NCBI GenBank assembly: GCA_965240325.2
Contig: OZ251254.1
Span: 372,001 to 436,000 of the forward strand
From: Rebecca billardiae RCC1528
Lineage: Eukaryota > Protista > Haptophyta
Length of the DNA stretch: 64,000 nucleotides
Direction of reading: 5' to 3'
A program made the position numbers and the translations under genes. Position 1 is the first letter of the stretch. The number at the start of each line of letters is the position of its first letter. Below are positions 1 through 64,000 of the stretch, piece by piece. The notes beneath the pieces are model-generated. The model was not told where the DNA came from. It did not search any database and saw only the letters and a list, made by a program, of their open reading frames with translations.

Positions 1-611
1 CTATTACTCACCCGATTACGAGTGCCTGGGCTATGCCCCTGACACTGCGCCCGGCGGCGCCGCCGGCCGCGCCGCGCCCGGCGACAGCGCGCGGCGAGCA
101 GGCGGCGCGCGAGGGGCGGCGACGGGCGTGCCCAGCGCCGGCGCGATGGCGCCGACGGCGTGCACGTGACGCCGCTGCTGATTCCGCCATATTCGTACGT
201 CGTCGATATATATATATATTATTCATGTAACGGGTGCGCGGTGACTCAGCGGGCCGTCTGACGACTGCCACTCACCGCGTCGTCCGCGTCTGCTGTGAAG
301 CCCGGTGCGCTCTATCGTCGGTCACGGGCCCCCCGCCAGTGGCACCGACGACGCCACGCCCTGACGACGAGTCCGCGTGACCGGACCGTGTCCCGGGGAC
401 TGCGTCCGTCATCTGTCGACTGCACCGTCTGCTGCACTGCTGCACAGCTGCGCAGCACGCAGTCATATCATCACTGCTGATCGTAGTTGCGTCGCTGAGT
501 ATATTATGCTGGTCTGCTCGGATCGGCGACGAGTGCCAGGAGCCACGTAGCCATGCCGAGCGATCACCAGCGCGCCCTGTCGCCAGCCGCTCCGCAATAT
601 CCCTCCTATTG

Positions 612-2117
612 TCAGCGGGCCGCATCGTCATGAGCGACGAGAAGAGGCGCGCTGTCGGCGGCGTCATCCGCGGACCCCGCCTCGCGCTCCCCGTGCGCGC
701 CCGCCGCCGCCGCCTCGTCGGCGGCGGCAGCGCCGGCGCGCCCGCCGCGCACGGACGCCGCGCGGCGCCTGCTGCCAAGGCTGGGCGCGAGTTTGCGCGC
801 GAGCGCGCACGCGCCCGCCGCGCCCGCCGCGCCGAGCGCCAGCCCCCACGCGAACGCCTCGTTCGCCGACGGCGTGCGCACGGCCGACGGCAGCCAAGGG
901 CCGAGCACAAACGCCGCGCGCTCGCGCTCGCCCGGCATGCTCACGCCCGGCGGCAGCGCGCGGCGCGCGCGCGCGCGGTCGCGGTCGCAGAGCGCGTGGC
1001 GCGCGCCCGGCGCGCACGCGCACGGCGGCTCCGCGTCGCTCGCCACGCTGCGCTTGCACCGGCCGCGCCCGGCGCACACCTTCCCGCCCTTCCACGGGCG
1101 CCAGAGCTCTCGGTAAAGCCCGTGGCGTAGCCACGGCTTGTGTACGCCGGTCCAGTGCAGCAGCTGCGCGGTGCTGAGGACGCCCATCCCGAGGTTGCGG
1201 TTCCAGCCGAGGCCGTCGAGGTTCCAGTGGAACGAGAGCGGGTGCCACCTGCCGTACAGCATCAGGTGCAGCGGCGGCTGCGAGCCGAGCCGCCACAGCG
1301 GCGGGTCGGCGCGCGCGTGCTGCCTCAGCCACCACTCCGCGTCGGCGGTCAGATTGAATCTCGCCCAGCGCTCGAGGTCGATCACGAGCACGCCCGCGTT
1401 GAAGCCGTACTTGGAGGCGTTGAACGCGTAGCCGTACCGCGCCTCGAACAGCGCCGACGCGTTCTCGAACGCCGCGTACGTGTGCCGCACCTGCCGGTCC
1501 TTCGGGCGGCCAACCGCCGCCACGACTTCAGACGGCTTGAGCGCCGCGAGCGCGCGCCGCGCCAGCGCGTTCACGTTGCCGCGCACGACGACGTCGGCGT
1601 CGAGGTAGACGACGCTCCGGACGTACGGCGGAAGGAGCTCGGGCAGGTAGAACCGCGCGTAGTTCAGCGTGCTCGACAGGTTGCCCACGTGCTCGACCCC
1701 GGACTCGACTCGGATGAGGGGCGCGACGCGCGCGCCGTCAAAGCCGAGCACGGTGACGAGTGGCGCGACGGCCGGGACGCCGCGGCAGCGGAGGTACGCG
1801 CGCAGCTCGCCCTCCGCGCCGCTGGGCACGAGCAGATGAAAGCGCAGGTCGAAGGGCTGCGCCGAGTTGGCGCTCGTCGAGCGGATCACCGCGACGACGC
1901 CCGCAAAGTGCGCGCGGTCGGCGGCCACGGCCACGTGCACGGCGCCCGGCGCGTCGGCGGCGGCGCGCGCGCGCGCGGCGGCGGTGTACTTGGCCATGCC
2001 GAGCGAGCTGGCGATCCTGTTCGCCCTCGAGCGCAGCGCCGACGGCACGGCCGCCGTGCCCGTGCCTCGAGGCAGCAGCAGAAGCATGAGCGCGAGCAGC
2101 GGTGACGCCGCCGCCAT
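612..2117 (-). CDS. Glycosyltransferase family 8 (GATL/galacturonosyltransferase-like), with signal peptide and C-terminal TM
   Basis: 501-aa ORF with GT8 motifs LNYARFYLPELLP, VVYLDADVVV (DxD), FNAGVLVIDLERW, LGSQPP, LLHWTGVHKPW; hydrophobic N-terminus. Confidence 0.92.
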   Translation of the reverse strand: MAAASPLLALMLLLLPRGTGTAAVPSALRSRANRIASSLGMAKYTAAARARAAADAPGAVHVAVAADRAHFAGVVAVIRSTSANSAQPFDLRFHLLVPSGAEGELRAYLRCRGVPAVAPLVTVLGFDGARVAPLIRVESGVEHVGNLSSTLNYARFYLPELLPPYVRSVVYLDADVVVRGNVNALARRALAALKPSEVVAAVGRPKDRQVRHTYAAFENASALFEARYGYAFNASKYGFNAGVLVIDLERWARFNLTADAEWWLRQHARADPPLWRLGSQPPLHLMLYGRWHPLSFHWNLDGLGWNRNLGMGVLSTAQLLHWTGVHKPWLRHGLYRELWRPWKGGKVCAGRGRCKRSVASDAEPPCACAPGARHALCDRDRARARRALPPGVSMPGERERAAFVLGPWLPSAVRTPSANEAFAWGLALGAAGAAGACALARKLAPSLGSRRRAASVRGGRAGAAAADEAAAAGAHGEREAGSADDAADSAPLLVAHDDAAR

Positions 2118-2172
2118 CGTTGCAGAGCTACCTCCCGGCTTGTACTCATTCTATGATTTTTTACGACACTGT

Positions 2173-3894
2173 ATGTCCGCGGACCACCGGACGCACCGCG
2201 CGATTGGCCACATCCGCGCGATGACGCTGCTCGCCGCGGACCGCACCGGCAGCGCGTCGCAGCACGCCGCGGAGGACGCAAGCCTCCGCGCCGAGCTGCA
2301 CCGCGCGTGCGCGCGCGGCGACGCGAGCGCCGCGCGCGAGCTGCTCGCTCGAGGCGCGCGGCACGACGGTACTTTCCAGGAAGGTTCCACGCTGCACGTG
2401 GCGTGCCAGCAGGGCGATGCGGCGTGCGTCGCGCTGCTCGTCGAGGCGCGCGCTAGCCTGAGCGCGATCGACGCCATCGGGCGCACGCCGCTCCACGCCG
2501 CGTGCGCCGCCGGCCACGCGGACGCCGCGCGCGCGCTGCTTGCGCCGCCCGCGGGCGCGCCGCCCGCTGCGGCGCCGCCCACCGCGGCACCGCAGCTGCT
2601 TGACGCGCGCGACCAGATGGGCGTGACGCCGCTGCACGCGGCGGTGCGCCACGGGCACGCGGCGTGCGTGCGCCTGCTGCTCGACGCGGGCGCGAGCACG
2701 CGCGCGCACCGCCGCGCCAACGATTCGCTCCTGCACGTAGCGTGCCGGTTCGGCCACGCCGGCGCCGCGCGCGCGCTGCTGCGAGCACGCTCGGAGCCCG
2801 ACGCGGTGTCGGAGCTGGGCATGGCGCCGCTGCACCTCGCGGCGCACCGCGGGCACGCGCGCGTCGTGGCGGCGCTGCTCGACGCGCGCGCGAGCGTCGA
2901 CGGCCCGCCCGCGCCGCCGCCTTCCTTAGCCCGGCGCGTGCTCGGCGCGCGCTCGCTCGCGCCGCCAGTCGAGCCGCCCTGCCACTGGGCGGCGGACGGC
3001 GGGCACCTGGCGCTGTGCCAGTGGCTCGCGGCGCGCGGCGCGCGGCGCGCCTCCGCGCACGGCCTGCGCTGCCTCCCGGACAACCCCGCCGCGCGCTGGC
3101 TGCGCGAGACGGCCGAGTGGAGCGCAGGCGATGTCGGCGGCGGCGCCGGCCCGGGCGGCGGCGGCGGCGGCGGCGGTCGCAGCGGCAGCGGCGGCGGCGG
3201 CGGCAAGCACAGTGGGGCGGCGAGTGGCCAGCTCATGTACCTCGAGTTCCTGTGCGCCGCCGAGGTGATCCCGCTGCTGCGCGCCGGCGCGGAGATCGGC
3301 GCGGCGGACGCGCGCGGCGCGGCGCCCACTGCACTCAGCATCGCATTGGCTGTCTTCCGGACTCGGCCGGAGCACGGCGCGGCGGCGGCCGTCGTCGCGG
3401 CCGCGCTGCCGTGGTCGGCTCGGACGCACCACCTCTGGCCCGCGCTCGCGCGCAAGCGCGCGCGTGATCTGCTGGTGCTCGGCTGCCAGCTCGCGGCGGC
3501 ACGCGCGCCGGCGCAGCCGCAGCCGGCGTCGCGCCGCGCGGGGCACACACACGCGCCGGAGGCAGGTGGCGTGCGCGCCGGCGGCGGCGGTCTGGGCACC
3601 GGCGGCGCGGCGCCAGACGGGCGTGCCGGCGGCAGCGGCGCGCCCCACGGCGGCGCGCTGCTCGACGTGTGGGTCGAGCACATCATGCCCCTCGCACTGC
3701 CCAGCCGCGCGGCCAGCTGCCACCGAGATTGCGATCTCGCGCGCGACCTGGCGCGGATTGGCGAGCCGACGGCGGCGCGCGCGGCGGCGGTCGTGGCCGT
3801 CGCCCTCGCCGAGTGCGGCGGCGAGGGGGGCGTGTGCCGCTGCCGCGTGCCCGGCGCGGAAACCGACTCCGACCCCGACGACGAGGCACTGTGA
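2173..3894 (+). CDS. Ankyrin-repeat protein
   Basis: Repeated motifs GSTLHVAC, GRTPLHAAC, GVTPLHAAVRHGH, GMAPLHLAAHRGH; start is ATG 2173 or 2221. Confidence 0.85.
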   Translation: MSADHRTHRAIGHIRAMTLLAADRTGSASQHAAEDASLRAELHRACARGDASAARELLARGARHDGTFQEGSTLHVACQQGDAACVALLVEARASLSAIDAIGRTPLHAACAAGHADAARALLAPPAGAPPAAAPPTAAPQLLDARDQMGVTPLHAAVRHGHAACVRLLLDAGASTRAHRRANDSLLHVACRFGHAGAARALLRARSEPDAVSELGMAPLHLAAHRGHARVVAALLDARASVDGPPAPPPSLARRVLGARSLAPPVEPPCHWAADGGHLALCQWLAARGARRASAHGLRCLPDNPAARWLRETAEWSAGDVGGGAGPGGGGGGGGRSGSGGGGGKHSGAASGQLMYLEFLCAAEVIPLLRAGAEIGAADARGAAPTALSIALAVFRTRPEHGAAAAVVAAALPWSARTHHLWPALARKRARDLLVLGCQLAAARAPAQPQPASRRAGHTHAPEAGGVRAGGGGLGTGGAAPDGRAGGSGAPHGGALLDVWVEHIMPLALPSRAASCHRDCDLARDLARIGEPTAARAAAVVAVALAECGGEGGVCRCRVPGAETDSDPDDEAL

Positions 3895-4376
3895 CGCGCG
3901 CGGCCGCGTCGGCGCGCCTGACGCCGGCGCCTCCGTCAGCCGGCAGGCACCGCGCGGCAGTCCTCGGCCACATTAGCATGGCCGCCCTGGGCTGCTCGCG
4001 GCGCTCCCGCTGGTTTCCTGATGCGCCAGCGCGCTTCCGCGGGCCGCGCCGCGTGATGCAGACCGACGGTTAAGCTTATTAGGCGTGTACTATGTGATAC
4101 TACTACTACTATGGGGGTAGAGGGGCAACCTTTGAGCGCGCAGGGGGCTGGCCAGGGTAGGGCTGGAGGCTTCGGCCGCCAGTCTGATCACCCGGAGCCC
4201 GTTATAAAGGGGAATTTAATGCAGTGAAAAAATGACGAATTCGTCAATGGATTCGGGCTTCGCGCGGCGGAACTCCATCGTTTTCCAGGACGGCCGGGCG
4301 GCCCGCCGAGCGCGCACGGCGGCCGACGGACGACCTCAGCGCGCGGCGGCGGGGTAGACGGGCGCGGCGCTGGAGG

Positions 4377-6800
4377 ATGAGCGCGCATCGCCGCTGCGCC
4401 TCGCGTGGCTCGGTGCGCGTGCTCGGTGCGCTCCTCGCGCTCGCCGCGCTGCAGCTCGCCCTTCTGCTGCTCGCGTATGCCGGCGGTGGCGGCGGCGGCG
4501 GTGCGGACGGCGCGTCGGGTGGGATGGCGTCTCTGGCCGGGCGCGGTGCGGATGCGCGTGCCGCCTCGATCACGCCGCTCTCCCTCCACATCGTCCTCGT
4601 CACCGGCTGGGCCTCGGAGCGGCTCCGCGGGCGGATGCTCTTTAGCTCGATGGTCGAACACTCGTCTGCGATCGGCGCCGCGCTTGGCTGCCGCACGTCG
4701 GTGCGGCTGGTCGACCTCACACGCCGCCCCGGCGAGAACAGCTCGTCGCTTAAGCTGCGCACGCGCGCGTGGCTCCGATCCGTCGCCCGCGGGCCGGACC
4801 CGCCCGGAGCGGTCCTGTTCATCAAGCACAGCGGGCTGGTCCAGCGGGCTCTGCCTGCGCTCGAGCGCGCGTGCGCGGTGCTGGCGTACGATTTGATGGA
4901 CGACGTGCGCGAGATCCGGAGGCTCGCAGCGGACGGGCACATCGGGCACGAGGGCTACGCACCCGGCGCGCTGCTCGTCGTCCAGACCGAGCGCACCAAG
5001 CGCTTGCTCGCGCGCGCGCTGCGCGCGCGCTCGCAAAGCCGGTTGGGCGACGTCGACACCGGTGCGCGGAAGTCCGGGGGCGGGCAGTCCGGGCACAGCG
5101 TCGTCGTCGTCCCGCACCAGCACACGAACGTGGGCGCGTGGCGCGTGCGCGACCCCGCGCACGCCGCGCTGAGGCCGGTGCGCGTCGTGGGCCTTCTCGT
5201 CGGCGGGTGGCACAACCTTCCGGAACGTTCTGAGCTCGCGCGCCTCGCGGAGGCGACGTGCGCTGCCGGCGCGGCGCTTCTGGTCGTGTTTGAGAACGGG
5301 CGCGGCGGCGGGAGCACGCGGCTCGCGCGGTACCTGTGCTCGGGCGAGCTGCTGCAGCCCGCCGACTGGCGCGAGGCGCAGGCGGACGCCAAGGCAGACT
5401 CGAGGCGCGCGCGCGAGGAGGCGGCGGCTACGGGCGCGCCCGACGCGGCCGCGGCAGCCGAGTCACGCGCCGGCGGTGGCGGCACGCCGCCGACAGCCGG
5501 CGGCACTGGCGCCACGCCCGCGCACGCCGACGACGCGCCCGTGCCCGCGCGCTACTGGCGCGAGCCCGCCGCGTCAGGCGGCGCGCGCTTGGCCGCGGCG
5601 CAGCCACTTCCCACCACCGCAGCTGCCGGTGACGAAATGCTGCGCCGGCTGCGGCTCCCGTCGCCTCCCGCCGCCGCCGCTGAGGCCGCCGCCGCTGAGG
5701 CGGAGCAGGGTGGCTCCTGGGCGGCTGAGGCGGAGGGTGGCTCCTGGGAGGAGCCCCCTGCAGCGCCGGGCGACTCGACGGCCGCAGCCGAGCACGCCGC
5801 CGCCGCGACCGCCGAGCCCGATGCGCCCCTCAGCTCCTTGTTCAGCTCGCAGCGAAGTTTCCACGACGTTTCCTGGGTGGAGGCCGTTGACGCCGCGTTG
5901 CTCTGGCCGCCGCTGGCGGAGCGTAACAGCAGCGCCGCCCACCGCCCGCCCACGCGGCTGCTGTGGTGGTGGTCGCACGGCGTGCCCACCGTCCTCTACC
6001 CGTATGACAGTTACGTCGGCCTCGCGCGCGTGCACGCGTACACGCTGCCGCCGCGCGCGCCGGGCGCGCGCGCGCGCGTGCCGTGCGCGCGCACACCCGC
6101 CGGCGTGACTGCCTGCCTGCGCGCGCTCGCGGCCTCGGCGGAGGCGCGCGGCGCGCTCGCGCGCGCCGGCCTGCACGCCGCGCGTGCATACACGCCCGAG
6201 CGCACCGCGCGGCGGCTGCTCGCGGCCATCCACGCGCACGCGGCCCCCGCGCGCGCCGCCGCCGCGCACAACGCCGAGCGCAGGGCGCAGCGGCTCGTCC
6301 GGGGCTTCGCGGCGGCGCGCGCCGAGCTTGCAAAGCGACGGGCCGCGGGCGGCGCGGCCCCGTCTGCGCTGAGCCCCTTCGAGCTGCTGTCGCGTCTGAG
6401 CGGGCTGCAGCCAGAGCTGCTGATCGCCATGCTCGGCCCGGAGAGGGCGGACGAGCTGGCCGAGGGCGTGATGGCGGCGCAGAGCGCGTCGGCGCTGCAG
6501 AGCCTGCTCGCGCGCCCTGCCTACGCCGCCGTGCAGTCAGGCTGCGCGCTCCACGCGCGCCGCGTCCTGCAGCGTCGCGCGTGCGCGCCGTGGTCGCCTG
6601 TGCTGCCGCAGCAGCGGCAGCCGCTGCAGCTGCCGCGGCGCGGGCGCAGCTGGGCGCAGCAGCGGCTCGAGGACGAGGCGCAGCAGCTGGTGCCCCTGCT
6701 GCTCAACACCTGGGCCTCCGCAGCGGCAGACGACGACGACCTCGACATCGACGAGGACGAGGCGGCTGACGGGCCTGACGGCGGCGGGTTGTGGCCGTAG
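4377..6800 (+). CDS. Putative type II membrane GT-B fold glycosyltransferase
   Basis: N-terminal TM (LGALLALAALQLALLLLAY); YDLMDD; C-terminal RPPTRLLWWWSHGVPTVLYPYDSY and LRALAASAEARGALARAGLHAARAYTPE resemble the GT4-like C-terminal domain. Confidence 0.6.
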   Translation: MSAHRRCASRGSVRVLGALLALAALQLALLLLAYAGGGGGGGADGASGGMASLAGRGADARAASITPLSLHIVLVTGWASERLRGRMLFSSMVEHSSAIGAALGCRTSVRLVDLTRRPGENSSSLKLRTRAWLRSVARGPDPPGAVLFIKHSGLVQRALPALERACAVLAYDLMDDVREIRRLAADGHIGHEGYAPGALLVVQTERTKRLLARALRARSQSRLGDVDTGARKSGGGQSGHSVVVVPHQHTNVGAWRVRDPAHAALRPVRVVGLLVGGWHNLPERSELARLAEATCAAGAALLVVFENGRGGGSTRLARYLCSGELLQPADWREAQADAKADSRRAREEAAATGAPDAAAAAESRAGGGGTPPTAGGTGATPAHADDAPVPARYWREPAASGGARLAAAQPLPTTAAAGDEMLRRLRLPSPPAAAAEAAAAEAEQGGSWAAEAEGGSWEEPPAAPGDSTAAAEHAAAATAEPDAPLSSLFSSQRSFHDVSWVEAVDAALLWPPLAERNSSAAHRPPTRLLWWWSHGVPTVLYPYDSYVGLARVHAYTLPPRAPGARARVPCARTPAGVTACLRALAASAEARGALARAGLHAARAYTPERTARRLLAAIHAHAAPARAAAAHNAERRAQRLVRGFAAARAELAKRRAAGGAAPSALSPFELLSRLSGLQPELLIAMLGPERADELAEGVMAAQSASALQSLLARPAYAAVQSGCALHARRVLQRRACAPWSPVLPQQRQPLQLPRRGRSWAQQRLEDEAQQLVPLLLNTWASAAADDDDLDIDEDEAADGPDGGGLWP

Positions 6801-7041
6801 GCAGGCGGCGCGCGCTGTGATGCGCTACTGACCGGCTGACGACGTAAATAAATAACGATGACGTCGTACTATATATATACCGCCACGATGCGCGCAGAGC
6901 CATCAGTAGTAGCAGTAAGAGTAAGACTGACGACCGATCGTCATCATCAATATGATGAATATAATAATATGATGATCACTCAAGATCAGGCTCATCAGCG
7001 CGGCAGCTCAGCAGCCCTCGAGAGTCGGCCACGCAAACTAA

Positions 7042-7671
7042 CTACGGGTTGGGGTTGCCCTTGCCGAGCCGATCGGCGATGGGCACGAACGCGTCGCCGT
7101 CCTTGGGCGGCGGCAGCGCGCCCGTGATCGTGTACGCCAGGATCTGCACCACCTGCTCCGGCTCCTCGCACACAGCCATGGCCGCCCCATTGACTTCCTT
7201 CATCGGGTGGCCGACCGACGGCGGGTGGAGCGTGATGAGCGGCTTGCCGAGCGCGGCGGCGTACCCGGCGTCGAACGCGGCGTTCCACTGCCGGTACTTT
7301 TCGCCAATGCGCACCACGACCACGTCCGCCTCAGCGAGCAGCGTCTTGGTGCGGATCGCGTTCATGCGCGCGCCGATCGAATCCCAGTTGGGTCGCTTCT
7401 CCTCCATCCCGAGGATGATGGCGGCGCAGTCGTCCGAGTCCTCGTGCGAGGTGTTGGGCGAGGTGAGTTCCACCGGTAGCCCGTGCTCCGCCACGCCCGC
7501 CGCGATGCGCTCGCGCCAGTCCGTGTGAATCTCGCCTGACAGATACACGCGCCACGTGCGCGCGCCGGCGCCTGCCGAGAGCGCACGCGCCCAGCCGGTG
7601 GGCGCGAGGCCGGGCGTGGCGGCGGCGCGCATGCGCAGCGCGCCCATCGTGCGGCGGCCGAGGGACAGCAT
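7042..7671 (-). CDS. ytoQ: YtoQ family protein (nucleoside 2-deoxyribosyltransferase-like fold) with Arg-rich presequence
   Basis: VYLSGEIHTDWRERI, HEDSDDC, NAIRTKTLL, GEKYRQWNAAFDAGYAAALGKPLI are characteristic of YtoQ; intronless. Confidence 0.85.
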   Translation of the reverse strand: MLSLGRRTMGALRMRAAATPGLAPTGWARALSAGAGARTWRVYLSGEIHTDWRERIAAGVAEHGLPVELTSPNTSHEDSDDCAAIILGMEEKRPNWDSIGARMNAIRTKTLLAEADVVVVRIGEKYRQWNAAFDAGYAAALGKPLITLHPPSVGHPMKEVNGAAMAVCEEPEQVVQILAYTITGALPPPKDGDAFVPIADRLGKGNPNP

Positions 7672-10112
7672 CGGCGGCGTTTCGAGGACGCGGCGGCGGA
7701 GCGCTCGGCGTGCGACGGCGCGGCGCGCGTCAGCAGCGGCGGTGACAAATTGCGCGACGATGCCGCGGCCGCCCGGTCCGGGGTGGGCTGAAAGAGGGCG
7801 TCGTCACGGCCGGGCGGACGCACACCGCGCCTTCGAGCTCCCGTCGTCGCGTCGTCGTTTTTTACGAGTTGTTCGGCCGGATGAAGATTTCCAGATTCTT
7901 CCCCGCGCGCGGCTCTGGGCCGGGCGGTCTTAACTCATTTTAATCCGGTGCAACTGCCTGTCGCCATTCAAGGCTAGAACTTCGGAATCGACTGACCGGG
8001 TGCTGATCATCGGCCGCGGCTGAACAGCTCGCGCCCGCCATAGCTACTCGGGATGGCGCGGGCAAACTGATATGATATGATGATATTATCATTTAATTAT
8101 CCCGGCAGCTCGATCGGCCTGAAATAGGGGGTCCAGCACACCAAAATAAAATCGAAAAAATGCCTCGACGGGTTTTCAAGTGGAGTGAGCGCGAGTTTCG
8201 CCATAAATTCGAGCGCCGCGAGCGTACGCGGCGAGCTGCCGGGTCGGGCTGTTCAGTGGGCTGGCGGCGACGGAGATGCACGACTGGACGGTCACCACCA
8301 CCGTCGCCTCGGCGCGACAGAGCGCGTACGAGCGTCGAGAGCGCCCGATCGAGCGAGTCTACGTGACCACCATGAAGTCCCCGGACATATCGGTCGCCGG
8401 CGTCGGACATTGAAACCGCGAGGTTGCACGCGTGCCAGTGCGTTCAAGCTGGCTCATGCGCTCGAGATGGAGGAGGGTGCTCCCCTTGCAGGTGATGCGC
8501 GCGCGCCGCGCACGCATACGGTGCGCATACGCGGTCCCCAACACATACTCCTTCCATGTGTAGCGTTCCTGCGCACGTACCTGCCCCCCTGATGGCCCCG
8601 CGGTACTCCCGCACGCATGCTTTCCACTGCCGCATTCACTCATGCAGGCGTTGGCGAGCGCGCGCCGTCGCGTGTGCCGCCTCTCTCCGACGCCGAGACG
8701 CTGAATGTAATCATCACGATGCCTGCCGCTAGTTTCTTACCGGTGCCGGCTGCGCGAGCGCATCAACCTCCTCTCGCTGGGCGATGTCCGCGCGCTCTGG
8801 CAACAACTCAAGGCACACGAGAACGCCACGGCGCTCAGGATGGACCCAGCTCGGCAAGGATGGCCTGTTGAACAAGAAGGTGGTGCACTACTGGTTTGAA
8901 TCTCTCGCGTTCCGCCTCGAGTGGCCGCTTCCTTGGCCCTGCCTGTTCTCTGTGCACGGCCGAGGCGCACGCCTGGATAGTGGGGCTGCAGCACGGATGT
9001 GCGAAGCAAAGAACGCGCACGGACGTCACGCTCACCGCGGAGCAGGCGCGCGACGCCGAGCCCGCCGGCGCCATCACGGCCGCCAACAGCCGCGCAGGCA
9101 CATCCGAGGCCAAGGCGCGGCGTGAGGATCTGGCGGCGATCACAGCGGAGCAGCGCGCGGACCGCACTATGGTCAAGGCGGTGAGCACGGCGGGCGTGGC
9201 AGCAGAGTCAGAGAGCGCGAAGCTCGCCGCCGAGCAGCTCGCCGAGCCGGAGCCGGAGGCCGCCTCGGTGGCTGGGCGCTGCAGCCGCGGTAATCGTAGA
9301 CCGGTGGTGGCCTCGCATGGGCTCATGGGCTGGGGTAGGACGACTGGCGACGCGGCGCCGGTGCCGGCTGAGTCGAGTGTTGCGACCGAGCCCGCATATT
9401 CATCTCCGGCGCCCGTATTCGAACGTACCCACATATATAGACATTGATTTGAATACATATGGACTCGCATCGACCGTTAGTATGTACGGGTACACACATG
9501 CTCATATTTACGGGTACCTACCTGTATTTAAATGGGTAACATGCTCGATCTTGCTGCTGTTTCTCCTGAATTTCTACGCGCCCAGCATGGTGCGCCAAAT
9601 ATGCAGTCGCTGCATCATAAATTCATTCGACTGAGTGGCAACGGTTGTCAATAAGTACTACCGACCGCATTCCGTCATCTAGCCGCCATCACGGGTGGGT
9701 ACCACTTCGCTGAATCTCTATGTGACACTAAGTGGCCGGCAGCGCGCCCGCACGACGGCGCGACGGCACGCGGAGTCGGTTTTGAGTGCTTCTGACGGCT
9801 GGGCTGGGCTGGGGGGCATACTAGAGGGCACTTCAACAGGCGACAGCCTCGACAGACACCTACATGGCAGGCCTGTCGAATATCCCCAACCGCTAGGCTG
9901 AGGGCCTGGACCCCCTACCTGAAAGTGAATGCGCCGCAGGCTGAGGCTGAGGCTCGCGGTGTGACTACTACACCATATTATATATATATATATTATTGTG
10001 TGTGTGCATGCTGATATTCAATAACTATTCAATAAGTGCGCCGGCATGCGCATGCAATTTGCAGGCCGGCGTGCACACCCGTCAACCGAGCCGGGCTCAC
10101 ACCGCGTGAGCG

Positions 10113-11854
10113 TCACGCGCCGACGGCGGAGAACGTCCGGCGGCCCGCGCTCGCCAAGCGGCGCGCCTTAGTCCTGCCATCGGCGGCCTTATTGTGCCCA
10201 CCGCCTGTGAGCGGGCGCTTACGAGCCCCCTGCCGCGTGGCCTTGGCGTCACGCCCGGCAGCCATCACGGCGGGCCTTTGCGCTCCGTCGGCGCACGGCG
10301 TTGCGGGCGCGCCCGGCGCGACGACCTGCGCCCAGGCCGACAGCGCGTACGCGCGCTTCTCGAGGTGGGCCAGCCTCGGCAGCGTCCGCTTGCGCAGCAC
10401 GTGCAGCAGGCCCTGGCGCGCGCGCGAGTTGCGCTGCACCTCGCGCTCGGACGGGCGCACGACCTCATCATACTGCAGGGAAGGGCCGGCGGGCAGCGCC
10501 GGCGCGCCGGGCTGCAGCCGGTACCACTCCAGCAGCGGCTCGACGGGGCGCACCGCCTCGAGCGCGTTCACCACCGAGTCGAGGATCTTGCGCTCGGAGA
10601 ATTTCCACGTGATCACGCCGATTCTGCCGCCGTCGGACGAGATCATTTTGAACGCCGCGCGCATGCCGCGCGCCATCTCGCCAAACTCGTCGTTCAGGTG
10701 AACGCGCAGCGCTTGGAAGGTCATCTTGGCCGGGTGCATCTGCTGCCCCGAGCTCTCCCGCCCGCGCACCTGCGCCACCAGCTTGGCGAACGCCTTGGTC
10801 GTCCGCGGCAGCTCCCCCCGAGCGCGCGCGAGGCAAATGGCGTCTGCGATGCGGCGCGGCGCCGCGCCGCCAAAGCCTCCCGTCTCCTCGCCGAACTGGT
10901 CGATGATGCGCACGAGCTCGTCGCGGGGCACGCCGAGGAGGAACTCGTGGCACGGCACGCCCTTCGACGTGTCGAAGCGCAGGTCCAGGGGCCCGTCGGC
11001 CTCAGGTCGGAACCCTGCGCCACGCGAGTCGCGCGCAGACAGGCGGCCGCGGCGGCGAGTGTGAGAGAAAGAATGAACAACAAAACAAGGATGAGTGTGA
11101 TGGGCTGGGGCGCACTGAGTGCGCGCGCGCGCGCTCGCAGCGCGGCACGCTCGCTCCGGTGCGCAGGCAGGCGCGGCTCGGCACCTCTGCTCGTGTCGTT
11201 GAACTGGGGCGAGGAGATGCCGACGTCGAGCAGCACGCCCGCCACCGAGCCCGGCCGAACGCCCGCGCCCGCCAGCACCGAGCGCATGTCACTGAAGCGT
11301 GCGTGGTGCATCGTGAAGCGCGCGTCCTCGGCCGCGAGGTCGCGGCCCACCTTGACCGCCTCGGGGTCCATGTCGAAGGCGTGCAGCCGCCCCTCCGACC
11401 CCATGGCCGCGAGCATGGCCCGCGAGTGCCCGCCGCGCCCGAAGGTGCCGTCCACAAACGTCCCGGACGGGTCGGGCGCTACCAGCTTGGCCACCGTCTC
11501 CTCGCAGAGCGCGGGCAGGTGGAGGCCTGCGAAGCTCTCGCGGGGGGGCTGGCCGGCGTCCTCGGCGCTGTTGTTCGCGGCGTGCACGTAGATCATCCGC
11601 GGGCCGTAGTAGCTCCCGCTCCACGTGGTAGCCCGTTGCACCGCCGCCACGCTCTCAAACGTGATCCAAGCAAACCCCCGGCTCAGGTTGAGCCGTGGCG
11701 GTCGGATGATCTTGCCCGCCTTCTTGAAGAAGGCCGCGAGCTCGCCCGCCTTGGTGTCCTCGGGCAGGTTGCGGATGAAGATGTCGAAGCCCTTGTGCTC
11801 GGCCGCCACCCCTGACCCTTGGACTTGAGCCGCACCGCCTCGCTCCGCGGCCAT
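10113..11854 (-). CDS. rsmH: RRM domain fused to an RsmH/MraW (METTL15-like) cytosine-N4 methyltransferase; exons 11854-11185 and 11014-10113
   Basis: RRM (IFIRNLP...RGFAWITF), then HLPALCEE, FVDGTFGRGGHS, LLDVGISSPQ; the GT-AG intron joins RG|FRPEADGPLDLRFD; HPAKMTFQALRVHLNDE; EVQRNSRAR. Confidence 0.9.
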
Positions 11855-12561
11855 GATGGATCCCGAGCTGATGCGCGTCGACTGCGCTGTCTACCCGGAC
11901 TGCCTCTTGTCAGGCCGGGGCGACGATGCGAGGACGAGTTGATGTTTTTTTAATCAAAACTGTTCACCGAGGACCACAGCAACTTCAAGCAAAGCGTCGC
12001 GGTCACCAGCAAGTGACCGACATTGACAAGTCATCGCAGTGACCAGTGTTCATCATCGTCAATCACGATCGGTCGTCGTCGTGCTGCTGCTGGGATCAGT
12101 GGCGCAGTGTCGGACACGCCGGAGTTTGGTCGCCGGTGGTGTGTTGTCTGGCGTGCGCCGTCAGCGGCGGTGGATAGATACAAAAAAAGATCGAGCAGGA
12201 GTATAGCGCCGTCAGCGGCGGCGTGCAGCGTCGCAGCACACGGCCGCAAAACACTCGCGCCGGCCGGCGGCGGCATGGCGCCGCCCACAGCTCGAGGCCG
12301 CCGCGGCGCGGCGCGCGAGTGTACGTCGCGCGAGATGTATGCGCGCGTGCCACCTCCGCGCCGGCGCACGCCGCGCCGGCTGCCTTGGCGGCGGCCGAGC
12401 CGCGAGGCGCGCATGCCACTGCGCCGCGGCTGGGCTCGGCGGCGGCTGCGGCGGCGCGCAAGCGGCCGCGGCCGCGCGGCGGCGCTGCCGGCGGGTGCGC
12501 AGACGAAGGGCGGGGGCGGAGGCGGCGGCTGAGGCTGAGGCGAGGGGTCGGGGGGTCGAGC

Positions 12562-15500
12562 CTACCCCTCCTCCTCCTCCTCCTCCTCCTCCTCCTCCTC
12601 CGCCTCGAGCTCCATGAAGAACTGGTTCAGCTTCATCAGCGCCTTGCCCTTGTCCGCCACAGCGTCGGCGTCGTCCTCGCGCCACGCGGTCAGCCCCTCC
12701 TCCGACACAACCTGCGCGGAAAGTCCGGTGGGAGCAGTCCGGTGGGAGCAGTCCGGTGGGAGCAGTCCGGTGGGAGCAGCCACGCGCGCGAGCACGCGGC
12801 ACGCGTGGACGCGGCACGCGTGGGTGTGAGTGTGTGCGGGCGTGGCCGCGGTGGTGTGCGCGTGCGCGTGCCACACCGCGCGCGGGGCGGTGCAGGGCGG
12901 CGGCGGCCCCGCGCGGCGCCGCCCGCCCCGCGGTCGCGCGCCCCCGCGCCCGCCGCGCGTCGGCGCGTCGGCGCGCGCGCCGCGCACATCTGAGTTGTAG
13001 AGTGCGATGAAGAGCGTCTTGATCAGGTCGTGCGGGAAGGCGTGGCGCAGTGCGAACGCGTGCACCGCGCGCAGCGCGCCGAGCTGCGTCTTAATCTGCG
13101 CGGCACGGGGCGGCCATGGCTTGTGAGCGCAGGCGCGCGGCGGCGGCGGTGGTGCCGCAGTGGGCGCGCCGCAGTGCCGCAGTGGGCGCGCGGCCGCGCG
13201 CGCGCGCGCGCACAAGGGAGTCCGTCTGCGGCTCCTTGTCGCCCCCGGTGAGCGCCTTGAGCAGGCCGAAGCGCGTGACGAGCTTCTTGCCGTGCGACTT
13301 GACCGCCGCCTCGGCCACAATCGCCGCCTCGCCCACCTCCGACTGCCAGTACTCAAGGACACACCGCCTGCGGTGCCGCGGTGGGCGCGCGGCGGCGCGG
13401 CGGCCGCGGTGGGCGCGCGGCGCGGGTGGCGGCGGCGACTGAGGCGCCGAGCGCGCGCGGAGAGGCGAGGCGGTGGGGTGCGCGGGCGGCGGGGGCGAGC
13501 GCGCGACGGCCCTCGCGCCAGCCCGGGCCCACTGCGGCGCGACGCCCTCCGCCGCCGCCAGCCGGGGTGCGGGCGCCGCGGTGGGCGCGGCGCGCGCGCG
13601 CGCGGGTGCCGCAGTGGGCGCGCGCGCGGGTGCCGCAGTGGGCGCGCGCCCGGTGCCGCAGTGGGCGCGCGCGCACATGGTGACAGTGCCCAGCTCGAGC
13701 GGCTCGAGACCGTCGGCCTCGCGGAAGGGGGCGAGCGCGGTGAGCAGCGTGGCGTCGTCCGCGCCGCTCGACAGCCCCGAGCGCAGTGCCGCCTCGCAGC
13801 CCTGCGCCGCCACAGCGTGGCACGGCGAGCGCGCGCGCGCGGCGCGGTGAGCGACGCCGGTGGGGCACAGGCGTGCGCGCGTGCGCACGCGCGCTCGCGC
13901 GCCGGGCGTGAGCGCAGTGGGCGCGCCGCCGCGCACGCACCGCAGCCGGATCAAGCCAGACGAGCCCCGCCTGCACGAGGAGCGCGCTGCTCGACTTCTC
14001 GCGGTCGGCGGGCGGCGCGAGCGGCGCGAGCTCCACGGCGGCCTCCGCCCACATCTTACGGACGGTACCCACATCTGTAACGGCCGGCGTAACGGCGAAA
14101 CGGTCGGGCGGCGGCACGGCGGCCGCGCGCCGGGCCGGCGGGGGCGACAGCGGGGCGCGGGGCGCGGGGGGCGAGTGTGAGGCGGGGCGGCGGCGCGGCA
14201 CACGCGCGCCGGGCGGGCGGCGGGGCGCGCGCACGCACGCCGCCGCGGCCGCGCCACCGCCGCGCGCGCACCGCCGCTGTCGCGCATCGCGCCCAAGCAC
14301 GCCCGCAGCAGCGCCAGTGCCTGCACTGAGCCCGTGGCTGCGTCTGGCAGCCCGGCGGCCGCCATCTTGGCGCAGAGGGTGGGCAGGGTGACGACCTTGG
14401 CCTGCGCGCGCGCGGCAGGGGGGAGGGCGGGGCGCGGGGCGGGGGGGGAGGCGTCATCGGCCTCGTGCGCGCACGCGGCTGCGCCATCCGCTGCGCCGTC
14501 CGCTGCGCCGTCCGCTGCGCCGACCGCTGCGCCGACCGCACTGACTGAACCCCGCGCGCGCAGCCGACCGCGCGCGCGCAGCCCGCCGACTCTGTCTGGC
14601 ACGCTCGCGCGGCGGCGGCGGCGGCGCGCGGCGCGCGGCGGTGACGGAGGCCGGCGCGCGCGCGGCGCTCACCAGCAGGGGCTTCGCGAGCAGCGCGGCG
14701 AGGTTCGCCCCGACGGCGGGCACGTCGATGGCGATATCCTCGAGCGCCTCAAGCTGCTCGGCCAAACCCGCCTCAAGCTCCGCGCCCCCCACGTGCCCGG
14801 CGTCGCAGAGCGCGGCGAGGGCCTCGCAGGTGCGCTGTCGCTCGGTCGGCGAGGCGTCTAGGCCCTTCTCCATGCTGCGGGCGCAGCAGAAAGCACACGC
14901 AAAAGGAATGAACACAAAAAACAGGAGAGCAAAACACAAAGCAGAATATGGAGAATGGAGCGAGCGGCAGGCGAGGGCGCGGCGGGGCGCGCACGGGGCG
15001 GGGCGCGGCCGGGGGGGGGCGGCCGAAGCGCGCAGCAGCAGCCGTCAGCAGCGCACACAGCACACCGCGCGCGCCGGCACCGCGCCGCCGCGGCCGCGCG
15101 CCGCGCGCCGCGCGCCGCCACCGCGCCCCCGCCGCCCCCGCGGCGTACGCACCAGAGCTGAACAAGGGCTGACGCGAGCGCGGCCCTGCTCTGCGCCTTG
15201 GGCGCATCCTCAGAGACGCACGCGCGCAGCTCGGCGAGGTCGGCGGTCGAGATGTACTCCTGCAAGGCGCCGTTCAACCGCCGCTCGAGCTGGGACGGCG
15301 CGGCGGCGGCGGCGGGCAGGCGGCATCGGCGAGGCGGGCGGCGGCGCGGGCGGCGGCAGCGGCGGGGCAGGGGCGGGGCGCGCGCGGGGGCGGCGGCGCG
15401 GCGGTGAGCGCGCGCACGACGCGCGCAGAGTGCTTTCGCGCGCGCCACCCGCAAGCCGGCTCGGCGCGTGCGGCCGCGCGCGCGCGCGCGCGCACACACA

Positions 15501-18500
15501 CACCTGCTCGGCTGTGAGCTTGGGAGCGGCCGCGGGCGCGGCCGGCGCGCCGCCGTCCGCGCCGCCGCCGCCGCCGCCGCCGCGCCCGCCAGCGCCGCCG
15601 GCGGCGGGTCCGCCGCGCCCGCCGCCGCCACCCTTGGCGCCCGACCAGCCGCCGCCCGGCCCGAGCTTGACCTGCGGCCCAAGCCGCACGTCCTCGCCGC
15701 CGCCGCCGCCGCTAGCCGTGCGCGGGTCGCGCGTCATCCCGCGCCCGCCGCCGCCCGGTCTGTTCCAGTCGCCGTCGGCGCCGCCCGGCGGCGCGCGCGC
15801 GCCCGCGCCCGCCACGGCCTGGCGGCCCGTCTGCGGCAGGTGGGAGCGGACGTCGCCCGAGCCGCCGCGCAGCATCTGCCGGTCTTCGTGGTCGCCGCCG
15901 CCGCCGCGCGTCGGCCCCGGCGGCGGCCCCGGCCCGCCGCGCCGGCCGCCGCCGCGCGACATCGCCTGCTGCGCCGAGATCTCCGCTTGTCGCTCCTCCT
16001 CCGCCGCCTCCCTGTGGACCTCTGCAAGCGTCTTTGCCTGCTGCGTCGTCGCGGCGAGCGCGCCCTTCACCTGCGAGCGGCGCGACGCGCGGCGAGGCGG
16101 CGGCGGGGGCGCGTGTGAGCGAGCGCTGTGCGCACGCGCGCGGCCGCGGAGCACGCGCGCCGGCCCCCGCGGCGCGTCGGCGGCGCCCGTCTCGGCGGCG
16201 CCGCGTGTCCGCGCGACCGACCGCGCGCGTGGGTTGCAAACCCTAACCCTAACCCTAACCCTAACCCTAACCCTAACCCTAACCCAAGCCCTCGCCCTCG
16301 CTCGGCGGCGGCGGCGGCGCGTGCCCGCGCACGCGCGGGCGGCGCGCGCGCAACCGCCAGCGCGCCAGACAAGCCACCACAGCCCGACCCACCCTAACCC
16401 TAACCCTAACCACACACACAACACACATGCGCATGTGCGAGTGCATGCCCACACGCGAACGAGGCGTCGAATGGCAGGCGGCGCGCGCACCTGCCACTTG
16501 GCCTTGCGCAGCTCGATCACGTCGAGCAGCATGAAGCGCAGCCGCGACGGCAGGCCCTTGGGCGGCGAGGCCAGCTCGGCCATGCGCACGAAATACTCGT
16601 TGACGTGTGCGCGCGCGCGGTCGTTGTCGATGTGCTTGCCGATGGTCATGAGCAGCCGGCAGAGGCACTCCACCTGCGGCGTGTGCGCGCGCGCGTGCGT
16701 GTGCGTGCGTGTGCCGGCAGAGGCGTGTGGCGCGTGCGGGGAGCCGCTGTGAGCGCGCAGGGTGGCACGCGGCTGCGGTGGTGTGCTGCCGACCGCATGG
16801 ACCCGCCCCTAACCCTAACCCTACCCTAACCCTAACCCTACCACCCTACCACCCTAAAACCCTCCCCGCCCCTCCCCTCCCACCGAGCACCCCGCGCGCG
16901 CCCACCGCCCACCCTGTCCGCCCGCGCGCGCAACCCCCGCCTAGCCCTCGCCCTAGCCCAGCCCTAGCCCTAGGGGTAGGGGTAGGGGTAGGGGTAGGGG
17001 TAGGGGTAGGGGCAGTAAGTAGCGCACCTCCTCCTCGTTGGGCGCGTCCGCGTCGCCCAGCAGCTTGATCAGACACTCGTGCATGATCTTCTCCGTGAGC
17101 ATCTTCTTCTTGTACAGCTCGCCTGCACGGCGGCACGCGCGCGGCGCGGGCGCACGCTCAGCGGGCTGCGTGGGTGGGCAAGCAGGATGCGGGCGCGGCG
17201 CGCCGCGCCGCTGCGCCGGCGCTTGGAGGGGGCGCGCGCAGGCGGCGCGCCGCGCCGCGCCGCACCGATGAAGCGGATGTTGCCGAGCGCGCGCTTCTTC
17301 GCGGCGGCGACGGCGGCGGTGGCCGCGCGGTCGTCCATCCCGCTCGTGTCGAGCATCTTCTCCGCCTCGAACTCCTCCTGGCACCGGTTGAGCAGCAGCC
17401 GCTTGAACGTAATCGGCTTGCCCTTCGGGTCGGCGGAATTCGGGAACTCGGGAAAGCGCTCGGCGCCCGAGACGCAGAGGTCGGCGTACACGGAGCCGAA
17501 GGCGGGCTCGGTGAGCGCCTTGTCGAAGATCAGCTTGATCACGAGCGCGAGGTCCGCCGCCGACTCCACCGCCATCGCGCAGAACTTGTCCCGGATCGCG
17601 TCGAATTTCTCCGGCGTGATCTTGTTCAGGAATCCGGCGGTCTCGCGCTGCAGCACCGACGCGACGACCTTCTCGCCCGGCTTCCAGCGGTTCTCGGAGA
17701 GCTTGAGCGGCTCGACGGGGCCGGTGATGAGCGGGCGCTGCCCGCCGCGCCCGCCGCGCCCGCCGCGCCGGTCGCCGCCGCGCCGGTCGCCGCCCCGCTC
17801 CGTGCCGCCGCGCGAAGGGTCGTAACCGCCCATGTAGCCGGAACGAACAGGGCCGTCCCCGTTGCCCGCGGGCCCGCCGCGGCCGCCGCCCGGCGGCGGG
17901 CGGCCGCCGCCGGCCCACTCGGCGCCGGCGGCGGCGCCGCCGCCGCCGCCGCGCGAGCGCCCGCCGTCGGCGCGCCCGCCCCCGCCGCGCTCGCCGCCGC
18001 GCCCCGCGCCGCCGCCCGCCGGCGCCGCCACCTCGACGATCGAGCCGAGCATCTCCGGCAGAGACGAGGGTCGGTCGGTGAACGCGGGCGCGAACGCCTG
18101 CAGGAAGGCGAGCGGGTAGCAGCGCTTGCCGCCAGCGCCGGCGTACGGCAGCGGCAGCGGCGCGGCCGCGCCGCCCGCCCCGCCGCCGCTCAGCCCGGGC
18201 GGCGGCGCCGCCGCCGCCGCGGCGAATGACGGCTTGGCTGAGGACGCCGCGGCCGCGGCGGCCGCGGCCGCGGCCGTATCGTCGGCGCGGTCGACGGCGG
18301 CCTCCCAGTCCTCCTCGTCGTCGTCGCCGCCGGTGCCGGCGGGCGCGGGCGTGGCGGACGCCGCGGTGGGCGCGCTCGCACCCGCCGCGGGCGCGGCGGG
18401 CGCGGCCGGCGCCGGCGTCGGCGTGGGCGCGGGCGCGGCGGGCGCCGGCGTCGGCGTCGGCGCGGCGGCGGCGCCCGCCGCGGGCGCGCTCGGCGGCGCG

Positions 18501-18787
18501 GCGCTCGGCGTGGGCGTCGGCGCGGCGGGCGCGGCGGGCGTCGGCGCGGTCGGCGCAGCCGGCGCGGCGGGCGTCGGCGCGGCCGGCGCGCTCGGCGCCG
18601 CCGCCACCGCCGGCTTCGGCGGCGGGACAGCCGCCGCAGCCGCCGAGGGCGGCGCGGTGCCGTCCCGTCTCACGCCGCCGGCCGCGCCGCCGGCCGCCGC
18701 CGCGGCGGGCTTCGGCGGGGCGGGCGCCTGCGCGGCGGCGGCGGCGGCGAAGCTCATCGGCGGCTTGCGCTCGCCCGCCGCGCCCGC

Positions 18788-18818
<31 letters not shown>

Positions 18819-19711
18819 TGCGTCGGCCGTGGCGCGGCGGGCTGCGCGCCTGGCGCAGTCGGCTGCGCGGCCGGCGGCTGCTGCGGCGGCTGCGCCGTCG
18901 CAGGCTTGCCCTGCTGCGCAGCAGCGGCCTGCTGCGCCTGCGCGGCGGCGGCGGCGGCGGCGGAGGGCGTGCCGCCGCGCCGCACCATGAACATCCCACC
19001 GCCGTCACCGCCGCCGCCCGCCACCGCCGCCGCGGCGGTCGGCGGCATCGGCAGCGCCTGCGTGGCTCCAGGCACGGGCAACCCGCCGCCCGCGCCGCCC
19101 GCGCCGCCGCCAGACACCTTCGGCACGCCGAACATGCCGCCGCCCGCGGGCATCGGGCGCGCGGCGGGCGGCGCGCTCGGCGGCGCGCCCGGCTTGGGCG
19201 CTCCCGCCGCCACCACCGCCGCCGCGCTGCTCGCCGGCGGCGGCGCCGCGCCCGCCGCGCCCGCCACGGCCGCGCCGCCCGCCGCCGGCCCGCCGCCGGG
19301 CGCCGGCGGCGCGCCCGAGGCGGCGGCGGCGGCGGCGGCGGCGGCGGCAGCCGCCGCCGCGCCGCCCGCGCCCGGCACGTACGGCGGCGCCGCCGCCGCG
19401 CCGCCCGGCGCGCCGCCGCCAGCCCTCGCCGCGCCCGCCGGCAGCGCGCCCGCGGGCGGCGCCGCGCCGCCCGGAGTCGCCAGCGTCGGCGGCGTGCCCT
19501 GGCCAAGCCGCGCCGCCTCTTCGCGCGCCTTGGCGGCGGCGTGCTCCTTCTGCTTCGCCGCCTGCACCGCCGCCACCGCCTTGTCCTCTTCGCGCACCTT
19601 CACCTCCTCGTTCGAGTTCGGGTCGATGATCTTAATCGCCGAGCTCTTTGGCCGCTCGACGCCGGCAGGCAGCGGCCGCGCCGGCGTGCCCGCCGCCGAG
19701 CCGGCGCCACT

Positions 19712-19751
<40 letters not shown>

Positions 19752-21056
19752 CCGCCGTCCATCCCGGCGCCGCCGGCGCCGCCGGGGCCGCCGCCCGCGC
19801 CGGAGGTGGGCGGCGCGCCCGGCCCGCCGCCGCTCAGCGGCGGCCCGCCGCCACCGCCGTACGGCGGCGGCGCCGAGCCGAGGCCGTACCCGCCCATCCC
19901 AGGCTGTGCCGGCCGCGCGCCGGCGCCAAACGGCATGCCTCCCATTGTCATCGCGCCCGGGGCGAGCGGCGCGCCGGCGGCGCCGGGCGGGCCCATGCCG
20001 CCCGGCCCGCCCATGCCGTGGTAGCTGCGCATCTGCTGCTGCAGCAGCGCCGCCTGGTACTGCTGCAGCTGCGCGGGCGTCAGCTGGGGCCCGGTGGCAA
20101 AGCCCCGACCTGGGAAGCCTGCGCCCATAGGCGGGTACATTCCGGGTACGGCGCCGGGCATCGTGGGCACCGCGCCGCCCGGCCCGCCCGGGCTCTGCGC
20201 GCCGGGCTTGCCGCCCGCCGACGGCGCGGCGGGGTGCCCGCCCGCGCCCGCCGCGGCCGCGCCACCGCCAGGTCTGCCGCCGCCGCCGCCGCCGCCGCCG
20301 CCACCTGCGCGACGGCGCGAGCGGCGGGCGCGGGCGCGCGCGCGGAGAGACAGCGGGCGCGAGGGCGGGCGAGCGCGCAGGCCGCGTGAGCACGCGGACG
20401 CGCCACGGGGGCATGCGGACCGCGGCGGGCAGGCGCGGGCTGCAGCACAGCACCGCGCCGCCGCCGCAAGCGCGCAGGGCGGCGCGCGGGCAGGCGGCCG
20501 CGTGCGGCGGCGAATCGTTGCGCACCGCGCCGCATCCGCACGCCCGGCCCGCGCCCACCCGCCCAGCTGAACGCCCGCAGCTGAACGCCCGCGCACGCGC
20601 TCGCATAGCACCGCCGCATCGCCGCGCGGCGCGGCACGGCGCGACACGGCGCGGCGCGCACCCGCGGCGCCGCTAGACTTGGGGCCACCGTCGGCGGCCG
20701 CGCCGCCGCCGCCGCCACCGCTACGCCGCGCGCCGCCCCTGCGCACGCGGCACGCACGCACGCGCACGCACGCACGCGCACGCACGCACGCCCAGCGTGC
20801 CCCGGCGCAGGCCCGCCAGAGCGCGCCGCACGCGCCACCCGACAAGAGGCGCGTCAGTACAGGCGGGGATCCCACGCCCGCCCGCGCGTGCGCGCGCGCG
20901 CGCGCGGCGGGCGCTGCGAGGCGGCCCGGCGCGGCGCGCGCACACGGCCGGGTGGCCGTGTGGTGCGGGCGCGTGGCCCGTCGAGCGCGCGGCGCAGGCG
21001 CGAGCGCGCACGATCGGCCACGCTGTGCTCCACTCCCATCAGGCACTGGCTGGCGC

Positions 21057-21088
<32 letters not shown>

Positions 21089-21223
21089 GCGCCCCTTGGC
21101 GCCCTGCTGCGCAGGCGGCAGGGGCGGCTGCTGCGGCGCACCCGCTGCGCCCTGCGCCGCGGGCTGGGCCGGCGGTGCGCCGCCCTCCGCCTTGGGTTGG
21201 TTGCTCGCGTTATTCGCACTCAT
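12562..21223 (-). CDS. eIF4G: Translation initiation factor eIF4G (MIF4G, MA3 and W2 domains). About 14 exons: 21223-21012, 20721-20662, 20304-17266, 17122-17028, 16673-16491, 16070-15504, 15289-15153, 14874-14673, 14401-14272, 14074-13941, 13801-13677, 13367-13214, 13095-12988, 12711-12562
   Basis: MIF4G LNKITPEKF...IFDKALTEP...FKRLLLNRCQEEF...[24 protein letters not shown]; MA3 ALQEYIST...LEDIAIDVP; W2 LYNSDVVSEE...KGKAL with acidic tail; splice phases joined by hand, first two exons less certain. Confidence 0.93.
12722..12780. repeat. Intronic 14-bp minisatellite (AGTCCGGTGGGAGC)x4
   Basis: Directly visible, next to the 3' splice site of the last eIF4G intron. Confidence 0.9.
16239..17012. 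repeat. Interstitial telomere-like tracts (CCCTAA)n and (GGGGTA)n in eIF4G introns 4-5
   Basis: Tracts at ~16239-16284, 16391-16410, 16807-16857, 16961-17012. Confidence 0.9.
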
Positions 21224-22266
21224 GCGCCGTGCCCGTCGCTGCTGCGTGCACACGGCTCGGTTCTGACCAAGTCGCCGCGTCCGCCAGAGAGCCACGCGCT
21301 TGCGTCCATCATTGGCCCCAGGCTGCAGTCCGGTGCTGCAGACCTGCGTCACTCCGGTGTCGCGGATACGGTTGGCGCGGGATTGCAGATTCTTCGGGCA
21401 GCCGGCGGCGCTCGCGTCCTTCGCCGCCGAACATGCCGTGTTGCTCCCGGATCGGGGCATCGAGAAAAGGAGGCCCTTCATTTCCGCGGGGTCAGGGGTT
21501 CGCGCCGGGCGGGCGTCACCGTCGACCCGGCGCTGCCGGTCACACGCCCACGCACGCGCAACGGGCGTGCGCGCTGCACGCGCTGGGGCCCATCGGGCGG
21601 AAGAGTACCGCGCGCTGTGTGCGCATCGCCGCCACCGCCCGGCGTGCTCTGCGCATGCTCTTTCGCTCCGGACAACGGATGGCCGCGGCGGCAGTGTGCT
21701 GCGATGACGAGTGCAACAACCGGCATGGCCGTGCGCGCCTCACACACGGACGCGGCGGGCTCGTGGCCGTGCAGGTACGCCGTGTCGGACCATGTATCTC
21801 GGTACCGCTCGGCGCAGCCCTCTTCCCATCGAGCCCCGCCTAGCGCTACCATCGGACAAAAGCGCGTCCGCGGGGCCGGCTACCCGGGTGGCAGTGGCTA
21901 CCGCCTTCCGGGGCGCTGGCCGTCCAAATGGCCAGGCCCCAGTGGCATGCGCGGCGTGGAGGCGTCAGCAGGCAGCAGGATCAGACGAGATAGCAGTAGC
22001 CAGTGCTGACGAATCGGCGAGGCCCCCGGAGCTGGCCTGCATCGGCAGCCAGGGCGCGGGGTGCGGAACGACCGCCATCGTAATGAGTCTGAGTAGTACA
22101 CGCCTTTAACCAAGTATGCACGTTAAATCATAGTAAACTGTAGTAGTAGGCAGTTTGGAGGATGCTCTTCCAGATGCCGCGCTGAGCCGCGTGAAAGGAA
22201 GAGCAGCGAAGGACTGGTGCCGCCTCGCGAGGTCGCGTCATCAACGAACGCGTCGGCCGCGGGAGC

Positions 22267-23118
22267 ATGCGGCACGTTCAGGCGACGCTCGTCGCCGCGT
22301 GCGTCGCGGCGTGGTGCACAACCGCGGGCGCAGCCGCGCATCGGCCCGTCCTCCAGCGCACGGCGCGTGCCACCACCGGCGCCTCGGCCATCGCGCGGCC
22401 TCTGCGCGCGCGCGCGGCGCGGCGGTCCGCTCGCGCATCGGGCGTGCGCATGCTCGAGATCGACGCGGAGACGCTGCGCTCGATCGGCCCGATGGGCATG
22501 GCGGCGGTGGTCTGCGGGGCGGACATGATCCCGGGCGCGCCCACGCAACCCATCGCCATCGCCGCGGGCGCGCTCTTCGGCCTCCCCAACGGGTTGCTCG
22601 CCGTGTGTGTGGGTCAGGCGTTCGCAGCCGCCGGCGCGCTCACTCTCTCGCGCACGCCGGCGGTGCGCGAGCTGATCCTGAGCAAGGAGCAGGAGCTAGA
22701 GTCGGAGTCGCCGAACAAGCTGCGCCTCTCGCTCAACGCCGTCGCCAAGCGCATCGACTCGCAGGGCTTCTGGGGCGTCATCGCGACGGTCGTCGGCGTT
22801 CGCCAGTCACCGATTATTCCGTTCTCGCTCGGCAATTACTACCTGGGGCTGTTCACGCGCGCGCCCCCCGCGGCGGTGCTCGCGGGCACGCTGGTGGGCT
22901 GCTTCCCGCTCAACGCGCTCTGGGTCTACGTCGGCGCGAGCACGCAGGGTGCCCTCGAGAAGGTCCTCGCCGGCGAGTCCGTGGACCCGGGTGAGCTGCT
23001 GCAGTCGCCCGCTGGCTCGGCGCTCGAGGTGCTGGGCGGGCTGGCGACGCTCGCGATCGTGGTGGCGGTGGGGCGCGCGATGGCGAGCGAGAGCGGCGTG
23101 GAGGAGGACGCGGCATGA
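22267..23118 (+). CDS. VTT/SNARE-associated Golgi (TVP38/TMEM64/DedA) membrane protein, probably with signal plus transit peptide
   Basis: IPGAPTQPIAIAAGALFG, VRQSPIIPFSLGNYYLG, GTLVGCFPLNALWVYVG motifs. Confidence 0.88.
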   Translation: MRHVQATLVAACVAAWCTTAGAAAHRPVLQRTARATTGASAIARPLRARAARRSARASGVRMLEIDAETLRSIGPMGMAAVVCGADMIPGAPTQPIAIAAGALFGLPNGLLAVCVGQAFAAAGALTLSRTPAVRELILSKEQELESESPNKLRLSLNAVAKRIDSQGFWGVIATVVGVRQSPIIPFSLGNYYLGLFTRAPPAAVLAGTLVGCFPLNALWVYVGASTQGALEKVLAGESVDPGELLQSPAGSALEVLGGLATLAIVVAVGRAMASESGVEEDAA

Positions 23119-23403
23119 CACCGGTGGTGCTGCGTGCGGGTCGGCTCACCTCCGGCTTGATGACTAGTAGCCGCTGACGGGCGCTGTTCGGTAGTGAGTC
23201 GGTTAACTCACTCGGTTCGGCAGCTGCCACTCAGAGTGATGATGACAGTATCGATATCGATCGGGTGCTGCTGATCGTTATTCGTCATCATCGTCGATCC
23301 GCCACTCTACACCACTCTACTCTCTAGTCTCTAGCCGTATCATAGTATTAGTATCAAGCGCAGTCAAACTCATTGACTGATTGAGTCATTCATCGTCTAT
23401 CGG

Positions 23404-23485
23404 ATTTAACGACACAGGTAGGACGACGCGGGTCTCCTGATGATTCGTCGGCGGCAGTGCCCGGTCGCCGACACGAAGTCAGCGT
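23404..23485 (-). mobile_element. Short dispersed repeat, probable 3' end of a retroelement (copy 1)
   Basis: Reverse complement of 35351-35410 over ~60 bp; contains a stem-loop and ends GTCGTTAAAT on the minus strand. Confidence 0.55.
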
Positions 23486-23625
23486 TGGTGCGGCTGATCG
23501 AGACGGCAACTCGCCCGTCCAGAAATAAGTGGTCGTCGTGAAAAAGCCAGGGCCCGCCCAAAAACCCCGCCGCGATTTATTTCGCCGGCTTTCCGACCCG
23601 GCGTGCGCGGCCTCCGGCTGTGTCG

Positions 23626-24679
23626 GAGGCCGCTCGAGCGACTTCGTGTCTGGCGAGGCAGATCGCGCCAGTGCGTGGCGAGGCAGACGCTCGCCTGCCT
23701 CGCCGCTTGGCGAGGCAGCTAAGCTAGTAAAGCCGCGGCCGAACTTTACGAAAGCCAAATGTCTGCCGGTGCGCCGCCCGTCTTTTGCGCACGGTGACAA
23801 GGGCGCGCGAGGGCGCTTCCTCACGATCCCGAAGAGCGCTGCGCGCGGCGTCGCGTTGGCGGCGGCAGCGGCGCTGGGGTGTATCTTGCCCATTCTGCGT
23901 GGCGGCGCGCTCTCATGACGCCTCGGCCGCCGCCACGCCATGCGCGACCGGGCGTGTCGCCTTCTTGACGGGCAGTGCACACGCCCTTGCAAGCGCACAG
24001 CCGTGAAGAGCCGAGAGCGTCCGTCGCGAGCACGCCGCCCACGCGGGATGCGTTATGCTGTCACCGAAGCCACCTTGCGCATGCGCTTCGCCGAGTTCGC
24101 CATGCGTTCAGAGCAGTCAAGATCGCTGAACGAGAGGATGTCATCGGCTGAAATGCAGGTTAGCAGTGCTCATCGTAGCTGCTACCCATGGTCATCCTGG
24201 CTCGCACATGCCAGAGCGCGAGCACCCAGTGTCATACGAATAGCCCTGGCAACGCATCCCGCGTGGGCGGCGTGCTCGCGACGGACGCTCTCGGCTCTTC
24301 ACGGCTGTGCGCTTGCAAGGGCGTGTGCACTGCCCGTCAAGAAGGCGACACGCCCGGTCGCGCATGGCGTGGCGGCGGCCGAGGCGTCATGAGAGCGCGC
24401 CGCCACGCAGAATGGGCAAGATACACCCCAGCGCCGCTGCCGCCGCCAACGCGACGCCGCGCGCAGCGCTCTTCGGGATCGTGAGGAAGCGCCCTCGCGC
24501 GCCCTTGTCACCGTGCGCAAAAGACGGGCGGCGCACCGGCAGACATTTGGCTTTCGTAAAGTTTGGCCGCGGCGTTACTAGCTTAGCTGCCTCGCCAAGC
24601 GGCGAGGCAGGCGAGCGTCTGCCTCGCCACGCACTGGCGCGATCTGCCTCGCCAGACACGAAGTCGCTCGAGTGGCCTC
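23626..24679. mobile_element. Non-autonomous foldback DNA transposon A (1054 bp; TIRs 23626-24054 and 24251-24679; TSD TGTCG)
   Basis: 429-bp near-perfect inverted arms, GAG...CTC termini, TGTCG at 23621-23625 and 24680-24684. Confidence 0.92.
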
Positions 24680-24817
24680 TGTCGTCAAGGCTTGGGCGTG
24701 CCCCCGCGTGCGCGGGGCCACTGTGTCCCGCCTGAGCCCAAGCCTGAGCCGATTTTTTTAATCAACCACGGCGCGCGAACGGGTATTCTGGAGACTGCGA
24801 TCTTCGCCGCCGCCAGC

Positions 24818-27800
24818 ATGGGGCGTCCCTCGGCACGGCGCGCGGTGGCAGCATCCGCCACGCTGCTGCTCGCGAGCGTGGGCGTCTCGCGGGCGTTCGA
24901 CACGCGCGGCGCGAGGAGACGATCCCTCCTGCCCCATGCCGCAGCGAGCGCGCGCGCCTTCACCGAGTCGCTCCTCGGCTCGGCCGAGCCGAGCGGCGGC
25001 GTTGACGCGTTCAATAGCCTCCACGACGACGACGTGGGCGGAGGAGGGGAGGAGGGCGGGAGCGGCGGCGGCGGCGGCGTGTTCGGCCACGAGGCGCAGC
25101 GCGCGATGGAGCGCGCCGCGCGCGACGAGTTCAACGAGCTCGACGACGACGACAACAACCAAGGCGGTGGCGTCGGTGGCGTCCTCGGCGCCGAGGCGCG
25201 GCGCGCGGCGCAAAAAGCGCGCGCCGCGGACGAGGCGGAGGCGGAGCCGGACTTGGAGGAGCGTGCGCTGCGGCCGTCGTACCGGCTCGACGCGTACGAG
25301 CTGAGCGCGCACGAGCTGAACAAGATGTTCGTCCCGGACTCCCTCGACCGGCACAAGTTCACCGTCTCCCCGGACGCAGCCTTCGGCGCCATCTTCAAGT
25401 GGAGCATGCTGGTCGGTGTGTGCCGCGCGCTGCGGGGGTGTGCGGGTGTGTGCGCGGGGGCGGAAGGGCGGGGTGTCGCTCGAGGAGAGTTGAGGTACGG
25501 TTAGGGGTGTAGGGTTAGGGTTAGGGTTCGGCCCAGTGCTAGCCGGCGCGGGGCGGTGCCTCGCGCGCGGGCTGAGGGGGCGTGTGAGCGCCCGCGGCGC
25601 GCCGTGCGCACTGTGCGCGCCGAGGGCGACGGGGGGCGGGGAGGGGCGGCGCGGCGGGGATGGCGGGCGCGCAGCGTGTGTGCCCTGCCCGCGAGCAGCC
25701 GCGCCGCCGCGCGGACGCACGCGCCGCCGCGCCGCCGCGCCGCCACGCGCGCACACCGCAAACCGGCCGCGCATCGGCGCCACGCGCCGCCGCGCCTGCT
25801 CCGACCGCGCACCCAACCCTAACCCTAACCCTAACCCTAACCCTAACCCGCTTCGCAGACTGGGAGAGCTACGTCCGCCTCGCCGTGGAGACGTGGGAGG
25901 AGGTGGTGGGCCCGGCGGACGCGGAGCGCCTCGCGAGCGCGCTGGAGTCCATGCCGCTGTGTCTCGCGCTGCCACACACAGTGCGGCGCGTGACACATGC
26001 AGATGAGCCGCCCGCGGAGCAATTTAAAATCGCCGCGAATTACTTTGAGAAATACGAAGAGCGCTTCGCCGCGTTCCCGCATACGCTGGCGCCGGGTGCG
26101 CGCGGCCGCGCCTGCGCGCGCGCGCACCGAGCCTCCCCGCGCCGCGCCGCCTGCCGCCGCCGCCGCCGCCGCCGCGCCGTCACGCGCCGCGCGTGCCGCG
26201 CCCCGCCGCGCGCGCGCGTGCGCGCGCGCGCGGCCCCACACGCCGGTGCGCGCGCTTACCCTAACCACCCTAACCCTAACCACCCTAACCCTACCCCCCT
26301 ACCCCGACCCTCAGGCGCCCATGCCGTGCTCGAGACGCTCGGCATGTACTCGGTCGCGCTCGCCGTGTGCTGCGACGTGCAGCCCGGGCCGGCGCGCGCG
26401 GCGCTGCGCACACTCGGCCTGGACGGGCAGCTCAATGCCATTGTGGTCGGCGCAGAGCACTCCTCTGCCGGGCAGGTGCGCGCGCGTGTGCGCGTGTGTG
26501 TGTGTGTGTGCGTGTGTGTGCGTGTGTGCGCGCGCGTGTGTGCGTGCGTGTGCCTGTGTGTGTGCGTGTGTGTGCGTGTGTGTGCGAGCGTGCGCCGGCT
26601 GCGCCCCGCGCGCGGGGCGGGCGCGGGGGTTTGGCAGCCGAGGCGCGGGTGCGGCACGCTGGGCTGCCCCCCGGGGCTGAACGATCGCTGCCGCCGGTCT
26701 GGGCTGGCCGGGGGTGGCTGGCGGGTGCCGCCGCTGTCGGCTGCCGGCTGCCGGCTGTGCGGGTCTGTCCGACGGAGCGAGCGCGCGCGTGCGCGTGTGC
26801 GTGTGCGTCGGGGGCGGGCGGCGCGCGTGGCTCGGCAGCCGCGCGGGCGCGCGCGCGCCGAGTCGGCCGCCCGCGCACGCACGCGCTCACGCGGCCCCGC
26901 CCCCTGCCCCCGCCCGCCACGGCTGTGCTGTGCCGTACTGTGTGTGCGTGCCCCCGCCCGCCACGGCTGTGCTGTGCTGCACTGTGCTGTGCTGTGCTGC
27001 ACTGTGCTGTGCTGTGCTGCACTGTGCTGTGCTGTGTGCGCGCGCCCCCGCACGCAGATGTACCTGCAAGCGGCGCTGTCGCTCGAGCGGCCGCCCTCGC
27101 GCTGTGTCGTGTTTGACGACACGCTGCACGGCGTGCGCGAGGCGCACGAGGTGCTAATGAAGGTGAGAGTGAGGGTGAGGGCGAGGGTGAGGGGGGGTGA
27201 GGGTTGAGGGGGGTGGTTTAGGGTAGGGTGAGGGTGAGGGGTAGGGTGCGGGGAGGCGTGGGCCACGCGGGCGGCGGCGTGCGCCACGCGGCGCTGGGCC
27301 GCGTGGCGCGCGCCCCGCCACGCGGCCCGAGCGCGCGGGGCCCGCGCGCGGCACGGCGGCCGCAGCGACTGCTGCCCCTGCGCGCGGCTCTGGACAGAGG
27401 GCCGGCCGACGCGCCGACCCTCCGCGCCCGGACCGGGAAGGGCGCGCACGGCCCCGCCGTGCCCAGCGTGCGCGACGGCGCCCCGCGCCCCCCTCGCCCC
27501 GCTGGCTGCTCCCACCGGCACCTGACGGCCGCCGTGTGCGTCGCGCGCGCCCGCCCCGCCGCGCGCCCGCGCGCGCGCGCCGGCCGCGCGCGCGCGCAGG
27601 CCGTCGCGTGCGCCTCGCGCCAGCCGCAGTACGAGCTCAAGCCTGCAGATCTGATCGTGGGCCGGCTGGAAGACGTGTCGATGGTGGCGCTGCGCGCGCT
27701 CTTCATGAGCGACGACGCCTTCGACGACGACCCGGACTCGGGGATGCAGAAGGAGAGCGCGACGCAGCCGGTCCGGGACTTCTGGGGCAACGAGCTCGGC

Positions 27801-27911
27801 TCGACGCGGCGCATGGTGATGGACCCGGACACAATGGACGGCGGCTCGTCGGGCGGGGACGACTCGTGGCTGTACGGCGGGAGTGGCGGCGCGGCTGACG
27901 CCGCGGAATGA
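24818..27911 (+). CDS. HAD-superfamily hydrolase-like protein (CbbY/beta-PGM-like), probably plastid-targeted; exons 24818-25415, 25859-26095, 26315-26475, 27058-27162, 27600-27911
   Basis: FGAIFKWSMLVD, LAPGAHAVLETL, MYLQAALSLERPPSRCVVFDD...EAHEVLMKAV, YELKPADLIV; four phase-compatible GT-AG introns; motif I lacks the canonical first Asp. Confidence 0.85.
25500..27247. repeat. Intronic simple repeats in the HAD gene: TTAGGG (25500-25528), CCCTAA (25812-25849, 26258-26312), (GT)n (~26485-26585), (GCTGT)n (~26965-27035), (GAGGGT)n (27163-27247)
   Basis: Directly visible. Confidence 0.9.
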
Positions 27912-28754
27912 CCCGTAGTCGCTGCGCGGGGTGTCGAGACAGCCGACCGTCGAGCGGCCTGTCACCGACAGCGAGTCACTGACACGCGGAGTGCGTGTCA
28001 CTCGCGACGAGTGTCGAAGTCACCGCCAATTTACTCGGATGAGTGATGAAGATATCGAAGTAAGTTCTGCCAATCATGATGCATCGTCGTATTTATCGTC
28101 ATCATTAAGAATATGAGTTGTACTTGGAGCGTATACGACTTCCCGCCGGTTCTTGAGACGGCAAGCACATATGTTGGATACATAAATAGATACATGGAAA
28201 TGTGTTCATGCTGTTGTCGTCAGCCGTTTGTTGGTATCTAACTTATTTCTACCAGAAGTCGATCAGATTGAGCTCAGAATCATGAGATATAGATCTGATC
28301 GGCGAGTGGCCGAAGCGACGGATAGTTGGCGCAACCCGAGCCGGTGGACTGCATGTAGTTGTCGGTACTTCTCTCGGCATTCATTTCTCCCTAAGTTGGC
28401 ATTGTCGCCGTCAGTCGCGAAGCTCGAGCGAGTTCGTCGCACCGAGCACAGATTCGCGCACCTACCCCATCCGACACGCTGATTGGCCACCGGGTCGCCG
28501 ATCCTGGAGACGGAGCCGCCCCAAAATCTCCAGGTCCAGTCTGAACCTCGCCCCGCGCGAAGTGGTTCATCGAACAGAATCTTTCTGCGCACTGGCCAGT
28601 GGCCACAAGAGGCAGCAGGGGAGGCAGGTGCGCAAGGCAAAGGCCCGGGCCCAACTGGCGGTGCGGCCCCGCAGCGTCCCTCCAGCCGCAGCGCCACGAG
28701 GGGATGATCCTCAGAGAACACCCGGTGCCCACCCGGCCGAAGCGCGCACGGGGG

Positions 28755-30302
28755 ATGGACGAGGGCCGCTCGCTGCTGCACGCGCACGCCTCGCCGCGCC
28801 CGCCCCACGAGCGGCGCGGTGTCGGTCTTGAGCTCGGGCTCCGGAGCGCGCCGGCCGGCGACGGCAGCTACTCAAGCCCGCGCGGCCTGACGATCGCCGC
28901 CGCCCTCGGCCTCGAGCCCGAGCCTCCGCTCTGCTCGCTGATGCCGCCGACGGTGCCCAGCCTCCCATCCAACGCCGGCTATCGCGCGCGCGGCGCGGCG
29001 CCGACGCGTGGCGGCCACTGCGGCGTCGAGCAGGCGCACGCCACGTCCGTCGCGTTCGCCGCCTGCGCGTCGCCGGCACACTGGGGTTCGGACTGGCCCG
29101 TGCCGGCCCGCGTGCCCTCTCCGCTCGCGTCCATCCACGCCTCGCCGCACGCTCTGCACGCATGGCCGCACGCGCCAGGGCCCGACAACGCCGGCGCCGC
29201 TGCCGAGCTGACACACGGCCTCGGCGGCGGCCGCGGTGGCACAGCCGTGCCGGCGGTGCTAGACCCGCACGCGCTGAGCGCGTTCTGGAGTGCGACGAGC
29301 TCGGCCGCGCTGCGCTTCGCGCCGCCGAGTGCCGAACCGTGCGCGCCCGCTGCCACCGCCGCGGGCGCACAGGCGACGGTGCGACCGCGGCCAGCGGCCT
29401 CGCTCTCCGGACCTTCAGCCGGTGGGCCCAAGCGGCCTCGGCTGGCCGTGGCGCAGGCAGACGCGCCTGCCCACGCGCCGCTACGCCCGCTGCAGCCATG
29501 CGCTCTGCAGCCCTGGCTCTGCGCCACGCCGACGGGCGCCGAGCCTGCAGGCTCGGTGCAGGCGGCGGCAGCGGCAGGCTTGCTTGCGGCCACGGCCGTG
29601 CTGCGCGCGCGGGGCAGTATGCCTACGGTGCCCACGGCACCCATCGCCCCTGGCGACGACGCGATGCGTGCCGCGTACTCGCAGGCGTGTCCGCCGCCGC
29701 CCGGCCTGCCCGCTGGCGTGTTCGCCGTGGGTGTCGGGGCTACGCCCGGCGCGGCAGCCTCGCGGCGGCCGCCCGCTCACCGCCGCGCCGCGTCGAGCGA
29801 GCCCAAGCGCGCTGCGTCGTCGGCGCAGCGCTCACGGCCTCCTGCGGCAACGTCGAGCACCGTGCCACGCGCGCCGCCGCCCGCGAGTGCCGTGCGCACG
29901 CCTCCGTACGTCGTCGGACCGCCCCACACGCCGCACACCATCCTGCCCCCCGCTCCGGCGGTGGCGCGCATGCGCTCCTTCTCACCCGGCCGAGCGCTCC
30001 CCGGCCTCGCGCCGCCGCACGAGCTGCCCGCGGGCGAACTCGGGGTTATGCCGTGGGCCGTGCCGGGCATGGCGGAGGCGTGCCCTCCGATGACGAGCAC
30101 GGCCCTACTCGCCCGGTTCATGCAGCTCGCGCACGCCCGCGGAGCACCTCTCGAACCGACGGGCGCAGTCCGAGTGGGCAGCTCGGCCGCGCTGATGCGT
30201 ACGCCGTTTAATGCGGCCGCGCCTGCGTTGGGGTTCGCGTCGCCGCCGCTTGGCCCGCAGGCCTCCGACGAGGTCGAGGTGCCAGATGGCAGCTATTGCT
30301 AA
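28755..30302 (+). CDS. Hypothetical Pro/Ala-rich disordered protein
   Basis: Long single ORF bounded by more AT-rich flanks; no recognisable domain; start uncertain (28704 or 28755). Confidence 0.4.
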   Translation: MDEGRSLLHAHASPRPPHERRGVGLELGLRSAPAGDGSYSSPRGLTIAAALGLEPEPPLCSLMPPTVPSLPSNAGYRARGAAPTRGGHCGVEQAHATSVAFAACASPAHWGSDWPVPARVPSPLASIHASPHALHAWPHAPGPDNAGAAAELTHGLGGGRGGTAVPAVLDPHALSAFWSATSSAALRFAPPSAEPCAPAATAAGAQATVRPRPAASLSGPSAGGPKRPRLAVAQADAPAHAPLRPLQPCALQPWLCATPTGAEPAGSVQAAAAAGLLAATAVLRARGSMPTVPTAPIAPGDDAMRAAYSQACPPPPGLPAGVFAVGVGATPGAAASRRPPAHRRAASSEPKRAASSAQRSRPPAATSSTVPRAPPPASAVRTPPYVVGPPHTPHTILPPAPAVARMRSFSPGRALPGLAPPHELPAGELGVMPWAVPGMAEACPPMTSTALLARFMQLAHARGAPLEPTGAVRVGSSAALMRTPFNAAAPALGFASPPLGPQASDEVEVPDGSYC

Positions 30303-30480
30303 GCTTCTGGAGTTGTCATGGATGCAGTCTGGACGTGTAAGCGAAGGACGACGCGGGCCTCGTCTGAAGGAGCCTAAGCGGTGTGACAACACCGTCATCA
30401 CTCCGTTGCACCGGGCGCGGAGAGTTATTTCAGTTTATTTACTTATATTCATTTTTTCCGCGGGCGGCCTGCCACTGGCG

Positions 30481-31536
30481 GAGTGCACTCGAGCGAAATC
30501 GTGCCTGGCTAGGTGTCCCTCGGCACTGGGCGGCTAGGTGTGCGCCTGCACACCTAGCCAGGGCTGGCTAGGTGTCCGCCCATACCCTCGCGTCGTCAGA
30601 ACTTTCGGAAACGAAAGTCGCGCCAAGGCGGCCCCGGTCTTCTCTCACGGCGGCGCAAGGGGCGCGGGGGCGCTGGCTCGCGATCCGAAGGGCAGTCGCT
30701 CGCGACCTCGCTTGGGCGGCGGCAGCGGCGCTGCGGCATACTGTTTGCCACCCGCGCGGCTGTGTGCGATCGCGCGGTCCCGTTCGTCGCCACGCCGCGC
30801 GCGACCGTTCACGGCACAGTCTTTCCGCACTGTGAGCACCCCTTGCCAGCGCACGGCGGCGGAGAGCCCAGACAGCCCGTCACGCGCGCGACGTCCTTGT
30901 GGGGTGCGATGTACTCACACTAATGCTAGCATGCGCCTGCGTTTTGGTGAGCCTATTCAGCATCCAGACCACTCTCTACTGCTGCAAGATGAGTCATCGT
31001 CTGCCAATCGGTCAACGAGTCATGGACAGCGCAGCAGTCGTCCATGATCCTCATGCCCACCCCGTGGGCAAGCGCGTGCCTCCGGGAACCCAAAGAACCT
31101 GGGTACATCGCACCCCACAAGGACGTCGCGCGCGTGACGGGCTGCCTGGGCTCTCCGCCGCCGTGCGCTGGCAAGGGGTGCTCACAGTGCGGAAAGACTG
31201 TGCCGTGAACGGTCGCGCGCGGCGTGGCGACGAACGGGACCGCGCGATCGCACACAGCCGCGCGGGTGGCAAACAGTATGCCGCAGCGCCGCTGCCGCCG
31301 CCCAAGCGAGGTCGCGAGCGACTGCCCTTCGGATCGCGAGCCAGCGCCCCCGCGCCCCTTGCGCCGCCGTGAGAGAAGACCGGGGCCGCCTTGGCGCGAC
31401 TTTCGTTTCCGAAAGTTCTGACGACGCGAGGGTATGGGCGGACACCTAGCCAGCCCTGGCTAGGTGTGCGGGCGCACACCTAGCCGCCCAGTGCCGAGGG
31501 ACACCTAGCCAGGCACGATTTCGCTCGAGTGCACTC
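30481..31536. mobile_element. Non-autonomous foldback DNA transposon B (1056 bp; TIRs 30481-30914 and 31103-31536; TSD TGGCG)
   Basis: 434-bp near-perfect inverted arms, GAG...CTC termini, TGGCG at 30476-30480 and 31537-31541; homologous to element A. Confidence 0.92.
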
Positions 31537-33417
31537 TGGCGGTGATGGCTATTATATGGGTCGGCGCTGCGCGTCAACTTGGGCTGGAAACCTGTTTCTG
31601 AAACGCATGATGGCACGCCGGGCCGGTCGCCCGAGCTCGGAATTCCGACGCTGCCACTGGCGCCGCCACTGGCGCCACAGGGGCGCAGCGGCGGGGCTGA
31701 CGACGCGCGCGCGTGTGCATGTCTGACCACGGCAGAGTACGCGCTGCAATGACTGGCCCGTCTGCAGCACCCCGCCCCGCGCTGTGAGTGAGAGTGTGGC
31801 CCGCGCCCAAGCGAGAAGGCGGGCCGCGGGCGGCACTCCGCCGACCTCACCGGCCGCCGACCAGCCCGCGGCCGCCTGCTGCAGCTCGTGGAACACGCAG
31901 TCGCGCGCTCGCGCGTGGAGGGCGGCCCTGCGCGTATGCGCCCGCCGGGCTTGCCGCTTCATTCGCTGGCACCGCAGGCGAGCCGCTCGTCGCGCGCAGT
32001 GCAGGTCGAGCCCTCCGCGCGCCGCCACCGAGCCGGCGCCACGCCTCGCGCTCGTGCTCGAGCTGAGGCGGCGCGTGTCGCCCGAGCCGGCGGGTTCGCG
32101 CGCGTGCGCGTGGTGGACAGCCTCGCGCGTGCGCCCGCCGCGCGCCCCGCGTCGCTCGCTTGGCGCCGCACGCGAGCCGCTCGTCGCGCGACCGAACGAG
32201 ACGTCAATCGCAAGGGCGACCCTTGGAATGGCGTGGGCTCTCCGCCTGTCGTCCTTCACGGGCCGTCGTCGTCGACGCGAGGCCGCGCGAGGTTAGCTCC
32301 GATGCTCATAGTCCAAATCTTCATCATTCATAGTATTGCGACCAGTGATTCACGAGATGGACGAACGACTGCTAGATAAAAAAAAATCGGTTCGTCAGAC
32401 GATTCGAAAGAGGGCGTATCAACATCATCACCCGCATGTTAATCATGGCGCATGCCGCATGGGCATTCGTCGCTGATTCGTGCAAGCACAATGGTTCAAG
32501 TCTTTCATCACCTCACCAATGATCATTGGACGTACCGCGTGGTTCATACTGGTAAATTTTCACACACGCATTGAACGACCTTATGATATAGGTATTGGGT
32601 GTCGTAAGGTTGCCGAGATCGAACCTCGGACAATTTCAACTTCCAATTTGTCGTTTTTACGGGGGTCTACCTTCTCCAAGAACTTCGAATTCGCGCATCA
32701 TGACGAATCTGCAGGTCCACGTCTGCGCCGATCTTAACCGTCAAACGGTGTCGATTAGATTCGCGGTTATCTTGATTATTAGGGAGGAGTACGATATTTG
32801 AACGTACGTATTGTTTGGATTGAAACGCCGCTTAACAGCATGCAATTGTTTTCAAGACACGGTGCCAAACCAGCGAAGGTGACCATGAGCGGGGGGATCG
32901 TGGTGACGGCAGGTCCACGGAGGGGGGGGATCGTGATCACGGCAGGTCACGCGTTTTGACCGTGAGGGAACCGCCACAATTTGCGAAAACGCATAAACAG
33001 CGGTTTGAGCCAAAAGCAACGCTTGCACATCGAGCATACCCAGCAAGCCACGCAGTTCGAAACGAGGTCAAAACAAGAGGTTCGTGTTCTCCCCCCCCCA
33101 AAACTCCAACTCGCACGGGTGCAAAGGTGGCTCAATGCACGACGTCCGCTTCCGCCGCCTCCTCAAATCAACCACCAAAGATTGTACGACTCTGTGCGAC
33201 TCTTGAACGTCATATGGAATGCGGCGGTTGGCGGTTGCCGGGTCCTAGGACGTTCCTACTCGTGGAAGCAGACGCGAATTTTGAAAGAGTACCGCCGGCC
33301 GTCCCAGTTGGGCCTCTGAATCGCGCCTCTACCCGCGGTGACCCCGGGCAGCACGGGCAGCAACAAGTGCGCTGCAACTCGCCTGTATCCCTACCCCATA
33401 CGACCTCTCGCACGGGG

Positions 33418-34554
33418 ATGACGACGCCGGCGCAGCACGCCCACGTGGGCGTGGTGGCCGTGCCGCTCCAGATGGACGACCCGGCGGATGATGACGACGA
33501 CGCACCCTACTACTTCGGCCGCACGCAGTGGCGTTGGTCCACCCAGCCCGGCGTCGCCGAAGCGCTCGCCGCCTCGTATGCAAAGTGCCCGCACCCGACC
33601 CTCGAGGAGCGGAAGCGGCTCGCGGCGATGGCGGGCGTGGCCCCTGTGAACGTGCGCGTGTGGTTCCAGAACCGCAGGCAGCGTGACAAGCGCGCGGGCG
33701 TGCCGCCGCCCAAGCGGCGACCAGTGCCGGAGGGCGCGCCCGCGGCGGACGGTGGAGCCGGCGCACCGGCATCGGACACGGAGCCACCTCAGGCACAGGC
33801 GGCGCCGCAAGTCCATCGGCCTGCTCGGCGCGCGAAGCGGAACGAGCCGAGCAAGCATGCCGCCATGGGCGCGGCCAGCCTGAAGGCCGGCCGTGGCCGA
33901 CCAGTCCAGGCGAAGCCCATCCCGCAGGCCGCGGCGGTGGCCTCGCCGGTGAGCGCCGCCCCTGCGCTCGGCGGCGCACCCGGCGTCACGGTGCGCGTGT
34001 GCACGACGCCGAAGGGGCACTCGCAGCAGGTCGGGATGCACAGCCAGGGGGGCGCGCCGCACGGCGCCGTGGCGGCGCAGGCGCACCGTGCGGCGCAGCC
34101 CGGCGTGCCCCCTTCGACGAGCGCGTCGTACATGCTACCCACGAGCGCCCCTGCTCACCTGACGACCAACTTGCAAGGCATGCCCGTGCTGTGGGCCGGC
34201 GCTCTGAGCGGCGAGGCGGGGCACGCGCAGAGCGCGGCCGCGGGGGCTGACCTCATGCACGACACCGCCCAGCCGCTCTGGCACCCGGTGCAGCCGCCGG
34301 CGGGCGACTCGTCGCGCTACATGCTGCCGACGCTCCCGGCGCCGCTGCTGCCTAACCCCTACATGGCGCACCATCATCATCATCAGCAGCACGCGCCTTG
34401 GGACTACGCGCACATGGCGCCGACGATGCCATCGTACAACCCGCCCTCGGCCGCGGCGCAGCCGTACGCGCAGCTATACTACGAGCGCGGTGTGCCGCCG
34501 CCGACGCCGTACCACCGCCTGCAATCCGCCGACCTGCCGCCGCACCCGCATTAG
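33418..34554 (+). CDS. Homeobox transcription factor
   Basis: ALAASYAKCPHPTLEERKRLAAMAGVAPVNVRVWFQNRRQRDK, with helix-3 WFQNRR; Pro/His/Gln-rich C-terminus. Confidence 0.9.
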   Translation: MTTPAQHAHVGVVAVPLQMDDPADDDDDAPYYFGRTQWRWSTQPGVAEALAASYAKCPHPTLEERKRLAAMAGVAPVNVRVWFQNRRQRDKRAGVPPPKRRPVPEGAPAADGGAGAPASDTEPPQAQAAPQVHRPARRAKRNEPSKHAAMGAASLKAGRGRPVQAKPIPQAAAVASPVSAAPALGGAPGVTVRVCTTPKGHSQQVGMHSQGGAPHGAVAAQAHRAAQPGVPPSTSASYMLPTSAPAHLTTNLQGMPVLWAGALSGEAGHAQSAAAGADLMHDTAQPLWHPVQPPAGDSSRYMLPTLPAPLLPNPYMAHHHHHQQHAPWDYAHMAPTMPSYNPPSAAAQPYAQLYYERGVPPPTPYHRLQSADLPPHPH

Positions 34555-35350
34555 TCGGTGCGAGCGGCGGGCTCGTCGCGCCGTCGACCGGTGCGGGCGC
34601 GCGCGGGCCGGTGGCGCCCGCTAGTTCTTCCCGTGTTCCCTCTACTTCCAGACCCATCCACTTCCAGAAGCTCGCAGGCGATGCCGCTCCTCCGTGAGCC
34701 CCGCCGCCCAGCCAGCGAATATCTACACCCACCCGGCCCGCGCGAGCGCAGGCAGGGTGCCAGCCAGCAGCCGCCGCGGCCGGCTGCCGGCCTTATCCGT
34801 CGTCGCGCCTTCGCCGTTCGCGGACCTCGTGCGGCGGCATGACGACTGCGACCGTTCGGATCGGTCGGCCGTCCAGAGACTCAGTCCGAAGCCTGCAGGC
34901 CATGCCGCTCCTCTGTGAGCCCCGTGGCACTGCTAGCGTCGTGAAGTCGTTTCAACACCTGCCCCAGCGGAGCAGCGCGAGCAACACTCGTCGGCCTAAT
35001 GAATCAGGGGAGTGAGTGCAGTATCGTGACAACACGCCCCGCGTTCATGACTCACCCGTCAGGCCGTGACTTGCGTCGTGACAGGTAGGTCGTTCCGCGG
35101 AAAGCGCGGGAGGTGTCGCGATGATATGCTGTGATGAATAGTTACCAGTGCGGTCGCAGCGCGGTGATACTTTCAAGTGTTCATCACCGTTCCCGAGTGT
35201 GATTGTTAATGACTGTATCCAATCGGAGTTCACTATGATACCAGGCGGTATTTTCCGAATATTGGCGACGGTTGGGTGTTCGATGATGTCGTGATGATGA
35301 CCGAAAAGGATGAATGGCATCATCATCGTCATCTCTCATCACCACAGTAT

Positions 35351-35410
35351 GATCGGGCACTGCCGCCGACGAATCAGGAGACCCGCTTCGTCCTACCTGT
35401 GTCGTTAAAT
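35351..35410 (+). mobile_element. Short dispersed repeat, probable 3' end of a retroelement (copy 2)
   Basis: Matches 23404-23466 in inverted orientation; ends GTCGTTAAAT. Confidence 0.55.
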
Positions 35411-36437
35411 AATAGAATGAGTATGACCCATCGATGAGTTTTCCGCGGGTAGACCACAATTGGAAAATACATGCGCCCCCCGATTGCTGTATCCTCTTAC
35501 CGCAGTTCAATCTGCTTCGTATGGAAGCAGATTTGACGGCGGCCGCTGCGCGCGCTTTGCGGCCCACCCACGCGCGCCTGGGCGTTGAACACGGCTTGCG
35601 AGTGCCCATGCATGGTCTAGCTACCCTCAGACAGCCACCAGCCTAGTACTTCCAGCTTCACCGCCTCCACGATGGCAACGCGCGGCGGCGCCGAGCTGCC
35701 GTCGTGCTGGCTGGGCGCTCGACTGGCCCGCGACACCCGGCTGCACTCCTTGCAGCCGCTTCAAGCACGTGGGCGACCGACAAAGATGATTGTAGACAGT
35801 GTACATACTGCGCGCGTTACTCTGCGCGCGTTCGCATGACCGATCACGATGAAAGTGCCCACCAGCCAGCCGCGCGGGACACACTGAGGCACGGGTCGGG
35901 CTCCTTCCTTGCGGCACGCCGCACGCGGTGTGTACACCGAGTGCAAGTCAGGCAGGCGCTTCGCGGGAGTGGTGGTATCGCTTCTTCGATTGTCTTGGCG
36001 TCGATCGCAGGCGCGACGCGCGTACCCCTCGCAAGTACACCCTCCTCGTGCTCAGTGTCACTCGCGCGGAGCCCACGGTGAGGGATCTTGAGCTCGAGGT
36101 GCAGCGTACGACCCTACGGGCGCTGAGTAGCAGCCTACCGACCGGCGCACGGGTGACGACCGTCATCCATTACGTTATGATACCCCTCCCAGCCTCACGC
36201 CGCAGCCTGACGATCACCTCCGCAGCGGTTTGAGCACCATTCCAAATCTGCTTCGTGGCATGTTCAAACGCTCGTTTGGCACTCCGCCTGGACGCCGTGG
36301 CACGGGAGAAGGGGAAGGGCGGTGGCGGCGAGGCTCGGGTCATCGATGGGTATGGTCCCAAAGATGCCCCCAAGCGTGCGCGCGCCCGCTCGCGCCGTCT
36401 ACCTGCGCGCCCAGCGCACCCACGCCGCCGCCCACCC

Positions 36438-37445
36438 AAATCTGCTTCGTATCTCTTTGTTGGCCGCGGGGAAGATACGCTAGCGTATCTTCGATGGCGC
36501 CCCGGCGCGCGTGAGCTCTGACGGCGCGTAGGAGGCGCGCGCGAGGGCGGCCGCGGGCGCGATTGATGCCTGGGACCTCAACGACAACTCACATGACGAG
36601 ACATTCTCTTCTGATGCCGATGACGGCCCTCCAGAGGCGACCGCGCTCGACGACGGTCGTGATTTGGACGACTGCGGCGCTGCGCGGCGTGAGGCGGAGG
36701 AAAGCGGCGCGGCGCAGGGCTTCGAGCGGGCTGTGGCGATGGAGCAACTTATCATCGTCAACGCCATCGCCCCGAGTGCCACCGCGCTGCCGCACGCCAC
36801 GCCAGTTGCGCCAGTGCAAGCTACGCGCGGCCGCTGCGGCACGAGCCGGGGGCGTGGCCAGCAGCGCGGTGGCCGCGGTGCCTGAGCAGGGCGTTGCAGG
36901 TGCGACCAGCGCGCCGCTGCCACCGCGCGCTCGTCAACAGTTGATGGAGTCGCGAATGCCGTACGTCCCGCCGACTAGCCCGCCCTGTGTGCTGTCGCCG
37001 TGACCCCTCAATGCTGTTGGTCGTCCGACGACGAGCTGCCGAGCGCGTCGCTGAGCGTGTCGCTCAAAACGTCAGTCGTGGAGCTCTCTGACGTGCGCGG
37101 CGCTTGCTGCCCATTAAGTCAATCATGTTGGGCACCTCCTGGGGCACCTCTGGCTGAAGTCTTAGCCTCTGAGGTCTCGAACATAGCCGGCGCTAGCGTA
37201 CTACCGGCACCCTCAAAAGGAAGATACGCTAGCGTCCTTCGACTTTTGGACGGTTCCGGCGGTCGGACGGTCGCCTGCGGCACCTGACGCCCAAACCCGA
37301 GCGGGTCCCAAGGTTTTCGAGGTCGCTGAACGCATTTGCCGCTGGGGCCGAGGTCTGGAAACCAAGCGATTGCGGCGTTTTTCGCGATTTTGTGGTCGGA
37401 AGGACGCTAGCGTATCTTCGGCCAACAAAGAGATAGAAGCAGACT
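36438..37445. mobile_element. Putative ~1-kb TIR element with palindromic subterminal motifs
   Basis: TCTGCTTCGTATCTCTTTGTTGGCCG...GAAGATACGCTAGCGT at the left is inverted at ~37399-37443; no TSD found. Confidence 0.55.
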
Positions 37446-37476
37446 GCGGTAATAAGGGGATCAATAGGTGCGCAGC

Positions 37477-38262
37477 ATGGCGGCGGCCTCACGCGACCGC
37501 CTCGTCAGCCGCGCCGTCTATCGCGAGGTGGCGCGGCTGCTGCTCGCGATCGAGCGGCGCAGGCAGCTTGAGTCCGCGTCGATCGAGCGCGCCGTGCACT
37601 CGGGCGTGTGCCGGCGCAACGCGACGTCCGACGAGGCCATCCGCGCCGAGCAGCTGCTGAGCACGCATGGCGGCGACCCGGCGCTCGCACTCCGCGCCGC
37701 GCACTCGCCGTGCACGGTCGAGGGTGGCTTCGCCGCCATCCGGCAGCTCTCGGCGCACGTCGATGCGCTCGACCACTTCGTCACCACCGCGGCCTTCGTG
37801 CCCAGGCGGCGGGAGCCGCGCGCGCAGCACGTGCAGTTCCGCGTGGGCGATTTGGTCAGGCACCGCCACTTCCATCTGGAGAGCGAGCGCGGCTCGGGCG
37901 TGATCTACGGCTGGGAGCCGAGTCTGAACGCCGAGGTCGGGCGATCGGAGGAGTACGCCGGCTTCGTCGACAATCGCCGCCGCTTCTCGCCCATCGACGC
38001 CGGGCGCCAGGACGAGCCGCACTATCGGGTGCTCACGCGCGGCGGCGAGGCGCGGTGTGTCGCGCAGTCACTGCTGGAGCCGTTCGACACCACTCGGCGC
38101 GCCGAGGGCAAGCAGGGGACGGTCGTGCGGCGTGGCGCGCGGAGGCCGCCCCTCATCCAAGGCGCATCCTTCTTCTTCACGCGCGCGCGCCCGGCCGCCG
38201 ACTCGTACGAGCCCAAGCAGTGGCTGCGTGAGCTGTACCCGGACGACTGGGATGCCGATTGA
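37477..38262 (+). CDS. YccV/HspQ-like (hemimethylated DNA-binding) domain protein
   Basis: VQFRVGDLVRHRHF...GVIYGWEP...QDEPHYRVL...CVAQSLLEP...YEPKQWLRELYPDD. Confidence 0.85.
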   Translation: MAAASRDRLVSRAVYREVARLLLAIERRRQLESASIERAVHSGVCRRNATSDEAIRAEQLLSTHGGDPALALRAAHSPCTVEGGFAAIRQLSAHVDALDHFVTTAAFVPRRREPRAQHVQFRVGDLVRHRHFHLESERGSGVIYGWEPSLNAEVGRSEEYAGFVDNRRRFSPIDAGRQDEPHYRVLTRGGEARCVAQSLLEPFDTTRRAEGKQGTVVRRGARRPPLIQGASFFFTRARPAADSYEPKQWLRELYPDDWDAD

Positions 38263-38651
38263 TTCGGCCGGACTGGCAACGGCGGCCACGGTGCCCCACG
38301 CGCGCGCCCGGCCGCCGACTCGTACGAGCCCAACCAGTGGCTGCGTGAGCTGTACCCGGACGACTGGGATGCCGATTGATTCGGCCGGACTGGCAACGGC
38401 GGCCACGGTGCCCCACGCGCGCGCCCGGCCGCCGACTCGTACGAGCCCAAGCAGTGGCTGCGTGAGCTGTACCCGGACGACTGGGATGCCGATTGATTCG
38501 GCCGGACTGGCAACGGCGGCCACGGTGCCCCACGCGCGCGCCCGGCCGCCGACTCGTACGAGCCCAAGCAGTGGCTGCGTGAGCTGTACCCGGACGACTG
38601 GGATGCCGATTGATTCGGCCGGACTGGCAACGGCGGCCACGGTGCCCCACG
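38180..38651 (+). repeat. 117-bp tandem repeat x4 spanning the 3' end and stop codon of the YccV gene
   Basis: ACTCGTACGAGCCCAA recurs at 38201, 38318, 38435, 38552. Confidence 0.97.
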
Positions 38652-38699
38652 CGGCGCCGTGGGCACCGGCATCGCAGGGGAGAGACGGGGCGCGCACGC

Positions 38700-38910
38700 G
38701 CGCACGCGCGCCCGCGGTGGCGCGGGCCGCTTCTGCAGTGGGGCGCGCACGCGCGCCGGCGGTGGGGTGGGCCGCGCAGGTGGTGGCGCGCGGCCCCCGC
38801 CGTTCCGGATTGACGGGGTGCACACGGTGCCGTCACTGGCGTCACTCGACACTCGTCACTCGTCAGCGCGCGGCGCCCCGCGGCTGCGTATGCGGCCGCG
38901 CGCGCGCGCG
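38700..38910 (+). repeat. Dispersed ~200-bp GC-rich repeat; second copy inverted at ~40858-41035 in GME intron 3
   Basis: Shared blocks GGGCGCGCACGCGCGCCGGCGGTGGGG.GGGCCGCGCAGG and GCGCCCCGCGGCTGCGT.TGCGGCCGCGCGC. Confidence 0.85.
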
Positions 38911-38949
38911 CTCCGCCTCAGGCTCCGGTCACTGTCCGGGACGTCCAGC

Positions 38950-39796
38950 AGGGGTGCATTCAGACTCTCTGAGGGGGGTCGCTGGGGGGGCTCCCCCCAG
39001 CCGATCGAAGGACGACCAAATACGCCTCAATATAAGGCCCCAACTCGCCAGAATTCGCATAGCAGACCGTGTTCGCTGGTGTTGGCTGAGGGCTGCGTCG
39101 TGCGGCGTCGGCTCTGCGCCGAGCGGCCATGACGCATTGCACACAGCCCCGATATCGGCGCCTCCCTCGCGAGTCAAGACGTAGCGCAGTGCAGGATCGA
39201 GCAACGCATTGACCGCTGCGGCGCAGGCCGCCGCACCTCGTGGCGCGCTCGCGAACAAGCTCTGAGCAGCCAGCTGTGGCAGTCCTCTGAGGAGCTGCAG
39301 CCAAGCACGAGCTCGTGCGCATGCCCGTGCCAGTACGAGCTGACGGCGCGGCCCGGGGCGCGAGCAGCTCGACGCCGACAAGCTCACGCGCACGCCCGCA
39401 CCGCCGCGAGCAGCTTGCTCGAGTCGACGAGCAGCTTCTCGCCCATCGGTGACTCTCAGTGCACGAAGGTGCACCCGGGGCGCGAACGCGACAGGGTGCC
39501 GCGGCCAACCAGCGGATGCGCCCGGATCAAGGCCTCCCAAGACGTCTCATCTCCTCGCCCGCTCCGCGGAACTCCATCGTGCGGGAGACCGGTCCGGGAG
39601 GCCAAAAAAAAGTTCAGCACGATGGAGTCCTCCGCCGTGTTCGACTGTGACGACGCGTTCAAACACGTCGAGGCGTGAGAAGACGTCGATTACTTCGATG
39701 AGGACTACGTTACTTCGTCCGCCGCCCCGGAGATCTTTCGATTGGTACCCTCATCGCCCTCTGGCTCCCAGGGCGGGTTCGTCTGAATGCACCCCC
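38950..39796. mobile_element. Putative non-autonomous short-TIR DNA transposon (Harbinger/hAT-like ends)
   Basis: GGGGTGCATTCAGAC (38951-38965) inverted as GTCTGAATGCACCCC (39781-39795); subterminal CTGGGGGG...CCCCCCAG hairpin; no clean TSD. Confidence 0.55.
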
Positions 39797-40398
39797 CCCC
39801 CATCATAGGCAAGGGCCGTGCCATAGCCGGTCACTAGACATCCCCTGACCGGGGTGCTACTGCCAGTGTCAGTGACCCGGACCGTGTTCACTGACTCAGA
39901 CACTCGTGACTCGAGTGACTCGGACCGTGTCAGCTCAGGACGGCCCTCAGAGCCAGATCCGCGCCGCCACTACCCGTCGTCGATCAGTAGCGGTGTATAT
40001 ATGTAGATATCCCTGACCCGCTGCGTACCGTTGCGTCTCGGCTGCCTGGCGCCCTAGGCCTGGCTGCCCGTGAGCCGCAGGCTGCGGACCGCAGCGGCGG
40101 CACTGCTGAGACGACTGTCCCGCCCCGCGGGACTGCCCGCGCCCGCGGCCCGGTGGAGTAACCGATGAGTCCGAGACCCCGCAGAGCCCTGACCCTGTGC
40201 CGCCTGTGCGGCCCCCGAGTGGCCCGAGTAAGTCTCCGCCGAGTATGGTCCGACGAAGCGGCTGGCGCGCCGCGGTACGGCCAGCTCTGCGATGTGGCGA
40301 TGCGCCGGCGCCGCCCAGACTCGTCCCAACACTTCGACCGAGGCAAGCGGCCGAGCCGGCTGAGCCGGCGCGGAGGAGCCTGCCCGCCGGGCCTCTCT

Positions 40399-42951
40399 CT
40401 ACTTGCGCCCCATGTCGCACTCCTTGGCCATCGTCTGTGTGACCACCTTGGACGTGGCGTAGTCCTCCGTCGAGCCGCCGCCCTCCGCCTGCTCCTTCGC
40501 GATTTCTCCCTTGATCCACTCGTGCGTGCGCTGCAGCCCGTCGCGCAGCGGGATCGACGGTGCCCAGCCCAGCACCTGCTTGATGAGCGTGTTGTCCGAG
40601 TTGCGCCCGCGCACGCCCTCCGGGCCCGGGATGTGCTTGATCGGGATCTTCTTGCCGTCAAAGCCGAGCGCGATCGCCGCCATCTCGTTCATCGACACCA
40701 TCTCGTCGGAGCCGATGTTGAGCGGCTTGGCATAGTCGCTGACCATGAGGCGGATCACGCCCTGCGCGCGTGAGCGCGCGCGCGCGCGCGGGTGGGAGGG
40801 GGGTTGGGGGTGAGTGGGCAGCGTGCGGGGCGCGGCTCGGCAGCGGGCCTGGCTCTGACTGCGCGCGCGGCCGCACACGCAGCCGCGGGGCGCCGCGCTG
40901 ACGGCCCCGTGCCCCATCACCAGAACGGGGGCCGCGCAGCCGCCTGCGCGGCCCGCCCCACCGCCGGCGCGCGTGCGCGCCCTGCCTCTGCAGGCGCGGC
41001 CCGCGCCACCGCGTGCCCGCGCCACCGCGCCCGCGCGCCCGCACACGCCTCGACGCAGTCGTCGAGGGTTCGGCTTAGGGCTCGGGTGGGTTCGGGTTGG
41101 GGCCTCGCCACCGCGCGCGCGCACTCACCTCGACGCAGTCGTCGACGTAACAAAAGGAGCGAGTCTGCTTGCCGTTGCCCCACATCTCAAACTCGGTGGT
41201 GGCGGTGATCGCCTTGCGGCAGAAGGCGGCGGGCGCCTTCTCGCGCCCACCCTTCCACGTGCCCTGTTGAGCGGCAGCGGCAGCAGCAGCCGGGCGGCAG
41301 CAGCAGCCAAAAACGGGGAGAAGGGAAAAGAAGGGAAAAGGAAAATCCGTCAGAGCGCCCCCCCACCTGCAGCAGCGCCCGGCGCGCCCGGCGCGCCCAC
41401 TCCACACACACACAGAGACCGCGCACACACACACCGCAAACAGACACACGCGTGCGCGCAAGCACGCGCAAACACGCGCACTCAAAGCGCGCAAACGCAC
41501 GCGCAAACAACAAACAAACACGCCCCCGCGCGCGCGCGCGCGCGGGCAGCACCTGGGGTCCGTAAATGTTGTGGAAGCGCCCAATCCGGACCTCCATCCC
41601 GAAGTCCTGCATGTAGTGCATGAGCAGCTCCTCGGTGACGAGCTTCTCCAGGCCGTACGCGTCCTGCGGCTGCGCCGGCCACGCGTCGTCCTCCTTGAGC
41701 GCCGAGACGTTCTCCTGCGCAGCCAAGTCGAAGCCAAGTCGAAGCCGAATCGAAGACACGCAAGCCCCAGCACCAGCCGGGCGACGCGCCGCGCGCGGGG
41801 GCGCAGCGAGTGCGGGCGGGGAAGGGGCAGCACGGGTGAGCGCGGGCGCGTGGCACCGGGAGCCGCCCCCCACGCCGCGGAGCCCGCGCCGCCCGTCCCC
41901 GCCTGCCGCAGCACGCGCCGCCACGCCAGCAGTCGCCGCCCCTCCCTCGCCTCCGCAGCTTCTTTCTCCCTCCCTCCCCTCCGCAGCTTCTGAGTGCCGC
42001 GACGCGGGCAGCGCGCGGGCGTGCGAGAGCGCGCAGAGCGCCGGCGCACGGCGGCGCTCGGCGGCTCGAGGAGAGCCGGCGGGGCACGCCGCTCGCGCCA
42101 GCCGCGGCCCCGCGCCGCCGAGCGCCTCCGCACGGTCCGGGCCGCCAATGCCCGCCGCGCGTGCGCACGCCCCGCCACCCGCGGCACCGCGCCGCAGCGG
42201 CACCGCCGTGGGCGTGCCGCGGACAGCGTGGCTCGCGTCCTCTCCGCCGCCCCCGCCGCCACGGAGAGCCGGGCGCAGCGCGCGCACGCCCAGCCCCCAG
42301 GCCACCCCCGCCCCAAACCCAGTGGCCCAGCGTGTGCGGCTCACGACAGCGCGCGCGGCCCCAGCTGGGCGCGCGGCGGCGTGCAGCGTGGGCGGCGCAG
42401 AGGCCACATCCCTTGCCCGCAACCCACGCACCTCCGGAGGCCGCGCCCTCCCCTTCGCCCCCCACCCGACCCCCTCCACCGCCGCGCGTCCACCCGCCCT
42501 CGGCGCGGAGCGCGCGCGCGCTCGCGCACACCGTGAGCTGCTTGAACTCTGGGTAGATGCATGCTGACGAAGCGTACCAGAAGCGCTTGACGCCGGCGAG
42601 GCGCGCGGCCTCGGCCATGTTGAACGAGATCATCGTCGAGTTGTACAGGATCCGCGAGTGGTTCGACTGGATGAACCCCATCCCACCCATGTCCGCGGCG
42701 AGATTGAAGACCCAGTCGCAGCCGGCGACGGCGAGCTTGCAGTTCTCGACGTCGCGCAGGTCGACCTTGCAGAACTCGTCGCAGAAGTCGTCCTGCTCCA
42801 TGTACTCGTTCTCCTTCCAGTCCGCCGCGCGCACCCAGTGCCCCTCCGCCTTGAGCCGCTTCGCCAGGTGCGAGCCGATGAAGCCGCCGGCGCCCGCGAT
42901 GCAGATCTTCTTCACGTCGAATCCCTCCGTCAGCTTCGTGTTGCTCATCAT
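40399..42951 (-). CDS. GME: GDP-mannose 3,5-epimerase; exons 42951-42532, 41714-41553, 41263-41129, 40761-40399
   Basis: GAGGFIGSH, NLAADMGGMGFIQSNHS, YASSACIYPEFKQ, AWPAQPQDAYGLEK, GTWKGGREKAPAAFCRK, IPGPEGVRGRNSDN. Confidence 0.97.
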
Positions 42952-43386
42952 GATGGCGGGCGTCGCGCGGGCTCGAGGCTGTGGTGTGGAGGGGTGAGGG
43001 GGGAGGAGAGGGGCCGCGCGTGGGCGGGTGCCGCGCGCTGCGGGCGCCGTGGGCGCGCGCGCGCGCGCGCGGCGCGCATAATGACGGCGACCACGGCCAC
43101 GCACCGAAGCAGCGAGGCAGCAGGCCGGGCAACGCACGAAGCCCCGGCTGCCGATTTCCTGGTCGTCCGTCCACGCGCTCTGGGAAGGGCGAGCCTTCGC
43201 GCTTCCCAAGAGGGAACAGTCGAGAAGGCGGCGGCGTTGGGCCGGCGCCAGGGCTGCCGCAGCAAGACCACCCTTGGTTGTAGTGCCGCTCGGGAGGATG
43301 CCCGAAGATACCGCGCCAGATCGGGCGAATCAAGGCCGTTCGTCTACCCGCGATAGATAAGGCAGTGGCGGCAGCAGCAGCAGAGG

Positions 43387-44199
43387 ATGGCGCCCGCTGA
43401 CGGCCCCACGAGCACCGCCGCGATCGAGGCGCAGCAGCACCTGGACAGGCTGCGCAGCCTCGGCCTGCTCGAGCGCGCGCACACGCCCGCCGTGCGCCTC
43501 CTCGACGCCGACGCGCCCGAGCCCGACGGCTGCCGCACGCTCACCCTCCACCTCGTGCGGCACGGCCAGGGTTTCCACAATCTGCTCGGCGACGAGTACC
43601 GCCAGCGCGGCGTGCACTTCTCGTCGACGGGCGACGACTTCTCGGAGAACAACCCGTACCGTCGGCCTGAGCTGCTCGATCCGCCACTCACCGCCATCGG
43701 GCGCAAGCAGGCGCGCGCGCTGCAGTCGCACACGCGCACGCTCGGCACGCAGGCGGTCGTCGTCAGCCCGCTGGCGCGCGCCGCCAGCACCGCGCTCCTC
43801 GCGTTCGCGCATCTCGTGGGCACGAGCGTGCCGTTCCTCGCGCGGGAGGAGGCGCGTGAGCAGGCGGGCGTGCACACGTGCGACCAGCGCAACGACCTCG
43901 CCGACATCGCCATCGACTTCCCAACGGTCGACCTGGGCGCTCTGAGCTCGGAGTCGGACCCGCTGTGGCACGACACGCGGCGCGAGCCCCCGGAGGAGGT
44001 GTGCGCGCGCGCGCACGCGCTGCTGCTGTGGCTGCGCGCGCGGCCCGAGTCCGAGCTCGCCGTCGTCACGCACTCCGCGTTCCTCTTCGTCCTGCTCAAC
44101 GCCGTCGTCCAGTCGGGCAGCGTCCCTCCGGGCGAGGGCGTGCGCGCGTGGTTCGCCACGGGCGAGCTGCGCACCGTCCGGCTGGCCATCAGCCTCTGA
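43387..44199 (+). CDS. Histidine phosphatase / phosphoglycerate mutase-like protein
   Basis: LHLVRHGQGFHN, DPPLTAIGRKQA, VVSPLARA, GVHTCDQR, LAVVTHSAFL, WFATGELR. Confidence 0.93.
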   Translation: MAPADGPTSTAAIEAQQHLDRLRSLGLLERAHTPAVRLLDADAPEPDGCRTLTLHLVRHGQGFHNLLGDEYRQRGVHFSSTGDDFSENNPYRRPELLDPPLTAIGRKQARALQSHTRTLGTQAVVVSPLARAASTALLAFAHLVGTSVPFLAREEAREQAGVHTCDQRNDLADIAIDFPTVDLGALSSESDPLWHDTRREPPEEVCARAHALLLWLRARPESELAVVTHSAFLFVLLNAVVQSGSVPPGEGVRAWFATGELRTVRLAISL

Positions 44200-45633
44200 G
44201 AGCCGGACTCCCTCAGAGGGCCCGTGCCGGACGGTGCAGGCCATTGGCCTCTGATGGAGCCGGCGGCGCAGGGCACGCGGCCGCTGGGGGCGCTCGGGGC
44301 CTGCACGTCGGCCATGTACACCAGGTGGGTGCACGCGCGCGCTCGAGGCGTCGGGGCGGGCTCGCGCTGCGCGGCGGCCGGGCGCGCGCGGGACGGGGCC
44401 GCGCCGCGCGCGCGTCGCCGCGCGGCACTCTCTCCGCCAAGCAGCGAGCAGCACCGGACGCGAGGTGGCTTATCGCCTGGGCCCACAGAGCCGCTGCTGG
44501 CCATGTGGCCGGCTGCGGCTCGACGCGAGTGGGTGCGGGTTTAAAGGCCTCGCCACAGCATGCACGCACCGATGCGGCGAGCCGGGATTTGAGGCTGGCG
44601 GCGGCGCAGCGTGCCGCCAGCCCTGAACGCCGGCGCGACAGCTTACGCTAATGTACGCACGGCACCTGCTAGGGCGCGCGGCCGGGCGCGCCGGGCGCGC
44701 GGGCACCCCCGACAGCCCCCCCGTGCCGCCAGCAGGCACAGGCACTTCACGCTGACGGCCTGCTACTGACGCCCTAGCGTGTCGCGCCGCTGACGCCGCC
44801 GCCACTCACGCCGAGCAGGCCGCGCCCGGCACTCCGCCGGGGTCAATCGGCAGGTGGCCGCGCGCCGCTGCGGCCGCGCCGCATGCACCCGGTCGTATCC
44901 GCTGGCCGACTAGCACCGGTCCGGCGGACGGCCTCGGTCAGCCCACTGCCCCACTGGCACTCCGCAGTCAGTCACCAGGCGCTCCGCGCCAGACGGCCGC
45001 CACGCGGCCACTCGGATCAGTGATGAGTATTGAGTGAGACTGTGAGTGCCGATGTTGGCCGGCGCCGATCCGCCCCGATGGCGCCGTGACGGAGTCGTAC
45101 TCGACTGACTTGCTGCGGCCCGTGGCAGAGTATAATTGACAGGCGCGAGCGCTGACACATCAGCAGACAGAGCAGTTTATAATAGACTTTATAGTGTCGT
45201 GATGACCGTATAGTACTCCGGACTACTCCGCGGGCGCGCAGGCGGGTCGGATCGCGGCCACTCTGACTCACTTAAGTCGCCGGTCGTGTCGACCGCGCTC
45301 GGGCCCCGGCAACATCTGCCCGGCAGTGGCAACGCGGTGGCGCCAGCTCGTCGGCTCGCTGCTACTAGGCCTCGGTCTCAGAAGGTGCGATCACGTCGCT
45401 GGGGAGGCGGGGGACGTGGACCGCCCGACTCAAAGCGTCGACCAATCCGGCAACCGGCGACGTCTGGCCGTGGCACGGGCTTGGCGCCTTGCCGATGGCG
45501 CGTTCTGCTTTCAGCAGCTCCACGTTGACGGTCTACCACCACGCCGTGCGGATGGCAGAGGCACGCGTGCAGCGAGGAGTCGGCACCCTGAAGCAGATGA
45601 CGTCCGGGACGAGGCTGCGCCTGGTGCGCGCAC

Positions 45634-45825
45634 TCAGTGCTTGGCGCCGCCGCCCTTCTTGCCGTGCTTCTTCTCCTCGTGCGGCTCGCCCTTGCCTTTG
45701 GTGCTCTCGGCGCCGCCGCCCTTCTTGCCGTGCTTCTTCTCCTCATGCCGCTCGCCCTTGCCGTTGGTGCTCTCGGCGTTCTTGTCCCTGCCCTTGCCCT
45801 TGCCGGCGTCGCCCTTCTTCGGCAT
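45634..45825 (-). CDS. Small His/Lys/Gly/Glu-rich repeat peptide, paralog 1 (63 aa)
   Basis: MPKKGDAGKGKGRDK...GKGEPHEEKKHGKKGGGAKH; start context, stop and 3' flank conserved with paralog 2. Confidence 0.7.
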   Translation of the reverse strand: MPKKGDAGKGKGRDKNAESTNGKGERHEEKKHGKKGGGAESTKGKGEPHEEKKHGKKGGGAKH

Positions 45826-46231
45826 GAGTTGGTGGTGTGGTGGACGGGCGGTGCCGCTACTTTTCTCTGCGCTGGCTGCCTGGCTCCGACCAGGGCGGGC
45901 TCCCCTTGCTCGACCGAGGAGTGGCGCAGGGGAACAGAGGAATCCCAACCGAAAGACCTATGCCTAATACTTGTAGAAGGAAACACGAAGCCTGCGCTGA
46001 AACTTCATTCAACTTCGTGTCACACGTATTGTGACCAGGTGACATCATTCCTCGCCAGCCTTGCCACACAATTCGCCACTCGGCTGTTCCGGCACCAATC
46101 AAAGCTTGCAATCAAACTTTTGCACGTGACGAATTATTGGGTGCCTCCCGGGAGGCAAACCTCGGCTCTTCGTGACACCGCTTGTGCCGCCCCGACCCGC
46201 CCTCCCCCACTACTCCACCGCCGACCTCCTC

Positions 46232-46417
46232 ATGCCGAAGAGGGACCAGAACAAAGGCAAGGGCGAGCCGCATGCGGAGAAGAATCACGGCAAGGGCGAG
46301 CTGCACGAGGAGAAGAAGCACGGCAAGGGCGAGCCGCATGAGGAAAAGAAGCACGGCAAGGGCGAGCCACACGAGGAGAAGAAGCACGGCAAGAAGGGCG
46401 GCGGCGCCAAGCACTGA
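46232..46417 (+). CDS. Small His/Lys/Gly/Glu-rich repeat peptide, paralog 2 (61 aa)
   Basis: Four 11-aa units GKGE(P/L)H(A/E)EK(N/K)H with synonymous variation between units (CAT/CAC, GAA/GAG, CCG/CCA). Confidence 0.72.
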   Translation: MPKRDQNKGKGEPHAEKNHGKGELHEEKKHGKGEPHEEKKHGKGEPHEEKKHGKKGGGAKH

Positions 46418-47044
46418 GTGCGCCCACCAGGCGAAGCCTCGTCCCGAACGTCATCTGCTTCAGGGTGCCGACTCCTCGCTGTACGCGTGCCTCTGCCATC
46501 CGCACGGCGTGGTGGTAGACCGTCAACGTGGAGCCGCTGAAGCACTACTCACAAGCCAGCCATGCCTCTGTCCGGACTACCGCGCCTCCACTCTCCAGTC
46601 CTACCTGGCCGGCCAGACGAATCGACTCGGTCGCCCAGCCAGAACGGCCGCGGGCGTGGGCCGGGGTGGTGCGCGTGGCCGAGGGGGCAGACGTAAGATG
46701 ACACGAATGCGGACGACTGACGACGCCGCGGGCGCGATCGAATGCTGGTGGCGGCGCCATGTTCGCGTGCGCGTCGGGCCGGCCATGAACACGACCGCCG
46801 GCACGATCGGGAAGTTCTCGGCGCCGCGCGGTCCGAGTGGCGGAGTCCACGATGTGATGTCATGCGACTCACGTGGGCGGGTCCGAGCTCACATCAGCTG
46901 GCGCAGTCGGACTGATTCAGACGCGAGTGGCTCGACACTGACAAGTACCGACGAGTATCGGGCCGGGCCCGCGCTACACTGGTACGGTTCAGCGAGTAGT
47001 AGTTGCCAGACCGTGCCGGACCGCTAGCTAAGCTATACTCAGGA

Positions 47045-47203
<159 letters not shown>

Positions 47204-47483
47204 TCAATGACAATGATGCCGTAGGTGACGACGGGCCGGCGACGGCTAGCGTCCCGCGCTGTCAGATCGTCGCCGACCGGTGCCGGGCAGCCGGCGGCCC
47301 GGCCGGGGCCTCGCGGGCGGTAATAAACGCCGCGCAGCCGACTTTAGCTATACTGAAAGTACCGTGGCGGGTGTCACCGGCGCCCGGTCGCAGTCAGCAC
47401 GACTGCAAAGTGGCGCGCAGACGCGATATTAGCGCGCAGTACCGCTGCTCATGTAATTAAGCGCATATCAGCGTACTGCCGTA

Positions 47484-47773
<290 letters not shown>

Positions 47774-50116
47774 GCCTGCCTACGCTGTCGTGTGCGTCTC
47801 TTATTCTTAGTAGTAAACTGTATATATCGTCTACAGGGTCCGCCCAACAATTTCAGTTCGGACACTGATTATTTATTTGCTGATGATGACTAATAAGCTA
47901 CTTCTGCTGACGATGAGATGGGTCAGAGGCTCACAAGTCACAGTAACGCCATGGACCTTACTCCTGAGCTCGGATGACGACAGGAAGTGATTGCAGCGAG
48001 CAGCGGCGCGCTCCGTGCGTGTGGCCAGTTCTGGCTAGTGGATGTACAGCTCAACCGACTTGCGGCCTTGTCACTGAACAGGTCCACGGAGCCCCCGTAA
48101 GTGGCATGCATGCTACTGCTGAAATTCGTATCTGGCGCACGGCCTTGCAAGTTGCATTTGACGGCGGGCGGGTTGGTGCGCGCATTGGTGGGCCTCCAAG
48201 GTTCGCTGCGGGTACGTGGTAGTGGCGCCGAGTGTAGTACTGACTGACGGTGTAGCCCTTGCTGCCTGCACGGCCAGAGCCACGACGATCGACTGGCTCA
48301 GTGCGGCAGCTGATGAGTGATGTGCATGCACTGATAAAGAGATCATCGAGGTGTGCATTTTGTCCGACCCTGCCGGCTTATGCTACTAGTGGCCGAGTAT
48401 CGGTACAGATATGCTGCGGCGCAGAAGCTGACCACACGGCTGCTTCATGGCCCTCACGACCGCCAGCCTTGTGCCGACTCACGCCGACTGTCCGAAGGAC
48501 CCAGAGGGGTGCTCAACGCGAGGGGTGCTCAACGCGACGAGCTATATCTGCCGCCCGCGGCTATGCGCGGTCTCAGATAGACCGCCCGATGAGATGCACT
48601 CACCGGTCCACGCCGACTGCCCGTGTGAGCTGGCCGCTCCTCGGCCCCGCGCGGCGCGCGCAAGGCGGAGCAGGTCACAAGTGCCAGCTACGGGCCTGTA
48701 CGGCTGAGCTGCTGCCCAATAATATATATATATATGTATATATAGTGTCGTCCGATCCAGCGGGCGAAGCGCACCCTGGACGACGCCGCAGCGCCAGCCG
48801 CCGCCAGCCAGCCAGCTATGGCTCGAGCGGCAAGCGCGTCCGCGACAGCGCCCGGGGAGCAGCACGGGGCAGGCTCGACCAGCTGCTACAAGCGGCCGAG
48901 ACTGCCAGCTGACATCCGCCGGACCTGCACTTTCGCCCTCGCTCGGGGCACAGCAGGTCCATGCGAGCCGCGCAGCGCGGGTGGCGGATCGCGCTTCAGC
49001 ATCAGCTCAAGGCCGCGCTGAAGCTTTATACTATCGCGGTGCAGGCTATGCAGTCAGCCACCAACGCGCGCCAGCTTCGTGTCGACGATCCGGGCGGGCA
49101 ATGCATGCCGCCGACGACGAATCAGTGATGAGACCCGCGTCCGCGGTCCTACCGCCTGAGTCCCAGAGTGTGTGAATTTGAAATCGCAGCATATACGCAT
49201 ATATAGCTAGCGACGAATGATGACGACATTATGGCCCGCGGTGCAGGGCGGAGCGCGCAGCGTGGAGCCCGCACCAGCGGGCCCGAACCACGTTTCAAAA
49301 AGATCTTTGATCAAGAAAAAAGGGACGGGGGGCGGCGGGAAAAAAGGGACGGGGGGCGATTTTTAGGGCTGGCGGAGACCGAGTTTCGAGTTTTTGAGAT
49401 CGCATAGAGAGGTCTATTAGGCCGAAAAAGAGCGCGCCCAGCTGATTCCCTTCAGTAAAGTGCGATCTGGACGTCAGCTGGACGTGACATTAGTGTAACG
49501 GTTCGTTACGAGCGAATCGTACTCGTCTTCCCGGGTCGCGTGACGTCCGGACTGGGCCACATCCGGATCGTCGGAGGTGACGTGCCCCGGCACGATGGGC
49601 GATGGCGGATATGCGGGACGGCGCCTGCACGTGCCTCCGGACCCGCCTCCCGCTTGCTGCTCACGCAGTCAGCTGCGACCGTGGCGCATGATCGCAGAAG
49701 CAGTGCCGGCAGTACGGCCTGCATCAGCTAGTGCCGCGCCGTCGTGGCGCGCGCGGTACGGTTGCGCGTTTGCAGCGCTCGCCGCCGTCGGCGACGGCAC
49801 GCGCGTGCGGCTCAGGTGTGTCAAATGCGGTCTCGTCGGCGCGCTTTCGCCTGCCACCTCGTGCACCCGTGCCGCCAGTTTCATCGTCTTCATGAGGACT
49901 GCTGCTGCTGTCGCCATCCGCTCTCCATCACCCCGAGTCGCCGGTCGCGCGGCGCGCGCGGTAGGCACTAGGCAGGGCGTACGGTCACTCACCCGTGCAA
50001 CGGGTCAAGTGGCCAGAGTACGTCTGGTCGTTGGCTGGCACGGGCCGCAGCGCTAAAGCACCCTGCTGTCACACCCGACTCCTTCAGTACTCCGAGCTCC
50101 GCGGCACGACTCACTC

Positions 50117-50268
50117 GGCACGATCGCGGACGGGTCGGATCCGAGCTGATCAGCCAGAGTTGGACCGACAGTTTGGCAGCTACTAGTAGTAATTCCGATG
50201 CCGATGGCACGATCGCGGACGGGTCGGATCCGAGCTGATCAGCCAGTTGGACATTTGGCAGCTAGTTG
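50117..50268 (+). repeat. Direct repeat pair with a 41-bp identical core (starts 50117 and 50206)
   Basis: GGCACGATCGCGGACGGGTCGGATCCGAGCTGATCAGCCAG occurs twice. Confidence 0.9.
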
Positions 50269-50520
50269 TCAGACGGACGTCCGATTTGACGACCGGTGCC
50301 GGGTGCGGTCTCAGGTCCGCTGCTGTGATTGTGTGAAGTGTGAATGAGTCTCGCGGTCGCGCAGGCAGGGCGACGGTCGGACTAATATAGCTTCAGTCAT
50401 CTCAGAACCGACTTCAACTGGCGAACTGCCACTACGGCGGAGAGCCGCGATTGCACGGCCACCGCGGGCCCTCAACTGCGTTGATTCTATGCAGAAAAGG
50501 ACCGCGGAACGCGGTCATAT

Positions 50521-51008
50521 ATTAACGACGTGGTATGCAACGGGCAGGCGTCAGAGTCAGCAAGCTGTAGCAGCAGATCGAGCAGCAGAGACAAACACCA
50601 GGATCAGCGCTCCTCGCCGTCGTCCCCCCCCCTCATAGTCGCCCATCACTCCATCGCCGAGCGGAAGCTCGACGCACCGTCTGGCGTCGACGCGCACGCG
50701 CCACCGCGGTGGTCGCGGTGCCACGCGTCGTCAGCCGTCGTCTCGAAGTAGTCGTCGTATGCAGCGCCCCCGCGGGCGCGTGCCCCCGGGCGCACGTGCG
50801 CCATGCGCGCGCGGGCGATGAGCATCTTGGCCTGGCCACGCAGGCAGCGCATGCCCAGCTCGCGCCGCATGGTGCCGAGCAGCGCGCGCTCGGCGGCGGG
50901 GCGCGAGGGCGCGCTGAGGCGCGCGCGCCACGTGTCCCGCCCCATCTTGGCGATCTTCTTGAGGGTGAGGTCCACCAATCCGCGCTCCACTCGCCGAACG
51001 CCCCCACT
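50521..51008 (-). mobile_element. Probable 5'-truncated non-LTR retrotransposon relic (C-terminus of a restriction-like endonuclease plus 3' UTR)
   Basis: Frameshifted VGAFGEWS/GLVDL...MRRELGMRCLRGQAKMLIAR resembles RLE-type ORF ends; AT-rich flanks; ends CCACGTCGTTAAT. Confidence 0.5.
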
Positions 51009-51259
51009 ATAATAATATATACAATTAAAATAATATATATATAATAATAATAATAGAATGCTGATGGAGACCGGCCGCGTATATCATCATATCAGCATCA
51101 GTAGCGCGTATCATCCGGCCATCATGCATGCAGTGGCATGCGCAGCAGCTGCTACTTCTCAGATAGCGCAGTCCGCGCCGCGCCGCCGCCGGCCCGTCAC
51201 CGTGGGCGCCGCCGGCCGGGCCGGACGTGACAGAGCACAGGCGGCGGCGACCATCGTCG

Positions 51260-54200
51260 TCACGTACGCAGGGCCTCGTCCTCGAGCGCCGACCGTCGCG
51301 CGGCGCCGGCTGCTGCTGCCAAGTTGGCCGCTGCGTCGTCCGCCGCTGCGTGCGGCACGTGCCGCTCTGGCGGCGTTGGACGGCGCGCGCCGCCGTGGGC
51401 CGCGCCGATGCCGTCCGGCGCGCGCGCGTCGCCGGCAGCGCGGCTGATTGGTGGCGGAGCCGTCGGGGCCGTCGGGACCGACCGAGACGGGCACGCGGCC
51501 GCGTGCAGCCTCGCGAGGAGGCTAGCACCGCCGGTGGGCGCCGCCGCGGCGCCTGGCGCGCTTCCGGCGTGCGCGGTGTGACTGCGCGGCCTGGGCGGCG
51601 CGGCCGCGCCGAGCACTGGGCCTCGGAGTGCGGCGGGCGGCGCGCCGCCGCTGCCGCCATCCCAGCCGTTGCCGCCGCCGCCGCGTTGCCACGGCGGCGG
51701 GAGCGCGAACCGCCCTCCCGTCGGCGCGGCGGCGGCGGCGCGATCTCCCTTGGCGAGATCGAGCTCGCTGAAGCTGAAGGCTGCGCAGCCGTCCTCCAAA
51801 GCGAGGGGCGAGGAGGGAAGCCGTCGGTTGGAGGCAATGGCGGCGGTGCTGCCGCCGCCGCCGAACACGCGCGGCCGGCGCGGCGGCGGGACCGAGGAGG
51901 AGCGAGGCTCGCCCAGCCCAGCGCGCAGCGCAGCCGCCGGCTGCTGCGCGCCGCCACCCTCGCCGCCGCCGGTGCCGAGGGCGGTCCAGGTGTCCGCGCC
52001 GCCGGCCGCTCGGCTCAGCAGCTCGGGCGCATGCGAGCCGCGCCGCGAGCCCACGCCGCCGCGCTCGGCGCCGCCGCGCGCGCCCACGCCCGGCCCGCCC
52101 TTGCCGACGCTACCGCCGGCCGCGTCGGCGACGTCGCCGGCCCCGCGGCCGTGCGCGCCGGCGGCGGCGGCGGTGAGCGGCCCTCCTGCCGCCGCGCGCC
52201 GTGCGGCGCGCGCGGCTCCGTTCGACTCTGGGGGCGATCGTCTCGGCGAGGGCAGCTGCGAGGCGACGGTGGAGGGCTGGTGAGAGGGCGCGAGGGAGGC
52301 CGTGCTGACAGAGAGCACCGACCAGCCGTCCGCCGCCTCCGCCTCCGCCTCCGCCGCCTCCGCCCCCGCCAGGCCGGGCGGCACCGAGCCGTTGCAGACA
52401 GCGGCCGTCGGCGCAGCCGCGCGCGTCGAAACCCGGACCCCAGCGCCCGCTGCTGCGGCGGGCTGCGCGGCGGGCTGCGCGCGCGCGCGCGCCGGTGGCG
52501 AAGCGCCGTGGCCCGCCGCCGGCTGCGCCTCGAGGGGCGTAAGCGGCGGCGGGCAGGCGGTAGGGTCCGGCGGGGCAGGGCCCGGCGTGTGCGGCGGCGG
52601 CCCAGACTCGAGAGGCGTGGGCGGCGGCGGCGGGAGAGCCTGGTGCTGAGGCTCGCACGCGCAGCCGCGAACCGGTGTCGCGCACGGCGCGGCGAGCGGC
52701 GGCGCGGGCGGCGGCTCGGCCGCGCCGCCGCGCGCCGCCGCGCCCCGCCTGGTCAGAGGCGAGTACGAGGCGGAGCGACCGATCGCGCCAGCGCCGGCTG
52801 TGCCAATGCCAGCGGCGCGGGAAGGGCGGCCTCCGACCGACCCGCCGCGCGATGCGGAGGGCGCCGCCGAATGCGTTGCGAACTCAGGCGAGCTCCGGCC
52901 GCTGCTCGGACTGTGCTGCGGCTGCGGCGAGCCCGCGCGCGCGGCGCACCGCCCGCCTTGCCCCTGCCACTGATGCCACGGCGCGCCGCCGCCGCCGCCA
53001 CCCGCGTCCGCGCAGCCGCACGCGCCGGCAGTGCCGCCGGCAGCGGAGCTCGCCGCGATTGCGGCGCCGGTGGCGCCGCCGCCGCCGCCGCCGGCTCCGG
53101 CTTGCCAGTGATCGACCGCTCCGCCCAGCTGCGCGCGCTCGAACGCGACGAGCGACGAGCGGATGCCGCCGTGCGCGCCGAAGCCCGTGCTTCGGCGCGC
53201 GAGGGACGCAAGGCCGCCGATCGCGCCGGCGCGCGCCGCGCCCGCCGCCGGGGTTGCCGGTCGCGAGCCGCCGCCGTCTGCTGCGGTTCGCGCGCTCATG
53301 CGCCGAGAGCGGCGATGGGGCGCGCGCGGGGTGGCGCCCACGGATTGGCGGCACGCGCCGTCGGGCGACGGCAGGGCGAGCGCGCCAGATGTGCCGACGG
53401 CCGCGCGGCCGGTGCCCACCGTGCCCCAGCCCGCCTCCGGCGGCGCGGCGGCGCCATCGCCCTGGCGCGCGAGGGAGTCTGAAGAACGCACGTGGAGATT
53501 TGGGCTGGCTGCATCCACCGCCTCCGCCGCGCCCGCGCAGCCGCACGGCTGATGCGCGCCCGCCACGTCCGCCGCGTCGGCGAGCATGCTTGCCCGCCGT
53601 GACTCTGCGCCCAGGGACTGCACGTCGAGCGAGTGGCGGCGCCAGCCAAGCCGCCCGCCGCCGTCCGCGCCGCCGCCGCCGTCCGCGCCGCCGCCGCCGC
53701 CGCCGTCCGCGCCGTCCGCCGGGGCGCAGGCGCCGCTGCCTCGGCAGTCGGTCGCGCGCCGGCTGGCGAAGCGGCTGTGCTTCGGCGCGGTGTGCGGCGA
53801 GAGCGCGCCTCTCGACAGCCGCCCGAGAAGCGAGGGCGAGCACGACGACGCCTCGCCGCGCGCCGCCGTGTCCGCGCCGCCCTCGCCGCCGCAGCCTCCA
53901 TCCCCGCCGCGCCGGGGCGCGCCGAGGTGAGAAGGGTGGGCCGACTCGGCCGCGCCCGCGCGCGTGCACCGCGCATCCTCCGCCTCGCCCGCCGCCGCGC
54001 CGTGCGACGAGCGCGCGCGCGGCGCGCCCCGCCCGTGCCACGCGGACGGGTGCGCCGGACTGCCCAGCACCGGACTGCCAAACACGTGCCGAGCGCGCCG
54101 GAGCGCCGCGCCGCCGGCGCGCGCGGACGGCCGCGGCGGCGAGTCTGGAAGATCGACGCCCAAGGCGCGCGCGGCGCTGCTGTGTGGGAGCGCCTCGTCG

Positions 54201-56477
54201 CGCGGCTCCGCGCCGCGCGCGCCGAGGCCGCTGCCGCCGCCCACCGCCGACGAGCCCTCGCCCGCTGCGCCACCCCGAGCGCCGCCGAGGCCGCTGCCGA
54301 AGCCGCCGCCGCCGCCGCCCAGACCGCCCGGCCTGACAGGCGGCGACGGCGCGGCCGTGAAATCGTCAGCAGCCTCTTCGCTCTCGTCGCTCTCGTCGCC
54401 CAGCCGCTCGGCGGCGGTTGGCCGGCTGACGACGAGCGCGGGCGCGCACAGCCACGGCGCGCGCAGCTCGGCCGCGCTCGCGCTGCGCGCGCACCCGCGC
54501 CCGAGCCCGCCCGCCTCGATTGGCGGCGGCGCGCGCGCCGGTGGCTTCTTCGGAGACACGCGCGCCGAGCGCCGCGCCGCGGGGCAGCCGGCGGCTGCGC
54601 CGCGGCCCGGCTGGGCGTCGGCCGGGGACAGGAGCGCGTCCGCGCCGCCCAGGCTGGCGGTGCTCCCGCCGCCGCTCCCCACGCCCGGCGAGTTTGCCCT
54701 GCGCTCGCGCCAGCTGAAGCGCTCGTGGCACGTGACGGAGCGCGGCTGCCGCCTATCCGCCGCACACGCAGCCGCGCCGCCCGCGAGCCGACAGGACGCG
54801 CGCGGCGAGCCCAGCGGCGAGACGACGGTTGACTTGGGCCGGCCCGCGTGCGGGAAGTAGTAGTCGATCTCGGCCATGATCTCGTCGAGCTCCTCCAGGT
54901 CGGCCTCCAGGTGGTCCAGCTCGTCCGTCGTGAGCGCCTTGGGCGTGAGCTGCGGCAGCCATCGCACCGGGCCCTCGCCGTGCGCGAACGCCGGCGGCGG
55001 CGCGCCGACCGTGTCGGGCGGCGGCGGCGGCTTGCCGTCGCGCCGCAGGGTGCGCCAGTAGAGCCAGCTGGCGTCGGCGTCTCGGGAGGAGACGGCCGCG
55101 ACGCGGTCGGCGGTGCCCGGCGGGTGGTTGTGCAGCCACAGCGCCTTGTCGTGGTTGTACCACAGCAAGAAGACCGGCGCCCACTGTGGGAACCAGAGGA
55201 GCAGACTCCACAGCTTAATCAGAACGGTCGTGTACCCGAGCTCGATGCGGCTGAGGCCCTCGACGGGCGCGCCGAGCACGAGCTCGGCGATGCCGAGGCC
55301 GACCCAGACGGCGTTGAGCACGGTGACGATCAGCAGCGTGACGTGCCCCGAGCGCTGCACGTACCGCCGCTTGCGCTCGCCCCGCTCGGAGCCGTCGTAC
55401 TGAACGCACGCGCACACCGCCACCACCCGGATTAGGATTTCGTACGGGATCACGATCAGCGCGAGGATGGTGAAGCGCACCGCCCAGTGCTGCCGGCGGA
55501 TTGAGCCGAACTGCATGACCGTCGTGAGGAAGAAGGCCTGCGCGCGGGCCGGGGCGGCGCGGCGGCGCAGGGGCTCAGGCGTGCGCGCGCGCGCAGTGTC
55601 GGTCGGCATATCCGCGCGCCGCCGGCGCGACACAGGTGGGCCGGGCCCGCCAGCCGCAGCGCCGCGCGCAGTCCGCCGGCCCCACGCCGCGCGCGTGCGC
55701 GCGCGCGTGGCGGGGCCGCGTCGGCTCGGCCACGGCACCGCCGTGCGCCCGCGCGCGCGCGCACACCCAGCAGAAGGAGCAGAACAAGATGACCGCGCGC
55801 TCCGGTTTGGTGAAGGGGTGCAGCGGGTGCGCGCACGCGATCGAGATGAGCGGGTGGCGGTTGAGGCAGTACGCGACGTAGTTGGACCAGAGGCTGCCGT
55901 CGGTGCCGGGGTACCCGTACGAGCGGTTCTCGAGCAGCAGGAACATCGTGTCCCGGTCGCGCTGCCGCTGCTCGACAGCAAGCCCTTCGAGTCGAAAATG
56001 AATCCGCATGGCCTGGTTCGCGAAGAGGTCGGCGGACGAGTCAGCGGGCGCGGGCGGGAGCGTCGACTCGGACGAGGTCGTGCGCAGCTTGGGCGGCGGC
56101 AGCATCGGCGTCGGCGAGCCCAGCCGGCGCAGCCCGCCAATGTCGCCCAGCGCCAGGCTGTGGCGCTTCTTGATCGGCCGAAAGCCGACGTGCTCGCCGC
56201 GCTCCGCGCGCTCGTCCGCGCTCTCGAGCGAGGGCGAGTCGGCGGGCATCCCCCAGCCCGGCGGCCGCGCCCCCGCCCGAGCCCCACCGGGCACGTCCAC
56301 GCTGAGGCCCTCAAGCTCGATCCCGCCCGGCGGCGCCGTGCGGCGCGCCTGCAGCCGAGGCTCGCTCACGCGCAGCAGCTCGGCCGTGCATGGGCTGTCG
56401 GGCAGCGGCGAGGCGAGGCGGGTGGGCGGGCCCACCCCGCGGCAGGCGCCACCGCCGACGGGCTCGCCGCCGGCCAT
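51260..56477 (-). CDS. Multi-pass membrane protein with a very long disordered C-terminal tail; exons 56477-55767 and 55537-51260
   Basis: HPLISIACAHPLHPFTKPERAVILFCSFCW|AFFL joined by a phase-0 GT-AG intron; ~4 hydrophobic helices, then a Gly/Ala/Pro/Ser-rich tail. Confidence 0.7.
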
Positions 56478-56714
56478 GTGACGGCCCGCGCGCCGTGGGG
56501 GTCCGGCCGTCAGCGAGCGCGCGACGCCCACCACCCGCCGTGCGGTGCCGCACCGCTTCGCGCGCTCGACGGTCTGGAGCGCCGGCCGGAAACATTATTC
56601 GTAGATTCCGCGGCCTCTTGTCAGAGGCTCTGAGCCCTGTGTCTCGGGCCTTTTTATTGGCTTTTTCAGACTCCTCACTCCTGTCTTCACCCGGCCGCAG
56701 ATCGCGTCGCCACG

Positions 56715-57011
56715 ATGGCGGAGGAACCGCGGCCCACGTCGAAGCGCATGTACTTCTGGCACGAGGGGAAGCGCTATCTCGACGTGTGGGCGATGGACGG
56801 CAAGCCCTTCCCCGCCGAGCGCACGATGAACCGCGTGAACGGCCTCAAGTGGATCCTCACCTACTCCCTGGCCGCGTATTGCGTCTTTTCGTACGACTGG
56901 CAGATGGGCGAGGAGCACGTCTTCTCCGAGCCGCGCCGCCGTGCGGCGGCGTGGATGGCGCGCTTCTTCGACGTGCCGCCGAGGCCGGAACGAGGGGCGC
57001 CCGATGCCTGA
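56715..57011 (+). CDS. Small single-TM protein (98 aa), possibly mitochondrial
   Basis: High-complexity ORF with strong GC3 bias; TM helix followed by DWQMGEEHVFSEPRR. Confidence 0.7.
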   Translation: MAEEPRPTSKRMYFWHEGKRYLDVWAMDGKPFPAERTMNRVNGLKWILTYSLAAYCVFSYDWQMGEEHVFSEPRRRAAAWMARFFDVPPRPERGAPDA

Positions 57012-57847
57012 CCGCGCTTGCATGGGCCGCGCCCGTGCCTCCCGATCACAGCCGCAGCGGGCTGTCCTGACACACGGTTTACTCCGACCGCGACAGTGAG
57101 TGAGTCACACTCACAGTGACGAGTCGGAGTGACGGGCTCATGACTGCGCCGTCTGCAGACACCGTGATCGTCGATCAATATTGAAAAATATATAATATAT
57201 GTGTGTATATATATATACATATATATTTAACGACGTGGCAGCAGAGTCGGACACTAGCGTCGTCAGGCTCAGACTAGTCAGAGTGCAATTTTCAGACACA
57301 TAGTAGAATGCGTCCGCGCCTTCCGTCATATATATATATATATATACCTATATATCTGAATAATACTGATGGGCCGCGTGGCCAATTCCCGCGCGTCGAT
57401 CGTCGCCGGCGGCGCGCGTGGCGTCGAGTAGTCGCCCTCGTCGTCGTCATGGCGTCACGTGATCGTCGACGAATGTGACGCGTGTCGTCGGCCGGTCGGC
57501 CGGTCTGACGGTCACACCGCACACGGCGCCCGGCCGCAGGCGCAGGACGGGGACCAGCCGGGCGGCCGGCCCGTCCCCGGCGCGTCCGCCCTTCCGCCGG
57601 GCGGAATCTGTCAGCCCGTCGCCGCCGGCGCGAGTTACACATATCACTGTCAGCGTCCGCGCGGGCCGCTCGGCGGCCGCCGGGGCGGCCCGCGCCGCGC
57701 TGCCGCCGCCGCATCAATCAAAGCCGCCGACCAGACCATGCCTCGGGGGCCTCGGCATCACCCCGGGGCGGGCCGGGCTCCGTTCCGCGGTCGGCCGAGT
57801 GAACCGAGTGGTGACGAGTAGCCGCGCGCGGGTACGCGGCGCCTAGC

Positions 57848-57967
57848 AGGCCGACCAGGCCTTGGCCGCCACGCCGGCGAGCCCTGGCCCGCCCCCCGGC
57901 TCCTCTGAGGCCGATCAGGCCTTGACCGCCACGCCGGCGAACACCGTCCCGGCCCCCGGCTCCTCTG
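57848..57967. repeat. Diverged 60-bp tandem duplication across the methyltransferase stop codon
   Basis: 57848-57907 aligns with 57908-57967. Confidence 0.9.
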
Positions 57968-58766
57968 GCTCCTCTCCCTGGGGGGTCTCCTCCTCGCTCG
58001 GGAAGCTGAACTCGACCGTCTCGGCGCGCAGCGGGCGGAGGCCGGCCTTGGCGTACAGCGCCGCGGCGTTCTCCGCGTTGAAGCCCGCCGACGTGTCCGC
58101 CGAGTCGCCCGGCCAGTCGAAGTGCACAAACAGCGCGCCGGGCTTGAGCACGGCCGCGAGTGCGGAGAGGGTCGCGGGGAGATCTGGCACGAACATGCAC
58201 ACGGACGAGGCGACGATCAGGTCGAACTTGGCCGGGTCCGACAGGGCGGGCGTGCTCGCGACGGTCGCGCTGTCAACGATCGCGTGCACCGGCGTGACGT
58301 TCGTCCAGCCGCGCTCGCGCACCTTCGCCTCGACGACCGCCACCATCTTGGGCGCGGCATCGAGCGCGACCACGTGCGCGCCCGCGCCGCGCAGCTTGTC
58401 GGTGAGCAGGCCCGAGCCACAGCCGAAGTCGAGAACGCGCGCGCCCGCGAGCGGTACCTCCAGCCGCACCTCGCCGAGCAGGCGTAGCAGCTGCGCGTAC
58501 GCCTGCTCCGAGTAGGCGATCACGCCGGCGTTCGTATCCCAGCCGTCAGCCTCTTTGTCCCAGGTGGCCGAGACCTCCGCCTGCGAGGGCGGCCCGCTGC
58601 CCGCACCGGCCTCTGCCATCGTGGCGGGGAGCGAGGGTCGGAACGAGCGCCGAGCCGCGGGGAGAGCGCGAGGAAGGCCCGCGAGAAGGAGCGCCGACGG
58701 CGTGCGCAAAGCCGCCGGGCACAGGGCGGCGGTCCCAGCGGCACACACGGCGGCGAGGACAAGCAT
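57915..58766 (-). CDS. Class I SAM-dependent methyltransferase with N-terminal targeting peptide
   Basis: WDKEADGWD, RVLDFGCGSGLLT, VVALDAAPKMV, FDLIVASSV, LKPGALFVHFDW. Confidence 0.93.
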   Translation of the reverse strand: MLVLAAVCAAGTAALCPAALRTPSALLLAGLPRALPAARRSFRPSLPATMAEAGAGSGPPSQAEVSATWDKEADGWDTNAGVIAYSEQAYAQLLRLLGEVRLEVPLAGARVLDFGCGSGLLTDKLRGAGAHVVALDAAPKMVAVVEAKVRERGWTNVTPVHAIVDSATVASTPALSDPAKFDLIVASSVCMFVPDLPATLSALAAVLKPGALFVHFDWPGDSADTSAGFNAENAAALYAKAGLRPLRAETVEFSFPSEEETPQGEEPEEPGAGTVFAGVAVKA

Positions 58767-58874
58767 CGACGTTCGGCCGCCACCAAACGCCGAAAACTGA
58801 AAACATAGCGTGTGTCAGAGTAGTAGCAGATTTAATTCGTTTTCGGAAATAAGACACGCGAGAATCTCCGGTGG

Positions 58875-60980
58875 TCAAACGTTCCGCCAGGCGAGGCACA
58901 GCCCGCCAGCGAGCGGCAGGACGAGCACCTCGTGCGCCCACGCGCGCAGCGCAGGCGGGACGACGGCGTCCACGGCCGCTGCAGGCACGTCACCGTACGC
59001 CTCGCTCACCGCAGGCCCCGCGAGGCCGGCGCCGTCGGCTCCCGCGGCAGCGGCGACCGCCGTCCCCGCCTCGCGAGCGGCAGCCATCCCTGTGGTCGCC
59101 GCCGAGGCGGCCGCTCGGTCGAGCTGCTCGCTCCGCAGCCACAGAGCGACGAGCGCGCCCGGGCCCAGGCCGCCACGTGCGCAGAGCCGCTCGAGGGCCG
59201 CCGCCTCCAGATCCTGCCATTCCAGCACCACCATGTCGTACGGACCGGCCGCGCGCCGCTCCGCATCGGCGGCGCCGGCCGCTGCCGCGCCGCCGCCCGT
59301 CGCTGCGCCGCCGCAGGGGATGGGGGCACCATCGGTCAGCAGGACTGCTGCGGCGGGGTGTCCGGTGCGCACCGCGTCCGCGAGCGCAGCGGAGGACACC
59401 GCCGCGAGCCCGGGCCTGCGCAGCGCGCTCAACACCGCCACAAGCTCGTGCGTCACGTCTGCGCGCGCGCCATCGACCGCAGTGTGCCATGCAGTGGCGC
59501 CGGCGGCGCCACCGTCGCCCGCGTCCGCTGCCGCCGGCACCGCCGCCACAGCAGCACCGGTCGCCGCCGCCGCTGCGCTGCCGCCGTGCGCAGCGCCTGC
59601 GCCGGAGGGCTGGCGCGCGCGCACGGAGCTGTGCGCGGCGGCGTACGCGCACAGGACGTCCTCCAGGTCGACCGAGTCCGGGTATTCCCCCGAGTCCGGG
59701 TCGGCCTCCAGGGCCGGCGCCGCGGGCGGTGCTGCTGTGGCGGCGGTGCCGGCGGCTGTGGCTGAATGCCCCGGCTGTGCGCGCGCCGGCGCGGCCGGCG
59801 CGCTGGCCCGCCGCCGGGCGAGGCTGAGCCCGTCTCGGAGGGGTAGCACCAGGGCCCCCAGGTGTGGGTGGTCGCGGAGCCACGCGTTGAACTCGTGCAT
59901 CGACTCGGCGATCGCCGCGCGCCGGCTGCCGTGCTCGAAGAGAGAGGCGAGCGAAAGCGGCGCCGGACCGGCCGGCGGCTGCGCCGGCGACGGCTGAGGT
60001 GAGTGCGCGGGCGCGGCGGCGCCGTCCGCCGGCGCGTCGGCAGGCACGAGCAGCAGCGGCGGCGGCGGGTGCGGCGCGTTGCGCATGTTGCTCAGCCCGG
60101 GCAGCGGACGGCCGCCCCTCGCCTCGCCGCCGTGCGCCGCCGCCGGCGGCGGCCGGTGCGCGCACTGCAGCACGCGCGCGCCAAACAGTACGTTGTCAAT
60201 CACGACCAGGCCGCCATGATTCTTTTCCGAAATCAAATCCAGCCGCAGCAATTGCTCGATGTACTCGGCGCATCGGCGCTTGTCCGCGTCGATGAAGACG
60301 AGGTCGAAGGGCGCGCGGCCCGGCTCGGCCGCCAGCGCCTCGATCGTGTCGGCGGCCATGCCCACCCGAAGCTCGATGCCCGCCGCGCCACCGCCCGTGC
60401 CGCCAGCCGCGCCACCGCCCGTGCCGCCAGCCGCGCCGTAGGCCATGCCGCCCGCCGGGGCCGGCCGCGCCTCCACGGCGCGCGCAAAGTAGCGCTCGGC
60501 GATGGCGGCGCAGCGCTCGTCGCGCTCGCACGTGACGAGCGTGCCGTGCGGCGGGAGCGCGCTGGCCAGCCACAGCGACGCGTACCCGACGAACGTGCCG
60601 ATCTCCAGCACGCGCACGCACCCGGCCGAGCGAGCAAGCAACGCAAGCAGCCGTCCTTGCACTGGGCCACTGACCATGTGTGCACCGCCAGGCATGCTCG
60701 CGCTGGCCTCGGCGCGCAGCTCGCGCATGAGAGCGGGCTCGGGCGTGCACAGCTCAGACGCGGCGCGCGCACGCGCGTCATACGCCGCGCCGCCGAGCAC
60801 GCGCAGCTCGGCGGCATCGCGCGCGCGCGCCGGTAGCCAAGGCCGTGGCGGCGCGTGCGCGGCCGAGCTGGCGCCGCCCGGCGACGTGGCGAGGCACCAG
60901 ACGCTCGCACGGCGAGTGCAGATGAGCCACGAGCACACGAGCAGCCCCCCACGCGCCGCGCCGCCCGCGCGGCGCTGCAT
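58875..60980 (-). CDS. O-methyltransferase (CCoAOMT/COMTD1-like, Methyltransf_3) with a degenerate second domain
   Basis: HMVSGPVQGRLL, RVLEIGTFVGYASLWLA, FDLVFIDADK, LVVIDNVLFGARV, VLPLRDGLSLARR. Confidence 0.9.
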   Translation of the reverse strand: MQRRAGGAARGGLLVCSWLICTRRASVWCLATSPGGASSAAHAPPRPWLPARARDAAELRVLGGAAYDARARAASELCTPEPALMRELRAEASASMPGGAHMVSGPVQGRLLALLARSAGCVRVLEIGTFVGYASLWLASALPPHGTLVTCERDERCAAIAERYFARAVEARPAPAGGMAYGAAGGTGGGAAGGTGGGAAGIELRVGMAADTIEALAAEPGRAPFDLVFIDADKRRCAEYIEQLLRLDLISEKNHGGLVVIDNVLFGARVLQCAHRPPPAAAHGGEARGGRPLPGLSNMRNAPHPPPPLLLVPADAPADGAAAPAHSPQPSPAQPPAGPAPLSLASLFEHGSRRAAIAESMHEFNAWLRDHPHLGALVLPLRDGLSLARRRASAPAAPARAQPGHSATAAGTAATAAPPAAPALEADPDSGEYPDSVDLEDVLCAYAAAHSSVRARQPSGAGAAHGGSAAAAATGAAVAAVPAAADAGDGGAAGATAWHTAVDGARADVTHELVAVLSALRRPGLAAVSSAALADAVRTGHPAAAVLLTDGAPIPCGGAATGGGAAAAGAADAERRAAGPYDMVVLEWQDLEAAALERLCARGGLGPGALVALWLRSEQLDRAAASAATTGMAAAREAGTAVAAAAGADGAGLAGPAVSEAYGDVPAAAVDAVVPPALRAWAHEVLVLPLAGGLCLAWRNV

Positions 60981-61291
60981 GCCGCCTCGCGCCGCGGCAC
61001 CCGGCCACCAAGGAGGCGCCGACGACGGCCGTCGCGTCGCCCGCTGCCGCACGCCTGCCGCTGGGCAGGCGCTGGCCCGCTGCCCTATTTTGATTTCCTG
61101 TGGCCACGCTGAATTTCAATGAATGGGGGCCGCGAAAATGCATGACCTCAGCCGTTACATTTGCCGACCCTGCCTGAGGCGTGAGTGCGTGACGAGCTCT
61201 CCCGCCAACGCGCGCCCGGACTCATTTGAAAGTGGGTCTCGCCCTCGCGAGGTGGAGGCCGTCTCGCCCCCGCCCTTGCGTGCTCGCGGCC

Positions 61292-63949
61292 ATGGCCGAC
61301 GCGGAGGACGGATCGAAGCAAATCGACGCGGAGCTTGAGTCAATCGGTGTGCCGCAGTTCGTCAACTTCCACGCGCCCGACCTGGGCGCCGACGTTTCCG
61401 ACTCGTGGTTTGGTGCGCGCGCGCCCCGCGCGCACGCGCACGGTGAGCGGACCGATGGTGTTGCGCACGCGCGCGCTGAGCGTGCCGGGCGTGCCGCGCG
61501 CTCTCTCGGTGGCTCGCCGCGCGCGTTCGCGCGCAGAGGTGGCCAAAGACTCGGCGCGCCACGACTCGATCGACGCGGGCGCGCCCGGCGCCGACGAGCA
61601 GTTCGCCGATGCCAAGGAAGAACATTCGCGCGAGCCAAGCACGGAGGCCGTCTCGCGCGCGAGCGAGCACGGCGCGCAGCCGCCGCCTGCGACGCCGGCG
61701 ACGGAGCAGCGTGATGTGGTCGGCACGAGCGTGGCGCCCGAGCCTCGCGCGTGGTCCCCCGACGAGGCCATCGAGGAGGGCGAGCTCCCGGCCGCGCGCG
61801 CGGCCGAGCCGACGCCTGCGGCCGGAGAGAGTGGCATTGCCGCTGCGGCGGATGGCGGCGTGACCGAGGCAGCGGCGCCGGACGTGACGCCGCCGACGGC
61901 GTCCGTCACCGTCTCCGCGGGGACGCCCCCGCCCAGCACCTCGCCGCACGATGGCGCCTCTTCCGCCAGCTCCTTCGACCCAATCACGCCAGAGCCGCTC
62001 ACCGCCAGCGCGGCCGCGGCCGCGCGTGCGGCCGCGGCCGGCGCCGTCCCGCTCTCGGCGGCCGGTGTGGTGGCGGAGGTGGTCGAGGCGACGGCGGCGG
62101 GTGCAGGTGGCGACGAGGCGTCGGGCGTCGACGAGCACGCCGAGCACCCGCCGTCGCACCCCGACGCATCGCAGCCCGCGTCGCCCGCGCGCCGCGCGCC
62201 GCAGCCGACGCAGCCGCAGCCTGCTGGGGCCACGCCCACGCGGCTTCCGCTGCCCAAGACCAAAGGGGGCATGGGCGGCCTGCTGTCGCGGCTGTGGCGT
62301 CCGACGGCGGCGACCGCGGCGAAGCAGCACGTGCCCAAGCACGCGGCTCCCAAGCACGAGCCCATGTCCATCTCGGAGGCGCTCACGTCGCCGACGCGCA
62401 TCCCGGCGCCACGCGCGGAGCGAGCGGCCGCGAGCGCGCGGCCGGTGAGCGCACGCCCCGCCGGGGCGGCGCCGCCGCACAAGGTGGAGGCGCGGCCGGC
62501 GACGGCGCGCGCGCACAAGGGGCACTTCGCCGCGCCCAAGCCGCCCAAGAACCCCGGCACCGGCCTCCCGCTCTCCACCGACGAGCGCCGGCTGCAGCAG
62601 GCGCAGTGCGAGATGGCGGAGGCGCGCGACAAGCAGCGCGCGCGCTCGGCGCGGCTGCACAAGATCCTCAGCGACGTGGGCACGCGCATGCCCGCGCGCT
62701 CGACGAAGGGGCTGACGATGCCACACGAGTTCTCGTTCAAGTCGGACGCGCGCACGCACGGCGCCGAGTCGCGCGCGTCTGGCGCGGCCGCCGAGCCCTT
62801 CGTGCCCCTCGCCCAGGCCGTCAGCTCGTTCGCTTGGCGCGCGCCCTCCACCCCAGAGCGCGAGGGCACAATCTCGGGCACAATCTCGGCCGAGTCCTCT
62901 GCCGTGTCCGCGACGGGCGCGCCGAGGCCGACGAAGCCGGCGCCGTTCCGGCTCGCGACGGAGGCGCGGCACCGGTGCGCGCCGCGCTCGCGCCGCGTCT
63001 CGCGCCGCGCGCGCGCACGCGCCGACAGGGCCGTCGGCTGGGTGGGGCCTCGGCGGGCGCGCGCCAGCCCAGCCTGCTCTCGCAGGGGCCTCACACGCGC
63101 TGTGCTGGGCCTTCGTCCCTCGTCCGCGACCACCGCCTGCGCCGCGCCGCCGCCGCCGCCGCCGCGCGCAGCCCGACGACGGTGCTCTCGACGGAGGAGC
63201 GGCAGCTGCAGGAGATCGAGGCGGCGAAGGCGGCGATGCACGCGCGCCCCGTCTCGGCCGCCGTGATGAACTCGCATGGCCACCTCGGCGTGCCTCGCGT
63301 TCAGAAGGCCAAGCCAACTGCCTTTGCGGAGTTCAGCCTGAGCACCGATCGGCGCGCGGCGGCGCGCACGGCCGCCTCGCACGCCGAGCACGCGCTGTCG
63401 TCGTCGTCCGAGTCGTCTGCGCACGGCGAGGGCGGTGGGCACTTCCGCGCGCGGCCCGTGCCCTCGACCACGTACACGCCCGAGCGCACCGTCGCCAAGC
63501 GGCCGGCGACCGCCGCGGCGGCGGTGCCGCACCGGCGCGCCGCCGATTCGCACGGCCCGGCGCTCGCGACCGCCGCGCGCGCAATCGTGCCGCGCGCGGG
63601 CGACGCCCGGGACGAGCCTGACACGCCGACGCGACGCGGCGGGTTCCGCGCGCGGCCGATGCCGCTGCACCCGACGCCGACGCCGGTGAAGCACGGCGCC
63701 GCGCCCGCCTCCAAGCCGCTCACTTCGCCCGCCGCGTTTGAGCTGCAGACTGAGGCACGCGGCGCGCTCGCGAGCCGAGCTTTTGAGGAGCGCCGCCGGC
63801 AGGAGACTGAGGCGGAGAAGCAGGCGCGCGCGTTCAAGGCGCGCGGCGTGCCACAGGCGGAGCCGTTCCAGCCGGTGCGCGCGCAGTCCAAGCTGTGCTC
63901 GCCGCACCCGTTCGACCTCAAGACCGACGCCCGCCACCAGCTCTCGCAG
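61292..63949 (+). CDS. TPX2: TPX2-like microtubule-associated protein (3' partial); exons 61292-61412, 61537-62974, 63172-63949, continues beyond the window
   Basis: N-terminal VPQFVNF...DSWF (Aurora-binding-like); repeats LTMPHEFSFKSDAR, PTKPAPFRLATEAR, FRARPVP, FRARPMP, LTSPAAFELQTEAR, FKARGVP. Confidence 0.82.
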
Positions 63950-64000
63950 GTGCGATGCGCGCCGCGATGCGCAGTGCGCGCCGCGCCCGGCCCTTAGGCC

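Follow-up and report, generated by a model that had tools for sequence, protein, structure and literature searches.

The elements A and B, found in the window (the whole stretch of 64,000 nucleotides that was analysed), are very probably non-autonomous, non-coding foldback derivatives of cut-and-paste transposons (class II, with terminal inverted repeats, TIR), which form with a third family, C, a three-family group and move by the mechanism that we propose below. A, B and C are real, young, non-autonomous elements. A literature search returned no foldback element in haptophytes.

Two foldback elements and a third family

A repeat search, after which the ends were set by reading the sequence, gives GAG...CTC termini for both A and B. 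Element A (23626–24679, plus strand, 1054 bp, subfamily A1) stands between two copies of the direct repeat TGTCG (23621–23625 and 24680–24684), the 5-bp target-site duplication. The repeat hits, 429 nt long and 99% identical, are its left arm (23626–24054, plus) and its right arm (24251–24679, minus), which differ at three positions and enclose a spacer, or loop, of 196 bp (24055–24250, plus). An array of subterminal motifs, presumed to bind the transposase, occupies 23652–23718 on the plus strand, with three forward copies of GGCGAGGCAG (23652, 23677 and 23709) and a reversed one (23695); the array is mirrored in the right arm at 24587–24653. For the single strand, folding prediction gives a near-perfect hairpin (−732 kcal/mol).

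Element B (30481–31536, plus strand, 1056 bp) is flanked by TGGCG at 30476–30480 and 31537–31541. Before the ends were set at GAG...CTC, the repeat hits in B spanned 30473–30917 and 31100–31544 (99%); the left arm proper (30481–30917, plus, 437 nt) has two mismatches to the right arm (31100–31536, minus), and the spacer has 182 bp (30918–31099, plus). The motif array of B lies at 30507–30575 on the plus strand, with three forward copies of GGCTAGGTGT (30507, 30532 and 30566) and a reversed one (30550), and its mirror image at 31442–31510. The original prediction, of two diverged foldback elements with GAG...CTC ends, arms of about 430 bp and three and two mismatches between arms, is therefore accurate (the arms have 429 and about 437 bp).

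The third family, C, is related to A and B, is 1076 bp long and also has GAG...CTC ends. A and B align collinearly, with 633 identical columns (60%), and the alignment of the three families has 32 gap columns, all of which are mirrored between the arms and none of which is in the spacer. This agrees with the earlier description of A and B as strongly diverged and yet collinear, spacer included. The idea that the length of these elements is constrained is not supported, since common descent with few, mirrored indels accounts for the similar lengths of A, B and C.

No frame shows a clear excess of synonymous changes in the A–B, A–C and B–C comparisons. Family C has a frame of 358 codons that runs from end to end, in which 14 copies show 17 synonymous and 44 non-synonymous changes, much as in the other frames. 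The mismatches between A and B are locally in excess in the third phase, at element positions 361–450 and 511–600; those between B and C have no 3-nt periodicity. The elements have no match in Pfam. A coding function of the arms or spacer is thus ruled out by the lack of synonymous bias, of B–C periodicity and of any Pfam match.

Copies, target sites and empty sites

The 72-Mb, very GC-rich genome contains about 95 copies (A about 50, B about 18, C about 26). The ends of A, B and C occur 114, 43 and 58 times, respectively, and most of them are paired at a distance of 1.05–1.08 kb. The 114 A ends share one and the same 23-mer, in which one position is R, and allowing three mismatches in the A-end pattern adds just one match. 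Three copies of A are identical (100%), and among about 15 the likeness reaches 99.4% or more, which bears out the recent activity that had been proposed. Two mini-copies (91 and 130 bp) have an internal deletion and retain both ends.

The question raised by the original prediction, whether other copies lack the 5-bp duplication, is answered by a genome-wide tabulation in which the duplication is perfect in 53 of 56 copies. Two of the three exceptions are accounted for by a 17-kb inversion mediated by the elements, on C37, that is, by a rearrangement through ectopic recombination; the third has six filler bases. The flanking sequences are unrelated from copy to copy. Their GC content is 57–61% within 100 bp of the insertions vs 66–67% farther out.

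The consensus of the target logo of the 53 copies is C|HGWCD|G, a weakly palindromic 7-mer, with C at −1 in 37 of the 53 copies, G at position 2 in 38, W at 3 in 37, C at 4 in 36 and G at +1 in 34 (p from 1e-8 to 1e-5 for each, the background being 68% GC). Beyond these 7 bp, there is no excess of palindromy over a shuffled control. The target is not a fixed TGNCG, as first described: the 5-mer varies widely around this weak palindrome.

For three insertions, there are paralogous sites that are empty and have the 5-mer only once, and therefore insertion is precise. The pairs are L012 vs L059 (TGAGG), L028 vs L046, and L023 vs both L026 and a site in the window (CTCCA). The latter (4143–4218, minus strand) is a short host repeat with a single CTCCA and no element, whose other copy, L023, holds an A element. 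Neither allelic empty sites nor excision footprints are visible: the assembly does not contain a second haplotype for positions 19000–36000 of the window. In the sole public read run that has words of the elements, an A arm is seen at a different flank, and the unique flanks of the window are uncovered.

Arms, tips and a proposed mechanism

A 10-bp subterminal motif, whose sequence is distinct in each family, occurs four times per arm, three times direct and once inverted, at offsets that are the same in A, B and C (27, 52, 70 and 84 in A, as in B). The likeness of B and C is about 90% in the inner arms, which form a common body, while their terminal 116 bp cannot be aligned by BLAST.

Of the 13 changes between the left arms of subfamilies A1 and A2, 10 recur as mirror images in the right arm, as do both indels, which shows that the arms evolve in concert. 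The divergence between these subfamilies is 8.2% in the spacer vs 3% in the arms. Differences between arms at positions 7 and 106 have been homogenised independently in single copies.

We propose that a transposase supplied in trans binds the family-specific 10-bp motifs in the first ~95 bp of each arm; the position and the repetition of the motifs are what suggests this binding. The transposase would cleave exactly at GAG...CTC, presumably by DDE chemistry, and the ends would be joined to the target with a 5-bp stagger, with a preference for C|HGWCD|G sites in intergenic DNA that is locally less GC-rich. The near-identity of the arms would be maintained by frequent conversion of one arm by the other, probably by means of intrastrand pairing and subsequent repair. 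Tips and bodies would form modules that evolve separately, which would imply that there are several related transposase specificities.

Whatever their transposase, these families make up a natural, clean data set on three subjects: how transposase-binding "codes" are switched under a fixed architecture, how the identity of long inverted arms is maintained, and how foldback elements rearrange chromosomes, as in the 17-kb inversion.

Candidate transposases and other foldback elements

Pattern searches (for the A ends at one and at three mismatches, for the B ends, for the C ends and for the generic architecture) returned no longer copy with the same ends. The longest copy bounded on both sides by A, B or C ends has about 2.2 kb and is a nested insertion, and there are no long-range pairs of the conserved inner-arm 19-mer. 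Some ends are solitary or odd: at C29:1152728-1155725 an A end has a B-like end opposite it, at a distance of 2998 bp, others lie at C3:2992561, C11:1415323, C18:1476632, C21:593072 and C22:268150, and a B variant has four ends (C3:1079180, C22:1319953, C29:1155701 and C34:365597). Three metagenome matches to the A/B terminus, all of them in one bacterial-looking gene, have no features of the elements and were discarded as chance matches; two scans of viral contigs gave no match.

The superfamilies of DNA transposons are told apart largely by the sequence of their ends and the length of their duplication. To our knowledge, GAG ends with a 5-bp duplication are absent from the usual superfamily tables. 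The original prediction held that the combination fits none of Sola2/3, Mutator and Transib; indeed, none of the textbook signatures that were checked matches, but the prediction overlooked hAT5 and Ginger2/TDD, which make 5-bp duplications. Non-autonomous Transib families have a target of much the same form (cCASTGg). Ginger2/TDD and integrase-type elements have duplications of 4–5 bp and TG...CA ends, unlike the GAG...CTC ends of A and B.

It is rather unlikely that the autonomous partner is a Mutator-like (MULE) lineage that makes duplications of 5 bp rather than about 9 bp. MULEs typically have G(A/G)G termini and long TIRs that hold several subterminal sites, which A, B and C share; they also typically have foldback derivatives, and in them, as here, non-autonomous copies far outnumber transposase genes. 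The duplication of Mutator-like elements has 8–11 bp, whereas it has 5 bp throughout A, B and C; a passage of a review gives 4–10 bp for IS256/MuDR, a range which includes 5 bp. Pfam MULE matches in the genome are three giant MULE elements and, besides this giant family, two loci, C23:328244-328534 (inside an open frame of 1051 codons) and C10:1918801, which could encode such a transposase; however, neither the MULE loci nor the hAT locus described below adjoins any of the listed A, B or C ends, and the C23 and C10 loci are away from every one of them. If the partner belongs to a known superfamily, for example as a MULE or RAG1-fold enzyme whose stagger has changed, it would show how the length of the stagger evolves.

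It is rather doubtful that the transposase is outside all described superfamilies and that the pairing of GAG...CTC with a 5-bp duplication is the mark of a new superfamily. None of the described superfamilies that were checked has such ends together with a 5-bp duplication and a target of this kind, but this is an argument from absence of evidence only. We regard as just as speculative the fuller version of this idea, in which a transposase defined by GAG...CTC, 5 bp and C|HGWCD|G is foreign to the described eukaryotic superfamilies and has several co-existing specificities, set by a code of family-specific 10-bp motifs. A new transposase could define a new superfamily in a lineage of algae that has been little studied.

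A partner from the CACTA-Mirage-Chapaev-Transib group, with a RAG1-fold transposase, is unlikely. Transib elements duplicate 5 bp of GC-rich targets (the range in the group is 2–5 bp), and there are two families that insert at cCASTGg and cCAWTGc, so that Transib targets share the C|5-mer|G palindromic form. The termini of the group are CA...TG or CAC...GTG, however, and not GAG...CTC. Transib-N1_AG and Transib-N2_AG, which resemble our elements by their 5-bp duplication, their GC-rich target and its c|5-mer|g form, differ from A, B and C by CAC...GTG ends with RSS-like heptamer and nonamer and by short TIRs, vs GAG...CTC and arms of 430 bp. A search of the genome with Pfam RAG1 gave no match, which is a weak negative since the control genomes have no match either.

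A Sola-like partner, or one from another superfamily for which Pfam has no model (Kolobok, Academ, Zator, Novosib or Dada), is unlikely too. In Sola2, the TIRs are long, the ends are GAG-like and the duplication has 4 bp, one fewer than in A, B and C. Pfam contains no model for Sola or for the five others, which makes all of them invisible to Pfam searches. There is no positive evidence for any of these superfamilies, however, and each differs from our elements in the length of its duplication.

A transposase of the hAT type with a short duplication, as in hAT5, is improbable. The 5-bp duplications described in hAT5 families and the subterminal repeat arrays of hAT elements are also seen in A and B. 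However, hAT elements have YARNG ends and short TIRs, vs GAGGC or GAGTG and arms of 430 bp here, and the only match to the hAT dimerisation domain in the genome (C17:765118-765351) contains a stop and is distant from the element ends.

Last, the proposition that A, B and C are no transposons but either palindromes multiplied by duplication or genes for functional hairpin RNAs, to which the near-perfect predicted hairpin and the better conservation of the arms than of the spacer could point, can practically be dismissed, since the copies have unrelated flanks, precise 5-bp duplications and paralogous empty sites, which contradict spreading by duplication, and since the 114 A ends are identical base for base and Rfam has no match to the elements.

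As foldback transposons, A, B and C have known counterparts. The FB element of Drosophila and Galileo (P superfamily) also have very long, near-identical arms around a short middle and are mostly non-coding, and they cause inversions by ectopic recombination, like the 17-kb inversion on C37; they differ by their duplications (9 bp in FB, 7 bp in Galileo) and by their ends. The same genome has another foldback family, with CAAGGG...CCCTTG ends, which is also about 1.1 kb long, non-coding and young, but which differs from A, B and C by these ends and by a 7-bp duplication, and presumably depends on another transposase. One copy of this family is nested within a copy of B.

Two foldback elements and their relatives

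In the GC-rich window (62–86% GC per 2 kb), positions 372001–436000 of contig C38 in a 72 Mb assembly of 41 contigs, a repeat finder detects long inverted repeats at both places where foldback elements had been predicted. The arms are 429 nt long in element A and 445 nt in element B (the latter figure takes in a few bases of the flanks, which pair by chance), they are 99% complementary in each element, and the loops between them are 196 and 182 nt long, respectively. Reading of the sequence fixes the ends of A at 23626–24679 (1054 bp, TGTCG on both sides) and those of B at 30481–31536 (1056 bp, TGGCG on both sides). Both elements start with GAG and end with CTC, the left and right arms have 3 mismatches in A and 2 in B, and the two elements have only 60% of positions in common, although they align end to end. 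The original prediction is thus right in all measurable detail: coordinates, arms, GAG...CTC termini, duplications, and divergence with collinearity.

Both elements are intergenic: A follows an ORF with a VTT domain at a distance of about 500 bp, and B precedes a homeodomain ORF by about 1.4 kb. Between them lie a GT/GC-rich microsatellite block (26460–26613) and a tract of telomere-type, GGGTGA-like repeats (27149–27262). A further inverted repeat of the window (45510–46541, 187-nt arms, 97%, 658 nt between them) has no relation to the GAG families.

The whole-genome search recovers full-length copies of A by the dozen (95–100% identity), copies related to B, and a separate set which matches positions 117–940 of B alone, at 84%. 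This set is a third family, C, which has its own ends and a length of 1076 bp (1061 bp in a subfamily). A genome-wide search for exact ends gives 114 A ends, 43 B ends and 58 C ends; because most of them pair at 1.03–1.08 kb, there are roughly 50, 18 and 26 full-length copies, respectively. Over the full 1054 bp, three A copies show no difference, about 15 have an identity of 99.4% or more, and the median pairwise identity among C copies is 99.3%: the activity of these families was recent. Four pairs of full-length copies are less than 7 kb apart, versus about 0.9 expected by our own arithmetic for 95 copies in 72 Mb; the clustering is mild, and A and B of the window form one such pair. A, B and C thus form a real, young group of non-autonomous elements with a well-ordered internal structure.

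Two miniature A elements keep both 23-bp ends (contig C5, 2512336–2512426, 91 bp; contig C32, 266580–266709, 130 bp) and probably arose by internal deletion when gap repair was interrupted. At several loci (L039, L040, L056 and L027), another repeated, partly inverted-repeat sequence adjoins B and C copies, which suggests transposon-rich islands. When the public run X1 is compared to window positions 23624–24280, an exact A arm is found on a different flank, together with a spacer variant that has two G>A changes; these reads represent additional A copies, in a second data set that is probably from the same organism.

Duplication and target site

The 5-bp duplication that had been proposed for A and B is real: in 53 of the 56 copies whose ends could be placed, the 5-mers on the two sides are identical. 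The rule is supported by its exceptions. On contig C37, two B copies 17 kb apart (L041, 214409–215472, and L043, 231563–232705) are flanked by CAACT/GGTCC and AGTTG/GGACC; each has kept one of its own 5-mers, while its second 5-mer is that of the other copy in reverse complement. Recombination between two foldback copies in inverted orientation, with inversion of the 17 kb between them, leaves this signature, and both reconstructed original sites match the target consensus. One C copy has a second CTTCC six bases off the element end. The last case, which fits neither pattern, is a B copy (L032, contig C15) with unmatched flanks, CAACC and CAGGG, which is interrupted by a nested element: its right tip contains a 1130-bp foldback (L032:2535–3664) that ends in CAAGGG...CCCTTG and has duplicated 7 bp, GCCAGGC.

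Among the sampled loci, three A insertions sit in short host repeats that recur elsewhere free of the element. In these the sequence is continuous and the 5-mer is single (TGAGG; CTCCA, twice; CATCG for CATCA), one of the CTCCA sites being inside the window, at 4143–4218. These paralogous empty sites are direct evidence of precise A insertion.

The pattern TGNCG does not hold as a target rule, as the 5-mers vary and the aligned sites give a weak 7-bp palindrome instead. With 34% C, 34% G and 32% A+T as the background, the 53 sites show C directly before the duplication (37), G at its position 2 (38), A or T at position 3 (37), C at position 4 (36) and G directly after it (34), each preference having a p value between 1e-5 and 1e-8. 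Position 1 avoids G and position 5 avoids C, hence the consensus C|HGWCD|G. No palindromy of the aligned sites was found beyond these 7 bp. The GC content is 57–61% in the 100 bp adjoining the insertions, versus 66–67% further out.

Structure and homogenisation of the arms

Every arm opens with GAG and carries a 10-bp motif in three direct copies and a reversed one, at nearly the same offsets in the three families. The motif is GGCGAGGCAG in A (direct at 27, 52 and 84, reversed at 70), GGCTAGGTGT in B (direct at 27, 52 and 86, reversed at 70) and GGGGAGGAT in C (direct at 27, 51 and 85, reversed at 63). A common architecture written in different words is what would be expected of putative binding sites for related transposases with differing specificities. 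Inward of position 117, B and C have an identity of about 90%, versus the first 116 bp, where BLAST gives no alignment and about half of the aligned columns differ; the tips and the body are separate modules.

The subfamilies A1 and A2 are 4% apart, and 10 of their 13 left-arm differences are mirrored as a complementary change in the right arm, as are both indels. In near-identical A1 copies, arm differences inherited at position 7 (G/A) and position 106 (A/C) have become G/G or A/A and A/A or C/C, respectively, in single copies, and among these copies the spacer is never seen flipped relative to the two markers. All gaps of the A-B-C alignment are mirrored, and A1 and A2 diverge by 8.2% in the spacer versus 3% in the arms. 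A single strand is predicted to fold into a near-perfect hairpin. Conversion between the arms, for which intrastrand pairing followed by repair is the simplest route, would homogenise them and explain both the mirrored changes and the resolved arm differences.

Coding potential, classification and search for the transposase

The elements contain long open frames, one of which spans all of C, because they are GC-rich. We rejected a coding function, since the proportions of synonymous and non-synonymous changes are similar in all six frames, between families and within C. The Pfam search of the open frames and the Rfam search of the elements gave no match. The mismatches between A and B have a local 3-nt periodicity at element positions 361–450 and 511–600, the only periodic stretch, which we also discarded as a sign of coding: it is absent from the comparison of B with C and no frame test supports it. 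The stretch in question (window 23985–24227, element positions 361–600) includes, within a series of CGN-like triplets, five "synonymous" changes in a row.

Duplications of 5 bp are made by Transib, hAT5 and Ginger2/TDD-4/5. Transib also resembles A/B/C in its target: two of its families insert into cCASTGg and cCAWTGc, which have the same form as C|HGWCD|G, and its duplication is likewise of 5 bp, but the termini of the CACTA-Transib group are CA...TG, unlike GAG...CTC. Integrase-type elements, which end in TG...CA, differ in the same way. Mutator elements typically have G(A/G)G ends and long, site-rich TIRs, and Sola2 has GAG ends and long TIRs; both resemble A/B/C in these respects, but their duplications are of about 9 bp and of 4 bp, respectively. 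Each known group matches in one or two features and fails in another, so that A/B/C cannot be filed, without an autonomous partner, under the Repbase rule, which classes non-autonomous elements by duplication length and the first 11 terminal bases. The signature is unusual, yet no single feature is unprecedented, and we consider it unlikely that the group marks a new transposase lineage.

Genome-wide, no element with matching A, B or C ends exceeds about 1.2 kb, except two C copies (1.65 and 1.38 kb) and one B copy of 2.2 kb, whose length includes a nested foldback of 1130 bp, a member of the CAAGGG family with its 7-bp duplication. A generic pattern of the common terminal architecture matched A, B and C and nothing else in the genome. 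The domain search of the genome covered hAT, MULE and RAG1, Pfam being without models for Sola, Kolobok, Academ, Zator, Novosib and Dada. It gave a single, broken match to the hAT dimerisation domain, on contig C17, and no match to RAG1, which is a weak negative. MULE domains were found on contigs C23 (328244–328534, minus strand, 53.8 bits), within an apparently single-copy open frame of 1051 codons, and C10 (1918801–1919085, plus strand, 42 bits); three further weak matches are in giant frames, and this giant MULE family (22.4 bits) is distinct from the C23 and C10 matches. None of the hAT or MULE matches lies close to a listed A, B or C end.

Of the A ends, about ten are solitary, nearly all of them on the plus strand (about 8 to 1). 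Those at C14:1169670 and C18:1110562 retain 250 bp or more of the arm, in contrast to the remaining ones. B-variant ends (...CGTCCC) occur four times in the genome, always without a partner of their own type. On contig C29 (1152728–1155725), one of them stands opposite a solitary A end, 2998 bp apart, and this pair may represent a composite element, or a longer one.

Follow-up and report, generated by a model that had tools for sequence, protein, structure and literature searches.

Two short transposons of one family, E1 and E2, share a 243-nt stretch in which codon-level constraint was found in a single frame of the two sequences compared. To judge from this one pair, to which several tests were applied, we conclude that the stretch has been under protein-level selection. 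The chances are about even that it is a relic exon of a gene carried by the parent transposons and partly mirrored into both arms of each element. E1 is mobile and duplicates 5 bp of its target, and the copy of the stretch in E2 has decayed. Both elements lie within a window of 64,000 nt from Rebecca billardiae RCC1528 (GCA_965240325.2, contig OZ251254.1, positions 372,001–436,000), and all positions given below are counted from the first nucleotide of this window.

The window is eukaryotic DNA of ~72% GC, and Logan contigs from two sequencing runs matched its genes at ~96–100%. The closest relatives of one host gene were MMETSP, EukProt and marine metagenome proteins of up to 70% identity. 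MMETSP, EukProt and metagenomes also contain many eukaryotic relatives of a fusion of an RRM with an RsmH-type methyltransferase at 9938–12593, which is a conserved algal family not restricted to the present genome. Other repetitive DNA includes a tandem array with a period of 117 nt at 38065–38766, the central copies of which are near-identical, and long (TA)n and (CA)n tracts at 47048–47700 that adjoin low-GC repeat-like DNA.

E1 spans 23626–24679 and is a 1,054-bp non-autonomous foldback DNA transposon with GAG...CTC ends, flanked by direct copies of TGTCG at 23621–23625 and 24680–24684 (both plus strand). Its 429-bp arms, at 23626–24054 on the plus strand and 24251–24679 on the minus strand, differ from one another at three positions. 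E2 (30481–31536, 1,056 bp) belongs to the same family and has TGGCG duplications at 30476–30480 and 31537–31541 (plus strand) and arms of 437 bp at 30481–30917 (plus strand) and 31100–31536 (minus strand), again with three arm-to-arm mismatches. The overall identity between the two elements is ~66%. Near each end of E1 the motif TGGCGAGGC is repeated (23651–23716 in the left arm) at arm offsets 26, 51 and 83, with an inverted copy at 72, and in E2 the motif (T/C)GGCTAGGT (30506–30573) occurs at identical offsets. The 9-mer differs between the two subfamilies and the spacing is the same. The motifs are predicted, on the analogy of other TIR elements, to be transposase binding sites, and their divergence suggests that E1 and E2 have different cognate transposases. 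No transposase was found in either element, which makes both non-autonomous, and no further copies of the family were found within the 64-kb window. A third long inverted repeat, at 45510–46541, is unrelated to E1 and E2 and contains two divergent short ORFs, starting at 45825 (minus strand) and 46232 (plus strand), which encode His/Lys/Glu-rich repeat peptides.

Evidence of mobility was obtained from other sequencing data of the same species. In a contig from another run (L002), position 23625 is followed immediately by 24685 and TGTCG is present once, indicating that the insertion of E1 is recent and polymorphic and that the duplication is 5 bp long. The insertion lies 134 nt upstream of the ATG of a gene (24818) and is a promoter-proximal polymorphism. 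In run X1 an arm identical to that of E1 (23624–24054) was joined to a different outer flank ending in GGACG, which marks a further insertion site, and the three targets seen so far (E1, E2 and the X1 flank) fit the pattern NGNCG. Two more contigs of this run carry other outer-arm subfamilies with indels in the region of the subterminal motifs. Terminal inverted repeats, a target duplication, an empty site and the lack of a transposase are together the features of a non-autonomous TIR DNA transposon. The DNA flanking E1 at 23403–23490 is part of a different repeat, which is deep in run X1 (51 compared to ~5 for the E1 spacer), and several small deletions in this flank distinguish contig L003.

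The conserved stretch occupies 23985–24227 in E1 and 30841–31083 in E2, both on the plus strand, and in E1 consists of the inner 70 nt of the left arm followed by spacer. The 81 codons are open in E1 and are broken in E2 by a TGA at 31045–31047. The first 23 codons are mirrored in the right arms, at 24252–24320 in E1 and 31108–31176 in E2 (minus strand). The initial annotation had described a gap-free alignment of 81 triplets here, with single-base differences falling 8, 6 and 30 times at positions 1, 2 and 3. The alignment was reproduced with 59% identity, and a recount returned exactly the same numbers (permutation P = 0.0005). Its further observations also held: the copies share no ATG, a TGG/TGA pair falls mid-pattern at codon 68, the antisense frame that shares the wobble position has stops in both elements (three in each), and a 1-nt indel at 23983 shifts the register in the outer arm.

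When all mismatches over the 243 nt were counted, positions 1, 2 and 3 gave 29, 24 and 47. The bias remained significant (P = 0.004) after correction for the choice of window, in which any window of at least 90 nt in the aligned blocks was allowed under local shuffling. Arm and spacer each showed it when counted separately (5/2/12 and 22/20/35, respectively), and no comparable signal was detected in any frame of the adjoining 184-nt outer-arm block. Decay of methylated CpG sites was rejected as a cause, since the bias persisted when CpG sites were removed (22/56, 16/54 and 32/61 at positions 1, 2 and 3) and 25 of the 47 third-position changes are transversions. The diagonal between E1 and E2 runs on to ~24321, and the spacer could not be aligned over its final ~20 nt. 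There were no net indels in 244 nt, compared to 4–6 in the outer 358 nt (P = 0.02–0.07).

Two frames share the variable position, namely plus frame 0 and one antisense frame. In plus frame 0 the dN/dS ratio was below 1, with omega values of 0.32 (NG86) and 0.35 (ML) and a 2dL of 12.8 against neutrality. The antisense wobble frame gave an equally low omega of ~0.33, and omega alone therefore cannot fix the strand. A code-blind period-3 model also fitted as well as a plain codon model until amino acid chemistry was added. The chemistry test asks if amino acid similarity predicts the changes once each codon position has been given its own rate. In plus frame 0 this gave a likelihood ratio of 13.3 on 2 degrees of freedom (15.2 with the stop codon excluded), a value that 1 in 400 simulations under the code-blind model attained (bootstrap P = 0.0025), and the effect had the same sign in both halves of the stretch. 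The corresponding values were 1.1 for the antisense wobble frame and at most 1.6 in the outer arm, while another antisense frame gave 7.3 with the opposite sign. Permutation tests of how conservative the replacements are agreed more weakly (P = 0.05 and 0.008). The replacements are of the E/D, L/M, M/V, T/S and K/Q kind. The preference for the amino-acid-aware model in the plus frame only indicates that the stretch evolved as protein-coding sequence read inward from the left end. This supports the first of the two readings offered in the initial annotation, in which a small gene, hidden or decayed, overlaps the TIR. The code-blind position-rate model fits significantly worse.

One expected property of coding sequence was not observed, as the proportion of transversions at two-fold sites was no lower than at four-fold sites (6/13 compared to 11/29). 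Three of the six two-fold transversions are E/D changes and two are Q/H. The plus frame contains one stop and the antisense wobble frame six, a difference that is not significant alone. Antisense coding was rejected on the basis of these six stops together with the absence of a chemistry signal. Recoding of the TGA, for example as selenocysteine, was likewise rejected, as E1 has Trp at this codon and all three stop codons occur among the antisense stops. The possibility that the spacer arose as a mirrored arm that later decayed was set aside, as the variable position fits the plus frame and not the mirrored frame. RNAalifold placed a short complementary pair near-symmetrically in both spacers (24079–24088 with 24214–24223, and 30935–30944 with 31070–31079); this stem comes from only two GC-rich sequences, is probably due to chance and was likewise set aside.

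In E1 the stretch is contained within an ATG-to-stop ORF of 150 amino acids (23940–24392, plus strand), the ATG and first 15 codons of which are not conserved in E2, and a 1-nt indel puts the start region out of register with E2. Both arms of E2 lack an ATG over their first 428 nt, and the best-conserved codons (3–19) lie upstream of the first in-frame ATG. A pyrimidine-rich AG at 23983–23993 (plus strand) is conserved as AAG in E1 and CAG in E2, directly precedes the strongest codon signal in both copies and is a possible phase-0 3' splice site. It is similar to the acceptors of host introns, though without the CTAAC repeat that these carry. Several host introns contain CCCTAA repeats that stop 10–25 nt short of the AG acceptor (16241–16835, 25515–25846 and 26268–26314), and towards the 5' part of one of these introns the complementary repeat is also present. 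A search for a spliced first exon revealed neither a conserved ATG nor a phase-matched donor. A spacer contig from run X1 differs from E1 at two positions, both of which are CpG transitions changing Arg to His (low depth, n = 2). Neither a shared start codon nor a frame free of stops in both copies, as expected for a currently translated gene, was found. The TGA at codon 68 of E2, its lack of an upstream ATG and the non-synonymous nature of both E1-subfamily variants indicate that the present copies are probably not translated.

The plus-frame peptides, with E2 represented by the frame up to its stop, gave no match in Pfam or in word-index searches and exact look-ups, and no homolog in the PDB or by phmmer over 1.84 billion representatives. 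A search of the ESM Atlas gave no homolog (best score 0.79), and none was detected in back-translated scans of metagenome and viral contigs. The protein collection searched includes contigs of the same species, and no gene call containing the product of the stretch was found. This lack of homologs is weak evidence, as ORF callers working on fragmented contigs could miss a short repeat exon. Patterns from the element DNA were absent from the metagenome, viral and prokaryotic collections, and Rfam gave no match. AlphaFold modelled the two sequences as a long helix with a pTM of 0.25, which is uninformative.

When compared with established groups, the family resembles a long-TIR cut-and-paste MITE, and its GAG ends and 5-bp duplication appear to fit no standard superfamily. 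In ends and arm length it most resembles Sola3. Bao et al. are said to have described Sola termini in 2009 as GAG/GRG, and the GAG ends of E1 and E2 are similar to these; their long TIRs are a further likeness to Sola2 and Sola3. The ends and short TIRs of hAT elements differ from the pattern in E1 and E2. Sola TIRs reach 1,124 bp (PMC10741241), but Sola duplications are 4 bp (PMC10741241, PMC3627910) while those of E1 and E2 are 5 bp, with one TGTCG at the empty site. MULE, Pack-MULE and Tm1 elements share long TIRs, extra ORFs or captured fragments and gene-proximal insertion (PMC6446971), but the duplications, 8–11 bp in MULEs and 9 bp in Tm1 (PMC3169594), are longer than those of E1 and E2. 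Duplications of 5 bp occur in the Transib/CMCT clade and in hAT5 (PMC12730594), but Transib/CMCT ends are CA..TG and those of E1 and E2 are GAG..CTC.

A precedent for the overall organisation is provided by Galileo, a foldback element of the P superfamily, which has long TIRs, coexisting subfamilies, non-autonomous copies consisting of two TIRs, and deletion derivatives with transposase remnants, and the arms of which are lengthened by recruited internal sequence (PMC3573991). The subfamilies, deletion derivatives and arm extension proposed for E1 and E2 follow this pattern. The differences are that Galileo duplications are 7 bp and that the sequence recruited by Galileo is spacer, while that mirrored in E1 and E2 is coding; the likeness is one of organisation. 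On the relic-exon reading, E1 and E2 would be non-autonomous cut-and-paste elements moved in trans by subfamily-specific transposases that bind the subterminal motifs. The 243-nt stretch would be part of an exon that encoded protein in the inward direction from the left end, and on which purifying selection acted in two diverged full-length parents, where it may have formed a 5' exon of the transposase or of a partner gene. Each short element would have kept the exon piece after internal deletion, and the first 23 codons may have been mirrored as the long arms recruited and homogenised internal sequence, as in Galileo.

Several observations count against a relic exon. The searches yielded neither a parent element nor a homologous protein, and E2 could not be given a start codon or first exon; transversions are as frequent at two-fold as at four-fold sites; and only two sequences are available. 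E1 and E2 are also near-equal in length (1,054 and 1,056 bp) with the same inner register, exact over 338 nt between flanking indels, which independent deletions would rarely give. This suggests a single origin of the short form, in which case selection would have acted on the short element itself. An alternative is thereby kept in play, at a clearly lower probability: the ~1.06-kb form may be an old lineage with its own present or past gene for a short accessory peptide, selected while the subfamilies diverged and recently broken in E2. The 150-codon open frame of E1 and the conserved phase-0 acceptor-like site are consistent with this, but in E2 the best-conserved codons have no ATG upstream in either arm and the frame has a stop, the ATG region of E1 is unconserved, both variants of the E1 subfamily (n = 2) are non-synonymous, and no gene call contains the product. 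In its fullest form, which is possible though unlikely, this alternative describes an as yet unclassified lineage of long-armed DNA transposons that have GAG...CTC ends and a 5-bp target of the form NGNCG, and in which the 1-kb form keeps a selected accessory-peptide gene that overlaps the inverted repeats and has no known relatives. TR-GAG retrotransposons include a short non-autonomous lineage that keeps one ORF (PMC4350172); they are an analogy for an own-lineage gene only, and differ in being retrotransposons with an intact, recognisable ORF.

Capture of a host exon in the style of Pack elements, with the codon signal inherited from two diverged host genes, is improbable. The acceptor-like site immediately before the frame would suit such an origin, and long-TIR elements such as MULEs do take up host fragments (PMC6446971), but the GC3 of the stretch is 51–63% compared to 84–92% for host genes and so is not host-like, no donor was found in the window or the databases, and capture would have had to occur twice at one position, or else be followed by selection. 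It is similarly doubtful that the signal is due to chance or to a mutational or compositional artefact. Such a view draws on the comparison of two sequences, a window picked after the fact, the missing contrast between two-fold and four-fold sites and the equal fit of the plain codon and code-blind models before chemistry is added, but the scan-corrected bias (P = 0.004) is joined by a separate chemistry test (P = 0.0025) and survives without CpG sites.

The least probable reading is the second one offered in the initial annotation, namely that the triplets form a non-coding code recognised by a long modular DNA-binding array such as zinc fingers; it could accommodate the period-3 conservation, the radical changes tolerated at W/stop and W/C and the transversions at two-fold sites, but amino acid similarity improves the fit beyond three free position rates, on one strand and in one frame only, the subterminal motifs differ between the subfamilies, making a shared long reader unlikely, and the array would have to hold ~80 fingers in one register, with no candidate reader seen. 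Zinc finger arrays are usually shorter than this. The periodicity likewise gives no support to the suggestion of an undescribed system, and what is unusual in the family is its combination of ends and target together with a protein that matched nothing in the searches above.

A triplet code, though unlikely, would be by far the greater surprise. If a gene of its own was kept by the short lineage, E1 and E2 would be DNA transposons of MITE size that encode an accessory peptide under selection, an uncommon arrangement. If the relic-exon reading holds, the periodicity would be that of an ordinary coding relic, yet one that provides a protein handle on the family.
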